A program made the position numbers and the translations under genes. Source: Gemmatimonadaceae bacterium (GTDB lineage Bacteria; Gemmatimonadota; Gemmatimonadetes; Gemmatimonadales; Gemmatimonadaceae). From it: a DNA stretch of 64,000 bases. The stretch is from positions 128,001 through 192,000 of the forward strand of contig JBHYGA010000005.1 of the NCBI GenBank assembly GCA_051859245.1, read 5' to 3'. Of the stretch, positions 1 to 64,000 are shown one piece after another. How positions within the stretch are numbered: position 1 is the first letter of the stretch; each line of letters opens with the position of its first letter. The notes beneath the pieces are model-generated. The model saw only the letters and a program-made list of their open reading frames with translations, was not told where the DNA came from and did no database searches.

Positions 1-146
1 CCCGTTGCGTGATACAGCGTGGGTGCGGGCATGTCTTCCCGTGTGGGGCTCCTGCTCGCGCTGGACGGCCTGAGCATAAGGTCGGGTTCCACCAGGCGAT
101 GGAGCTGATCGAGCGTCCACGCCTCAGTTGCGTAGGCCATGAGCAT
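1..146 (-). pseudogene. possible internally deleted Uma2-family endonuclease remnant (runs off window edge)
   Basis: My translation from ATG 140 is MAYATEAWTLDQLHRLVEPDLMLRPSS...PAPTLY. A Uma2-like N-terminus (WTLxxLHRL) is joined directly to the xEPDLxV motif, and the usual YEL..GEL segment is missing. Not in the ORF track. Confidence 0.35.
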
Positions 147-209
147 AGGGTACGCTCGGCTCGGCCGCCGAGTCAAGCGAGACGCGTCGCGAAACGCGTG
201 TGCGAGCGC

Positions 210-416
210 CTAATCGCGCTCGTGCGACACAAAGCCCACGCGCGCGTTGATGGCAATGCGCTGCTCCGCCGTCATGCTGCTCCAGCCTGCGATCTCGTCG
301 ATCGTACGGCCGCAACCGCGGCAGCGACGGTCCGCGTCAAGCTGGCACACCTTGATGCACGGGGACTCGGTGGTGGGGCGAGCGGCTCGCGTGGCGCGGG
401 GTGGGGCGGAGGACAT
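210..416 (-). CDS. DUF1289 family small Cys-rich protein
   Basis: SPCIKVCQLD..RCRGCGRTIDEIAGWSSM motif. Confidence 0.8.
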   Translation of the reverse strand: MSSAPPRATRAARPTTESPCIKVCQLDADRRCRGCGRTIDEIAGWSSMTAEQRIAINARVGFVSHERD

Positions 417-519
417 TCGAGATCAGGAAAGTGGAGGCGCCGGCTGCTCCGGCATGAGCCGACGCGCCTGAAGCGAGACAATAAACCAATCACGCGACCG
501 GCGCGCCAAAAATCCATGC

Positions 520-547
520 TTGACAGATCGCCAAAACGCCCCATACT
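520..547 (+). promoter_or_regulatory. sigma70-type promoter for riboswitch-nrdJ
   Basis: TTGACA (520-525), 16 nt spacer, CATACT (542-547). Confidence 0.6.
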
Positions 548-557
548 GTCCATGTAA

Positions 558-593
558 CACTGGCTTGCACTCACGTGTGATTGCAAGCCAGTG
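558..593. repeat. strong inverted repeat between promoter and riboswitch
   Basis: CACTGGCTTGCA-N12-TGCAAGCCAGTG, perfect 12-bp arms. Confidence 0.75.
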
Positions 594-627
594 AGCATCG
601 CACCAAGACATAAGCACTGGTCGCTGC

Positions 628-787
628 ATCTGGTGGTTCGGATGTGGCGTGAAGAGGGAACCCGGTTCAAATCCGGGGCGGCCCCGCCGCTGTGAGGGAG
701 GACAACGGAGCATGCAGCCACTGCGGTCAGTCTGACGTGGGAAGGCGGCTCCCGCGGATGAATCCCGAGCCAGAAGACCTGCCAGTT
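628..787 (+). ncRNA. cobalamin (AdoCbl) riboswitch
   Basis: Conserved elements in order: AAGAGGGAAcccGGTtcAAATCCgggGCGGCCCCGCCgCTGTga, GCCACTG, GGGAAGGC, GAGCCAGAAGACCTGCC (B12 box). Confidence 0.93.
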
Positions 788-865
788 GCCCGGAGTCCGC
801 GCGCACCCTCGAGGGAGGATGAGCCGGGGATTGCGTACGGCCTCATCAGGGCGTGCGTGGCCGAG

Positions 866-899
866 GGCTCCTTGCGTTTGCCGCAAGGAGTCTTTTTTG
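866..899 (+). terminator. intrinsic terminator in the riboswitch expression platform
   Basis: GGCTCCTTGCG-tttgc-CGCAAGGAGTC followed by TTTTTT, about 85 nt upstream of the nrdJ start. Confidence 0.8.
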
Positions 900-983
900 T
901 CGCCGTCCGAATCGTCGGGCGGCGCCGAACATCGGTCGGTCCTCGGGGGTGCACTTTCTGCAACGACGCACCACGAGGTTGTC

Positions 984-3413
984 ATGTCCACCACCGTTGC
1001 TGCTGTACGCAACAGCGCCACCACGATCGGCACGTATACGCCGCTCGCGCCGATCAGCGCGCTCACTGAGGTCGTCAAACGTGACGGCCGTCGCGCCCCG
1101 TGGGATCCCGATCGCATCACTCGCGCCATCGCACTGGCGTTCTACGCGTCGCGCACCAACGACGCCCCCAACACGCACGCCGATGACGCGGCCGCGCGCT
1201 ACGGACTCGGCTTTACCGATTTCTCCGAAGTGTGCGCCATTACGCAGCTCGTGGTGAACACGGTCGAGCGCAAAGCCGCGAGCGAAGCGCCCACCGTGGA
1301 AGGCATTCAGGACGTGGTGGAAATGATGATCGCCGCGCGCGGACACTGGGACATTGCCAAGCGCTATGTGCTCTATCGCGCGTCGCGCTCACAAACGCGC
1401 TTGTTGCCGCACGACGTGAGCGGACTCGAAGATTACATCTTCATTTCGCGCTACTCGCGGTACCGCGCGGATCTCGGTCGCCGTGAAACGCCGGCCGAAG
1501 CCTTCACGCGCGTGATGGACATGCACCGCGAACACTTTGCCGACCGTCTTGACCGGCCGGTAGCAGGACTTGGGAATCGCACACTGCGCGCACTGCTCGA
1601 CGACACGGAGCAGGCCTTGCAGCGCCGCGCCATTCTGCCGTCGATGCGTTCGTTGCAGTTTGGCGGTACCGCCATCGAAGCAAACAACGCACGCATGTTC
1701 AACTGTGCGTTCACGCACATGAATCGCCTTGAGGCGTTTCGTGAGTCGTTCTTCCTGTTGCTCTCCGGAACGGGAGTTGGATTCAGCGTACAGCGTCATC
1801 ACGTGGCGCAGCTGCCCATGTTCCCGGTGCGCGCTGCGGAGAATGAGTTGCCGGTCTTGCACTACAATGTGCCGGATCAGCTCGAAGGTTGGGCCGACGC
1901 GCTGCACGCGTTGCTGCGTAGCTATCTCGACGGACAGAAGATCGAGTTCAACTACAGTGCGATCCGCGCGCGTGGATTGCCACTGCGCACCTCGGGCGGT
2001 CGGGCGCCTGGGCACCGGCCACTGAAAAAAGCGCTCACCGCTGTTGAGCGTGTACTCGATCAGGTGTCGGGACGCGCGCTGCGTCCGATCGAAGTGTATG
2101 ACATCATGATGCACGTGGCGGTGGCCGTGCTGTCAGGCGGCATTCGCAGGTCCGCCACGATCTGTCTCTTTTCGGCCGACGACGAAGAGATGGCGGCCGC
2201 GAAAACCGGCAACTGGTTCGAGACCAATCCGCAGCGCGGCAAGTCGAACAACTCCGCCGTGCTCGTGCGCGACACGGTGAAGGAGCAGGATTTTGCGCGA
2301 CTGTTTGAATACCAGAAGGAGTACGGTGAGCCGGGCTTCTACTTCGTGGACGACGCCGAATACGGCGCGAATCCGTGTGTGGAGATCGGATTGGCGCCGG
2401 CGCTGACCGTTGATGATCGCGCGCGTGTGCAGCTTGCCGCCTATGGTCACGATGATGTGGCGGTTGGCACACGGCTGAGTGGTTGGCAGATGTGCAATCT
2501 CACCACCATCAACGGCGCGCAGTGTGACAGCGAGGAAGATTTCCTGGCCAGCTGCCAGGCGGCGTCGCTGCTCGGCACATTGCAGGCGGCCTACACCGAC
2601 ATTCCGTATCTCGGCGCCGTCACGCGCGTGATCAACGAACGGGAGTCGTTGCTCGGCGTGTCGATTTGCGGCATTCTGGAGCGTCCGTCGGTGTTGCTCA
2701 ATCCGTCGGTGCTGGAGCGCGGTGCGCAGGTGTGTCTGGATACGAATGCCGCGATCGCTGAACATCTCGGCATCAATCCGGCCGCGCGCCTGACTTGTGT
2801 GAAGCCGGAGGGCACCGCGTCACTGGTGCTTGGTGCGGCGTCTGGCATTCACCCGCATCACGCCCGCCACTACTTCCGCCGCGTTCAAGCCGCGCGTACC
2901 GAACCGTTGTATCAGTGGTTCAAGCTCCACAATCCGCACATGACGGAAACGTCGGTGTGGGATCCGGAAACCACCGATGTGATCACGTTCCCCGTGAGCG
3001 CCCGTGAAGATGCGATTCTTCGCGAAGAAGTGGGCGCGGTGCAGTTCCTGGACTACGTGCGCACGGTGCAGCGTCACTGGGTGTGCGCCGGGCGTCGTCA
3101 CGAGCAGTTCAATCCCGGCTTGCACCACAATGTGTCAAACACCGTTACGGTGCGCGACGACGAGTGGGACGCGGTGCAGCAGTTTATCTGGGAGAATCGC
3201 GAATACTTTGCCGGTATCTCTCTGCTGCGCGAATCGGGCGACAAGATTTACGCGCAGGCGCCGCGCGAGGCGGTGTCCACCGAATCAGACGCGGTCAAGT
3301 GGAACGCGCTGCAGTACCGTTCGGTGGACTACACACTGCTCCGTGAAGAGCACGATGTCACCGCGCTCGCCGATGTGGTCGCGTGTGCCGGTGGCGCGTG
3401 CGAGATCGTGTAA
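984..3413 (+). CDS. nrdJ: class II (adenosylcobalamin-dependent, monomeric RTPR-type) ribonucleotide reductase with N-terminal ATP-cone
   Basis: ATP cone (VVKRDGRR..WD.DRI..AI; VEGIQDVVE), LPSMRSLQFGG, FNCAF, GANPCVEI finger loop, CNLTTIN, TCVKPEGT, C-terminal CAGGACE. No class I YY pair seen. Start set at ATG 984 after a GAGG RBS. Confidence 0.88.
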   Translation: MSTTVAAVRNSATTIGTYTPLAPISALTEVVKRDGRRAPWDPDRITRAIALAFYASRTNDAPNTHADDAAARYGLGFTDFSEVCAITQLVVNTVERKAASEAPTVEGIQDVVEMMIAARGHWDIAKRYVLYRASRSQTRLLPHDVSGLEDYIFISRYSRYRADLGRRETPAEAFTRVMDMHREHFADRLDRPVAGLGNRTLRALLDDTEQALQRRAILPSMRSLQFGGTAIEANNARMFNCAFTHMNRLEAFRESFFLLLSGTGVGFSVQRHHVAQLPMFPVRAAENELPVLHYNVPDQLEGWADALHALLRSYLDGQKIEFNYSAIRARGLPLRTSGGRAPGHRPLKKALTAVERVLDQVSGRALRPIEVYDIMMHVAVAVLSGGIRRSATICLFSADDEEMAAAKTGNWFETNPQRGKSNNSAVLVRDTVKEQDFARLFEYQKEYGEPGFYFVDDAEYGANPCVEIGLAPALTVDDRARVQLAAYGHDDVAVGTRLSGWQMCNLTTINGAQCDSEEDFLASCQAASLLGTLQAAYTDIPYLGAVTRVINERESLLGVSICGILERPSVLLNPSVLERGAQVCLDTNAAIAEHLGINPAARLTCVKPEGTASLVLGAASGIHPHHARHYFRRVQAARTEPLYQWFKLHNPHMTETSVWDPETTDVITFPVSAREDAILREEVGAVQFLDYVRTVQRHWVCAGRRHEQFNPGLHHNVSNTVTVRDDEWDAVQQFIWENREYFAGISLLRESGDKIYAQAPREAVSTESDAVKWNALQYRSVDYTLLREEHDVTALADVVACAGGACEIV

Positions 3414-3421
3414 CGCAACGC

Positions 3422-4687
3422 CTACAGCTGTGATTTGATCGGTAGCAGGAGTTTTTCAAGCAGTTTTTCGCGCAGCGGCCGGTTTCGCCACATGGCAAGC
3501 GAGTAGGGCTTGGCATTGGCGAGATCGCGCTCGAAGATCAGGAGCATGTCGTGCGCAAACGAATGATCGTACACATTCAGGCTCGCTTCGTCGTTCAGGC
3601 GAAGCGAGCGAATGTCCATGTTGGTGGAGCCCACTGACACAAACTCTTCGTCGATGATCACCAGCTTCACGTGGAGCATGGTGGGTTGGTACACGAAGAT
3701 CTCGACACCCGCTTCCAGCAGTTCGCCCCAGACTTGTTTGCTTGCAATGCGCACCGCGAACGAATCGAGATGCGGCCCTGGCAGCAAAATGCGCACGCGA
3801 ACGTCGCGTTTGCGTGCCGCGAGAAACGCTTCGATCAGCAGGTCGTCGGGCACAAAGTACGACGCGGCAATGTCGATGCGATGTGCCGCCGCGGCGATCG
3901 CGAGCAGGTAGAGCAGGTGCATGCTTTCGCTGCCGCTCGCCGGCGAGGCAATGAACATCTGCGCTTCAAGTGTGCCCACATCGGGAACCGCCGGAAAGAA
4001 CCGGTCGCCATTGAGCACGCGCCCGGTCGATTTGATCCAGTTGTCGTTGAATGCGGCCTGCAACTGCGCCACAACCGGACCTTCCACACGGAAGTGCATG
4101 TCGCGCCATTCGTCGGGTGACGACGCGTCCCCTTGCCACTGGTCCGCAATGCCAACGCCGCCCGTGAACCCCACGCGCCCGTCGACCACCAGCAGCTTGC
4201 GATGCGTCCGGTTGTTCATGCGGCCGAGATTGTACCAATGCAGCGGACGGTATCGATGCACGTGGACGCCGGCGTCTTCCATGGCGTGCAGCAAATCGTT
4301 GTCCATCTTGACGCTGCCCGCCCAGTCCAGCGTGACGTGCACGGGCACACCCGCCCGCGCGCGTTCGCCGAGCGCGTCGCTGAACTTCTGACCGATCTCT
4401 CCGCTCCAGTAAATGTACGTTTCGAACGTGATGGAGCGTTCCGCGCGTTCAATCGCCTGCAGCATGGCCGGGAAAATTTCCGCGCCGTTCTGCAGCGCGC
4501 GCACCTCATTCCCGCCCACGATAGACGGCGACATCATGAGCGACATCTCACGACGGAACTGCGCGTCGGCAATATCGTATCGATGTTCAATTTTTCTTTC
4601 GAGTTTTTTCTCTGCGGTGGCAAAGTTCATGGCCAACGCGGCGAGCAGCAGGGTCACGAGCGCGGTGACGGCGATCGTGACCATCAT
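3422..4687 (-). CDS. cls: cardiolipin synthase (PLD family)
   Basis: Two HKD motifs (THRKLLVVD...GG, LHVKLVIID...GSTNMD) and an N-terminal TM helix. Confidence 0.88.
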   Translation of the reverse strand: MMVTIAVTALVTLLLAALAMNFATAEKKLERKIEHRYDIADAQFRREMSLMMSPSIVGGNEVRALQNGAEIFPAMLQAIERAERSITFETYIYWSGEIGQKFSDALGERARAGVPVHVTLDWAGSVKMDNDLLHAMEDAGVHVHRYRPLHWYNLGRMNNRTHRKLLVVDGRVGFTGGVGIADQWQGDASSPDEWRDMHFRVEGPVVAQLQAAFNDNWIKSTGRVLNGDRFFPAVPDVGTLEAQMFIASPASGSESMHLLYLLAIAAAAHRIDIAASYFVPDDLLIEAFLAARKRDVRVRILLPGPHLDSFAVRIASKQVWGELLEAGVEIFVYQPTMLHVKLVIIDEEFVSVGSTNMDIRSLRLNDEASLNVYDHSFAHDMLLIFERDLANAKPYSLAMWRNRPLREKLLEKLLLPIKSQL

Positions 4688-5817
4688 GGCGCAACGTTGG
4701 CGGTGCTGGGCAGCGTGAAGCGAAAGGTGGTGCCGCGACCGAGCTCGCTCTCCACCGTCACGGTGCCCTGATGCGCTTCGACAAACGTTTTCACGATCGC
4801 GAGCCCAAGACCGAGGCCTCCTTCTTTTTCCGCATCGTGCTCGTGCTTGGTGAAGACGGTTGGCAGTTTGTCGCTCGACATACCGGCGCCGTTATCGCGC
4901 ACGCTGCATTCCACGCTGCCCGCGTCATCAATGGTGCGAGCACTGACGACGATCTCGCCGTTCGGCGTGTAGCTGATCGCGTTGGCGATCAGGTTCTGCA
5001 GGATGCGTTGCAGCAGCCCGGCATCGGCGTGCACGCGTAAATCGTCTGGGACCTCGTTGATCAGCAGCGTTGAGCCGGTGCCGGCCACAGGGTGCAGATC
5101 ATGAATCAACCCTTCCACGAGCGGCCACAGGTAGATGTAGCGTCGCTCAAGCTTGATACCCAGTTCCGTGGCCAGATTCGAGTTCTCAGCGATGACCTTG
5201 GCCACCAGCTTCTGCAGTGTATCCACGCTGCGATTGAGCGCACGAAACATCTGCGCGGTTTGTGGCTGCGCGGCGATCGGTTCGGCCAGCCGCATTTCGA
5301 TCACGCGTGATGAGAGCGCGATGGCGTTGAGCGGTGTGCGCAGATCGTGGGCCACAAAGGCGAGATACTCTTCGCGCCGGGCGAGTACCTGTCGCGCCTG
5401 GTAGGTAGCGAAGGTCGACACTGCGGAGCCAATGGAGCCATCGAACACGCGGTTGAGAACGTGGAACGGCTGGCCTTGCAGCGTGAGGTTGTTTCGATCG
5501 GCGAGGTCGTGAATGCATCCGCGCAGAATGTTGTACTCGGCAACGACTTCCTGAATATCGAAGCCCTCGGAAACGCGCTGCAGGCCGTGGTCGGGCGGGC
5601 TGCCTTCCTCGACGACCTCGGCGATGGTTTCGTCGGTTCCAATGCGCAGGGCCTCGACGAGCTCGCTCAGGAGATCCGGGATGTGGTCATTGAGCGTGGG
5701 CGTGTCGAGATGGCGTGCGGACTCGAGTTCCCGCACCTTGGCACGCCATTCGGTGAGCAGCGCGTCCTTCTCCTGGTCAATGAGCTGGGCGAGCGCACGG
5801 AGCGTCTGGTGGGTCAT
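4684..5817 (-). CDS. cytoplasmic sensor histidine kinase with RsbRD_N-like N-terminal domain
   Basis: AHDLRTPL H-box, NLIANAISYT, DNGAG, GLGLGL; N-terminal HGLQR..GFDIQEVVAEY. Start trimmed to ATG 5817 because the longer ORF overlaps the tRNA. Confidence 0.85.
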   Translation of the reverse strand: MTHQTLRALAQLIDQEKDALLTEWRAKVRELESARHLDTPTLNDHIPDLLSELVEALRIGTDETIAEVVEEGSPPDHGLQRVSEGFDIQEVVAEYNILRGCIHDLADRNNLTLQGQPFHVLNRVFDGSIGSAVSTFATYQARQVLARREEYLAFVAHDLRTPLNAIALSSRVIEMRLAEPIAAQPQTAQMFRALNRSVDTLQKLVAKVIAENSNLATELGIKLERRYIYLWPLVEGLIHDLHPVAGTGSTLLINEVPDDLRVHADAGLLQRILQNLIANAISYTPNGEIVVSARTIDDAGSVECSVRDNGAGMSSDKLPTVFTKHEHDAEKEGGLGLGLAIVKTFVEAHQGTVTVESELGRGTTFRFTLPSTANVAP

Positions 5818-5982
5818 GGCGGGGGCGTCGCGGCGGGTCGTGAGTCGGGGAGGCGGAGCGGAAGGGAAAGCTACTGCCGGTGCCGTGGGGGCGGATACGT
5901 CGCCAATCACGCCAGTTGTTTCCCGGGGGCCACGGTGATATTCTGAGGATCTGTACCATCGCACGGGGTATCCGTGCGTGCC

Positions 5983-6055
5983 GCTCACGTAGCTCAGTCG
6001 GCAGAGCACATCCTTGGTAAGGATGAGGTCACCGGTTCGATCCCGGTCGTGAGCT
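5983..6055 (+). tRNA. tRNA-Thr(GGT), CCA not encoded
   Basis: GCTCACG acceptor pairs with CGTGAGC; TAGCTCAGTCGGCAGAGC D-arm; CATCC-TTGGTAA-GGATG anticodon arm; GGTTCGATCCC T-arm. Confidence 0.97.
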
Positions 6056-6107
6056 CTCGGTGCCTGGGATCTCCCCGGGTGCCGGTCCGAGTGATTTCGC
6101 ACCCCGC

Positions 6108-6136
6108 TTGCGCCGACTTTCCGGCGCCGCTACGTT
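6108..6136 (+). promoter_or_regulatory. candidate sigma70 promoter of rpmG-secE-nusG
   Basis: TTGCGC-N17-TACGTT. Confidence 0.45.
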
Positions 6137-6356
6137 TCAGGGCTCACCCCGTTGCCCTGACCCAACGTGTGTCACAGCGCCAGAATATCGGTGTTGCTGG
6201 CGTCTGGAACGTCTGGATTGGAGTAGCTGTAGGGAGTTCACAATTGCGAAGCGGTCTGGGCCAGACGCCGCACTCACGCACAGGGCGTGGGTGCTCCGCG
6301 CCCAGATCACATCGACCGAACGGCCCCGTGTTGGGCCGCTGTCCGGAGCCGGAACG

Positions 6357-6509
6357 ATGCCGCGCGACAAGATTATTCTCGGTTGCACCGAGTGCAAGAA
6401 TCGCAACTACTTCACGTCCAAGAACAAGCGCCTGCACCCAGAGCGCGTGGAATGGAAGAAGTACTGCCCGCGGTGCAACAAGCACCTCGTGCATAAGGAA
6501 ACGAAGTAA
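6357..6509 (+). CDS. rpmG: 50S ribosomal protein L33 (Zn-binding CxxC form)
   Basis: [18 protein letters not shown]...KKYCPRC..H.ETK. Confidence 0.95.
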
Positions 6510-6511
6510 TC

Positions 6512-6745
6512 ATGGCTACCACCACCGAAGTGGTCGAGCGTCCGGGCCTGGTGCCACGTACGGTTGCGTACTATCGCGACGTCGTGGCCGAAATGAAGAA
6601 GGTCACCTGGCCCGATAAAGATCAGATTCGTCAGATGACGATTCAGATCACGATCTTCGTGCTGGTGATTGGCGCGGTGATTGGCCTGATGGATCTGATG
6701 CTGCAGGGGGCGTTGATTCGCCTTCCGCAGGCGCTGCTTCGCTAA
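6512..6745 (+). CDS. secE: preprotein translocase subunit SecE
   Basis: EMKKVTWP followed by a TM helix; position before nusG. Confidence 0.92.
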   Translation: MATTTEVVERPGLVPRTVAYYRDVVAEMKKVTWPDKDQIRQMTIQITIFVLVIGAVIGLMDLMLQGALIRLPQALLR

Positions 6746-6756
6746 GGGCGGCGGCC

Positions 6757-7302
6757 ATGTTCGAACACCGCTGGTACGCCGTGCAAACCACGTCGGGCCA
6801 CGAGAACAAGGTGCAGCGGCTGTTGCAGCGCAAGATCGACACCGATCCGGCGGAAGCTGAAGCGCGTGCCATCCGGCAGGCGCTCGTGCCCACGCAGGAA
6901 GTGGTGGAAATCAAGAATGGCAAGAAGGTCACGGTCGAGCGCAAGATCTACCCGGGCTACGTGCTCGTGGAGATGGTGCCGTCGCAAGACACGCTGCACG
7001 AAGTGAGTGCGGTGCAGGGCGTGATCAAGTTTGTGGGCAAGGATCGCGATCCCATGCCGCTGCGTGATGATGAAGTCAAGCGGTTGCTTGGCATTGTCGA
7101 CGATGCGGATGCGCGTCCGGCCAAAGAAGAGATTCCGTTCCTTGTGGGTCAGGCGGTACAGATCACCGAGGGACCGTTTGCCGAGTTCAGCGGCTCCGTA
7201 GAAGAAGTGCTGACGGACAAGGGCAAAGTGCGGGTGTCGGTGAGCCTGTTTGGTCGCCCGACATCGGTCGAACTGGATTACCTGCAGCTGCGCGCCTACT
7301 AA
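6757..7302 (+). CDS. nusG: transcription factor NusG
   Basis: WYAVQTTSGHENKV, YPGYVLVEM, KOW motif GPFAEFSG, FGRPTSVEL. Confidence 0.96.
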   Translation: MFEHRWYAVQTTSGHENKVQRLLQRKIDTDPAEAEARAIRQALVPTQEVVEIKNGKKVTVERKIYPGYVLVEMVPSQDTLHEVSAVQGVIKFVGKDRDPMPLRDDEVKRLLGIVDDADARPAKEEIPFLVGQAVQITEGPFAEFSGSVEEVLTDKGKVRVSVSLFGRPTSVELDYLQLRAY

Positions 7303-7423
7303 GCAGCGGCAGGGTCGCACTGGCAACAGTGCGCGCCGGATACCACGACGGCGTTAAACGCAACAGTGGGAGCAAGACCGATGCAGGACATTCCGGCATC
7401 GGACGTTCGCGAGAGGTAGACGG

Positions 7424-7846
7424 ATGGCCAAGAAGGTTACGGGTTTCGTCAAGCTGCAGATTCCTGCAGGCAAGGCGAATCCGGCCCCGCCGGTAGGTAC
7501 GGCTCTCGGTCCGCAGGGCATCAACATCATGTCATTCTGCAAAGAGTTTAACGCTCGCACGCAGGGTGGTGATATGATCGTCCCGGTCGAGGTCACGATC
7601 TACGGCGACAAGTCGTTCACCTTTATCCTCAAGACTCCGCCAGCGGCAGAGCTCTTGAAGAAAGAGGCGGGCGTACCCAAGGGGTCGGGTCAGCCGAACA
7701 AGGTCAAAGTGGGTTCAGTCACGAAGGCTCAGGTCAAGAAGATTGCCGAGCTGAAAATGCCGGACCTGAATACGGAATCACTTGAAAGTGCCATGGCGAT
7801 GGTCGCGGGTGCGGCTCGCTCCATGGGCATCACGGTGACCGACTAA
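7424..7846 (+). CDS. rplK: 50S ribosomal protein L11
   Basis: [20 protein letters not shown]. Confidence 0.97.
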
Positions 7847-8535
7847 TGCGCACCTACGGCAAGAAGTACACGGCCGCGGCCAAGAGCCGCGAGATCGGCG
7901 CCGCGCATGCAGCGGATAAGGCGATCGCCCTCGTGAAGAGCATGGCGTTTGCCAAGTTCGACGAGACGGTCGAGGTCGCAGTGCGCCTCGGCGTGGATCC
8001 GCGTCATGCGGATCAGGTCGTGCGTGGTACCGTGGTGCTCCCCGAGGGAACCGGTAAGACCATGCGCGTGCTCGTCATTGCGACGGGTGCCAAGATCCAG
8101 GAAGCGCAGGACGCAGGGGCCGATTTTGTCGGCACCGAGTTCCTTGCGAAGATCAAGGATGGCTGGTTGGATTTTGATGTCATGATCGCGACCCCGGATC
8201 AGATGGGTCAGATCGGCGCGTTGGGCCGAGTGCTTGGTCCGCGTGGTTTGATGCCAAATCCGAAGGCTGGCACTGTCACGTTCGACGTGGCCAAGGCAGT
8301 CAAAGAATCAAAGGGCGGCAAGATCGAGTTCCGCGTTGACAAGGGCGGCAATGTGCACGCTCCGATCGGCAAGGTCTCGTTTGAAGCTGCTGCGCTGGAG
8401 CGCAACTTTGCAGCGTTCATGGATCAGATTGTGCGATCCAAGCCGAGCGCGGCAAAGGGTGTGTATGTCCGTAACGTCGCGATCTCGAGCTCCATGGGTC
8501 CCGGCGTCACCATCGATACCAATCCGTACCGGTAA
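7846..8535 (+). CDS. rplA: 50S ribosomal protein L1
   Basis: [33 protein letters not shown]. Confidence 0.97.
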
Positions 8536-8549
8536 GGGGCGACGCAACC

Positions 8550-9065
8550 ATGAAGAAATCGAAGAAGACAGAACTCGTTGGTGAGCTGAAGGACAAGCTC
8601 GCCACGGCGAGTGCGGTGTACTACACCGACTTCACCGGGCTGAACGTGAAGCGCATGACGGAACTCCGTCGCCGTTTCCGGAAAGCTGGTGTGGAGTACG
8701 TGGTCATCAAGAACACGCTCGCGCTGCGGGCGGTAAACGAGAGCGGTCTGGTGTCAGAGCGTCTCCGCGGTCCGACAGGACTCGTGGTGACGACCGATCC
8801 GGTCGCCGGCGCCAAGGTGCTGACCGAGTTTGCGAAGGAAAACGACCAGAAGCCGGCCATCAAGGGCGGTGTGTTTGACGGTCGTCGTCTGGATGTCGAC
8901 CAGGTCAAGCAGCTGGCCAATATGCCGTCACGGGAGCAGTTGCTCTCCGAGCTGGCCGGAACCCTGCAGGCCCCGATGGCGGGCATGCTCGGTGCCATGA
9001 ATGCGCTCTTTACCAACTTCGCTGGCGCGCTCGACGCGCTCAAGCAGCAGAAGGAAGCTGCCTGA
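8550..9065 (+). CDS. rplJ: 50S ribosomal protein L10
   Basis: VIKNTLA, LANMPSREQLL; synteny. Confidence 0.95.
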   Translation: MKKSKKTELVGELKDKLATASAVYYTDFTGLNVKRMTELRRRFRKAGVEYVVIKNTLALRAVNESGLVSERLRGPTGLVVTTDPVAGAKVLTEFAKENDQKPAIKGGVFDGRRLDVDQVKQLANMPSREQLLSELAGTLQAPMAGMLGAMNALFTNFAGALDALKQQKEAA

Positions 9066-9131
9066 ATCCCCCAGGCGTACGCCTGAACAACGCCCCAGGA
9101 ACACCTGGGAGATTACTGAGGAGATAGTACC

Positions 9132-9518
9132 ATGGCGAACACCACGCTGAGCAAGGACGAAATTCTCGACGCAATCGGCAACATGTCGGTTTTCGAGCTG
9201 TCCGAAATGATTGAAGCGTTCAAGGAGAAGTTCAACGTCACCATCGCAGTGGCCGCCCCGGCTGCCGCTGCGGCTGCGCCGGCTGCTGCCGCCGCGGTTG
9301 AGGAGCAGACTGAGTTCGAAGTCATCCTCAAGGAAGCGGGCGCCAAGAAGATCCAGGTCATCAAGGTGGTTCGCGAAATCACCGGCCTGGGCCTGAAGGA
9401 AGCCAAGGACCTGGTGGATGGCGCTCCGAAGAGCGTGAAGGAAAATGTGTCGAAGGATGAAGCCGCACAGCTGAAGGCCAAGCTCGAAGCTGAAGGCGCG
9501 TCGGTCGAAGTCAAGTAA
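9132..9518 (+). CDS. rplL: 50S ribosomal protein L7/L12
   Basis: Ala-rich hinge, [19 protein letters not shown]. Confidence 0.97.
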
Positions 9519-9532
9519 GGTTCCGAACTCGT

Positions 9533-9575
9533 GGGCGGTACCACTCCGGTGCCGCCCCGGGTTCTGGTTCTTCAC
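9533..9575 (+). terminator. hairpin after rplL (weak terminator or attenuator before rpoB)
   Basis: GGGCGGTACC-actcc-GGTGCCGCCC followed by an imperfect T-rich tail. Confidence 0.45.
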
Positions 9576-9761
9576 TTGACCCTCGACCATCGTGATCCTG
9601 TCCGCACGTACGTCAAAATTTCGTAGTTTCGCTCCCTCCCGGTCCGCACGGCGTTCGCCGTTTTGCGCATCGGGAGCGGAGCGTTTCGTGTCCCTGATTA
9701 CCGCGTCGCGTTCGGCGGCGTTCGGCATCGGGATTCGACCCGTCGGTGAGCCCTTGACGCC

Positions 9762-14315
<4,554 letters not shown>

Positions 14316-14318
14316 CCA

Positions 14319-17300
14319 ATGATCGACTTTCGCAGCACGCGCGAAACCCGCGCATCGTCGTTCGACTACATCTCGGTACGCATCGCTTCTCCGGAAGAGA
14401 TTCGTGGCCCCAAAGATCCCAAGGAGCGCGAGCGGCTGGAGATGGCCGGCATGCGCACCTGGTGGTCGTGGGGTGAGGTCACCAAGCCCGAGACCATCAA
14501 CTACCGCTCATTCAAGCCTGAAAAAGACGGCTTGTTCTGCGAGCGCATTTTTGGTCCCGTCAAGGACTGGGAATGTCATTGCGGCAAGTACAAGCGCATC
14601 CGCTATCGCGGCGTCATCTGCGATCGTTGCGGCGTTGAAGTCACGCTGAGCAAGGTGCGTCGTGAGCGCATGGGCCATATCGAATTGGCCGTGCCGGTCG
14701 CGCACATCTGGTTCTTCAAAACGTTGCCGTCACCGATGGGCAACCTGCTTGATGTCACGCTCCGTGACCTCGAGAAGGTGATCTATTATTCCAACTACAT
14801 CGTCATCGATCCGGGCAATCAGGAGGTGCGTGAGCGCCAGTTGCTCGACGAAGACGAGTATCTCGATCTGCGCGCCAAGGCCAAGGCCGATGGTGATACC
14901 GGCTTTGTGGCCGATATCGGTGCGCCGGCGGTGCGTGAGCTGCTCAAGAAGCTCGACGTAGACAAAATCACGGAAGAGCTTCGCGCCGCCGTGATCACGG
15001 AAACGTCGCAGCATCGCAAGAAGCAGATGCTCAAGCGTCTCAAGATTGTGGATGCCTTCCGCACCAGCGGCGACGGCGGAGAAATTCGTAATCGTCCGGA
15101 GTGGATGATCCTCGACGTGATTCCGGTATTGCCGCCGGATCTGCGTCCGCTTGTGCCGCTTGATGGTGGACGTTTCGCCACGTCTGACCTCAACGATTTG
15201 TATCGTCGTGTCATCAACCGTAACAACCGTCTCGTCAAGCTGATCGCCCATCGTGCGCCGGAAGTCATTCTGCGCAACGAAAAGCGTATGCTGCAGGAAG
15301 CGGTCGACGCGTTGTTCGACAACGGTCGTCGATCCAAGGCCATTCGTGGTCGCGGCAAGCGTCCGCTCAAGTCGCTGTCCGATATGCTCAAGGGCAAGCA
15401 GGGCCGGTTCCGTCAGAACCTGCTCGGCAAGCGCGTGGACTACTCTGGCCGTTCGGTCATCGTTGTTGGTCCTGAGCTCAAGCTGCACCAGTGCGGTTTG
15501 CCCAAGATCATGGCGCTCGAACTCTTCAAGCCGTTCATCATCCACAAGCTCGTGGAGAACGGAATTGCGGAAACGGTAAAGCGCGCCAAGAAGATCGTGG
15601 AGCGTGAAAGCCCGCAGGTGTACGAAATTCTTGAAGACATCATCAAGGACCATCCGGTTCTGCTCAATCGCGCGCCCACGCTTCACCGCCTTGGTATCCA
15701 GGCGTTCGAGCCGGTGCTCGTTGAAGGCAAGGCTATCCGTATTCACCCACTCGTATGCGCGGCGTTCAACGCCGACTTCGACGGTGACCAGATGGCCGTG
15801 CACGTTCCGCTGTCGTTCGAAGCACAGATCGAAGCGCGCGTGCTCATGCTGTCATCAAACAACATTCTCAAGCCGTCCGACGGCCGCCCGGTGGCGGAGC
15901 CGTCACAGGACATCGTGCTCGGTTGTTACTTCGCGACCAAGCAGCCGGCTGGTTTTGATGCGTACGTGAAGGATCCGGTGGCGGCGGCGAAGTTGCCGGC
16001 GTACAACACCACGTCCGAACTCGAAATGCTGCTGGCGGGCAACCGTCTCACGCAGCACAACCCGATTCGCTGGTACCTGAAAGACGCTGTCGGTGGCCCG
16101 CGTTGGATCGTGACCACCGTTGGTCGTGTGTTGTTCAACGCGATCATGCCGGCGGGCATGGAGTTCTACAACAAGGACATGAAGAAGAAGGTCCTCGGCG
16201 AAATCGCCTTCGAGAGCTACCGCCAGTGCGGACTCGCGGAGACGGTGGCGTTCCTCGACCGCTTGAAGGAATTCGGCTTCCGCAACGCAACGCGCGGCGG
16301 TGTGTCGATTGGCATGGAAGACATGTACATCCCGGCCGAAAAGGCGGGCTTGCTGCGTGAAGCCGAACAGCGTGTGGATCGCTTCCAGCGTGCCTACGCC
16401 ACCGGTAACATCACGAACGGTGAGCGCTACAATAAGGTCATCGATACGTGGACGCACGCGAACACGGACATCGCCGACGCCATGGTCAAGGCCATGCGCG
16501 AATCACAGGGTGGTTTCAATCCTGTGTTCATGATGTTCGACTCGGGCGCTCGTGGTTCGCGCGACCAGATCCGTCAGTTGGCTGGTATGCGCGGCCTCAT
16601 GGCCAAGCCGCAGAAGAAACTCACCGGTGGTATTGGTGAAATCATTGAAAGCCCGATCAAATCGAACTTCCGTGAAGGTTTGTCGGTGCTTGAGTACTTC
16701 AGCTCCACACACGGAGCGCGTAAGGGTCTGGCCGACACGGCACTGAAAACGGCCGACGCCGGTTACCTCACGCGTCGTCTCGTAGACGTGGCGCAGGACA
16801 TGACGATTACGGAAGAGGATTGCGGTACGATCCTCGGCCTCGACATCGGCGCGTTGAAGGAAGGCGAAGATGTGATCGAGCCGCTCGCCGAGCGTTTGGT
16901 GGGCAACGTGGCCGCGGAAGACATTTACGATCCGATGGAGCGCGACGAAGCGGGACGTCCGCGGTTGCTCGCCGAATCGGGTACGCTGCTCGACGAAGAA
17001 ACCGCGCAGGCGATCGAAGATTCCGGTCTGGAAACGGCCCGTATTCGCTCGGTGCTTACGTGTGAAGCGAAGCGCGGTCTCTGCCGCATGTGCTACGGCC
17101 GCAACCTGGCCACCATGAAGATGGTGGACCTCGGTGAAGCGGTTGGCATCATCGCGGCGCAGTCCATTGGTGAGCCGGGCACGCAGCTTACACTGCGTAC
17201 CTTCCACATCGGTGGTACCGCGGCTCGTATTGCCGAACAGACGTCACGCAAAACCAAGAAGGCCGGCTTCATCGAGCTCGGCGATCGATTGGTCACGGTG

Positions 17301-18641
17301 GAAAACATCGAAGGCAATCGTATTGTCACCTCGTACGAAGGCGAGCTGCTCATCAAGGCGGCCAACGACAAGAACGCCGCTGTCGAAGCACGCCTCGCAG
17401 TACCGCTCGGCGCCATCCTCATGGTTGAAGATGGTCAGAAGGTGGAGAAGGAAGACGTGGTCTTTACGTGGGACCCGTACTCCAACCCCATCATCGCCGA
17501 TGTGGAAGGCGAGATTCGTTTCGTGGACCTTGTGGAAGACGAAACAGTGGCCGAAGAACTCGACGAACTGACCGGTTTGCGTCAGCGCGTTGTGATCGAA
17601 GACCGCGAAAAGAAGTTGCATCCGCACATCGAGATCTGGCAGAAGAAGAGCGGCAAGGAACAGCGTATCCGCGACTTCGTGATGCCAATCGGCGCCGTGC
17701 TGGTCATCGAAGACGGCGAGCAGATCAAGGCGGGTACGACCATCGCCAAGATCAGCCGCGAAGCCTACAAGACGCGCGACATCACCGGCGGTCTGCCGCG
17801 AGTTGCCGAGCTCTTTGAAGCCCGTCGTCCGAAGGATCCGGCCACGATTTCCGAAGTGGATGGTTTCGTGCGCTTTGGTGAAATCAAGCGTGGCAAGCGT
17901 GAGATCTTCGTGCGCCCGGCGCGCATTGAAGGTCCGGTGTGGACGGTAGACGATGCGCAGCCGGAGCAGTTGTACGACGTACCGGCTGGTAAGCACTTGC
18001 GTGTGCACGAGGGCGACCGCGTGCGCGCTGGTGATCGTCTGTCGGAAGGCCCGGTCAATCCGCATGACATCTTGCGCATCAAGGGCCCGCGTGCGGTACA
18101 GGAATATCTGCTCAACGAAGTGCAGGAGGTGTATCGCCTGCAGGGGGTGAAGATCAACGACAAGCACATTGGCGTGATCGTCAAGCAGATGTTGCAGAAG
18201 GTTCGCATTTTCGATCCGGGTCAGACGCCCATGCTCGAAGGCGAACATGTGGATCGCAGCACGTTCCGCGATGCCAACGAGGAGGCCAAGAAGGAGAAGC
18301 GTCAGCCCGCAACTGCGGAGCCGTTGCTGCTCGGTATTACCAAGGCGTCTCTCACCACGCAGTCGTTCGTGTCGGCGGCTTCCTTCCAGGAAACCACGCG
18401 CGTACTCACGGATGCCGCGATTCGCGGTTTGCGCGACGACTTGTTGGGTCTCAAGGAAAACATCATCATCGGCCATCTCATCCCGGCTGGTACGGGTATG
18501 TATCGTTACTCCGATGTGGATGTCGACAGCGAGGCGTTGCCAGAGCCGGAGCCGTTGCCGGCGCTGGAGCCCACGTTCGACCCGTTCATGCCGGGTGCAT
18601 TGCCGGAAGCGGCGGTGTTCTCGTTGGGCGGCGACGAGTAA
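14319..18641 (+). CDS. rpoC: RNA polymerase beta' subunit
   Basis: [12 protein letters not shown], Zn finger, [11 protein letters not shown]. Confidence 0.98.
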
Positions 18642-18664
18642 TCGCGTCAGCAGTTCTGTTTTCA

Positions 18665-18706
18665 GCGGGCCCGAGCGACGAAAGTTGCTCGGGCCCGTTT
18701 GTTTTT
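18665..18706 (+). terminator. intrinsic terminator of rpoBC
   Basis: GCGGGCCCGAGCGAC-GAAA-GTTGCTCGGGCCCGT followed by TTGTTTTT. Confidence 0.88.
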
Positions 18707-18723
18707 CCCTCCATCAGTTTTCC

Positions 18724-18877
18724 GTTGCAGTTTTCGTGTCCTTCGTGCTTTCGTGTCCTTCCCGCCGCAGTTCCCTCGCTGACCGGAGCATTTACGCTTC
18801 AAAGCGAGATGCTCCTAGTGCTGGGGGAACTGCGGCGGGAAGGACACGAAAGCACGAAAGACACGAAGAAGAGCAAC
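18724..18877. repeat. long inverted-repeat element, family A (CACGAAAG-type sub-repeats)
   Basis: ~50-bp arms TTCGTGTCCTTCGTGCTTTCGTGTCCTTCCCGCCGCAGTTCCC and GGGAACTGCGGCGGGAAGGACACGAAAGCACGAAAGACACGAA; inner hairpin with TTCAAA at the loop. Confidence 0.85.
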
Positions 18878-18955
18878 AGATTCTTGGAATGAAATGCAAC
18901 AGCGGGCGCGCACGTTGCTTGACTGTGCAGGCGGATAGGGCGCACGTTTGGGAGC

Positions 18956-20422
18956 GTGCGGATACTGCTGATTGTTCTTGGGCTTGTGATCGCGGGTGCG
19001 CTGGTGGCGTACGCGTTGCGCGCGACGTTCCGGCGTATGGGGCGTCGGGCGCTGCTTCGGTTTCGGGCGCGCGTTGATCGGTACAAGTTTGCGGATAAGC
19101 AGCACACCATGCAGGCGGTGCTCGCGCAGCCGGAGATCGTGGCGGCGGTGCAGCAGCACGCGCGTGATGTAGGCGAGAGTGAGGAGCAATCGTGGCGTCG
19201 GGTGCGGCGGTACCTCGATGAGATTGTGCCGCAGTTCAACGTGCTCGCGTACTACCGGTTTGGGTACACGATTGCCAACGCGGTGCTGCGACTTTTCTGG
19301 AAGTTGTCCGTGCATTCGGCCACGCCTGGTGCAGTGCAGCGACTGCGGAAAGACGCCATCGTCGTGTACCTCATCAACCATCGATCCAATGCGGACTATT
19401 TGCTCGTCGCGTGGGCGTTGGCGGGCAGTGTGTCGATTTCGTACGCGGTGGGCGAGTGGGCACGTGCGTTTCCGCTGGAGTTTTTGTTCAAGCGGTTTGG
19501 GTCGTATTTCATTCGGCGCGGATACCGCGAAACGTTGTATCACACGGTGCTTGAGCAGTACGTGCAGCACATTACGCAGCGCGGCGTCACGCAGGGGATT
19601 TTTCCGGAGGGTGGCCTCACGCGCGATGGTCGATTGCGACCGGGAAAAGTCGGGCTGCTCGACTATCTGCTTGGTGTGGCGCGCGAGCCGGAGTATCGCG
19701 ATCGATTGTATCTCGTGCCTGTGGCGCTCAACTACGATCGTGTGCTTGAGGATCGCACGCTGCTGCGCGAGTTACACGTGCGCGAGGGCGGGGAGCGACC
19801 GTCTCGTTTGCTGCAGTTGAGTGAAGTGGTGCGCTATGCGGGCTGGAATGTGCTGCGTGTGCTCACCGGGCGGTTCCGTCGGTACGGTCGAGCGGCGGTG
19901 ATTGTGGGTGATCCCGTGCCAATGGCGCCGTGGTTTGCTGCCGAAGATGCACGCGCCGGTGGTTCGCTGTTCGATCTGCCGAGAGAACAGCGGCTTGGTC
20001 GCATTCAATCGGTGTGTGACGACATGCTCCAGCGCATTGGGGCGATTATTCCCGTTACGCCGGTACCGCTTGCGTGCGCGGCGATTCAGAGTTTTGACAG
20101 CGATGTGATCACGCGTGCGCAGTTGCTTGCGCGTATGTCGGAGATGCGTGAAGTGCTGGTGGAGCTGAACGGGCGGGAGTTACGGAGCGATCGGGATATC
20201 GGCGAGACGTTCGATATCGCGTACCGCATGTTGCGCATGCGACATGTGCTCACGCGGCATGGTGACACGTATGTGGTGCTCGGCCGCGGGCGGGAGTTGG
20301 TGAGTTATTACGCCAACTCGATTGCGCATTTGCTCGGGGCGTACGAGGCCAGCGTGAGAGCGCGGGATGCGTTGCCGGCGATGGCGGCGGTGGGGGAGAT
20401 GCGGAGCGTATCGCGGGCGTAG
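18956..20422 (+). CDS. glycerol-3-phosphate / lysophospholipid acyltransferase (PlsB/PlsC-like)
   Basis: NHRSNADY (HxxxxD), FIRR, FPEGGLTRDG. Confidence 0.85.
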   Translation: MRILLIVLGLVIAGALVAYALRATFRRMGRRALLRFRARVDRYKFADKQHTMQAVLAQPEIVAAVQQHARDVGESEEQSWRRVRRYLDEIVPQFNVLAYYRFGYTIANAVLRLFWKLSVHSATPGAVQRLRKDAIVVYLINHRSNADYLLVAWALAGSVSISYAVGEWARAFPLEFLFKRFGSYFIRRGYRETLYHTVLEQYVQHITQRGVTQGIFPEGGLTRDGRLRPGKVGLLDYLLGVAREPEYRDRLYLVPVALNYDRVLEDRTLLRELHVREGGERPSRLLQLSEVVRYAGWNVLRVLTGRFRRYGRAAVIVGDPVPMAPWFAAEDARAGGSLFDLPREQRLGRIQSVCDDMLQRIGAIIPVTPVPLACAAIQSFDSDVITRAQLLARMSEMREVLVELNGRELRSDRDIGETFDIAYRMLRMRHVLTRHGDTYVVLGRGRELVSYYANSIAHLLGAYEASVRARDALPAMAAVGEMRSVSRA

Positions 20423-20442
20423 TTGCGGGAGCTGGCATCGGA

Positions 20443-20595
20443 AACTGCTTGGAACGCAGAGACGCAGAGACGCAGAGACTGGACGCCACTGTAGGCGTTG
20501 CATCATTCAAAAGAATGAAAATGTGTGGGTCTCGATACCATCCTGGTCGCGGCAGGCAGTCTCTGCGCCTCTGCGTCTCTGTGTTCCAAGCAGTT
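20443..20595. repeat. long inverted-repeat element, family B (CGCAGAGA x3)
   Basis: AACTGCTTGGAACGCAGAGACGCAGAGACGCAGAGACTG, ~75 nt spacer, near-perfect reverse complement; lies between convergent genes. Confidence 0.88.
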
Positions 20596-20652
20596 GTGGA
20601 TGTCAGTCGCTCGACGCCCGCAGCGGACTTGCACCAACGCCGCCCGCGTCAG

Positions 20653-22602
20653 CTACGGCCGCGGTTCGCGCTGAAACGAGGACGGCCGATTGCCCGTCTC
20701 ACGCCGCAGCGAATCAAGCCGCGCCCGCACCCAACTCGATGCCGGTGACAACGCGCTATTCGCCTGCGACATCGGTACCACAAACTCCTTGGCCTTGGTA
20801 CCTTCGCCGCCCTGCACATCGGTGATCACACTCACCACGTGCAGGCTGTCACCGCGTTCGAAGTAGATACCGGACAACACATAGTTCGCGCGCAACGCAA
20901 AGCCCGCCGCCGTGGGATTCGGCAGTCGGTTGCCAAACGCTTTTTGCGCCGCTGATGCTGATACGATCTCAAGACGACGCGAACCCTGCAGTGACGTCTC
21001 GACGCTCTGCAGCAAACTCGCGCCGAAACTGTCGTACGTGCTATCGCGCGTTCCGTTGCGATACGGCAGCAACGCAATTCGACGTGTACCGGGATCAGGC
21101 GGTGCCATCAAAGGCACGATGGACGACACGGAAACGTTGGTGCGTGATCCGCCTACACGCACCGAGTCGTTCACTCCCAGCGGAGCGCGCGTACCCGGCG
21201 GCCGCGGTGGTTCGCGAAACTCGAATCGCATATTGCCAACGCCGGACATCGCGAGTGATTCGGCCGCGAGTGCACGCGCGGTGGATTGCAGGACCAGCGT
21301 TTGCAACGCTTGCTGACGCGGCGAGTTCGCGAGCGCTGCTTCCATGCGCGAGATCGCGCGCTCCATGGAATCGGCAAAGATCTTTGAGACTTCGGCGATC
21401 AGCGAATCGCGATCAATAGCGTCGCTGTTCGACGTGGCTGAACCGCCAGCCCCGGTATCGCGACCGCGCAGCGTCTGGGCAATCGCAATCGATTCGGCCG
21501 GTGTAATTCCGAGCGGCATACTGATGCCCGCCGGTCTGTCTCCACCAACCGGCAGGTCGCGGTACACCACCACCGTCTCGGCGGCTGCGGCCGCGACACC
21601 ATTCGTGGAATCGCGCGTTGCCGAGGCCAGCGTTGTTGGGTCTGCTGTTGGTCGCAGCATGGTGTACGCGACCGTGCCAACCACAAGTAGCAGCGCGACA
21701 GCCAGCAATCCACGCGATGACCGCGAGGCGGAAGCACCGGCAACTTCACCGCTTACGTTCATGCTCACTGCGTCGATTTTCTCGAGTAACATCGACGCCG
21801 TCTCGGGCCGCTTGTTCGCGTCCTTTTCCAGACACTGCATGATCACAGCCGACAACGACGCCGGAATATCAGGCTGCGTGATATGCGGCGCGGTTGGACG
21901 TACGGTGAGCTGCGCGGCGAGCGTGGCTTGTGGCGACGTGCCGGAGAACGGCGCCGTACCCGTCAACAGTTCATACGCCAGCAATCCAATCGCGTATAAA
22001 TCGACGCGATGATCAGCCGCTGGATCCGCCGCCAACTGTTCCGGCGCCATGTACGCGGGCGTACCAATTGCCATACCGCTGGTGGTGTGCCCGGCAATTG
22101 GAATCGCCGCGCTCAACGCTTTCGCCACGCCAAAGTCGGTGACCACGGCGTGCGAACCACTCATCAGGATGTTGCCCGGCTTGATATCCCGGTGCACGAC
22201 ACCACGGCTGTGCGCGTAGGCGAGGGCGTCCACCACGTTGTGCAAAATGCGCAGCACTTCACGCACGGGCAGCTTGCCGCGCTTGTCGAGCGTCACACGC
22301 AGTGATTCACCTTCAATGAACGGCATGGTGAACCACAACAGATCGTCGCGTTCACCGGCGGTGAGCAGCGGCACCACGTGCGGATGCTGCAACTGCGCGG
22401 CGAGCTGAATCTCGCGCCGAAAGCGTTCCTTGTTCACGCCGGCGGCAAGATCGGGCGGCAAGACTTTTACCACCACACGTCGGCCGAGTGCGCGTTCGGT
22501 GGCCACGAACACGCGCGACATGCCGCCGCCACCGAGCTCACGCTCGAGGTTGTATTCAGGCCCCAAGGCCTCGCGAAGTCGGATAGCGAGCGTGTCAGTC
22601 AC
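20653..22602 (-). CDS. Hanks-type Ser/Thr protein kinase with TM helix and C-terminal TolB-N-like domain
   Basis: LGGGGMSRVF, VVVK, HRDIKPGN, DFG, GTPAYMAPE; C-terminal IALLPY.N. Confidence 0.9.
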   Translation of the reverse strand: MTDTLAIRLREALGPEYNLERELGGGGMSRVFVATERALGRRVVVKVLPPDLAAGVNKERFRREIQLAAQLQHPHVVPLLTAGERDDLLWFTMPFIEGESLRVTLDKRGKLPVREVLRILHNVVDALAYAHSRGVVHRDIKPGNILMSGSHAVVTDFGVAKALSAAIPIAGHTTSGMAIGTPAYMAPEQLAADPAADHRVDLYAIGLLAYELLTGTAPFSGTSPQATLAAQLTVRPTAPHITQPDIPASLSAVIMQCLEKDANKRPETASMLLEKIDAVSMNVSGEVAGASASRSSRGLLAVALLLVVGTVAYTMLRPTADPTTLASATRDSTNGVAAAAAETVVVYRDLPVGGDRPAGISMPLGITPAESIAIAQTLRGRDTGAGGSATSNSDAIDRDSLIAEVSKIFADSMERAISRMEAALANSPRQQALQTLVLQSTARALAAESLAMSGVGNMRFEFREPPRPPGTRAPLGVNDSVRVGGSRTNVSVSSIVPLMAPPDPGTRRIALLPYRNGTRDSTYDSFGASLLQSVETSLQGSRRLEIVSASAAQKAFGNRLPNPTAAGFALRANYVLSGIYFERGDSLHVVSVITDVQGGEGTKAKEFVVPMSQANSALSPASSWVRARLDSLRRETGNRPSSFQREPRP

Positions 22603-22811
22603 AGGATGTGGGAGAGTCTACCAGAACATACGTTCGCCACCATGGCGACGTTACGGCAGGCCGACGAATTCAGCAGTAATGGAGCGCAAGGTGTCGTGCA
22701 TTGATGGCCGGGCACCCGCGCCGTCATTGGCGTGGGGACCTTCCGGGTCGTAACATCGTACTATCTGTCTGACAGCGTGACAGCCCTCACAAGATGCCAA
22801 GGGAGTTCGAA

Positions 22812-23378
22812 ATGCGCATGGTATGGACACTGGCCGCAGCGGCAACGTTGACCGGCTGTGCAAGCGGTGCTGGCGCGCCAGAGCCTGAGCTCGGGCCGAG
22901 CAGCCGCGTGACCACACAGACGGTACAGGGCCTCGCGGGCGGTTCTACCGTCGCGATGGTTAACAACGCCAGTGCGGTCGGGAGCACGGTTGATGGCAGT
23001 GTGGACGTGACCTGGTCGGCATTGCAGTCAGCGTACGCCTCGCTGGAAATCCCGCTCAGTATGCGCGACAACGCCAAGAAGTCGCTCGGCAACACCGCCT
23101 TCCGCACGCGTCGCCGCGTGGGGTCTGTTCCCATGATCCGAGCCGTGGACTGTGGTGGTGAGAGCGGCATGCCGAATGCCGAGACGTACGACATTACCCT
23201 CGAAATCACGTCACTGGTCACGCCTACGCCGGACGGTCGCTCGCGTCTACAAACGCTGGTGCAGGGCTCGGCGCGTCGTCCTTCGGGTGGCAATGTGACC
23301 GAGGTGCGCTGCACGTCACTTGGCGGCCTGGAGAACAAGATCTCCGAAATGGTCGAAAAGATCGTCGCCGGTAAATAG
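22812..23378 (+). CDS. hypothetical lipoprotein
   Basis: Lipobox LTGC after a short signal peptide; GGAG RBS; Cys pair (DCG, CTSLG.LE). Confidence 0.7.
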   Translation: MRMVWTLAAAATLTGCASGAGAPEPELGPSSRVTTQTVQGLAGGSTVAMVNNASAVGSTVDGSVDVTWSALQSAYASLEIPLSMRDNAKKSLGNTAFRTRRRVGSVPMIRAVDCGGESGMPNAETYDITLEITSLVTPTPDGRSRLQTLVQGSARRPSGGNVTEVRCTSLGGLENKISEMVEKIVAGK

Positions 23379-23399
23379 CCGCCCGGGTCGCGGTGGCGG

Positions 23400-23428
23400 T
23401 TGACCCGGAACCCTGAGCTGTATAAGCT
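23400..23428 (+). promoter_or_regulatory. sigma70 promoter of rpsL-rpsG
   Basis: TTGACC-N17-TAAGCT. Confidence 0.65.
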
Positions 23429-23575
23429 TAGGGTTCTGTTCCGTGCCGCCCGTCAGGAGCGGTCGCCTTTGTGCGGCCGCACCACTGGTCCCGGGGTCCC
23501 CGACGCCCGATGCACCCGACGCGCGATCCACGTAGAGGTCGGAGTTCGAACACATAACGCAGGTGTTTTCGGCGA

Positions 23576-23980
23576 ATGCCAACGATTAACCAGCTCGTCC
23601 GCAAGGCGCGCAAGGACGTCAAGCGCACTGACAAGGCGCCGGCCCTCAAGGCCAATCCGTTCAAGCGTGGCGTCTGTACGCGTGTGTACACCACCACGCC
23701 CAAGAAGCCCAACTCGGCGCTTCGCAAAGTCGCCCGTGTGCGCCTTACCAACCAGTTTGAAGTCACCGCCTACATCCCGGGTGAAGGACACAACCTGCAG
23801 GAGCATTCGATTGTGCTCGTGCGCGGTGGTCGTGTGAAGGACCTTCCGGGTGTGCGCTACCACATCGTGCGCGGCTCCCTCGACGCATCGGGCGTCAACG
23901 GTCGTAACCAGAGCCGCTCCAAGTACGGGACCAAGCGTCCAAAGCCCGGCCAGCCCGCGGCAGGAGCTAAGAAGAAGTGA
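23576..23980 (+). CDS. rpsL: 30S ribosomal protein S12
   Basis: [23 protein letters not shown]. Confidence 0.98.
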
Positions 23981-24447
23981 GCCGCCGCAAAAGTTCAGTC
24001 AAGCGCGTGATTCTGCCCGACGCACGCTACGATAGCCAGACCGTCAGCAAGTTCATCAACTCGCTGATGCAGGACGGCAAGAAGTCCACCGCCGAAGGCA
24101 TTTTCTACAAGGCCATGGACACGGTCGAGAACAAGACCAGCCAGCCCGGCGTCACCGTTTTCAAGCAGGCACTCAACAACCTCAAGCCGGTTGTCGAAGT
24201 GAAGAGCCGCCGCGTTGGTGGTGCCACGTACCAGGTGCCCGTCGAAGTCCGTCAGGATCGTCGTACGGCCCTCGCGATGCGTTGGCTCATCAGCTACTCG
24301 CGCGACCGTAACGAAAAGTCGATGGACGAGAAGCTGGCCGCCGAAGTGCTCGCCGCCGCGCGTGGTGAAGGCAACGCCATCAAGAAGAAGGAAGACACGC
24401 ACCGCATGGCCGAAGCCAACAAGGCCTTCGCGCACTATCGCTGGTAA
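23977..24447 (+). CDS. rpsG: 30S ribosomal protein S7
   Basis: [27 protein letters not shown]. Confidence 0.98.
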
Positions 24448-24465
24448 GCAGTTTTCCGCTCGATC

Positions 24466-24501
24466 AAACGCGCCCCGGTCCACTGGATCGGGGCGCGTTT
24501 T
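24466..24501 (+). terminator. intrinsic terminator after rpsG
   Basis: AAACGCGCCCCGGTCC-act-GGATCGGGGCGCGTTTT. Confidence 0.8.
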
Positions 24502-24695
24502 GCATTCGTGCCACAAGCCATCGGGCGGCGGAACAACGGGTCGCGATTGCTCAGTTCGGACCAGCCGCGTGACGAAAGCGACACCCAGCGTGTGCTTCCG
24601 TGACCGCGGAAAAATGACCTCGTCTGCTCTCTGAGCACCACGTTTTCATCACTCGCGCTGCGGCTGCGCAACCGCCCCACAGGGCACGCGCACCG

Positions 24696-24788
24696 CGGTC
24701 ACGACAACGGCAAACCCGTCGAAAGGCGGGGACGCAAAGCCACGAGGCTACCGCACGCTCCGCGTGCCACGCCAGTCGGGTTACCGAA
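24696..24788 (+). ncRNA. cyclic di-GMP-I (GEMM-I) riboswitch
   Basis: CGGTCAC..GGCAAACCCGTC-GAAA-GGCGGGGACGCAAAGCCACGAGGCTAC...CAGTCGGGTTACCG, with GNRA tetraloop, receptor stem and P1. Ends 8 nt before the GAGG RBS. Confidence 0.9.
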
Positions 24789-24808
24789 CGACCCCGAGGT
24801 CTGCGCGC

Positions 24809-25648
24809 ATGTTTCGCCCCACACGTGTTCTTGGCACCATGGCCGTCGTGAGTACGCTGCTCGGTTGTCAGAGCGGTGATCTCACGTCGCCGTTCGACGC
24901 GTCTGAACGTCAGGTGCCCATCACCGCCGCGGCGACTTCCGATAACGCGCGTCGTTTCAGGATTCCCACGCTGCCCGTTGACTCCGCCTCGGACGACCGT
25001 GGCAATACGGGATTCCTCGTACCGGTGCGCGCGACGGGCTTCGCGCTGACTCCAATCGCGTTCGGATCGACCGCCACGGGATCGTGCCTGCAGGAAGGCA
25101 GCCGGTTCGGCGAATGGACGGTGCGGTACCACGGCTACGGTTGTGTTTCGCTTGAGCAGACATCAGGTACTGTGGCGCTGGCCATGGAGCCCACATCGGC
25201 GCTCAGCTTTGCGGCCACGCACGCGCCGCTCACGGTTGGTCCGCAACATACCGATCGATTTGTGCTTAGCACCGACATTGAAACGGTGCGCCAGACGCGC
25301 GTCGGCAGCGCGCCAAACCCGTGGGAAGTCGCGTGGGTGATCTGGCAGTTCACCGACGACGAGCACTTCTACTATTTCATTCCCAAGCCCGATGGCTGGG
25401 AGCTCGGGAAGCGCGACCCGGCATATCCGGGTGGTCAGCGCTTTCTGGCCACGGGTACGCAGCGCGTGTTTCCCATTGGCCAGGTCTACCGGGTGGAAGT
25501 GCAGCAGCGCGGTACGCTCATGAGCGTGTCGGTTGATGGGGTGGAGATTGTGCAGTTTCGCGACACGGAGCGCCCCTATCGCGCCGGTCGCTTTGCGCTC
25601 TATTCGGAAGACGCCGCCATCCGCGTGCACGAGGTTTCGAGCCTGTAA
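24809..25648 (+). CDS. lipoprotein with ConA/lectin-like (DUF1080-like) beta-sandwich domain
   Basis: Lipobox LLGC; PNPWEVAWVIW.FTD.EHFYYF..KP.GWELGK.DP.YPGGQRFL; SVDG...D..RPY..G...LYSED. Confidence 0.7.
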   Translation: MFRPTRVLGTMAVVSTLLGCQSGDLTSPFDASERQVPITAAATSDNARRFRIPTLPVDSASDDRGNTGFLVPVRATGFALTPIAFGSTATGSCLQEGSRFGEWTVRYHGYGCVSLEQTSGTVALAMEPTSALSFAATHAPLTVGPQHTDRFVLSTDIETVRQTRVGSAPNPWEVAWVIWQFTDDEHFYYFIPKPDGWELGKRDPAYPGGQRFLATGTQRVFPIGQVYRVEVQQRGTLMSVSVDGVEIVQFRDTERPYRAGRFALYSEDAAIRVHEVSSL

Positions 25649-25836
25649 CCGCCGGGGCTACACCGCAGTCGTTTGCCCCTGCCGCGCGTGACGCGCCGCG
25701 CCGCGAGCGTGACCCAACGAACCAGAGCCTCGTCGTAAGGACAGCAGGACGATGTCCAGTCCTGTAACACCGTCCTTCGGCGAACTCAGTGCTAGCGAGC
25801 GCTAGCATGACGCCGACCGTTCTCCTACGTTGCGCC

Positions 25837-27198
25837 ATGCCCGTCGCTCATCAAAATCGTGACGTTCGTCACGCGCATCGTTCGCTGACGCTCCTCGTGT
25901 GGCGCGCACTGCTGGCGACGGCGTTGGTGGTGATGGCGCCATCATTCCGCGCGGTGTCGGCACAGACGCCCGCAACGAGTCAGGATTCGATCTTCAACGC
26001 CGCGATGAATCGTGCGTACGACGCACTGCGCGCCGGCGATTCAACAGCCGCGATCTCCGGATTTCGTGAAGCACTGCGACGCGATCCGTCGTCGGCGACC
26101 GCGCACTTTCAATTGGGTTACATACTGCTCGCGTTGGGACGGCGAGAAGACGCAGCGACCGAGTTTGAAGAAGGACTGGCGCGCGATTTTTCGCAGGAGG
26201 CACCACGTCGACAGCTTGGATATTTGTACGCAGATCTCGGCAGGCACCGCGACGCATTGCGCGTCTTCACGGGATTGCGTGACGATCAGAAAGCGATTCC
26301 GCGCGATTACGTCGCGATCGGCAACCTGTCGTCCATGTTGCGTGATCGTGCCGGAGCAGAGACTGCGTTCCGTGCCGCGATCGCCACGGGCGATACCAGC
26401 ATCTTCACGGATGCACGCCGCGGATTGCAGGGCGTGTCGCAAACCGGTGTTGGAGCTGGCTGGTTTGGTGAGTTGTATGCCGCGCCATTCTATCAGGATC
26501 GGTTTGACAACACCGTCGGACTTGGCTTCGCGCGCGCTGGCGTTCGCGGGGGCGGATGGTGGCGACCTGCGCTCTACGCATCGCTCCGTGTCACACGTGA
26601 TTCGCGCTCAACCGGCGGTCAGCAGCCCGTGTTGTTCAATGACAATACGCTGATTCCGGCGGTTGGTGTACGTGTGTCGCCCGGTGGCGTTGGACTCGCT
26701 CTCTACGCGGAAGCGGGCGCTGCGTATGATCTCGTTGGCGAACCGCGTGAGTGGACGCGCGATTTGCGCGCGGGCGCTAACTATGCGTTTGCGCATGAGC
26801 AGTCATTGCGCGACGGACGCGCGCCGCTGGTGATCACCGAGTTCTCGGCTGACGCCTCGTTTTACGAGCGATTTGATCGCAACGTGATTGCCTACGCGCA
26901 ACTGCGCGAATCCTTGCGGTTGTACAAGGGCAATCACGTGGCGTTCGATGTGTTTGGCCGAGCGTGGGGCGCGACAGACTCACGTGGTGAGTTTTTCAAT
27001 CGTGTGATCGAAGGTGGCGGCGGTGCGGCGTTGCATCTCAGCGTGGGCACCGTTCGTACGAGCGTGTACGTGGATGTACTGCGTGGCCGATACGTGCAAG
27101 CACCACCAGCGGCGTCGTCGCTGCCGCGCACGTATGACGACTGGCGCGTGACCATCGCGACTGGTCTGTTCCGCTTTCTGCCATTCGATCGCCCATGA
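25837..27198 (+). CDS. secreted TPR protein with C-terminal beta-barrel-like domain (NfrA-like export pore candidate)
   Basis: Signal peptide ending VSAQ, several TPRs (AHFQLGYILLALG, RRQLGYLY), amphipathic aromatic beta strands. Start uncertain (25807 or 25837). Confidence 0.65.
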   Translation: MPVAHQNRDVRHAHRSLTLLVWRALLATALVVMAPSFRAVSAQTPATSQDSIFNAAMNRAYDALRAGDSTAAISGFREALRRDPSSATAHFQLGYILLALGRREDAATEFEEGLARDFSQEAPRRQLGYLYADLGRHRDALRVFTGLRDDQKAIPRDYVAIGNLSSMLRDRAGAETAFRAAIATGDTSIFTDARRGLQGVSQTGVGAGWFGELYAAPFYQDRFDNTVGLGFARAGVRGGGWWRPALYASLRVTRDSRSTGGQQPVLFNDNTLIPAVGVRVSPGGVGLALYAEAGAAYDLVGEPREWTRDLRAGANYAFAHEQSLRDGRAPLVITEFSADASFYERFDRNVIAYAQLRESLRLYKGNHVAFDVFGRAWGATDSRGEFFNRVIEGGGGAALHLSVGTVRTSVYVDVLRGRYVQAPPAASSLPRTYDDWRVTIATGLFRFLPFDRP

Positions 27199-28740
27199 GC
27201 TTCCTCGACTGGTTCGTAGTTGTCATCGCTGTCTGCTACATAATTTTTGCGATTGACGACCTCATCTTTGATGCGACGTACTGGTTCGGCAAACTCATGG
27301 GGCTGGTGGGAACGTCCGCGCGTGCGACAGGCGGATCTTGACGCCGTTCCGCAAAAGAAAATCGCGTGGGTCATTCCGGCCTGGAGTGAAGACGAAGTCA
27401 TTGCCGGCATGCTCACGTACAATCTCGGACGTATTGACTACGACCGGTACGACGTGTGGGTTGGCACGTATCAGAACGATCCGGCGACGCAGCAGGAAGT
27501 GGCGAAGGTGGCGCAGTTTTCTCCGCGCGTGCGTTGGGTGGTCACGGATCACGACGGGCCTACGTCAAAAGCCGATTGCATGAACAACATCGTGGCGGGA
27601 TTGCAGCGCCACGAGTTGGCCACTGGCGAGCAATACGATCTGATCGTGATGCACGATCCAGAAGACATCATTCATCCGCTCGAGTTCAAACTCACCAACT
27701 GGTACTTCAGCACCGAAGAAGCGGATTTTGTGCAGCTGCCCGTGCTGTCCACGTCGCCCAAGTGGTATGACTTTGTGGCCGGCACGTACATCGATGAGTT
27801 CTCGGAGATGTACGCCAAGAACATGTACGTGCGTCAGCGGCTCACGCCGTTTGTGCCGAGTGCCGGCGTGGCGACCACGATGCGTCGCAGCGCGCTTGAG
27901 GAACTGATCGATGAAACCGGTGGGCTGCCCTACGCCGTAAACTCACTCACCGAGGATTACGACCTCGGTTTGAAAATGGCGATCGCGGATCGTCGGACGA
28001 AGTTCCTGTCGCAAAAAATCGAGGTGACGGACGAGGACGGCAAGACGCGGGAGGAGCTGGTGGCCACGTGGGCCCCGTTCCCCCACACGTTTGACACGGC
28101 GGTGCGTCAGCGGACGCGCTGGATGTCAGGCATCGTGTTTCAGGCCTGGGAGCACTGGAAGTGGCCCGGGACGCTGGGCCTCAAATGGGTGCTGGCGCAC
28201 GATCGCCGTGGGCCGTTTGGCTACCTCGTGGTGCTCTTTGGTTACCTGCTGGTCCTTGCGCTCGTGTCTTACGAGTGGGTGCGCACGTTCTACGACCCCA
28301 CGCTGCCCAAAGTGCTCCAGCATCCGGCATTCACGACGCTGTTCTTTATCGGCATCTTCTTCTTCGTCAATCGACTGTTGCAACGCGCAATCGCTGTGCA
28401 TCGCTTCTACGGTCTCGGACAGGCTCTTCTGGCCATATTCCGCACGCCGTTCAGCAACCTGGTCAACATGGTCGCGTCATTCCGTGCCGCGTGGCGCTAC
28501 TGGTACAGCCAGGCCACTGGCAAACCGATGACGTGGGACAAAACCTCGCACGCGATTCCTCCGGTGATCGCGCGGTCGTTGCGCATTGGTGAGCGACTGG
28601 TGCTGGCCGGAAAAATTACGCCGCAACAGTTGATGCTCGCACTTGGTGCGCAGCGCCAGCGTCCGCGTCCGATTGGCGAGATTCTGGTTTCGCAGGGCGC
28701 GATTACCAGCAGCGAACTGCGCGCCGAGCTGGGAGCCTGA
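27195..28740 (+). pseudogene. nfrB: NfrB-like GT2 glycosyltransferase with C-terminal MshEN domain, interrupted by a +1 frameshift near 27299-27302
   Basis: Frame 1 (27195-27341) gives MSFLDWFVVVIAVCYIIFAIDDLIFDATYW, the NfrB-type TM/DDLxxD segment. Frame 2 gives IPAWSEDEVI, GPTSKADCMN, HDPED, PSAGV, LTEDYDLG, RQRTRW, W.KT.H and tandem MshEN RIGERLV..G.IT..QL..AL..Q. Confidence 0.8.
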
Positions 28741-28741
28741 C

Positions 28742-29944
28742 ATGCCATTCGGCAAACAGCGCCGTACGTCAGCCAGCGTGCAGGTTTCGCGCGTTAAAGC
28801 ACCGGCGCGTATTGCGGTCGTTGTCGGCACGCGTCCTGAAGCGATCAAACTGGCGCCGGTGATTCGTGAGTTGCGCCGTCGTCCCGGTGCATTTGAATGT
28901 CGGGTGATTGCCACGTCGCAGCACCGCGAGTTGCTGGTGCAGGCATTGGCCGAGTTTGATATTGCGGCCGATCGCGATCTGGATCTGATGGAGCCCGGTC
29001 AATCACTCGGGCGTTTCGCGGCGCGCTGTCTGGAGTCGATGTCAAAGGCGCTCGTGCAGGAACAGCCGGATCTCGTGATGGTGCAGGGTGACACCACCAC
29101 TGTTGTTGCGGCCGCGATGGCCGCCGCCTATCAGAGCATTCCAGTTGCGCACGTGGAAGCGGGACTGCGTTCACACGATGTGAACAATCCGTTTCCCGAA
29201 GAGATGAATCGCAAAATCGCGGCTGCCGTTGCCGCGGTGCATTTCGCGCCCACGCCGCTTGCTCGACGCAACTTGTTGGACGAAGGCGTGGCCGCCGACC
29301 GTGTGGTGCTGAGCGGCAACACCGTGGTTGACGCGGTGCATGCACTCGACTTGTCGAACGCGTTACCGGCAGCGCTGCGCGATCTCGATCCCGAGCGCAC
29401 AATTGTGCTCACCACACATCGTCGAGAAAATCACGGTACGCCGCTCGCGCGCGTATGCGAAGCGGTGCGTCAACTAGTGCGCGATCGTCCGCATTTGCAG
29501 ATCGTATTTCCGGTGCATCCGAATCCGATGGTGGGCGCCGTGGTGCGCTCAGCGCTCGGCGGGTTGCCGCAGGTGCGGTTGATCGAGCCGCTCGCGTATC
29601 GGCCCATGCTGGCACTGTTGTCGCGCTGCAAGCTCATCCTGACGGACTCCGGTGGCATTCAGGAAGAGGCGCCGAGTCTGGGCAAGCCCGTGCTCATTTT
29701 GCGTGAGGTCACGGAGCGTCCGGAGGTGGTGTCGGCGGGCGCGGGTCGGCTGGTGGGTACGGACTCGGCGGATATCGTGAGCGCCGTGTCGCGTTTGCTC
29801 GATGATCCGGCCGAGTATGCGCGCATGGCGTCGGCCCGGAATCCGTTTGGCGATGGCCGAGCGTCGGTGCACATTGCCGACTGGCTGGAGACATTCCTGC
29901 TGGGGCGGAAGTTCACCCCATCGCACGTGGCGGCGCTGGCGTAA
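28742..29944 (+). CDS. wecB: UDP-N-acetylglucosamine 2-epimerase (non-hydrolysing)
   Basis: GTRPEAIKLAP, QGDTTT, HVEAGLRS, PFPEEMNR, TDSGGIQEEAP, NPFGDG. Confidence 0.93.
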   Translation: MPFGKQRRTSASVQVSRVKAPARIAVVVGTRPEAIKLAPVIRELRRRPGAFECRVIATSQHRELLVQALAEFDIAADRDLDLMEPGQSLGRFAARCLESMSKALVQEQPDLVMVQGDTTTVVAAAMAAAYQSIPVAHVEAGLRSHDVNNPFPEEMNRKIAAAVAAVHFAPTPLARRNLLDEGVAADRVVLSGNTVVDAVHALDLSNALPAALRDLDPERTIVLTTHRRENHGTPLARVCEAVRQLVRDRPHLQIVFPVHPNPMVGAVVRSALGGLPQVRLIEPLAYRPMLALLSRCKLILTDSGGIQEEAPSLGKPVLILREVTERPEVVSAGAGRLVGTDSADIVSAVSRLLDDPAEYARMASARNPFGDGRASVHIADWLETFLLGRKFTPSHVAALA

Positions 29945-30157
29945 GGACGCGCTCGGCGGGTTGTGACCGGCCGGTTGTCGCAGGCTCGGCCTCGCCGAGC
30001 GCCCGAGCTATTGATATCCAACGCGTCGCGTTGGCACCGCGTACCCGTTGTGGTCGCGCAACAGCATGCGGTGGCGATTCCACGCTACCTGTGGCATGTT
30101 GGACACAAAATGGCGGGCTGGACCCTCAGAACGGCGCCGAATGGCTGGGCTCGCCAT

Positions 30158-30174
30158 TCGGCACGGGTTGTGCA
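30158..30174 (+). promoter_or_regulatory. candidate sigma54 (-24/-12) promoter of the PEP-CTERM gene
   Basis: tcGGCACgggttgtGCa, GG-N10-GC spacing. PEP-CTERM genes commonly have sigma54 promoters. Confidence 0.55.
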
Positions 30175-30233
30175 CTAGATCACAAGTGAGAGGGTTCCGC
30201 TGTTCGTGGATGTCTTCAATACATGAGTTGGCT

Positions 30234-30962
30234 ATGTCATTTCGACGGATTTCTCAGTTGATTGTGGGTTCGGCGCTGGTGCTCGCGGTGCTGCCGGGCG
30301 TGTCACAGGCGCAGACGATCGTGACGTTCGATCCCGCAGCGCTAGGCTACGAAGGCGATTGCGAAGACAACGATCTCTGGGGCGGCGCTAACACGGCGAT
30401 TGGCGCTCACGCCGGCATGTTCTTCGGCGGCATTCACGCGCTGGACGTGCAGCATTATCAGAGCGATTGCTGGGGCGATAATCCGCCGGTCAACGGTTAC
30501 CTGGCAGCCGGTGAACCACTGGCGCCAATCCTTGGCCTGCTTCGCGCGCCAGGGTTCATCCAAAAGCAAGGCGGAGAGCTGTTCAACTTGCTGAGCATGG
30601 ACGTTGGGTCAGGCTGGACTGATGTGCGTCTGACCTTTCGCGGCTATAACGGCTGGGCCGACCAGAAGCTCAAACCGATTTATGAGACGTATTTTGATGT
30701 TGAGCCTTCGGGCCTGACGACTCTTGATTTCAATGGATGGTTCGGCGTACGGTATGTGGAGGTTGATTACACGTTCGGCAACAACGATCCGTACGGCATC
30801 GCTGAGCGAAGCGGCGAACCTGTCTATCAGACGTCGTTCATCGCCGGACTGACCGTAGACAACTACACCGAGCCTGTAGTCGTGCCGGAGCCCGGTTCGC
30901 TGGCGCTGCTCGGTCTTGGCCTGATCGGACTCGGTGCCGCCGCGCGTCGTCGCAAGGCCTGA
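30234..30962 (+). CDS. PEP-CTERM sorting domain surface protein
   Basis: Signal peptide (SQAQ); C-terminal VPEPGSLALLGLGLIGLGAAARRRKA. Confidence 0.92.
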   Translation: MSFRRISQLIVGSALVLAVLPGVSQAQTIVTFDPAALGYEGDCEDNDLWGGANTAIGAHAGMFFGGIHALDVQHYQSDCWGDNPPVNGYLAAGEPLAPILGLLRAPGFIQKQGGELFNLLSMDVGSGWTDVRLTFRGYNGWADQKLKPIYETYFDVEPSGLTTLDFNGWFGVRYVEVDYTFGNNDPYGIAERSGEPVYQTSFIAGLTVDNYTEPVVVPEPGSLALLGLGLIGLGAAARRRKA

Positions 30963-30987
30963 TCAGCGAGCGGTCGCGGTAAGGAAT

Positions 30988-31024
30988 CGGGCCCCCACGC
31001 CAGGCGTGGGGGCCCGTTCTATTT
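30988..31024 (+). terminator. intrinsic terminator
   Basis: CGGGCCCCCACGC..GCGTGGGGGCCCG followed by TTCTATTT. Confidence 0.75.
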
Positions 31025-31030
31025 CCTGCG

Positions 31031-31267
31031 GTTGCAGTTCCTGATTCGGTCATTCGGCCCAGTGGCGGGAGCCCAGGGCCATTTGGCCATTCGGCCTCTA
31101 ACTCTCGAAAGGCCGCACGGAACGTACGTCCCGCCCTGAAATCCTGGCCGCGAGCGGAGGGCTCACATCAGCATCTGTTCCCGGTGCCAATGTACGAAAC
31201 TGCGAGGCCAAAAGGCCAAATGGCCCTGGGCTCCCGCCACTGGGCCGAATGACCGAATCAGACTGCA
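31031..31267. repeat. long inverted-repeat element, family C (MITE/REPIN-like)
   Basis: ~65-bp arms GTTGCAGTTCCTGATTCGGTCATTCGGCCCAGTGGCGGGAGCCCAGGGCCATTTGGCCATTCGGCCTC and its reverse complement; second copy at 56445. Confidence 0.88.
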
Positions 31268-31735
31268 TTTTGGAGCGAGTCTGCCTATTGACTTGCCACG
31301 AGATATAGACGATTATAGGTGGCTGCGCGGATCTTTGGCCAAAAGCCTCAACTGCGCACATGCTGGCGACCTGCAGCCAGCCCTATGGGCCCACGCTTGC
31401 GTGGGGGGTGAGTTCCACAGGCAAGACACCGCCACGGACTCAATGCCGTTCCGGACTGTTCGCGTGATGCAAACAGTCTCCCGACAAAGAACGCAGGCAA
31501 TTTGACGTCGCTCGTGACATTCGGGGTTCCCGCAAGGGGCAACAATGATGCGAGAGGCGCGCTTGGGTCCCCACGCGTGTTACAGCAGCGCGATGCACCC
31601 GGCGGCCGCGGATGGATACCGGTCTCACGTGAGTGGGGCGTCCGGTCCAGCCGTTTTTGTTTTTGCTGTTTCCCGAGTTTCTGATATTGACCTTCGCTGG
31701 CGCGTGCATTCGCGCGTGACTCCGAGAGCTAAAGC

Positions 31736-33856
<2,121 letters not shown>

Positions 33857-33897
33857 GCCTTCATCTATTTACCTACTTCTTTCACACCGGACGCGTT

Positions 33898-35100
33898 ATG
33901 GGCAAGGCAAAGTTCGAGCGGAATAAGCCGCACGTGAACGTGGGGACGATCGGCCACGTCGACCACGGCAAGACCACCACGACCGCTGCCCTGACGAAGA
34001 TTTCGTCGGACAAGGGCTACGGCACCAAGTACATCGCGTATGACGAAGTCGCCAAGGCGTCTGAGTCGCAGGGCCGTCGCGATAGCACGAAGATCCTCAC
34101 GATTGCCACGTCGCACGTTGAGTACGAGACGGAAGCGCGTCACTACGCGCACGTTGACTGCCCGGGCCACGCGGACTACGTGAAGAACATGATCACGGGT
34201 GCCGCCCAGATGGACGGCGCAATCCTCGTGGTGTCGGCCGTTGACGGCCCGATGCCGCAGACCCGCGAGCACATCCTCCTGGCTCGCCAGGTGAACGTGC
34301 CCACGGTCGTGGTCTTTTTGAACAAGTGCGACCTCGTGGAAGACGAAGAGCTCCTCGACCTCGTCGAGCTCGAAGTTCGCGAGCTGCTCAGCAAGTACAA
34401 CTACCCGGGCGACGACGCTCCGGTGATCCGTGGATCGGCCATCAAGGCCATTGAAGGCGATCCGAAGTGGATCGCCCGTCTCGAAGAGCTCTACACGGCT
34501 CTCGATACGTTCATCCCGGAGCCGGTGCGTGAAATCGACAAGCCGTTCCTGCTTCCCGTGGAAGACGTGTTTTCGATCACGGGCCGTGGCACGGTTGCCA
34601 CTGGTCGTATTGAGCGCGGCATCGTGAAGGTTGGTGAAGAAGTCGTGCTCGTGGGCTTCGGCGCTGACAAGAAGACGGTTGTCACGGGTGTTGAAATGTT
34701 CCGCAAGCTGCTCGATCAGGGCCAGGCCGGCGACAACGTCGGACTCCTGCTCCGTGGCGTGGACAAGAAGGAAATCGAGCGTGGCATGGTGCTGGCCAAG
34801 GCCGGTTCCATCAAGCCGCACACGAAGTTCGCCGCCGAGGTGTATGTCCTCACGAAGGAAGAGGGTGGCCGCCACACGCCGTTCTTCAAGGGCTACCGCC
34901 CGCAGTTCTACTTCCGCACGACCGACGTAACCGGCACCTGCGAACTTCCGGAAGGCACGGAAATGGTGATGCCGGGCGACAACATCGCCATGAACATCGA
35001 GCTGATCATTCCGGTGGCCATGGAAGAGCAGCTGCGCTTCGCCATCCGTGAGGGTGGCCGCACGGTGGGCGCTGGTGTCGTGACGAAGATCATCGCGTAA
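33898..35100 (+). CDS. tuf: elongation factor Tu
   Basis: [33 protein letters not shown]. Confidence 0.98.
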
Positions 35101-35169
35101 CCGGTAAGTCGGAGGGCAGCGCGCTCATCCTGCGCGGTGCCCTCCGACGTTCCTTTTTCGAGACTGAGC

Positions 35170-35478
35170 ATGGCAGGCCGTATCCGCATTCGCCTCAAGG
35201 CGTTCGATCACGCGGTGATCGATCAGGCATCCGCGGACATCGTGCGCACCGCTGAAAAGACGGGCGCCCAGGTGTCGGGGCCGATTCCGCTTCCTACGAA
35301 GACGCAGCGCTGGACCGTTCTGCGGTCGCCGCACGTGGACAAGAAGTCGCGGGAGCAGTTTGAACTCAAGACGCACAAGCGCATGATCGATATCCTCGAT
35401 TCGCGCGCGCAGACGGTTGACGCGCTCACCAAGCTGGATTTGCCGGCTGGTGTGGACGTCGAAATCAAGGTCGAATAA
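35170..35478 (+). CDS. rpsJ: 30S ribosomal protein S10
   Basis: [22 protein letters not shown]. Confidence 0.97.
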
Positions 35479-35602
35479 GCCACACGGCCTTGGGTGGTAC
35501 CGGCATGACGGGAGTTGCTCGGAGGCAGTTCGGCCTCAGCCGCAACCGTCCACAGTCCAACGGCAGCGCACTCGGCGCTCCGCGACTACGCACGGAGAAA
35601 AC

Positions 35603-36283
35603 ATGATTGGTGTGATTGGCAGGAAGCTGGGGATGACCCAGCTGTTCAATGAGCTGGGGCAACAGATCCCCTGCACGGTGGTGGAGGCCACGCCGAATCC
35701 TGTCACCAAGGTGACGAAAAAGGAAACGGCTGGTTATGCGTCCGTCGAACTCGGCTTTGGCGCGCAGCGTATCGCGCGTGACAATGGCAAGGGTGAGCGC
35801 ACCCCGAAGGGTCGTCGCGCTCCCAAGGGCGAAGTTGGACACGCGGCGAAGGCGGGGCTTGATGCGCCGCCGTCGATTCTGCGCAGCTTCCGTCTCGACG
35901 ACGCGCCGGGCAAGCAGGAAATCCCCACGTACAATGTGGGCGACAAGATCACGGTCGACATTTTTACGGCCGGCGAAAAGGTGAAGGTGACGGGCACGTC
36001 GAAGGGCCGCGGCTTCCAGGGTGTCGTGAAGCGCTACGGTTTCCACGGCGGTCCGAACACGCACGGCAATACGAAGCACCGCAAGCCCGGCTCCATTGGC
36101 GCCGGCACGAATCCGTCGCGCGTCATCAAGGGCAAGAAAATGCCCGGACATTACGGCGCGGCGCAGCATACGGAAATTGGTCTCCGTGTTGAGAAGGTGG
36201 ACACGGAGCGGAATCTCATTTACCTGCGTGGCAGCGTGGCGGGGCCGATTAACGGCATCGTCCTCGTGCGCAAGCAGGGCTGA
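35603..36283 (+). CDS. rplC: 50S ribosomal protein L3
   Basis: GRKLGMTQ, SKGRGFQGVVKR; GGAG RBS. Confidence 0.96.
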   Translation: MIGVIGRKLGMTQLFNELGQQIPCTVVEATPNPVTKVTKKETAGYASVELGFGAQRIARDNGKGERTPKGRRAPKGEVGHAAKAGLDAPPSILRSFRLDDAPGKQEIPTYNVGDKITVDIFTAGEKVKVTGTSKGRGFQGVVKRYGFHGGPNTHGNTKHRKPGSIGAGTNPSRVIKGKKMPGHYGAAQHTEIGLRVEKVDTERNLIYLRGSVAGPINGIVLVRKQG

Positions 36284-36291
36284 CGCGCACG

Positions 36292-36924
36292 ATGACCATG
36301 AGCGAAACCCAGACCTTCGAAGCGCCGGTGTTTTCGGCGACCGGTGCAGCGCGCCAGCAGCGTGCGCTCCCGGCGGCGCTGTTCGACGGCACGATCAACG
36401 TGCCGGTTATGCACCAGGCAGTAAAGGCGTTCCTGGCCAATCAGCGCCAGGGCACGCACAAAACCAAAACGCGTGGTCAGGTGACCGGCGGTAATCAGAA
36501 GCCGTGGAAGCAGAAGGGCACCGGTCGTGCTCGTCAGGGCTCCACGCGCGCTCCGAACTGGCCGGGCGGTGGTACGGTCTTCGGTCCGATGCCGCGCAAG
36601 TACACCCAGATCGTGCCCAAGAATGTGAAGGCGTTGGCCCGCAAGAGCGCGTTCAACGCGCGTGCGTCGGAAAACGCGATCATGGTGGTGGAGGAGCTGA
36701 ACTACTCGGCGCCCAAGACCAAGGACATGCTCGCGCTGCTCGGCTCACTGGGTGTGGCGCACCGCAAGGTGCTGGTGCTCACCAATGGCGTAAAGCCGGC
36801 GGTTTATCTGAGCGCTCGCAACCTGCCCGCCGTGCACGTCATGCCGTACTCTGACGCCAGCACGTACCATCTCCTCTGGAGTGACGTGGTTGTGATCGAA
36901 TCCCCAGCACTGGCGGAGGGCTAA
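36292..36924 (+). CDS. rplD: 50S ribosomal protein L4
   Basis: RQGTHKTKTR, KPWKQKGTGRARQG. Confidence 0.97.
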   Translation: MTMSETQTFEAPVFSATGAARQQRALPAALFDGTINVPVMHQAVKAFLANQRQGTHKTKTRGQVTGGNQKPWKQKGTGRARQGSTRAPNWPGGGTVFGPMPRKYTQIVPKNVKALARKSAFNARASENAIMVVEELNYSAPKTKDMLALLGSLGVAHRKVLVLTNGVKPAVYLSARNLPAVHVMPYSDASTYHLLWSDVVVIESPALAEG

Positions 36925-36927
36925 TCC

Positions 36928-37215
36928 ATGGCCACGCTGCACCGCACCATTCTGCGCCCGTTGGTGACCGAGAAGACCTCGGCCTCCTACCAGGAGCGCG
37001 GTGAATACACGTTTGAAGTGGCCCCCGACGCCAACAAGCACTCCATCAAGGAGGCCGTTGAGCGCCTCTTCGGAGTCACGGTGGTCGGAGTGTGGACGAT
37101 GATCTCGCGCGGGAAGTCGCGCCGAGTTGGTCAGTCCATCGGCCGTCGTCCACACACCAAGAAGGCGATTGTGAAGCTCCAGGACGGAGATTCCATCGCA
37201 GTGTTCGAGGGCTGA
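36928..37215 (+). CDS. rplW: 50S ribosomal protein L23
   Basis: RPLVTEK, KKAIVKL. Confidence 0.95.
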
Positions 37216-37220
37216 TCGCA

Positions 37221-38051
37221 ATGGGTATCCGTCAATTCAAGCCAGTGACCAAGAGCTCGCGGTTCCGCTCGGTCTCCGATTTCAAGGAGATCACGCGGTC
37301 CACGCCCGAGAAGTCACTGACCGCACCGCTCAAGAAGTCCGGTGGTCGCGACAATCATGGTCACATCTCGATGCGTCGCATCGGTGGTGGTCACAAGCGT
37401 CGCTATCGCATCATCGATTTCAAGCGCAACAAGCATGGCATCACGGCCACGGTTGCGCACATCGAGTACGATCCGAATCGCTCAGCGCGTATTGCGCTGC
37501 TCGAGTACGCGGACGGCGAGAAGCGCTACATCATTCAGCCCAAGGGACTGAAGCAGGGTGATGTGATCGTGTCGGGTCCGGGTGCGGATGTGCGCGTGGG
37601 CAATGCGCTGCCGCTCAAGGAAGTGCCGCTTGGTACCGCGGTGCACAATATCGAACTCAAGATTGGCAAGGGCGGGCAGATTTGCCGCTCCGCCGGCACG
37701 AGCGCGCAGGTGGTGGCTAAAGAAGGTGACTACGTCACGCTTCGTCTGGCGAGCACGGAAATGCGTTTGGTGCATGGCAACTGTGCGGCCACTATCGGTG
37801 AAGTTGGCAACGCGGAGCACGAACTCATTTCGCACGGTAAGGCCGGCAAGAGCCGTTGGCTCGGCAAGCGTCCGAAGGTGCGTGGTGAAGTCATGAATCC
37901 GGTCGACCATCCGCACGGTGGCCGGACGCGAGGCGGCCGTAACGTGGTGAGCCCGTGGGGCAAGCCCGAGGGCGTCAAGACGCGTCACAAGAAGAAGGCG
38001 TCGACGCGCCTGATCGTGCGCGGCCGTAAGCGTGGCAAGGCCACGAAGTAA
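37221..38051 (+). CDS. rplB: 50S ribosomal protein L2
   Basis: [33 protein letters not shown]. Confidence 0.97.
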
Positions 38052-38083
38052 CGCCGCCGACCAACGGAACCGAGAGCTCATCC

Positions 38084-38380
38084 ATGTCAAGAAGCGTTAA
38101 GAAGGGACCGTTCGTCGCAGAGCGCCTGCAGGCCAAGGTGCTCGGCATGAACGAACGCAGCGAGAAGAAGGTCGTAAAGACCTGGTCGCGCGCGAGCATG
38201 ATTCTGCCCGATTTTGTCGGGCACACGTTCGCTGTACACAACGGCAATAAGTTCATCCCGGTGTACGTGACCGAAAATATGGTTGGCCATAAGCTGGGCG
38301 AGTTCTCGCCCACGCGACTGTTCCGCGGTCATGCGGGTCAGAAGGTCGACAAGAAGGCCGGCGCGAAGGGAGGCAAGTAA
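38084..38380 (+). CDS. rpsS: 30S ribosomal protein S19
   Basis: [21 protein letters not shown]. Confidence 0.97.
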
Positions 38381-38382
38381 CC

Positions 38383-38766
38383 ATGGCCCTCCCAGCACTT
38401 CGCCCGGGCGGCACCACGGCCAACGCCACGCAGCGCACCACGCGTCAGTCACCGTACAAGATGCGCTTGGTGATTGACCAGATTCGTGGTCAGCGCGTGA
38501 ACGATGCCCTGGCGCTGCTCAAGTTCTCCAAGAAGCACGCGGCCAAGCAGATCGAAAAGACGCTGCTGTCGGCGGTGGCCAATGCCGAACAGACGGCCCG
38601 CAAGAATAACACCTCGCTGGATGCCGATACGTTGGTGATCACGCGCGCGGTGGTGAATGAAGGACCGAAGCTCAAGCGGTTTACGCCAGCGGCCATGGGT
38701 CGGGCGACTCCGATGATCAAGCGTACCAGCCACGTCGAGATCGTCGTGGCGGAGGCCGGTAAATAA
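38383..38766 (+). CDS. rplV: 50S ribosomal protein L22
   Basis: [23 protein letters not shown]. Confidence 0.95.
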
Positions 38767-39425
38767 TGGGACAAAAGGTCAATCCGATTGGCTTTCGCCT
38801 CGGAATTACGAAGACGTGGCGTTCGACCTGGTACGCAAAGCGGGACATGCCGGCGCTGCTCAAGGAAGACGCGTTGCTGCGCAAGTACCTGCGCGCGCGC
38901 CTCGACAACGGCGCTATCTCCGACGTGCGCATTGAGCGCAAGCCGGGCAAGGTCGTGGTCACGATTCACACCGGTCGTCCGGGTGTCGTGATTGGTAAGA
39001 AGGGTGCCGAAGTCGACAAGTTGCGTGACGAACTCGCGCAGCTGACCGGCAAGGAAGTCGGCATCAACGTCGAAGAGATCAAGCGTCCGGAAATCGACGC
39101 GCAGCTCGTCGCCGATAACATTGGCGCGCAGCTCATTCAGCGTATCTCGTTCCGTCGTGCGCTCAAGCGCGCGGTGCAGAGCGCGATGCGGAGCGGTGCG
39201 CAGGGAATCAAGGTCAAGTGCAGCGGTCGTCTTGGCGGCGCGGAAATCGCGCGTGTTGAAGGCTACCACGAGGGGCGTGTGCCTCTGCACACGTTGCGCG
39301 CGGACATCGACTACGCCACCTCCACGGCTCGCACTACCTATGGTGTCATTGGCATCAAGGTGTGGGTCTTCAAGGGTGAAGTCGTCGAAGATCGTCGCAA
39401 CAAGACCTACTCGACCGGCGCCTGA
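38766..39425 (+). CDS. rpsC: 30S ribosomal protein S3
   Basis: [27 protein letters not shown]. Confidence 0.97.
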
Positions 39426-39437
39426 GGAGATTGAACG

Positions 39438-39866
39438 ATGCTGAGTCCGAAGCGGGTCAAGTTCCGCAAGACATTTAAGGGTCGCATGACTGGATTGGCG
39501 CACCGTGGGGCCACTGTGTCCTTCGGTACGTACGGTCTGCAGGCCGTCGAGCCGGGCTGGGTAAGCAGCCGGCAGATTGAAGCGTGTCGTGTCGCCATGA
39601 CGCGTCACATCAAGCGTGGTGGTAAGGTCTGGATTCGTATCTTCCCGGACAAGCCGATCACGAAGAAGCCCGCCGAAACCCGAATGGGTAAGGGTAAGGG
39701 TTCGCCGGAGTTGTGGGTGGCCGTGGTGAAGCCGGGTCGCATCATGTTCGAGCTGGAAGGTGTTCCGCTCGACGTGGCGCTCAAGGCCATGGCACTCGCG
39801 TCCGCCAAGCTTTCGGTCAAGACGAAGTTCGTCCAGCGCGAAGAGGTGGTGAGCAATGAAGGCTGA
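39438..39866 (+). CDS. rplP: 50S ribosomal protein L16
   Basis: [13 protein letters not shown]. Confidence 0.97.
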
Positions 39867-40140
39867 AGACATTCGCGCGCTCGGCGACGACGAGCTTCGC
39901 GCCCGTATTCTGGAGTTGGAGGAGGAGTCGTTCCGCCTCCGGTTCCGTTCGGCCACGGAGGCGCTGGAGGATCCCCTTCGGCAGCGTGTGATCCGGCGCG
40001 ACGTCGCGCGCCTGCAGACGATCCTGCGCGAGCGGGCCATGGGCATTGTTCGTACGGCGGCACCAGCCGCGGCGAAGAAGGCTCCGGCTCGGAAGACGGC
40101 CGGTGCCAAGAAGGCGCCGCGTCGGTCCACGGCGCGTTAA
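39856..40140 (+). CDS. rpmC: 50S ribosomal protein L29 with basic C-terminal tail
   Basis: [13 protein letters not shown]; synteny. Confidence 0.92.
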
Positions 40141-40155
40141 CCGGGAAGAACGAAG

Positions 40156-40446
40156 ATGGCTGAGATGAACAACGCAAACGCCACCCAGGGTGAAGAGCGC
40201 ACGGCGCGGAAGTTGCGCGTGGGCGTGGTGGTGAGCGATAAGATGCAGAAGACTGTCGTTGTGCAGATCGATCGGCGCATGCCGCATCCGGTGTACGGCA
40301 AGATGGTCACGCGCTCGAAGCGCCTGAAGGCCCACGACGAGGAAAACTCGGCGAAGCTCGGCGACACGGTGCGTATCATGGAGACCCGGCCCTTGTCAAA
40401 GGACAAGCGGTGGCGCCTGGTCGAAATCGTCGAGCGCGCCCGCTAA
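40156..40446 (+). CDS. rpsQ: 30S ribosomal protein S17
   Basis: [22 protein letters not shown]. Confidence 0.96.
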
Positions 40447-40463
40447 GGGTAGGAGCCTGAGTT

Positions 40464-40832
40464 ATGATCCAGCAGGAATCAGTAGTGAAAGTCGCGGACA
40501 ACTCGGGGGCCAAAAAGGCGCTCGTGATCCGTGTGCTCGGCGGCACGCGGCGTCGCTATGCGGGACTCGGTGACAAAGTCATCGTGGCCGTGAAAGACGC
40601 GCTGCCCAACGGCACCGTGAAGAAGTCCGATGTTGCCAAGGCCGTGGTGGTGCGCACCGTCAAGGAAACGCGCCGCAAGGATGGCAGCTACATCCGTTTC
40701 GACGAAAACGCGGTCGTCATCATCAATGACAACGGCGATCCGAAGGCCACGCGTATCTTCGGTCCCGTGGCGCGCGAACTGCGTGACAAGCGATACATGA
40801 AGATCGTATCGCTGGCGCCCGAGGTGATTTGA
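40464..40832 (+). CDS. rplN: 50S ribosomal protein L14
   Basis: [26 protein letters not shown]. Confidence 0.97.
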
Positions 40833-40833
40833 T

Positions 40834-41238
40834 ATGCGTCTGAATACGTACAAAAAGTCCGACCGTGGACATCGTCTTGGCTCGTCGCGTCACGCCCTCA
40901 AGGCGTCGCGTGAGCCGGTGCATGTCGTCACTGGCGACATCGTGCGCGTGATGCGCGGTGATGACGCTGGCAAGGAAGGCAAGGTTATTAAAGTGCATCA
41001 CAAGACCGGCCGCATTACGGTGGACGGGATCAACATTGTGAAGAAGCACCGCAAGGCGCGCTCGGCTGAAGAGCAGAGCGCGATCATTGAGATGGCGGCC
41101 CCGATCAACGCGTCGAACGTGATGCTGATCGATCCGCAGAGCGGCAAGCCCACCCGGGTGCGTGCGCGTCTTGATGAGGATGGCACGAAGGAGCGGATCG
41201 CCGTGAAGAGCGGGCAGTCGATCGCGTTCAACCGCTGA
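40834..41238 (+). CDS. rplX: 50S ribosomal protein L24
   Basis: [24 protein letters not shown]. Confidence 0.93.
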
Positions 41239-41255
41239 CCGGATAGAGACTGACC

Positions 41256-42047
41256 ATGGCAACGAAGACAAAGGCGCCCGCGAAGGGTGCAGCAGGTAAG
41301 GGTGGCGCGAAGGCTGGCGGCAAGTCGGCGGGCAAGGGCGGCGCGGGTGCGCCGAAGCCTGGCAGCAAGGCCGCCAAGAAGGCCGGCGCGGGCGGACGGG
41401 CCGCGGTTGACTTTACGAAGCGCGATCACGCGGGTGCCGGCTTGCCGGTTCCGGCGCCGCGCCTCAAGGTCCACTACGAGAACGTCGTGCGAAACGTGCT
41501 GGCCGACAAGTTTGGTCTCAAGAACATTCACGAGATCCCCACGCTCACCAAGATTGTGGTGAACTGTGGTGTTGGCGAAGCGGTGAAGCAGCCCAAGTTG
41601 CTCGACGTAGTGGTCGAAGAACTGGCGCTCATCACGGGCCAGAAGCCGGTGCGTCGCAAGGCCAAGAAGTCCATCGCCAACTTCGGTTTGCGCGAAGGAC
41701 AGGAAATCGGTGCGTCAGTCACGCTGCGTGGCGCGCGCATGTGGGAGTTCCTTGATCGGTTCGTCACGGTGGCGTGCCCGCGTATCCGCGATTTCCGCGG
41801 ACTCGGCACGCGCGCGTTCGACGGTCGTGGTAACTTCACGCTCGGCATCAAGGAGCAGATGATCTTCCCGGAGATCAACTACGACATGGTCGAGCAGATG
41901 CATGGTTTTGACATCACGTTTGTCACGACCGCGCAGAAGGACGAGCTCGCACTGGCGCTGTTGCACCAGTTGGGCATGCCGTTCCGTGGCGACGACAAGC
42001 CGGTGACGCCCAAGGTGGCGCAGCCGGCCGAAGCAGCAGCGGCCTGA
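41256..42047 (+). CDS. rplE: 50S ribosomal protein L5 with K/G/A-rich N-terminal extension
   Basis: KIVVNCG, PRIRDFRG, FDGRGN, IFPEI. Confidence 0.96.
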   Translation: MATKTKAPAKGAAGKGGAKAGGKSAGKGGAGAPKPGSKAAKKAGAGGRAAVDFTKRDHAGAGLPVPAPRLKVHYENVVRNVLADKFGLKNIHEIPTLTKIVVNCGVGEAVKQPKLLDVVVEELALITGQKPVRRKAKKSIANFGLREGQEIGASVTLRGARMWEFLDRFVTVACPRIRDFRGLGTRAFDGRGNFTLGIKEQMIFPEINYDMVEQMHGFDITFVTTAQKDELALALLHQLGMPFRGDDKPVTPKVAQPAEAAAA

Positions 42048-42079
42048 CGGCCACTATCGAATCACACCGAGAATAGCCG

Positions 42080-42385
42080 ATGGCCAAGACCAGCAAACTC
42101 GCCCGTAACGCCCAGCGCCGTGAACTCGTAGCTCGCTACGCCGAACGTCGTGCCGCGCTCAAGGCGATTATCAAGAATCCGAACACCACGATGGATGCGC
42201 GCGCAGAAGCGTATGAGAAGCTGCGCAAGTTGCCGCGTGACAGTTCCGCTGTGCGTATTCGTAACCGCTGCAATATGTCAGGACGCCCGCGCGCGTTCCT
42301 GCGGCAGTTTGGCCTCAGCCGTATTGCCCTCCGGGACATGGCCCTGAACGGCCTTATCCCCGGTGTTCGCAAGGCGAGCTGGTAA
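42080..42385 (+). CDS. rpsN: 30S ribosomal protein S14 (long Zn-independent form)
   Basis: 101 aa, [18 protein letters not shown]. Confidence 0.95.
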
Positions 42386-42449
42386 GCCTTTTTTCATTCA
42401 CTTCCTACAGGTCCGGCCAGGCCGGATACCATAGGAGCAATATCACGCC

Positions 42450-42851
42450 ATGAGCCTGAACGACCCGATTGCCGACATGCTCACGCGCATTCGTAATGCG
42501 TGTGCAGCCAACCACCGTCGTGTGGACATGCCGGTTTCTACGATTAAGTCACAGATCGCGCGTATCCTGAAGGAGAATCACTTCATCACGGATTATCGCA
42601 CGGTTGAGACGGAAGACGGCAAGCCGATGCTGCGCGTCATCCTCAAGTACGCGCACGGTGGCCAGTCGGTCATTCGTGAACTCAAGCGCGTGTCCACGCC
42701 GGGTCTGCGCCGCTATGTCGGCGTGGCAGAAATCCCGCGTGTACGCAACGGGCTGGGCATGTGCATCCTGAGCACGTCTCAGGGACTGATGTCTGATCGC
42801 CAAGCGCGTTCTGCGAACACCGGCGGCGAGTTGCTCGCCCTGGTTTGGTAA
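42450..42851 (+). CDS. rpsH: 30S ribosomal protein S8
   Basis: DPIADMLTRIRN, GGELLALVW. Confidence 0.97.
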   Translation: MSLNDPIADMLTRIRNACAANHRRVDMPVSTIKSQIARILKENHFITDYRTVETEDGKPMLRVILKYAHGGQSVIRELKRVSTPGLRRYVGVAEIPRVRNGLGMCILSTSQGLMSDRQARSANTGGELLALVW

Positions 42852-42863
42852 GGAGACGCTACC

Positions 42864-43403
42864 ATGTCACGTATCGGCAAACGTCCAATCCCGGTTCCGG
42901 CCGGCGTTACCGTCAAGATTGACGGCAACATGATGGTCGTGAAGGGTCCGCAGGGAGAGTTGTCCCGCGCGTTGCACCCGGAAATGATCCTCAAGCAGGA
43001 AGATGGCAACTTGGTCGTCGAGCGTCCGAGCGACGAAACGGCGCACAAGTCGCTGCACGGTCTCACGCGTACGCTCGTCGCCAACATGGTGGAAGGCGTC
43101 ACGTCGGGCTTCAAGAAGACGCTCGAGATCTCCGGCGTCGGTTACAAGGCGGAGCTGCAGCCGTACGGCGTGAAGCTGTCGCTGGGGCTGTCGCACCAGA
43201 TTGAGTTCAAAACACCGGCGGGCATCACGCTCACCACGCCGAACGCAACCACGGTGGTCGTGTCTGGCATGAGCAAGGAACTGGTCGGGCAGGTGGCCGC
43301 GGAGATCCGCAGCTTCCGCAAGCCCGAACCCTACAAGGGCAAGGGCGTGAAGTATCAGGGCGAAGTCATCCGGCGTAAGGCTGGTAAGGCGGGAGGCAAG
43401 TAA
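42864..43403 (+). CDS. rplF: 50S ribosomal protein L6
   Basis: [18 protein letters not shown]. Confidence 0.97.
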
Positions 43404-43759
43404 TGGCCAAAATGGCAATCCCGAAGACGGGCGTACAGAAGCGCGCGCGGCGTCACCTGCGCGTGCGCAAGAAAGTGCATGGCACTCCGGAGCGTCCGCG
43501 CTTGGTGGTGTTCCGCTCGCTCAAGCACATGTATGCCCAGATCGTCGACGACCAGGCGCAGCGTACGCTGATGACGGTGGGCGATCAGGAAATGACGGGT
43601 TCGAAGTCGGAGAAGGCATCTGCAGTCGGCAAGTCGATTGCGGAACGTGCCAAGGCGGCCGGAATTTCGAAGGTCGTCTTCGACCGGGCCGGATACCAGT
43701 ATCACGGCCGAGTGAAGGCCGTGGCCGATGGCGCCCGAGAGGGCGGCCTGGAGTTCTGA
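43403..43759 (+). CDS. rplR: 50S ribosomal protein L18
   Basis: [21 protein letters not shown]. Confidence 0.96.
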
Positions 43760-43760
43760 T

Positions 43761-44621
43761 ATGGCTGAACAGACGAATTCGGGCGGCGGGGCCCCAAGCG
43801 GTCCCGGACGCAGTGCACGTAGCGGTGGCAGCGCGAGCGGCCCAGCCGGTCGTGGTCGTGGTGGCCCAGGTGGCGGCCGTGGCGGCGCTGGCGGTGGTCG
43901 TGGCGGCCCTGGTGGCGGTCGTGGTCCCGGCGGCGGCGCGGGTGGCCGTGGTCCTGGTGGACCTGGCGGCGGCCCCGGCGGTCGTGGCGGTGAAGGTGGC
44001 GGTCGTGGCGGCCCTGGCGGCGGTCGTGACTCGCGTGGCGGACCTGGCGGCGCCGATCGCAACGAAGGCAGCGATCTGGTAGAAAACGTGATCGCGATCA
44101 ATCGCGTCGCGAAAGTCGTGAAGGGTGGTCGTCGCTTCAGCTTCAACGCGCTCGTGGCCGTCGGCGACGGACAGGGCAAAGTGGGCTACGCCACTGGCAA
44201 GGCCAACGAAGTGTCCGAAGCGGTCCGCAAGGCCGTGGAAGGCGCGCGCAAGAGCATGGTGCAGATTCCGCTCACCGGATCCACGATTCCTCATGAAATC
44301 GTGGGCAAGCATGGCGCGGGCAAGGTGTTGCTCAAGCCGGCGGCTCCGGGTGCTGGCGTGATCGCCGGTGGTGCCGTTCGTGCGGTGATGGAGTGCGTGG
44401 GTATCCATGACATCCTCACCAAGAGCCTTGGCTCCACGAACCCGCACAACATGGTGCGCGCGGCAATGGACGGACTCCAGCATCTGATCACGGTTGATCA
44501 GGCCGCGAAGGAACGCGGAATCGATGTTGGTCAGATCGGGTATCGTTCACGGGCCAAGTTGCGCTCGACTGAATCGCGTACCCCAGGCGCAGCGGCTGTG
44601 GTCGCGGCGGAGGTGGCATAA
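43761..44621 (+). CDS. rpsE: 30S ribosomal protein S5 with long RGG/GP-rich N-terminal extension
   Basis: [27 protein letters not shown]. Confidence 0.96.
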
Positions 44622-44875
44622 TGCCAAGAACATTTGTATGGCACGCGTCCAAGGGACCGAAGCACACCCCCAAGCTTGAGGCGCCCACGGGCGGTCAGGT
44701 CTTGATCACGCAGGTGCGCAGTGGTATCGGTCATTCGTGGCGTATGCGCCTCACGCTCAAGGCCCTCGGCCTCAAGCATCATCAGGACAGCGTGGTGCAG
44801 ACGGATACGCCGTCGCTGCGCGGTCAGATCAAGCATGTGCGTCACCTGGTTCAGGTGACGCCGGTGAAGGAGTAA
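44621..44875 (+). CDS. rpmD: 50S ribosomal protein L30
   Basis: ITQVRSGIG..TLKALGL..RGQI..V.HLV. Confidence 0.92.
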   Translation: MPRTFVWHASKGPKHTPKLEAPTGGQVLITQVRSGIGHSWRMRLTLKALGLKHHQDSVVQTDTPSLRGQIKHVRHLVQVTPVKE

Positions 44876-44877
44876 CC

Positions 44878-45372
44878 GTGGCAACTAAAACCAAGAGCGC
44901 GGCCAACGGCGGCGCTGGCGATAAGCTTGGACTGCACAACCTCGTGCCGGCACCCGGTTCACACCGGTCGCGCCGTCGCGTGGGTCGCGGCCCGGGCTCG
45001 GGACTCGGCAAGACGTCCGGTAAGGGTCACAAGGGTTCCATGGCGCGTTCCGGCCATGGCGGTCCTGGTGGTGGCAAGCCGCATTTCGAAGGCGGTCAGA
45101 TGCCCCTCACGCGTCGTATTCCGAAGCGTGGTTTCAACAACCCGGCCCGTGTCGAAGCGCAGATCGTGCGTCTCGATGCCGTAGCCGCGTTGCAGGGCGA
45201 TGAAGTCACGACCGAGATCCTGTTGGCTGCCGGTTTGATCAAGGCGGGCAAGGGTCCGGCCAAGCTGCTCGCGAATGGCGAGCTCACCAAGGCAATGACG
45301 ATTCGCGGCGTAAAGGCCAGCGCGTCGGCGATTGCCAAAATCGAGGCGGCCGGCGGCCGCGTCGAGGGCTGA
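44878..45372 (+). CDS. rplO: 50S ribosomal protein L15
   Basis: GRGPGSGLGKTSGKGHKG, FEGGQMPL.RR.PKRGF; GTG start after AGGAG. Confidence 0.95.
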   Translation: MATKTKSAANGGAGDKLGLHNLVPAPGSHRSRRRVGRGPGSGLGKTSGKGHKGSMARSGHGGPGGGKPHFEGGQMPLTRRIPKRGFNNPARVEAQIVRLDAVAALQGDEVTTEILLAAGLIKAGKGPAKLLANGELTKAMTIRGVKASASAIAKIEAAGGRVEG

Positions 45373-45388
45373 CGGAGACCCACCAGGA

Positions 45389-46729
45389 ATGGCCCAGACG
45401 AATGCGGCGGCTCAGGCCGTTGCGAACATCTACAAGACGCCAGAACTGTGGCAGAAGATCACCTTCACGCTCATTTGTCTGGTGATCTATCGTACGGGCG
45501 CGCACATCACGGCGCCCGGCATCGATGTCACGGCCATGATGGACTATTTCGCCGCACAAGGTTCGAACGGCCTGCTCGGCTTGTACAACCTTTTTGTGGG
45601 CGGATCGCTCGAGCGCGCCACAGTACTGTCGCTCGGCATCATGCCGTACATCTCGGCGAGCATCTTCATGCAGATCGCGGGCGCCGTTGTGCCTACGGTC
45701 GACAAGATGAACAAGGATGAAGAAGGCCGGAAGAAAGTCACGCAGTGGACGCGCTACCTCACGGTCGTGCTGGCCATGGTGCAGGCGTACGGATTCGCGC
45801 TCTTTGTCGCGAGCTTGCCGAACGCCGTGTCGCGTCCTGGTGCGTGGTTCACGATTCAGATGATGCTCTTCCTCACCACGGGCGCGCTGTTCGTGATGTG
45901 GTTGGGTGAGCAGATCACCGAGCGTGGCATCGGCAACGGCGCGTCACTCCTGATTTTCTTCTCCATCGTGCAGGGCTTCTGGCCGTCCATCTTCCAGACG
46001 TTCAGCCTGTTCAGCACGGGCGCGATTCCAATTTTCACGCTGATTCTGCTTGGTGTGATGATGATCGCGGTGGTTGCCGCAGTGGTCGCGGTAACGGTTG
46101 CTGCCAGACGCGTGGTCATTCAAATCCCGCAGCGCACCATGGGACGTGGTCGCATGCGTGAAGCGAGTCGCAACTTTATTCCGTTGCGTATCACCACGGC
46201 TGGCGTGATGCCGATCATCTTTGCGCAGTCGGTGATCATTGTACCGGGCGCGATTGGTCAGTTCAGCGGCAATCCGCGCTTGCAGGAAATCGCCGAAATG
46301 TTCAACCCGCTCGGCCCGAACCCGTGGTTGTATTTCGTGGTGTCGGCGGTGCTCATCATTCTGTTCACGTACTTCTACACGTCCATCATCTTCAATCCGG
46401 TGGACATCGCCGAGAATCTGAAGAAGCAGGGTGGATTTGTGCCGGGCGTGAAGCCTGGTGCAAAAACGGCGGAGTACATTGAAGGCGTGATTGAGCGCAT
46501 CACCCTGCCGGGCGCGCTGTTCCTCACGGCGATTGCGTTGTTGCCGATGGTGATTGCCCGCGTGATCAACGTGCCGTTCCTCTTTGGCGGAACGTCACTG
46601 CTGATCGTGGTTGGTGTGGCGCTTGATACCATGTCGCAAATGCAGCAGCACCTGTTGCTGCGCAAGTACGACGGCTTCATGAAGAAGGGTCGGGTGAAGT
46701 TCCGTGGCCGTCAGGCTTCGGGTATCTGA
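45389..46729 (+). CDS. secY: preprotein translocase subunit SecY
   Basis: LGIMPYISASI, WLGEQITERGIGNG, FGGTSLLIVVGV. Confidence 0.97.
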   Translation: MAQTNAAAQAVANIYKTPELWQKITFTLICLVIYRTGAHITAPGIDVTAMMDYFAAQGSNGLLGLYNLFVGGSLERATVLSLGIMPYISASIFMQIAGAVVPTVDKMNKDEEGRKKVTQWTRYLTVVLAMVQAYGFALFVASLPNAVSRPGAWFTIQMMLFLTTGALFVMWLGEQITERGIGNGASLLIFFSIVQGFWPSIFQTFSLFSTGAIPIFTLILLGVMMIAVVAAVVAVTVAARRVVIQIPQRTMGRGRMREASRNFIPLRITTAGVMPIIFAQSVIIVPGAIGQFSGNPRLQEIAEMFNPLGPNPWLYFVVSAVLIILFTYFYTSIIFNPVDIAENLKKQGGFVPGVKPGAKTAEYIEGVIERITLPGALFLTAIALLPMVIARVINVPFLFGGTSLLIVVGVALDTMSQMQQHLLLRKYDGFMKKGRVKFRGRQASGI

Positions 46730-47380
46730 GTGCTGATCGTACTACTCGGACCACCAGGCGCAGGAAAGGGAACTCAAGGCGAGCGGCTTGCTGCTCGCCT
46801 TGAAGTGCCCAAGATCGCCACGGGAGACGTACTGCGTGCCGCGGTGCGCGATGGCACGCCGCTCGGTCTTGCGGCCAAGGCCGCCATGGATCGGGGTGAC
46901 CTCCTTCCTGACGACGTGATTCAGGGCATCATGAAGGAAGCGCTCACGGCACCGGAAGCGGCCAACGGCGCAATCCTCGATGGTGTCGTGCGCACGATTC
47001 CGCAGGCCGAGGGTTTGCGTGACATGCTCGCGTCGGTTGATCGCGAGCTGGACGCCGTGCTCCTGTTTGATGTCGAGACGGAAGAACTGGTGCGTCGCCT
47101 CAGCGGCCGTACCACGTGCAGTGCCTGTCAGCGCCCGTACTTTGGTCGCCAGCCGGGTGAGCCATGTGAATGCCCGGATGGCAAGAAGGGTGTTCTCGTG
47201 CGTCGCAGTGATGACGAACCGGAAGCGGTGCGCAAGCGTCTCGATGTATTCAAGGCGCAGACGCAGCCGGTGATTGAGTGGTATCGCAAGAACGGCGCTC
47301 GTGTGATTGCGATTAACGCGGTGGGCACGCTCGACGAAGTCGAGGCGCGCGCGATCGCGGGCCTCGGACCCGCACGCTGA
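46730..47380 (+). CDS. adk: adenylate kinase
   Basis: GPPGAGKGTQ, TGD.LR, RSDD; Cys-containing lid. Confidence 0.95.
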   Translation: MLIVLLGPPGAGKGTQGERLAARLEVPKIATGDVLRAAVRDGTPLGLAAKAAMDRGDLLPDDVIQGIMKEALTAPEAANGAILDGVVRTIPQAEGLRDMLASVDRELDAVLLFDVETEELVRRLSGRTTCSACQRPYFGRQPGEPCECPDGKKGVLVRRSDDEPEAVRKRLDVFKAQTQPVIEWYRKNGARVIAINAVGTLDEVEARAIAGLGPAR

Positions 47381-47381
47381 G

Positions 47382-48149
47382 ATGGCGATCGGATCCGGGC
47401 TGCAACTCAAGTCGCCACGCGAAATTGATACGATGGCTCGTGGCGGCGCGATTCTGGCCGCCACGCATGCGTTTGTAAAGACGCACATTCAGCCCGGCGT
47501 GAGCACGGGCGAACTCGACCGCCTCGCTGAGCAGTTCATTCGCGATCACGCCGGCGCCGAACCCGCGTTCAAGGGACTCTACGGATTTCCTGGCGCTGTG
47601 TGTATTTCGGTGAACGAAGAAATCGTGCACGGCATTCCGTCGAACAAGCGCATCCTCAATGACGGCGACATTGTGTCGGTCGACATTGGTGTGAAGTTCG
47701 AAGGCATGTTCACCGATGCCGCGATCACGCATCCGGTTGGTGTGATTGACGAAGTCACGCAGCGGTTGCTCGAGGTCACAGAGCGTTCGCTGGCCGCCGG
47801 CATTGCTGCGGCGACCACGGACAATCATGTCGGTGACATCGGTGCGGCGATTCAGGCGGTTGTTGAGACGGCCGGGTTCTCGATCGTGCGTGAGCTTGTG
47901 GGGCACGGCGTTGGGTTTGCGCCGCACGAAGAGATTCAGATTCCCAACTACGGCAAGGCCAAGCGCGGGAAGAAACTCGTGGCTGGGCTTACCATCGCGA
48001 TCGAGCCCATGGTGAATGTGGGTACCGCGAAAACGCGTACGCTTGGTGATAAGTGGACGGTGGTCACGCTTGATGGGAAGCGGTCCGCGCACTTTGAGCA
48101 TACGATTGCGGTGACGGATGCCGGGCCGAGGGTGTTGACGGTCGTTTAA
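47382..48149 (+). CDS. map: methionine aminopeptidase type I
   Basis: SVNEEIVHGIP, GHGVG, AIEPMVN, SAHFEHT. Confidence 0.95.
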   Translation: MAIGSGLQLKSPREIDTMARGGAILAATHAFVKTHIQPGVSTGELDRLAEQFIRDHAGAEPAFKGLYGFPGAVCISVNEEIVHGIPSNKRILNDGDIVSVDIGVKFEGMFTDAAITHPVGVIDEVTQRLLEVTERSLAAGIAAATTDNHVGDIGAAIQAVVETAGFSIVRELVGHGVGFAPHEEIQIPNYGKAKRGKKLVAGLTIAIEPMVNVGTAKTRTLGDKWTVVTLDGKRSAHFEHTIAVTDAGPRVLTVV

Positions 48150-48162
48150 GGGCGCGTCCGCG

Positions 48163-48346
48163 GGATTGTAAACTGCCTGGAACGCAGAGACGCAGAGACG
48201 CAGAGACTGCTCGCTGATTTGAGATCGCGGCTCAACACATTCAAAATGTTTTGAGGTGTGTGCCCGCTGCACCGCGGCACGTCGCAGCATGCAGTCTCTG
48301 CGACTCTGCGACTCTGCGCCTCTGCGTTCCAAGCAGTTTACGATCC
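48163..48346. repeat. long inverted-repeat element, family B (second copy)
   Basis: AACTGCCTGGAA(CGCAGAGA)3CTGC ... GCAG(TCTCTGCG-like)4TTCCAAGCAGTT between convergent map and ftcD. Confidence 0.88.
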
Positions 48347-48374
48347 TGCCCTCGCCGCGAACGCGGCGCTACGC

Positions 48375-49916
48375 TCAACCCATCGACATCTCCGCCCGCC
48401 GCTCCGCCAGTCGCGCGTGCTCGTGCGCAATGCCAGCCGCCGCCATTGCATCTTCCACGAGCTTAGCCGCCCGCGACCCCGCACCAACCTCCGCGCCCTC
48501 CTGCTTCAGCGCGTGCACATTAATGCGCACATTCCAGATCGCTCCCTTGCACGCCGCCTCGGCGAGCAGTGCCGCTACCGTGGCATCACTGATCGCATTC
48601 TGATTGCCAATCCGCGCGACTTCGGCTGCGATCTCGCACACACGCGCGCACGCATTCGCCGTTTCAAGCGGCACGTCCGCTGCACCGTACAGTGCGATGT
48701 GAATCGCCTGCGTGCGTGCCGCCGCAGCTTCTTCTGTATCGCTGCCGAGTTGATACGCCGCGCGCACCGCTTCGTAGCTGTCCGCATCGCGCGTCACGAG
48801 GTCCGTGAGCGTGCGACGCAACGCTGACGCGCCCGCCGCAATCTGGCGCAGTTCTGTGTCGTGTGCCGCGTACTTCTTGCGACCAATGCTGAGCCCCGTG
48901 ACCATCTGCGCGAGCGCTGCACCGAGTGCGCCCGCGTGCGCCGAAACGCTACCACCACCTGGTGTCGGCGACGGCCCCGCCACGCGCGCGACAAATGCGT
49001 CAACACTTTCACCACCGGCCGCGAGTTCACGCACACGCGTTTCAATCAGCATGCGTGGTGAGTAGCCGCGAAGTTGCACGTGACGCGCGCCGGCTTCGAG
49101 CAGGCAGCGCTCTGGCACTAATCCAACGAGCTCACTCCAAGTTGGCGCAACGCCGAACGCTGCCGCTTCACTCTTCACCATTTCAAACACGCGATGCAGC
49201 GGTGTCTTTTCCGTGTCGACAAGATTCATGGACACCTGCGCTTGTCCGTCAACTTCAAGGCCCATGCCTTTCACGTAGCGCAGTCCACCGCTTGAACCGC
49301 GAATGGCTTTGGCCACTTCTTTGGCCACGGGCAGATTGCTCGCCGGGCCGAGGTAGACGTTGTAGGCGACGAGGAACGGTCGTGCACCGATTGCGATGGC
49401 GCCCGCGGTTGCGTGTACCGCGCGCGGGCCAAAGTCGGGAATGCGAGCGTCGTCAGTGGCAATGCTATCGCGAATGCCTTCGAATTGTCCGCGTCGCACG
49501 TCGGCGAGATTCTCGCGCGCAGGAGATTGTGCCGCGCACTCGTAGAGGTACACCGGAACCGACAGCTCACGCGCCACACGTTCGCCGAGCTCGCGCGCGA
49601 GTGCGATGCAGTCGTCCATGGTCACGCCATCGAGCGGAATGAACGGCACCACGTCGGTTGCACCGAGTCGCGGGTGTTCCCCAACGTGTTTGGTGAGATC
49701 AATGCGCGCGGTGGCTTCGCGTATGCCAGCGAATGCTGCGTTCACCGCCACTTCAATTGGTGCGACGAACGTGATCACCGTGCGATGGTGCGATGCGTCG
49801 CTTGAAACATCGAGCACGTGTGCGCCGTCCACGCCAGCGATGGCATCGCGAATTGCGGAGATGATGGCCGCGTCTCGGCCCTCAGAGAAGTTGGGGACGC
49901 ATTCAACGAAGGGCAT
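48375..49916 (-). CDS. ftcD: glutamate formiminotransferase / cyclodeaminase
   Basis: ECVPNFSEGR, HPRLGATDVVPF, QVSMNL; C-terminal PTPGGGSVSA. Confidence 0.93.
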   Translation of the reverse strand: MPFVECVPNFSEGRDAAIISAIRDAIAGVDGAHVLDVSSDASHHRTVITFVAPIEVAVNAAFAGIREATARIDLTKHVGEHPRLGATDVVPFIPLDGVTMDDCIALARELGERVARELSVPVYLYECAAQSPARENLADVRRGQFEGIRDSIATDDARIPDFGPRAVHATAGAIAIGARPFLVAYNVYLGPASNLPVAKEVAKAIRGSSGGLRYVKGMGLEVDGQAQVSMNLVDTEKTPLHRVFEMVKSEAAAFGVAPTWSELVGLVPERCLLEAGARHVQLRGYSPRMLIETRVRELAAGGESVDAFVARVAGPSPTPGGGSVSAHAGALGAALAQMVTGLSIGRKKYAAHDTELRQIAAGASALRRTLTDLVTRDADSYEAVRAAYQLGSDTEEAAAARTQAIHIALYGAADVPLETANACARVCEIAAEVARIGNQNAISDATVAALLAEAACKGAIWNVRINVHALKQEGAEVGAGSRAAKLVEDAMAAAGIAHEHARLAERRAEMSMG

Positions 49917-50017
49917 GGCCAGGGCGTGCGAGGGGGAGTGTGAGACTGTTGTCGACGTGCGTTACAGCAGAGTCTGCCTTGAAATTTAGATGGCGGAAAA
50001 GGCGGGGTATAGGGCAA

Positions 50018-50422
50018 ATGCCCAATTGCGTCGCATTGAGCCGCGAAGTACCTCAAGACATGGACGCACACGAACTCTTGATTCATGCAGATAATGGCTG
50101 GCTCAACTTCAGAAATCGGGACGGAGCTTTGAGTATTCCGGAGCGATACTCGCGCTCGTGCGCACAGCTCGCACAAATGTTGTCGCGCAGCGCGATGCGA
50201 TGTCAGATCGTGGAACTTCTAGTACAAGGCAAGTCGCGGAAGGAAATATCGAACGATATTCAGCGATCTCAGCACACCGTGGATACGCACATCAAGGCGT
50301 TGTATCGCGGCGTTGGCGTTGGCGATCGCGCGCAACTGATCGTGATTGCGGTATTGTTGTTCCGCTTCGGTGCCCCCCCCCCGGAACTGGGGACTGTACA
50401 TGAGCATAGTGTTGCTGAATGA
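50018..50422 (+). CDS. small LuxR-type HTH regulator
   Basis: IVELLVQGKSRKEIS.DI..S.HTVDTHIKALYR..GV.DRAQL; start uncertain (50018 or 50060). Confidence 0.75.
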   Translation: MPNCVALSREVPQDMDAHELLIHADNGWLNFRNRDGALSIPERYSRSCAQLAQMLSRSAMRCQIVELLVQGKSRKEISNDIQRSQHTVDTHIKALYRGVGVGDRAQLIVIAVLLFRFGAPPPELGTVHEHSVAE

Positions 50423-50473
50423 TGATGCCCTAACTGAATGCGGCTTTGTCTCATGTCCAACAAAGGAGATAGC

Positions 50474-51607
50474 GTGCTTGAGCGACGGATTATCGCGAGT
50501 CTTAGTGTAGGAGTAGTCGCCGTGAGTGTACTCGTCGCGGCTTGCGGCACACGAGAGCAGTCAGCAGTGGCACCAGTAGCAGAGGCTCCCCTCGATCTCA
50601 TGCACATGTTCGAGCGCTCTTTAAAGGATCCGATGTCGCTGGGAAATCAGCACAACGCTGGTCTTGACTCAATTCTGGTGAGAATAAAGCATGCACGAGC
50701 TCAGAAGAACGGCGCAAGATTGACGAAGTCCGAGATCTGCGACGTCATTTCCGGCATAGTGTCAGAGAAATTCGTCGAAGCAGAGGCCAAAGTTTTGGAG
50801 CGGACTCCTGGAAAATTTCTCCATCCGAGAAACGCGTGCAGAGGCGAAAATCTTGTTCTGGCTGCAGGTGGGCGCCTAAAGCAACTTCGTGCGATTCGCG
50901 CCTTCAGCATGGCACAAGCTAGCCTTACTGAGGATTGGATCGATACGGTGTGGGCCACGGATTCTTTGTGGGACGGAGCGGACGACATCAGCCTGCAGGA
51001 TGATTTGACTTTTTTGAGCAGTCTAGATGGCATCTTTACTGCTGCGATCAATGGAACCACCTCGTCCAGCGGCCTCTCCACTGCAGTTGGTGGGCTCTTA
51101 AGCTCGCTGAACCTGAGCGATGACGTTCAGGCGGAGTGGGTCACTGAGGTCGCCGCGCTCTCGGTTTCTTCGTCCGACTATTGGAACGCGAATCTCGAAG
51201 AGTGGCTCGACCAGTATTGCGAAGATCAGTCAGAGCAGATGCGTGCACCAAGCTCATCCATGATGGCATTGGACTGCGATGATGAAGGTGGTGGAGAGTC
51301 GCTTCGCGCTGGCTCCATGCTTGACGGCTGCTGTGAATGGAACGACGTGAAGGGCGTCGTTATCGCAGATGCAGTTGGGGCACTTGGCATTGGAGGTCTA
51401 CTCATCGATTCGTATATCCAAGGCAACGCCGCAAGCTGGAAGAAGGTTGCGCAAGGAACGCCCGGCTACAAGGTTTTGGTGCGCTACGAGAATCCCACTT
51501 ACTGGCAACAGGTTGTCGCCGGTGGAACCAAGGTTGCGAGGAGAGCAGTGATGGGTGGCATCTGGGGCGCAGCCATCAACTCTGCGGGTGCCTATCTAGC
51601 GCAGTGA
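50474..51607 (+). CDS. hypothetical lipoprotein with hydrophobic Gly/Ala-rich C-terminal tail
   Basis: GTG after AAGGAG, lipobox VAAC, GNQHNAGLD, SSDYW, ADAVGALGIGG...GGIWGAAINSAG. Confidence 0.7.
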   Translation: MLERRIIASLSVGVVAVSVLVAACGTREQSAVAPVAEAPLDLMHMFERSLKDPMSLGNQHNAGLDSILVRIKHARAQKNGARLTKSEICDVISGIVSEKFVEAEAKVLERTPGKFLHPRNACRGENLVLAAGGRLKQLRAIRAFSMAQASLTEDWIDTVWATDSLWDGADDISLQDDLTFLSSLDGIFTAAINGTTSSSGLSTAVGGLLSSLNLSDDVQAEWVTEVAALSVSSSDYWNANLEEWLDQYCEDQSEQMRAPSSSMMALDCDDEGGGESLRAGSMLDGCCEWNDVKGVVIADAVGALGIGGLLIDSYIQGNAASWKKVAQGTPGYKVLVRYENPTYWQQVVAGGTKVARRAVMGGIWGAAINSAGAYLAQ

Positions 51608-51740
51608 GTAACAGCCGAGCACTGCCGCGCTCCGAGATACGGACGAGCGCGGCAATGCGAGTCATTGACGTGGGCGCGCGTTCGAGAGTAGAGACAGTGA
51701 GTTGATCAGGAGTATTGCGACATCGCAATAGGAGAACTGC

Positions 51741-52154
51741 ATGCCGACGAAGTTTCGACCAGTATTGGTTCTCGCTTTACCCATAGTGGCAGCGATGTCA
51801 GCGCTAGTATTGAGTTCGACCGCTAAACCCGTCAGTGCCGCGTTGGTCTGGAGAGTGTTGGTCGTCTCCATCGCTCTCTTTGGCCTCTACTGCGGATTTT
51901 GGGTCGCATTGTCGCGACTTGGGCGATCCCGACCTGTTCTCGTTGGCGCGATCCGAGGCGCTGCATGGGGAATGCTGGTAGCCTACCTGAACTCTTGGGC
52001 AGCCGGCGAACCTGCGCCGCCTTACGTGGCCGTCTGGTACAAGGTCATCGCAATGTCGTTGGCCTTCGCAATTCTCGCTTCAGGCGGAGGACCAAGGACG
52101 AAGGTGCCTTCGAGGTTGCGGCACTGGTTTGAAAACAAAGCGATGATCCAGTGA
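51741..52154 (+). CDS. small multi-pass membrane protein
   Basis: AGGAG RBS; about 4 hydrophobic segments in 137 aa. Confidence 0.65.
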   Translation: MPTKFRPVLVLALPIVAAMSALVLSSTAKPVSAALVWRVLVVSIALFGLYCGFWVALSRLGRSRPVLVGAIRGAAWGMLVAYLNSWAAGEPAPPYVAVWYKVIAMSLAFAILASGGGPRTKVPSRLRHWFENKAMIQ

Positions 52155-52209
52155 AATCATCACGCGCTGTTACGGTCGGCGAAGGCCATGTGTGACATTG
52201 CGCGCCGCC

Positions 52210-53031
52210 TCAGCGCGCCGCCAGCACGCCGAGCAACCACTCATGCATCACCCCGTTGCTCGCGACAATCGGGCCGTGTACCACACCAACGTCGCGTCCG
52301 TCAAAATCCGTCACTTGTCCACCGGCTTCACGAATAATCAGTATCCCCGCCGCCACATCCCACGGCGCGAGCTCAAGCTCCCAGAAGCCCTGAAATCGTC
52401 CGCACGCGACATCGCATAAATCGAGCGCCGCGGCACCGGCGCGTCGCATGCCGGCAGTGCTCGCGGCAACGGCGGCAAACTGCGGCTGATACCGCGCGAG
52501 ATGATGCGTGTGCTTGAACGGAAACCCGGTGCCAATGAGCGCGCGCATCGGCTCTGCAATCGGCGACACCGTGATGCGTGAATACTCGCCAGATGCCAGC
52601 ACACGATGCGCGCCGAGTCCGCGCGCGGCAGCAAATGTTTCGCCGGTTGCCGCATTCACAATCGCTCCCGCCGCAAGCTCGCCATCAACGAGAATGCCAA
52701 CGCTCGTGGCGTACCACGGAAAGCCGTGCAAAAAGTTCGTCGTGCCATCAAGCGGGTCAGCCACCACCGCAATGCCGCGCGAAACATCGGCGTCCGGCGT
52801 CATCTCCTCGGCCAATAACACCGCGCTGGGCGCCAAACGCGTGATTACCTCGGCCAACGCGGTCTCAGCCTCACGGTCCACATGACTCACAAAGTCGGCC
52901 GGGCTCTTCACCTCCCACGTGAGCGCGTCCACGTCGCGCGCACGCGCTGATACAACTGCGGCTCCCGCCCGCGCCGCGGCCAGGGCAACATCACGCAATG
53001 CCGCAACATCCGTTTCACTCTTCGCTTGCAC
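52210..53031 (-). CDS. suhB: inositol monophosphatase family protein
   Basis: DPLDGTTNF, RRAGAAALDLC.VA.G, WDVAAG; start uncertain. Confidence 0.9.
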   Translation of the reverse strand: MQAKSETDVAALRDVALAAARAGAAVVSARARDVDALTWEVKSPADFVSHVDREAETALAEVITRLAPSAVLLAEEMTPDADVSRGIAVVADPLDGTTNFLHGFPWYATSVGILVDGELAAGAIVNAATGETFAAARGLGAHRVLASGEYSRITVSPIAEPMRALIGTGFPFKHTHHLARYQPQFAAVAASTAGMRRAGAAALDLCDVACGRFQGFWELELAPWDVAAGILIIREAGGQVTDFDGRDVGVVHGPIVASNGVMHEWLLGVLAAR

Positions 53032-53060
53032 AGGAACTGCCTCGCTCACAGTTTTGTGAC

Positions 53061-54053
53061 ATGACACGCATCTTCAGTGGAATCCAGCCCTCTGGCGAAC
53101 TCCACATCGGCAACTATCTCGGCGCCATCCGCAACTGGGTCGCGCTCCAGCAACAACATACCGGCTCGCTCTTTTGCGTGGTGGACTATCACGCGATTAC
53201 GGGCAACTACGATACCGACCTGCTACGCCAGCGCCGCTGGGATATGGCGCGGTCGCTGCTCGCCGCGGGCATTGATCCGTCGCAGGCCGCGCTGTTCATG
53301 CAGAGCGACGTGCCGGAACATACCGAGCTGTCGTGGATCTTCACGACGAACCAGCCCATCGGCGATCTGGAACGCCAGACGCAGTTCAAGGACAAAGCCG
53401 GCAGCATGGAAAGCATTCCGGCCGGCCTGCTTATGTACCCGGTGCTGCAGGCGGCGGACATTTTGCTCTACCGCGCGGATCGTGTGCCGGTGGGTGAAGA
53501 TCAGGTGCAGCACCTCGAACTGTCGCGTGACATCGCGCGTCGATGGAACGCGCGTTTTGGCGAAGGATTTTTTCCGGAACCGCAGCCGCTGCTTACGCCC
53601 ACGCGTCGCATCATGGGGCTCGACGGTAAAGCCAAAATGTCCAAGTCGCTTGGCAATACGATCGGGTTGCTCGAAAGTGATGACGACATCTGGCAGAAGT
53701 TGCGCCCCGCCGCAACTGATCCGCAGCGTGTGCGCAAAACAGACGCCGGTCGTCCCGAAGTGTGCAACATTTTTCAGTTGCACAAAGCATTCTCGCCGGA
53801 AGCAACGGTTGCTGAGGTCGACACGAACTGTCGCACCGCCGCGTGGGGGTGCATTGACTGCAAGAAGGTGCTGCATACGCACATGGTCGCCGAGCTGACG
53901 CCAATTCGCACGCGTGCACAGCTGCTCGCGGATGAGCCGTCACGCGTGCTTGATGCGCTGGCCGATGGTGCGCGTTCGGCGCGTGCGATTGCGCAGGAGA
54001 CGATGCGTGAGGTGAAGCAGCGCATGGGGCTGGATCCGCTCAAGGTTTCGTGA
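53061..54053 (+). CDS. trpS: tryptophan--tRNA ligase
   Basis: SGIQPSGELHIGNYLGA, YPVLQAADIL, KMSKS. Confidence 0.96.
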   Translation: MTRIFSGIQPSGELHIGNYLGAIRNWVALQQQHTGSLFCVVDYHAITGNYDTDLLRQRRWDMARSLLAAGIDPSQAALFMQSDVPEHTELSWIFTTNQPIGDLERQTQFKDKAGSMESIPAGLLMYPVLQAADILLYRADRVPVGEDQVQHLELSRDIARRWNARFGEGFFPEPQPLLTPTRRIMGLDGKAKMSKSLGNTIGLLESDDDIWQKLRPAATDPQRVRKTDAGRPEVCNIFQLHKAFSPEATVAEVDTNCRTAAWGCIDCKKVLHTHMVAELTPIRTRAQLLADEPSRVLDALADGARSARAIAQETMREVKQRMGLDPLKVS

Positions 54054-55084
54054 TGCGCCGCGCTGTCATCGATTTGCAGAGTTCTGCCCCGACCATGGCG
54101 CTGCCACCGAGCGGCGCCGAGCGGTTGCGTGCGTTCACGCCCGCTGGTTGGGAGCTCACGGTCGTGCAATCACCCACGGAATCGAGCGGTGATGGCACCA
54201 ACGCGGTGAGCGAAGAAACCCTGGCCGCAGTGTCCAGCGCCGAGGTTTACTTCGGATACGGGTTGCCGGCCGCGCTCGTGGCAGCCGCGCCACAGTTGCG
54301 TTGGGCCCACAGTGCGTCGGCGGGTGTTGGCAAATCGATTACCCCCGAACTGCTCGCGTCCGGCCTCGTGTTCACGAACAGCGCCGGTGTGTACGGCGAG
54401 GCCATGGCCGACTCGGTACTCGCCGGCGTGCTGCACTTTGCGCGCGGGCTCGATCACGCCGTGCGTTTGCAGGCACTGTCACGCTGGGACAAGGAACCGT
54501 TTCAGCATGAGCACACGCCCATGCGTGAGATCGCGGATCTGCGCGTGCTGGTGATTGGTGCCGGTGGCATTGGCAGTGCGGTCGCGAAGCGCTTCACCGC
54601 ATTGGGTGCGCAATGCACGGGCGTGCGTCGCCGTCCGGAGCTTGGAATTCCGCCCGGATTCGCGCGCGTGACCGGTCCTGATCACATCGATTCTGAACTG
54701 CATGCAGCCGATGTGTTAGTTCTGGCCGCCCCGCTAACAGCATCGTTGCGAGGACTCATGGACGCGCGTCGATTCGCGTTGCTCCCAACGGGCGCAATCG
54801 TCGTAAATGTGGCGCGTGGTGCCTTGCTCGATGAAGACGCATTGGTCGCGTCGCTCAACGCAGGGCAGGTGCGCGGCGCGTATCTCGATGTGTTTCGTCG
54901 CGAGCCGTTGCCGGACAGTAGTGCGTTGTGGACACACCCGCGGGTCTTGATCACACCGCATGTGTCGGGCGTTTCGCCGGCCCGCCATTGGGGACGTGCG
55001 TTGACGTTGTTTGAAGACAATTGGAAACGATATGTGGCGGGTGAACCGCTGCAGAACGTGGTAGATCCTGCGGAAGGATACTGA
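54050..55084 (+). CDS. D-2-hydroxyacid dehydrogenase family protein
   Basis: GAGGIG, VNVARG, LDVF..EPL, TPHVSG. Confidence 0.9.
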   Translation: MMRRAVIDLQSSAPTMALPPSGAERLRAFTPAGWELTVVQSPTESSGDGTNAVSEETLAAVSSAEVYFGYGLPAALVAAAPQLRWAHSASAGVGKSITPELLASGLVFTNSAGVYGEAMADSVLAGVLHFARGLDHAVRLQALSRWDKEPFQHEHTPMREIADLRVLVIGAGGIGSAVAKRFTALGAQCTGVRRRPELGIPPGFARVTGPDHIDSELHAADVLVLAAPLTASLRGLMDARRFALLPTGAIVVNVARGALLDEDALVASLNAGQVRGAYLDVFRREPLPDSSALWTHPRVLITPHVSGVSPARHWGRALTLFEDNWKRYVAGEPLQNVVDPAEGY

Positions 55085-55142
55085 TGCGAACCTGATGTTC
55101 GCGTAACGTGTCGCCGCGACCTGCACTCAAGGCACGAATCAC

Positions 55143-56438
55143 GTGGCGATCGAGCGAATCATCAAGGCGGCAGTAGACCGTGGCGCGTCGGACATTCACA
55201 TCAAGGCCGACGACTGCGTGCGTGCACGCATTGACGGTCGCCTCGTCGCGCTCACCAAGCAGGCGCTCACCGCCGAACAAACGAAAGCGATTGCGCTGCG
55301 TTTGATCGAACTTGATGAAGACCGGCAGAACATCGACAAACTGCGCGATCACGATTGCTCGTGGGCGCAGCCGGGTGTTGGTCGGTTCCGCGTGAACATC
55401 ATGCGCCAGCGTGGTGCGCATTCCATTGTGATGCGCGTGATTCCCGAAAATGTGCCCACGATTGAAAGCCTGGCGTTGCCGGCCGTCGTGGGTCGCGTTG
55501 CGCACGCGGAGCGCGGCATGGTGTTGGTCACCGGCGTGACCGGATCCGGCAAAAGCTCCACCATGGCCGCTGTGGTGAACACGATCAATCACCACTACGA
55601 AAAACACATCGTCACGCTCGAAAATCCGATTGAGTTCTTGCATAGCGACATCAAGAGCTCCATCACGCAGCGTGAAGTGGGTATTGATACCGACACATTC
55701 CGCATGGGACTGCGTGCGGCGCTGCGTCAGGATCCCGATGTGATTCTCATCGGCGAAATGCGCGATGCGGAAACGATTGACACGGCGATGAAAGCGGCCG
55801 AGACAGGGCATTTGCTCATCTCCACGCTGCATACGCCAGACGCGCAGAGCACCATCATGCGTGTGGTCGCCATGTTCCCACCCGAAGAACAGTCGGTGGT
55901 GCGGATTCGTCTCGCGGAGTCGCTGCACGCGGTGGTATCGCAGCGATTGTTGCCACGCGCGAATGGACAGGGGCGCGTGGTGGCGTGTGAAGTGATGATC
56001 GTGACGCCCACGATTCGTGATCTGATCATCGACAATCGTGTGGGTGAAATCCGCGACTACATCGCCGAAGGCCATGTGCAGTACGGCATGCAGACGTTCG
56101 ATCAGCATCTCACCGAGCTGGTGAACGACGGGGAGGTCGCGTTCGAAGTCGCACTTGGTGCGGCCACCCGTCCGGCGGATTTTGAGCTCAACTTCCGTAC
56201 ACTCAGTCGCGGTCAGCGCGCGCCGACTCCGCTGGCCACACCGGCAATCAAGGCCGCAGCATCGGCTGCGTCGCCGCAGCGTGCCGGCGTGCCACAGCAT
56301 CCGTTGGGCACCGGGCCCACACTGCCGCCCATGGCCACATCGCCGCACGGCACACAGGCGGTTACGAGTCCATCACCGTTTGGCGGTGGTGATGATACGG
56401 TGTTCGGCTCCGGATTCGAGAGCCTGTTCGGGAGCTGA
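55143..56438 (+). CDS. pilT: PilT/PilU type IV pilus retraction ATPase
   Basis: ASDIH, GRFRVN, GVTGSGKSST, ALRQDPDVILIGEMRD, STLHT, GMQTFDQ; Pro/Ala-rich tail. Confidence 0.9.
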   Translation: MAIERIIKAAVDRGASDIHIKADDCVRARIDGRLVALTKQALTAEQTKAIALRLIELDEDRQNIDKLRDHDCSWAQPGVGRFRVNIMRQRGAHSIVMRVIPENVPTIESLALPAVVGRVAHAERGMVLVTGVTGSGKSSTMAAVVNTINHHYEKHIVTLENPIEFLHSDIKSSITQREVGIDTDTFRMGLRAALRQDPDVILIGEMRDAETIDTAMKAAETGHLLISTLHTPDAQSTIMRVVAMFPPEEQSVVRIRLAESLHAVVSQRLLPRANGQGRVVACEVMIVTPTIRDLIIDNRVGEIRDYIAEGHVQYGMQTFDQHLTELVNDGEVAFEVALGAATRPADFELNFRTLSRGQRAPTPLATPAIKAAASAASPQRAGVPQHPLGTGPTLPPMATSPHGTQAVTSPSPFGGGDDTVFGSGFESLFGS

Positions 56439-56444
56439 GTTTGT

Positions 56445-56683
56445 AGTTGCAGTTCCCGATTCGGTCATTCGGCCGAGTAGCGGGAGCCCATGGCCATTTG
56501 GCCTTTCGGCCTCGCAGTTTCGGAAGGTTGCACCGGGCGCGATGGCAGCAGTTCGACCCTCTGTCGCCGAGATCGTTGACCGGCATTTGTGCTCTGTGCC
56601 GTCGTACGAAAATGGGAGGCCGAAAGGCCAAATGGCCGTGGGCTCCCGCCACTCGGCCGAATGACCGAATCAGAACTGCAACT
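56445..56683. repeat. long inverted-repeat element, family C (second copy, opposite orientation)
   Basis: AGTTGCAGTTCCCGATTCGGTCATTCGGCCGAGTAGCGGGAGCCC...GGCCTC and its reverse complement ending AACTGCAACT. Confidence 0.88.
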
Positions 56684-56699
56684 GCTTTATATTCCGAAC

Positions 56700-57602
56700 A
56701 TGACAACCCGCACCCTCACCGGCCTGCTCGCGCCCGCCGTTACCACGTTCGACCGCTCGGGCGAACTCGCGCGCGACCCATTCATCCGCAACCTGCGCGC
56801 GCACCTCGCCGCGGGACTCGATGGTATCCTCGTGGCCGGCTCCAGCGGCGAAGCTGCTCTGCTCGACAGCGCCGAACGCCGCACCATCACCGAGTGGGCC
56901 CGCGAAGTGGTGCAACCACACCAGTGGCTGCTTGTTGGCACCGGTAGCGAAGGCACGCGGCAAACCATCGCGCGCTGTCGCGACGCAAAAGACGCGGGTG
57001 CAGACGCGGTGCTCGTGGTCGCGCCGCACTATTTCCTCAAGCGCATGACGGAAGCGGCGCTACTCGCGCATTATCGCGCCGTCGCCGACGCGAGCCCGCT
57101 CCCGGTGCTGTTGTACAACATGCCCGCGTATGCACATCTCGTGCTGTCGCCGGAACTCGTGCACACCATGGCCGAACACGACAACGTGATTGGCATGAAG
57201 GACTCGGCCGGCAACTTGCCCGTGCTGGAGCAGTATCTCGCTGCGCAGTCCGACAGCTTCAGCGTGATCACCGGCAGTGGCGGCACGGCAGCGGCAGCCA
57301 TGGCTCGTGGTGCCCGCGGCGCCATTCTCGCGATCGCGCTCTACGCGGCGCTGCCCACGCGCGCGATGATCACCGACGCGCTTGCTGGGAACCTCGAGGA
57401 GGCCGCTCAGCTGCAGTTGCCGCTCGTACCCCTCGCCACCGAAATTGCGGCCGCATTCGGGCCGCCAGGGCTCAAGGCGGCCATGGATATGGTGGGGCTC
57501 GACGGCGGTGCGCCGCGGTTGCCGCTGCTGCCGCTTGATGCGAGTGAGCGCGCCAAAGTGGAGGCGGTTTTGCGCCGAGCTGGGGTGTTGGCCGCGGCGT
57601 GA
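56700..57602 (+). CDS. dihydrodipicolinate synthase family aldolase
   Basis: GSSGE, LYNMP, GMKDS. Confidence 0.88.
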   Translation: MTTRTLTGLLAPAVTTFDRSGELARDPFIRNLRAHLAAGLDGILVAGSSGEAALLDSAERRTITEWAREVVQPHQWLLVGTGSEGTRQTIARCRDAKDAGADAVLVVAPHYFLKRMTEAALLAHYRAVADASPLPVLLYNMPAYAHLVLSPELVHTMAEHDNVIGMKDSAGNLPVLEQYLAAQSDSFSVITGSGGTAAAAMARGARGAILAIALYAALPTRAMITDALAGNLEEAAQLQLPLVPLATEIAAAFGPPGLKAAMDMVGLDGGAPRLPLLPLDASERAKVEAVLRRAGVLAAA

Positions 57603-57660
57603 ATCGGGAATGGGGCGGCAGGTACGGTTGCTTAACCCGCCCATCGCTCTAGATTCCAAC

Positions 57661-57707
57661 AACGCCCCGAGCGTGCGCCAAGCCGCGCCGCCGACGGGGC
57701 GTTTTTT
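57661..57707 (+). terminator. terminator-like hairpin between the DHDPS-family gene and purA
   Basis: AACGCCCCG...CGGGGCGTTTTTT. Confidence 0.6.
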
Positions 57708-57808
57708 GCGTTCAGGTGCTGCCTGCAGACGCCGTCCACGATGGGCGGCTACCGGCGGTTGGGCCCTCTGCCCAACCCTCGTGTGAGGCGCACGTTTCCA
57801 GGATTCGC

Positions 57809-59104
57809 ATGTTCGATTCGAATATCCGCACCGTGGTGGTGGTGGGTGCGCAGTGGGGCGACGAAGGCAAGGGCAAGCTCGTAGACGTACTCGCCGAGCG
57901 TGCGGATTGGGTGGTGCGCTACCAGGGCGGCGCGAATGCCGGTCATACGGTGCACATCGGTGATCGCTCCTTTGTGTTGCATCAGGTGCCCAGCGGCATT
58001 CTGCACGGCGGCGTGCGCTGCGCGATTGGCAACGGTGTGGTGCTTGATCCCGAAACATTGTTTCACGAAATCGACGGCCTTGTCACCAAGGGTGTCGATG
58101 TCGAAGGTCGACTGTATGTGAGCGAGCGCGCACATCTCGTGCTGCCGTATCACAAGGTTATGGACAAGGCGAGCGCGGCGTCCAAGGAAATCGGAACGAC
58201 CGGACGCGGCATTGGGCCGGCGTACGAAGACAAGAGCGCGCGGCGTGGCGTGCGCGTGCTTGATCTGCGGTGGCCGGAGCGTTTGCGCGAGCAGGTCACG
58301 CGTGGTGTGGCGCACGCGAACGCGCGTCTCGAAGCGTCGGGCAGCGATCATCGCGCCAGTGTGGACGACACGATGGCGTTGCTCGAACAACTCGCCCCGC
58401 GTTTGCTCGCCGTGGCCGATGACGTGAGCCTGTGCGTGCACACGGCGATCAAGTCGGGTGCGGCGGTGTTGCTCGAAGGCGCGCAGGGTTCACTGCTTGA
58501 TGTGGATCACGGCACGTATCCGTTTGTCACGTCGAGCAACACGACAGCAGGCGGCGCGGCGACGGGTGTTGGTATCGGCCCGCGCGCGATTCACGCGGCG
58601 CTTGGTGTGGTGAAGGCGTACACAACGCGCGTTGGAAACGGTCCGCTGCCCACGGAGTTCGATGAGCCGCTGCAAACGCAGGTGCGCACGCTCGGCAACG
58701 AGTTTGGCGCAACCACTGGTCGTGCGCGTCGCTGTGGATGGTTTGACGACGTGGTCGTGCGGTACGCGGCGCGCGTGAACGGACTCACGGGACTTGCGGT
58801 GACCAAGCTCGACGTACTCGATACGCTGGATCGCATTGCGATCTGCACGGCGTACGAAGTGGACGGAGAACGCTACACGGAGTTTCCGGCTGACGTGGCG
58901 TTGCTTGATAGGGCGGTGCCGGTGCTGGAGTGGCATGAAGGCTGGAAGACGGATACAACAACGGCACGCACGCTCGAGGATTTGCCGAGTGCGGCGCGCA
59001 AGTATCTCGATCGCATGGAATCGCTCATCGATGTGCCGATTGCGTATGTCAGCGTAGGAACGCGACGCGACCAGATCATCGAGGGTCGGACCGTCGGGGC
59101 ATGA
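57809..59104 (+). CDS. purA: adenylosuccinate synthase
   Basis: GAQWGDEGKGK, GGANAGHT, GATTGRARRCGWFD. Confidence 0.96.
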   Translation: MFDSNIRTVVVVGAQWGDEGKGKLVDVLAERADWVVRYQGGANAGHTVHIGDRSFVLHQVPSGILHGGVRCAIGNGVVLDPETLFHEIDGLVTKGVDVEGRLYVSERAHLVLPYHKVMDKASAASKEIGTTGRGIGPAYEDKSARRGVRVLDLRWPERLREQVTRGVAHANARLEASGSDHRASVDDTMALLEQLAPRLLAVADDVSLCVHTAIKSGAAVLLEGAQGSLLDVDHGTYPFVTSSNTTAGGAATGVGIGPRAIHAALGVVKAYTTRVGNGPLPTEFDEPLQTQVRTLGNEFGATTGRARRCGWFDDVVVRYAARVNGLTGLAVTKLDVLDTLDRIAICTAYEVDGERYTEFPADVALLDRAVPVLEWHEGWKTDTTTARTLEDLPSAARKYLDRMESLIDVPIAYVSVGTRRDQIIEGRTVGA

Positions 59105-60168
59105 CGTCGAACGAGCAGGCAGCGGTGATGCGTGACGCACCGCTGCAGGTAGACCTGGCGATTGTTGGGGCGGGGCCGTGTGGGTTGGCGGCCGGTGTTG
59201 CCGCGAAGCGTGCGGGGCTGAGCGTCGTGCTCTACGATCGTGGGCCGATTGTATCGGGGATTGCGCAGTATCCCACGTACATGACGTTCTTTTCGACGGG
59301 CGAGCGGTTGTCGATTGGTGGGTTGCCGTTTGTGGTTGCGGGGGAGAAGCCGTCGCGGCGGGATGCGTTGGCGTACTACCGGGCGGTGGCGTCGCACTAC
59401 GATTTGCCGGTGCGGCAGTACGAATCGGTGGCCGCAATTACGGCAACTGCTTTGGAACGCAGAGACGCAGAGACGCAGAGACAGCATGATGGAGTAGGAC
59501 CGTATCGATGGACGGTGAAGTCATTAATGCGGTCGGGAAGGGAAAGGATTGTTGAAGCGCGGGCTGTGTGCGTGGCGACCGGGTACTTTGGGCGGCCGAA
59601 CAAGTTGGGCGTGTCTGGAGAAAATCTGCCGCATGTGCAGCATGGGTATACCGAAGGACATTCGGCGTGGCGTGAACCTGTCGTGATTGTTGGTGGTGGT
59701 AACTCGGCGGTGGATGCGGCGCTGGAGTTGCTTCGTGCTGAGGCCAAGGTGCAGATGGTGCACTTTGGCGAAGACTTTGATCGTGGTGTAAAGCCGTGGG
59801 TTCGGCCGGTGGTGGCGAATCGCATTCATGACGGAAGCATTGTGGCGCACTTTCAGTCGCGTGTTGTGGAGATCACGCCGGAGCATGTCGTGATTGAAGG
59901 GCCGGAGGGGCAGTCGCGCATTGAAGCGACGCAGGTCTATTTGCTGACCGGATACTTGCCGGAAACCGAATTGCTGGCGGACCTGGGTGTGCCGATTGAC
60001 GCGACCACTGGCGTACCACAGCACGATCCGGCCACGATGGCGACGCCTCTGCCGGGTGTCTACCTTGCGGGTGTTATTGCGTCTGGATTTGACGCAAACA
60101 AAATATTCATCGAGAACGGCCGCGATCATGGTGATTTGATCGTAGCACACCTCACCTCTTCTTCCTGA
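59101..60168 (+). CDS. ypdA: YpdA-family FAD/NADPH oxidoreductase (putative bacillithiol disulfide reductase)
   Basis: [42 protein letters not shown]. Confidence 0.85.
59445..59484 (+). repeat. solo family-B repeat arm in-frame within ypdA
   Basis: AACTGCTTTGGAACGCAGAGACGCAGAGACGCAGAGACAG matches the arms at 20443 and 48171. Confidence 0.85.
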
Positions 60169-60176
60169 CCGGCTCC

Positions 60177-61520
60177 ATGGCACAACCCGACGTGATGGAC
60201 AAACTTGTGTCGCTCTGCAAGCGACGCGGCTTCATCTTCCAGTCGTCCGAGATTTACGGCGGCACGGGTTCCGTGTGGGACTACGGTCCACTTGGTGTTG
60301 AGCTCAAGCGCAACATCAAGGACCACTGGTGGAATGCCATGGTGCGCAGCCGCGATGATGTGGTCGGTCTTGACGCCGCCATTCTCATGCATCCGCGCGT
60401 ATGGGAAGCGAGTGGACACGTGGGCGGCTTTGTGGATCCACTCGTGGACTGCAAAACGTGCAAGGGCCGCTTTCGCGCCGACAAGTTGGAAGACGCGCGC
60501 TGCCCGCAAAAGCCGAGCAAGCAGCCGGGGCAGCATGATGCCTGCCAGCTTACCGAGCCGCGTCAGTTCAACCTGATGTTCAAGACGTTCATGGGCCCGC
60601 TCGAAGAGAGCGCGAGCACGGTGTATCTGCGCCCGGAAACGGCGCAGGGCATTTTTGTGAACTTCCTGAATGTGCAGCAGAGCACGCGTCAGAAGGTCCC
60701 GTTCGGCATTGCGCAGATTGGCAAAGCGTTCCGCAATGAAATCACGCCCGGCAACTTTATTTTCCGCACGCGTGAGTTCGAACAGATGGAAATGCAGTTC
60801 TTTGTCGAGCCAGGCACCGACATGGAGTGGTTCGAGCAGTGGAAGGCTGCGCGCATGAAGTGGCACCTCGACATTGGTCTGTCACCGGAGCGCCTGCAGT
60901 TCCATCAGCACGGCGCTGGCGAACTCGCACACTACGCGCGCGCGGCGTTCGATGTCACGTTCGACTTTGGCGGTACGCTCGGATTTCAGGAAATCGAGGG
61001 CATCCACAATCGCAGTGACTTCGACCTTACGCAGCACCAGAACTTCTCGAGCAAAAAGCTTGAGTACTTCGACCAGCCGAACAACAAACGCTACGTGCCG
61101 TATGTGGTGGAAACCTCAGTGGGCGCAGATCGCGTGACGTTGGCGGTGCTGGTGAATGCGTACCGTGAAGAGTCGGTCGAGGGTGAAGACGAGGGTCGCG
61201 TGGTGCTCGGCTTGCATCCCTCGCTGGCCCCGATCAAGGCGGCCGTTTTTCCGCTCACGCGCAAAGACGGCCAGCCCGAAATGGCGCGCCGCATTGTGGA
61301 AAATCTGCGGCCGGCGATGGCGGTGGACTACGACGAGACGGGCTCCATCGGCAAGCGCTATCGCCGCCAGGACGAAGTGGGTACGCCGTATTGCATTACC
61401 GTTGACCCGCAGTCGATCACCGATGAGAGCGTAACCGTTCGCGATCGTGATTCGCTGGCGCAGGATCGTGTGAACACGTCGCAGCTCAAGGCGTATCTGG
61501 CGGGCAAGCTGGCGGGTTAA
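60177..61520 (+). CDS. glyQS: glycine--tRNA ligase (alpha2 type)
   Basis: [48 protein letters not shown]. Confidence 0.96.
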
Positions 61521-61551
61521 CTCTCCAAAGCACTGGCTGTCACCGGTGCAG

Positions 61552-61659
61552 GTGGAGGGAACGGGAAGGCGCGAAAAGCGCGAAGGACGCGAAGAAGAGC
61601 AACTGCTCAAGCTCTTCTTCGCGTCCTTCGCGCTTTTCGCGCTTTCCGGTGCCCTTCAC
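61552..61659. repeat. inverted-repeat element related to family A (likely bidirectional terminator)
   Basis: GGAAGGCGCGAAAAGCGCGAAGGACGCGAAGAAGAGC-AACTGCTCAA-GCTCTTCTTCGCGTCCTTCGCGCTTTTCGCGCTTTCC between convergent genes. Confidence 0.82.
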
Positions 61660-61694
61660 TCAAACATGAGACAACGCGGAGGAATCACCTGCGG

Positions 61695-64000
61695 TTAGAA
61701 ATCGAACTTGAAGCCCGTCTGGATGCGGCGACCATAAAACTCGTCCTGCATGAGCCGGCCGCGATTGCCCTGGAAGAAGCGCAGCGGGCGGTTGTTCAGG
61801 TTGTTGGCTTCGACAAAGAAGCGAGCAACCGGTGTGATCTGCACGCTGGCATTTGCATCGATGTCCGTACGGCGATCTGACCAACGATCGAAGAACGCGT
61901 CTTCGTTGTAGCCGCCTTCGCCGGCGTCGAGTGACTCGCTCTGGTAGTTGAACGCCACACGCATGGACACACGCGGCGCGTCGAACGAGAGCGACAGGTT
62001 GCCGCTGTGCTTCGCGGTGCCGAGCAGTGGGAGTTCTTCCAGTTCGCGACCTTCGAGGTCCAATCCTTCCGCGTTGGAGTCGTTGTAGTTGTAGTTCACA
62101 TACACACCAACGTAGCGCAGCAGCCCCGGGAGGAAATCAAGCTGGCGCTGGAAGGCCGTTTCAAAGCCGGTGATCTGCGCTTCGGCACCGTTCAACGGCT
62201 GATTGATCTGCGAGAACTCTCGATTCGTGACCGGGTCAACCGCTCCAAAACGCGACAGATTGAACACAAAGTCCGTGATGCGCTTGTGGTACACGCCAAC
62301 TGAGAACACACCAACACTTTCAAAGTAGCGTTCGGCCATCAGGTCAAAGTTCATGCTTCGCGTCGGATTCAGATTCGGGTTGCCGAGTGAGAGCTCGTCA
62401 TCCTCGAGGCTGATTTCGCGGTACGGCACGAGGTCAAAATAGTTCGGGCGCGCGATGGAGTTGGTCCACGCGGCACGCAGTACCGTGTTTGGTGCGGCGT
62501 CCCAACGGGCGTTGATGCTCGGAAGCACGTCGGTGTACGACTGCGAACCACTCGTGCGACGCGACGTCTCTTCATCGACGTCAAACTCGAACCCATTGTA
62601 GTCAACGTTGGTGTTTTCCACACGCACGCCGGCAATCAGGCTCAGTCGCGGACCGAAGCGCTGTTCGATCATGCTGTAGCCACTAGTCACACGTTCCGTC
62701 GCGTCAAAGTTGCCAGCGACATACTCGTCCGGCGTGTCAGACAGCTCGAACTGAGACGGGTTGAACAGATTGAGCCCAGCCAGGAAGTCGGGCGTGCTGT
62801 GCACGCCGTACTGGTAGTTGCCCGAGTAGTTGCGCGATGTGGTGAAGTCTGAACTGCCGGCCGCCGTGAGGTTACCAAAGGCAGTGAGCGGATCCGCTTC
62901 GAAGAAGCTGTTGTCGCGGAGCTTTTCCTTGCCGCGATAACGACCGCCAACTTTGAGACGCGTGGCATTCTCGCCTTCACGCAGCGGAAACATCAGGTCG
63001 ATGCGCGCGTTGCGATCTTCGTCCTTCGTGTAGCTATCAAGTTGCTCGATCTTGTCAAGCGAAAACGCGGACGGAGCGGCTGCTGCCGCATTCAACGCGG
63101 TGAACGAAGGATTCTGCTGGTCAGCGTAGTTCGCACGAAAGTTGACGCCTTCGTTCGCCCACACGATGTAACGTTCATCAGGGCGCGTCTCGGACGCACG
63201 TCCAATGCTTCCCTGCCACGTCAGCGTAGCGCGTCCACCCAGCAGATGTTCGCCGCTCAACATATGGCTTTGCGTGCGCTGATCTTCGAGGCGCGCATTC
63301 TTTACGCGGCTTGCCGGTCCACCACCCTTCGTTTCGCGAACGAGCTCGGCTTCCTGCACACCCTGTGCATCGGGCTCGCCAAACTCAAAGCCGGCCACAA
63401 AGCGATTTTCCCAGTCATCGCGGCTGTTGTACAGCGAGCGCAGCATAATGGAGTTGTTCTCGTTGAACCGATAGTCGAGTCCGGCCGAGAGAGAGCGGCG
63501 TGTACGCTGCACGTCGTAGCGACGAATCTCGAATTCCTCCATGTACGGCTGCCCTGCATCCGTGCGGTTCCACACGCCTTCCTTATTGTCGGAGCCAAAC
63601 TGCTGATCGTAATACGAGGCACTCGCAATCACGCCGAACTTGTTGTTCAGAAATCGATTGCCGATCACCAGACCGCCGAGCGCAACCGGCTTCTCGCGAA
63701 TGAAGTTGTAGCCACTGCCCGCCGTTGCTGACATGCGGAAGCCGGCCGGCGCCGCGCGCGTGACCACGTTGACCGATCCGCCGATGGCGTCAGCATCCAT
63801 GTCTGGCGTGAGCGTCTTGTTCACTTCGATGGCTTGCACCATGTCGGCCGGAATCAGGTCGAGCTGGACCTCGCGGACTTCGGCTTCGGCCGACGGAACA
63901 CGCTCGCCGTTCACCATCACCGAGTTAAAGCGCGGCTCCGTGCCACGAATGGAACCAAAGCGTGCTTCGCCCTGGTCGAGCGCAACGGTCACGCCCGGCA
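61695..64000 (-). CDS. TonB-dependent receptor (5' part outside window)
   Basis: Plug motif IEVNKTLTPDMDADAIGGSVN, GNPNLNPT, C-terminal Phe. Confidence 0.92.
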   Translation of the reverse strand, partial: PGVTVALDQGEARFGSIRGTEPRFNSVMVNGERVPSAEAEVREVQLDLIPADMVQAIEVNKTLTPDMDADAIGGSVNVVTRAAPAGFRMSATAGSGYNFIREKPVALGGLVIGNRFLNNKFGVIASASYYDQQFGSDNKEGVWNRTDAGQPYMEEFEIRRYDVQRTRRSLSAGLDYRFNENNSIMLRSLYNSRDDWENRFVAGFEFGEPDAQGVQEAELVRETKGGGPASRVKNARLEDQRTQSHMLSGEHLLGGRATLTWQGSIGRASETRPDERYIVWANEGVNFRANYADQQNPSFTALNAAAAAPSAFSLDKIEQLDSYTKDEDRNARIDLMFPLREGENATRLKVGGRYRGKEKLRDNSFFEADPLTAFGNLTAAGSSDFTTSRNYSGNYQYGVHSTPDFLAGLNLFNPSQFELSDTPDEYVAGNFDATERVTSGYSMIEQRFGPRLSLIAGVRVENTNVDYNGFEFDVDEETSRRTSGSQSYTDVLPSINARWDAAPNTVLRAAWTNSIARPNYFDLVPYREISLEDDELSLGNPNLNPTRSMNFDLMAERYFESVGVFSVGVYHKRITDFVFNLSRFGAVDPVTNREFSQINQPLNGAEAQITGFETAFQRQLDFLPGLLRYVGVYVNYNYNDSNAEGLDLEGRELEELPLLGTAKHSGNLSLSFDAPRVSMRVAFNYQSESLDAGEGGYNEDAFFDRWSDRRTDIDANASVQITPVARFFVEANNLNNRPLRFFQGNRGRLMQDEFYGRRIQTGFKFDF

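Follow-up and report, generated by a model that had tools for sequence, protein, structure and literature searches.

Between rpsG and fusA in the window (the whole 64,000-nt stretch of Gemmatimonadaceae DNA analysed here) lies a cassette that probably encodes a pared-down form of the Nfr synthase-dependent polysaccharide exporter specific to this lineage, with c-di-GMP acting on the RNA of a lipoprotein gene and on the synthase protein. The co-oriented run of genes for a lipoprotein, a TPR/beta-barrel protein, a family 2 glycosyltransferase (GT2), WecB and a PEP-CTERM protein, given in the initial annotation, was confirmed from the ORFs and profile searches (Table 1).

Table 1. Features of the cassette and its flanks, in window coordinates
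Feature	Position	Strand	Evidence
rpsG, left flank of the slot	23977..24447	+	ORF; same flank in relatives
GC-rich hairpin 3' of rpsG, likely terminator	24466..24501	+	fold of 24455-24510, -31.9 kcal/mol
c-di-GMP-I (GEMM-I) aptamer with extended P1	24697..24793	+	RF01051
Putative translational expression platform: short hairpin over SD-like GAGG (24796-24799), competing with P1; ATG 24809	24790..24811	+	
Lipoprotein, 279 aa: lipobox LLGC, Cys20, disordered tether, ConA-like/CBM66-like beta-sandwich (DUF1080/PF06439-related)	24809..25648	+	AF2, Foldseek
-10-like hexamer, possible internal promoter	25826..25831	+	5 nt 5' of TPR-gene ATG
Miniature NfrA-like outer-membrane protein, 453 aa: signal peptide, about 4 TPRs, 12-stranded beta-barrel	25837..27198	+	Pfam TPR, AF2, hhalign
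N-terminal GT piece: first TM helix, DD motif; frame ends after 48 codons	27195..27341	+	
Main ORF of NfrB-like GT2, homologous from about 27302: DxD 27652, TED 27949, QxxRW 28108; two TM helices	27247..28740	+	
+1 frameshift site: one extra base in short G run	27297..27301	+	
MshEN_N c-di-GMP-binding motif (predicted): two 24-residue halves, 5-residue linker, at protein end	28582..28737	+	
wecB, UDP-GlcNAc 2-epimerase	28742..29944	+	TIGR00236, 444 bits vs cut-off 210
Sigma-54-like -24/-12 site 5' of PEP-CTERM gene	30158..30174	+	
PEP-CTERM surface protein, 242 aa	30234..30962	+	PF07589, 33.1 vs 20.7 bits
Terminator-like hairpin	30988..31016	+	terminator scan, fold
fusA, right flank of the slot	31736..33856	+	ORF; same flank in relatives

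Layout of the cassette

The ORF survey showed the cassette inserted between rpsG and fusA, and hence not free-standing; it is kept at this position in Gemmatimonadaceae. The hairpin 3' of rpsG, which has similar counterparts in relatives and received no call in the terminator scan, likely separates the cassette from rpsL-rpsG. As for the proposed tight coupling of the barrel, GT and wecB genes, the ATGA overlap (27195-27198) and the 1-nt gap (28740/28742) both exist, but the frame opened by the ATG at 27195 stops after 48 codons.

A c-di-GMP-I riboswitch precedes the lipoprotein gene

The riboswitch annotated at the head of the run was recovered by an Rfam scan (RF01051, 24699-24788, scoring 81.3 bits where the gathering threshold is 35), with covarying P2 and P3; in the riboswitch alignment, 91% of cells were paired and two-sided change was seen at 10 of 27 pairs. 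G20, A47 and C92 in Vc2 numbering, which we take to be positions 24709, 24736 and 24784, are invariant in all 30 aligned rows. G20 and C92 are ligand-contacting bases of the c-di-GMP-I riboswitch (PMC6140456). Judged by G20, the aptamer is of the c-di-GMP type; c-AMP-GMP (GEMM-Ib) or cGAMP specificity needs A at position 20 and was rejected because G stands there in 30/30 rows. RF01051 exceeds its cut-off in 123 of 151 genomes of the family and is common there; the aptamer itself is an ordinary member, distinguished by its link to an Nfr-type locus. It was present in 28 of 29 lipoprotein-bearing loci and absent from 78 other NfrB-family loci, and no precedent for a c-di-GMP-I riboswitch tied to an Nfr-type locus was found in the literature searched.

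The riboswitch appears to be translational. No intrinsic terminator was called behind the aptamer by the terminator scan, and the lipoprotein start codon follows about 20 nt behind it. When the aptamer was enforced, the SD became more open in 17 of 30 rows and less open in 3, in a test biased to opening because the enforced pairs remove competitors. Its direction is presumably ON. Given this layout and a possible -10 box of the next gene, only the lipoprotein is evidently under direct RNA control, and the earlier claim of double control over one pathway was not sustained. Rather, with the riboswitch on the lipoprotein and MshEN on the synthase, c-di-GMP would act twice, on different components.

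True double control, in which one mRNA extends from the riboswitch to wecB, blocked lipoprotein translation silences the downstream genes by polarity, and c-di-GMP sets both the amount and the activity of the synthase, is a possibility that we regard as doubtful. Every core locus of sufficient length preserves the order riboswitch-lipoprotein-barrel-GT-wecB, the riboswitch accompanies 6/6 type-N slots and 0/37 other slots, and no plus-strand terminators were called between the genes except for weak matches inside ORFs, all of which would suit a single transcript; yet the TPR gene follows a gap of 190 nt in which a -10-like hexamer recurs by position, locus L016 carries about 2.2 kb of other genes between the lipoprotein and TPR genes, and no intrinsic terminator comes after the aptamer. 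The number of -10-like hexamers (45 observed vs 35 ± 5 in shuffles, z about 2) is no more than weakly suggestive of an own promoter for the TPR gene.

The lipoprotein carries a lectin-like fold

Of 401 genomes, the same 6 have the lipoprotein and the GT; the lipoprotein is a steady partner, in agreement with its description as an extra one. In locus L073, an NfrB-wecB locus of different order, its gene adjoins the barrel gene. Complex prediction of the barrel protein with the lipoprotein domain scored 0.00 in two runs, giving no answer. The lipoprotein profile had no match under E 0.3 among PDB sequences. The best structural match in Foldseek was CBM66 (E 1.4e-9, TM 0.76 by target).

Many homologs carry PF06439 (3-keto-disaccharide hydrolase), and the family has 36 invariant columns with several acidic and aromatic residues among them, so a DUF1080-type hydrolase or lyase that trims or clears the polymer, instead of a passive lectin, deserves tentative consideration. 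Such activity is nevertheless unlikely: structurally it is closest to CBM66 modules, which are non-catalytic; multidomain proteins carry the domain as an accessory module, with a GH18 fusion in 3 of 34 longer homologs; and the window protein scores 14 bits, below the Pfam cut-off of 26.8.

The TPR/beta-barrel protein is a remote NfrA homolog

The AF2 model of the second protein comprises TPRs and 12 beta-strands (pLDDT 91), in line with the predicted TPR/beta-barrel fold; NfrA has been modelled with 16 strands (PMC8669472). Its relation to NfrA holds at the level of remote homology, with hhalign against the NfrA C-terminal profile giving P 95.7% (E 1e-8, 150 columns) after a narrower barrel profile had given P 13%; the full TPR-protein profile against E. 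coli NfrA matched only the TPRs (P 38%). NfrA tails scored a median of 9.9 bits vs -1.2 for reversed controls. None of 30 barrel members matches Pfam NfrA_C, and none of 146 reaches 25 bits with the NfrA HMM. The top Foldseek match was BcsC (E 2e-12) with a poor global fit (TM 0.28), and a wide structural search, taken up by TPR matches, has no bearing on the barrel.

The synthase is NfrB-like and probably broken in the window genome

The GT matched NfrB-family profiles with E 1e-108 to 1e-122, and DxD, TED and QxxRW all align with E. coli NfrB at 39% identity, which bears out the assignment to NfrB-family GT2, albeit with a split window copy. It stays under every NCBIfam NfrB/PRK14716 cut-off (362 vs 1170 bits for NF008411, 407 vs 537 and 377 vs 409). 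In trees, which were quick and made without an outgroup or PRK14716 members, it formed a clade apart from canonical and E. coli NfrB.

In the NfrB-family profile, the N-terminal piece covers positions 4-36 and the remainder continues from position 43 in the +1 frame. The extra base is absent (a 1-nt gap) in 9/9 close relatives compared, and the GT is intact in 32/32 related loci. As relatives lack the extra base, a programmed frameshift was ruled out. The break is observed, and we conclude that the synthase of the window genome was inactivated by a probably recent +1 frameshift, likely of biological origin. A sequencing or assembly error that conceals an intact cassette seems unlikely, even though the site lies in a short homopolymer, harbours the only coding indel in the alignment with the nearest relative and falls in a gene that has been under strong selection (dN/dS 0.015 vs the nearest relative, a value that also counts towards a real frameshift). 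The contig from run X1 is identical over the site, at depth 23 with no gaps or alternative letters listed; X1, the only run over the site, may be the source run and does not count as independent evidence. X2 gave fragments of a relative that leave the site uncovered, and the locus was absent from X4. Against an error also speak the assembly, which appears to be short-read, since a 240-bp repeat accounts for 14 of its 22 contig ends, and the few frameshift-like cases elsewhere, with one clear and two doubtful among 305 matched ORFs in a crude test that included shadow ORFs. Moreover, E. coli is known to have inactivated alleles of nfrB (PMC8669472).

A single MshEN_N module ends the synthase

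The tandem MshEN domains annotated at the C-terminus proved to be one MshEN_N module of two 24-residue half-motifs; MshEN as such is present (NF053729, 47.1 bits vs a cut-off of 38; V. cholerae MshE 5htl, E 0.003). Its position straight after the TM region is no distinction, since the E. coli NfrB motif lies at the same aligned place and here only the tail has been lost. Both glycines and the core hydrophobic positions are kept in 29 of 30 short tails and in the window, the exception being a cut non-core sequence. The second-half MshEN arginine is Pro or Gln in all rows. An isolated MshEN_N binds c-di-GMP at 0.35 uM (PMC5013675), and the genome has 11 GGDEF matches. It is improbable that this remnant no longer binds c-di-GMP and leaves the riboswitch as sole input, a reading to which the loss of MshEN_C, of the second-half Arg and of the terminal Gln, the Arg, Lys or Asn at one first-half Gly in the sister genus and the decay or loss of the motif in sister clades (L025, L027, L028, L067, L068, L073) would lend themselves, because the residues corresponding to glycines G11 and G40 and to leucines L25 and L29 never vary, NF053729 is over its cut-off, and the motif of E. 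coli NfrB also departs from the MshEN consensus in the alignment yet that protein binds c-di-GMP (PMC8669469).

WecB and the PEP-CTERM gene

Located 1 nt behind the GT, wecB is the only UDP-GlcNAc 2-epimerase copy found in the genome, consistent with its predicted role as the UDP-ManNAc supplier. The PEP-CTERM gene is present 3' of wecB as annotated, but its membership of the unit was not supported, as it has its own sigma-54-like site and occurs also in other cassette types of the rpsG-fusA slot; it is probably transcribed separately. Of 16 relatives in which a PEP-CTERM gene was detected, 15 have the sigma-54-like motif, against a background of 0.021 per kb per strand; the protein body is poorly conserved (27-30% identity). 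PEP-CTERM/exosortase genes with sigma-54 sites share the single gene, the long upstream spacer, the -24/-12 motif and the proximity to exopolysaccharide genes, but were described for Proteobacteria (PMC1569441), whereas this case is from Gemmatimonadota.

Comparison with known systems and proposed mechanism

The cassette resembles E. coli Nfr/NGR (PMC8669469, PMC8669472) in its NfrB-family GT2 with DxD/TED/QxxRW and an MshEN motif directly after the TM helices, in a TPR and beta-barrel outer-membrane partner of detectable homology, and in WecB, whose presence here follows the published rule of an adjacent wecB where another copy is absent. The nfrB-wecB linkage was already published (PMC8669469), so that a self-contained system with wecB, put forward as new, is not. 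The differences lie in size (a GT of about 515 aa ending at MshEN_N vs 745 aa for E. coli NfrB, and a barrel protein of 453 vs 990 aa for NfrA), in gene order (barrel before GT here, nfrB-nfrA-ybcH in E. coli), in the c-di-GMP-I riboswitch, the lectin-fold lipoprotein in place of YbcH and the lack of an adjacent diguanylate cyclase, and in the Gemmatimonadaceae host and exchangeable rpsG-fusA slot. YbcH had no tblastn match in the genome at E 1e-3, and the lipoprotein profile reached only P 0.3% against it. PRK14716-type GTs (NCBIfam NF011304-NF011307) are likewise short NfrB-like enzymes (about 440-500 aa) and gave a best score of 377 bits, near the 409 cut-off, but the match stops at about residue 442, before MshEN, and this clade retains a bare MshEN_N.

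What is new is the miniature NfrA and NfrB, the lectin lipoprotein in place of YbcH, the riboswitch seen only with this NfrB-like clade, and the swap slot. The arrangement was unreported in literature on c-di-GMP riboswitches and Gemmatimonas and on Gemmatimonas exopolysaccharide and c-di-GMP, as judged by the listings, in that on riboswitch, MshEN and glycosyltransferase, as judged by titles and abstract beginnings, and in that on YaiO, glycosyltransferase and WecB and on NfrB and Acidobacteria; literature on nfrB and riboswitches consisted, by listing, of reviews or E. coli work. The available text of PMC6200980 held no precedent for joint riboswitch and MshEN control.

Based on these data, we propose the following model. 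WecB, a known enzyme, would make UDP-ManNAc, from which the short NfrB-like GT2 would polymerise and translocate a ManNAc-containing glycan. Binding of c-di-GMP at the C-terminal MshEN_N would switch the GT2 on, by analogy with V. cholerae MshE and E. coli NfrB. Passage of the chain across the outer membrane may fall to the small TPR/barrel protein, and the lectin-fold lipoprotein, whose translation the riboswitch would turn on, may bind the chain as a guide or anchor, replacing YbcH.

An exchangeable polysaccharide slot between rpsG and fusA

Among 40 rpsG-fusA intervals of a sister genus, 5 contain this cassette, 22 another GT2-wecB system and 7 a cellulose-synthase-like system, and none contains two systems. 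The slot types are interspersed on an rpsG tree built from a short alignment of 468 nt, with 20 of its 46 forks open; rpsG itself may also recombine together with the cassette. The slot of Gemmatimonadaceae thus holds at least three interchangeable polysaccharide systems, of which this cassette is one. Recombination within the conserved flanks presumably underlies the exchange, plausibly under pressure from phages.

The galF-gnd O-antigen and dexB-aliA capsule loci are variable polysaccharide loci with conserved flanks. The slot resembles them in that a single chromosomal site carries alternative glycan gene sets, which exclude one another and are scattered among close relatives; in contrast to them, whole synthase-dependent secretion systems (NfrB-like, other GT2-wecB, BcsA/BcsC-like) swap here, inside the str ribosomal-protein cluster. 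Phage N4 exploits the Nfr sugar-coat machine in E. coli. A more speculative and less likely reading is that the slot is a 'glycan serotype' locus where phages drive the replacement of whole synthase-dependent exporters. The Nfr-type allele would then be the smallest self-sufficient NGR-like machine, with genuine two-level c-di-GMP control (a riboswitch over the whole operon plus MshEN), and the window frameshift would be a phage-escape knockout.

The chemistry of the Nfr glycan (NGR) is uncharacterised according to the available text of PMC10211494, and a compact version of three to four genes that brings its own WecB, together with a lipoprotein predicted to bind glycans, would be convenient for reconstitution and could supply an affinity probe for it. 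The findings also tie a large unnamed barrel family (650 clusters at 50% identity) to NfrA and extend Nfr-type exporters to a phylum unnamed in the available survey text of PMC8669469. Finally, the swap slot allows three surface-glycan systems to be compared in genomes that are otherwise close, in a soil and freshwater phylum that has received little study.

Organization of the locus

The block between rpsG and fusA consists of a c-di-GMP-I riboswitch, matched in an Rfam search, followed by five co-oriented genes, all of which were located, so the parts list of the initial annotation was right.

Features of the cassette and the adjoining gene, in window coordinates
Feature	Position	Remarks
c-di-GMP-I riboswitch	24699-24788	Rfam, 81.3 bits (threshold 35)
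Lipoprotein, 279 aa	24809-25648	Lipobox Cys20
TPR protein, 453 aa	25837-27198	
NfrB-family GT2		Between TPR gene and wecB, co-oriented
wecB	28742-29944	
PEP-CTERM protein, 242 aa	30234-30962	

A frameshifted synthase gene of the NfrB family

The glycosyltransferase (GT) shares 39% identity with E. coli NfrB and retains the DxD, TED and QxxRW motifs. It matched NfrB-type profiles with E-values of 1e-108 to 1e-122, yet under every profile cut-off, and quick trees without an outgroup placed it in its own well-supported clade, nearest to Blastocatellia enzymes and one other Gemmatimonadaceae locus. NfrB-family membership is borne out by profile, but the clade lies apart from canonical NfrB. A single MshEN_N module makes up the last 55 residues, scoring above the NF053729 cut-off and matching V. 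cholerae MshE. It is not the tandem proposed initially, and its location after the transmembrane (TM) region is no distinction, as E. coli NfrB has the motif at the same aligned position; the sole difference there is therefore the lost tail. All core rows retain both motif glycines as well as the leucines at the L25- and L29-equivalent positions, and the second-half Arg is replaced by Pro or Gln. Since an isolated MshEN_N bound c-di-GMP at 0.35 uM (PMC5013675), binding by the motif of this clade is plausible.

The MshEN motif is decayed in the GTs of two NfrB-like loci from Blastocatellia genomes, which carry c-di-AMP riboswitches 3' of the GT gene (L067, 8434-8603; L068, 10075-10247). In a metagenomic clade (L029, L031-L039, L041), a full-MshEN GT is followed by the same small barrel, with wecB upstream wherever the contig extends far enough; the lipoprotein and riboswitch are absent from the fetched DNA. 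A Rheinheimera genome (L075) has two NfrB-like genes in tandem flanking one nfrA.

From the ATG overlapping the TPR stop, the GT reading frame of the window runs for only 48 codons, covering NfrB-family profile positions 4-36 and the first TM helix, and the remainder is encoded in the +1 frame. Aligned with the window, each of the nine close relatives compared has one 1-nt gap at 27297-27301. In 32/32 core loci and in the five relatives fetched first, the N-terminus is in frame with the rest of the protein, although some of these loci are near-duplicates or the same genome sampled twice. A contig from sequencing run X1, possibly the source run, matches the window there without gaps at a depth of 23. 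Contig ends fall within a 240-bp repeat in 14 of 22 cases, as expected of a short-read assembly. A crude comparison found one clear and two doubtful frameshifts elsewhere in the genome among 305 matched ORFs, and the GT dN/dS against the nearest relative is 0.015. The frameshift is quite probably a real, recent knockout; inactivated nfrB alleles are known from E. coli (PMC8669472).

A miniature, remote NfrA homolog, a lectin-fold lipoprotein and WecB

The TPR protein was modelled with about four TPRs and a 12-strand barrel (pLDDT 91). Its best Foldseek match was BcsC, with a poor global fit, and Pfam NfrA_C gave no match in the barrel for 30/30 members. A barrel profile widened by 145 further barrels matched the NfrA C-terminal profile (P 95.7%, E 1e-8), and ESM Atlas ranked an NfrA_C cluster first (0.93, a match that the tool itself flags as weak). 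The TPR/beta-barrel assignment stands, and the protein is a miniature, remote NfrA homolog whose barrel belongs to a family of 650 clusters, with 12 modelled strands compared to 16 in the published NfrA model (PMC8669472).

The lipoprotein has a ConA-like sandwich with CBM66 as the nearest structural match. It is unrelated to E. coli YbcH, for which no match was found anywhere in the window's genome. Among 34 longer homologs, 3 carry its domain fused to GH18. The lipoprotein and the GT occur in the same 6 genomes among 401 of the phylum. At L073, where the gene order differs and an MshEN-less NfrB-like GT, wecB and a BcsB-like gene are also present, the lipoprotein gene adjoins the barrel gene. 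Both findings support the proposed role of the lipoprotein as an extra partner. wecB is the genome's only PF02350 match, which fits the rule described in PMC8669469 that nfrB brings its own wecB where the genome has no other.

The genome's second c-di-GMP-I riboswitch (G000:C5:263528-263617, - strand; 8504-8623 in locus L163) heads a 675-aa lipoprotein with a weak GH39 match and then a flippase-like gene, faced by glycosyltransferases and an O-antigen-ligase-like gene, forming a second polysaccharide locus led by a riboswitch and a lipoprotein.

Predicted regulation by c-di-GMP

Of the 29 loci that contain the lipoprotein, 28 have the riboswitch upstream of its gene; L073 does not. The bases that we take to be G20, A47 and C92 are invariant across 30 aligned rows (the window, 27 of the 28 loci and two of the five relatives fetched first). 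Together with the G20/A20 rule for ligand specificity (PMC6140456), this predicts c-di-GMP rather than cGAMP as the ligand. Pairing holds in 91% of cells and 10 of 27 pairs change on both sides, counts that are inflated by relatedness and include misaligned distal P3 columns. GGDEF matches in the genome number 11.

Our own model detected no riboswitch in 78 other NfrB-family loci (11/11 positive controls, but trained on cassette riboswitches), nor did Rfam in 12 of them. As this class is present in 123 of 151 Gemmatimonadaceae genomes (three of them unpublished), the cassette riboswitch looks like a local recruitment.

The aptamer has no terminator downstream, and an SD-like site and start codon lie within ~20 nt 3' of it. 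When the aptamer fold was enforced, in a biased test, the SD opened in 17 rows out of 30 and closed in 3. These observations point to a translational ON switch directly on the lipoprotein. A -10-like hexamer precedes the TPR gene in 29/29 regions (45 versus 35 +/- 5 in shuffles, a small excess), and ~2.2 kb of other genes occupy the lipoprotein-TPR gap in locus L016. Double c-di-GMP control of synthesis is thus no more than possible.

Alternative cassettes between rpsG and fusA

Among 58 genomes of the sister genus g9 in which rpsG was matched, the DNA behind it was surveyed in 40; 6 others had been sampled beforehand and 12 were left out, mostly for a position near a contig end. At strict thresholds, 5 intervals held the present cassette, 22 a second type and 7 BcsA-like sets, 6 were unassigned, and none of the 40 held two types. 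The second type, for which our literature search found no description, comprises reverse-strand wecB, an unknown membrane protein, a GT2 and a bactofilin-like gene, with an added YaiO barrel block in 6 of 22; L183 of genome G067 (1248-11323; 427-aa GT2) and 21 similar loci have this form. Two BcsA-like sets were examined, one with a PilZ match and the other with BcsC. The window's genome has no genes of the other two types, and G341, of the same genus, has a second-type gene at the slot position.

In an rpsG tree with 46 labelled rows, 3 of which carry less certain labels, the distribution of the three types requires 10 changes, against a minimum of 2, and for two types the strongly supported branches by themselves require at least 4. 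Repeated cassette replacement is the simplest reading, although it is limited by the shortness of the tree and by possible movement of rpsG with the cassette. By analogy with the E. coli precedent, phage pressure may drive the swapping.

The PEP-CTERM gene does follow wecB as annotated, but is probably not part of the cassette unit, since PEP-CTERM genes are present in all three slot types and a sigma-54-like site (30158-30174), common to 15 of 16 relatives (background 0.021 per kb), precedes it. Such sites have been described for PEP-CTERM genes (PMC1569441), and the gene is a neighbour with its own predicted promoter.

Further elements were observed around the slot. Locus L188 (genome G538) has a prophage-like stretch directly 3' of rpsG, with an amidase, a YqaJ recombinase and a small PEP-CTERM gene. 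The 240-bp repeat, MITE/REP-like with long terminal inverted repeats, lies at 31030-31270 in the window, at ~35 genome places and at 14 of the 22 contig ends. fusA has its own promoter-like site (31288-31316) and a leader (about 31500-31735) with non-coding blocks conserved in relatives whether or not they carry the cassette. The leader has no Rfam match and may be a leader RNA of the split str operon that has not been described before. The window also contains a cobalamin riboswitch (601-800) and a tRNA (5983-6055).

Proposed function

In our model, a ManNAc-containing polymer would be made by an allosterically activated synthase and exported, the lipoprotein would serve as a lectin, and the riboswitch would act in the ON direction. 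The cassette would work in the same way as the E. coli Nfr system, from which it differs in length, gene order and the absence of YbcH. No paper on this arrangement was found in a search limited largely to open-access main text; members of the Gemmatimonadota may be among the homologs listed in PMC8669469 (Fig. 7) and PMC8669472 (Fig. S5). The core pathway is already known, as is its linkage to wecB, whereas the minimal machine and the slot with its exchangeable cassettes, both testable, are apparently undescribed.
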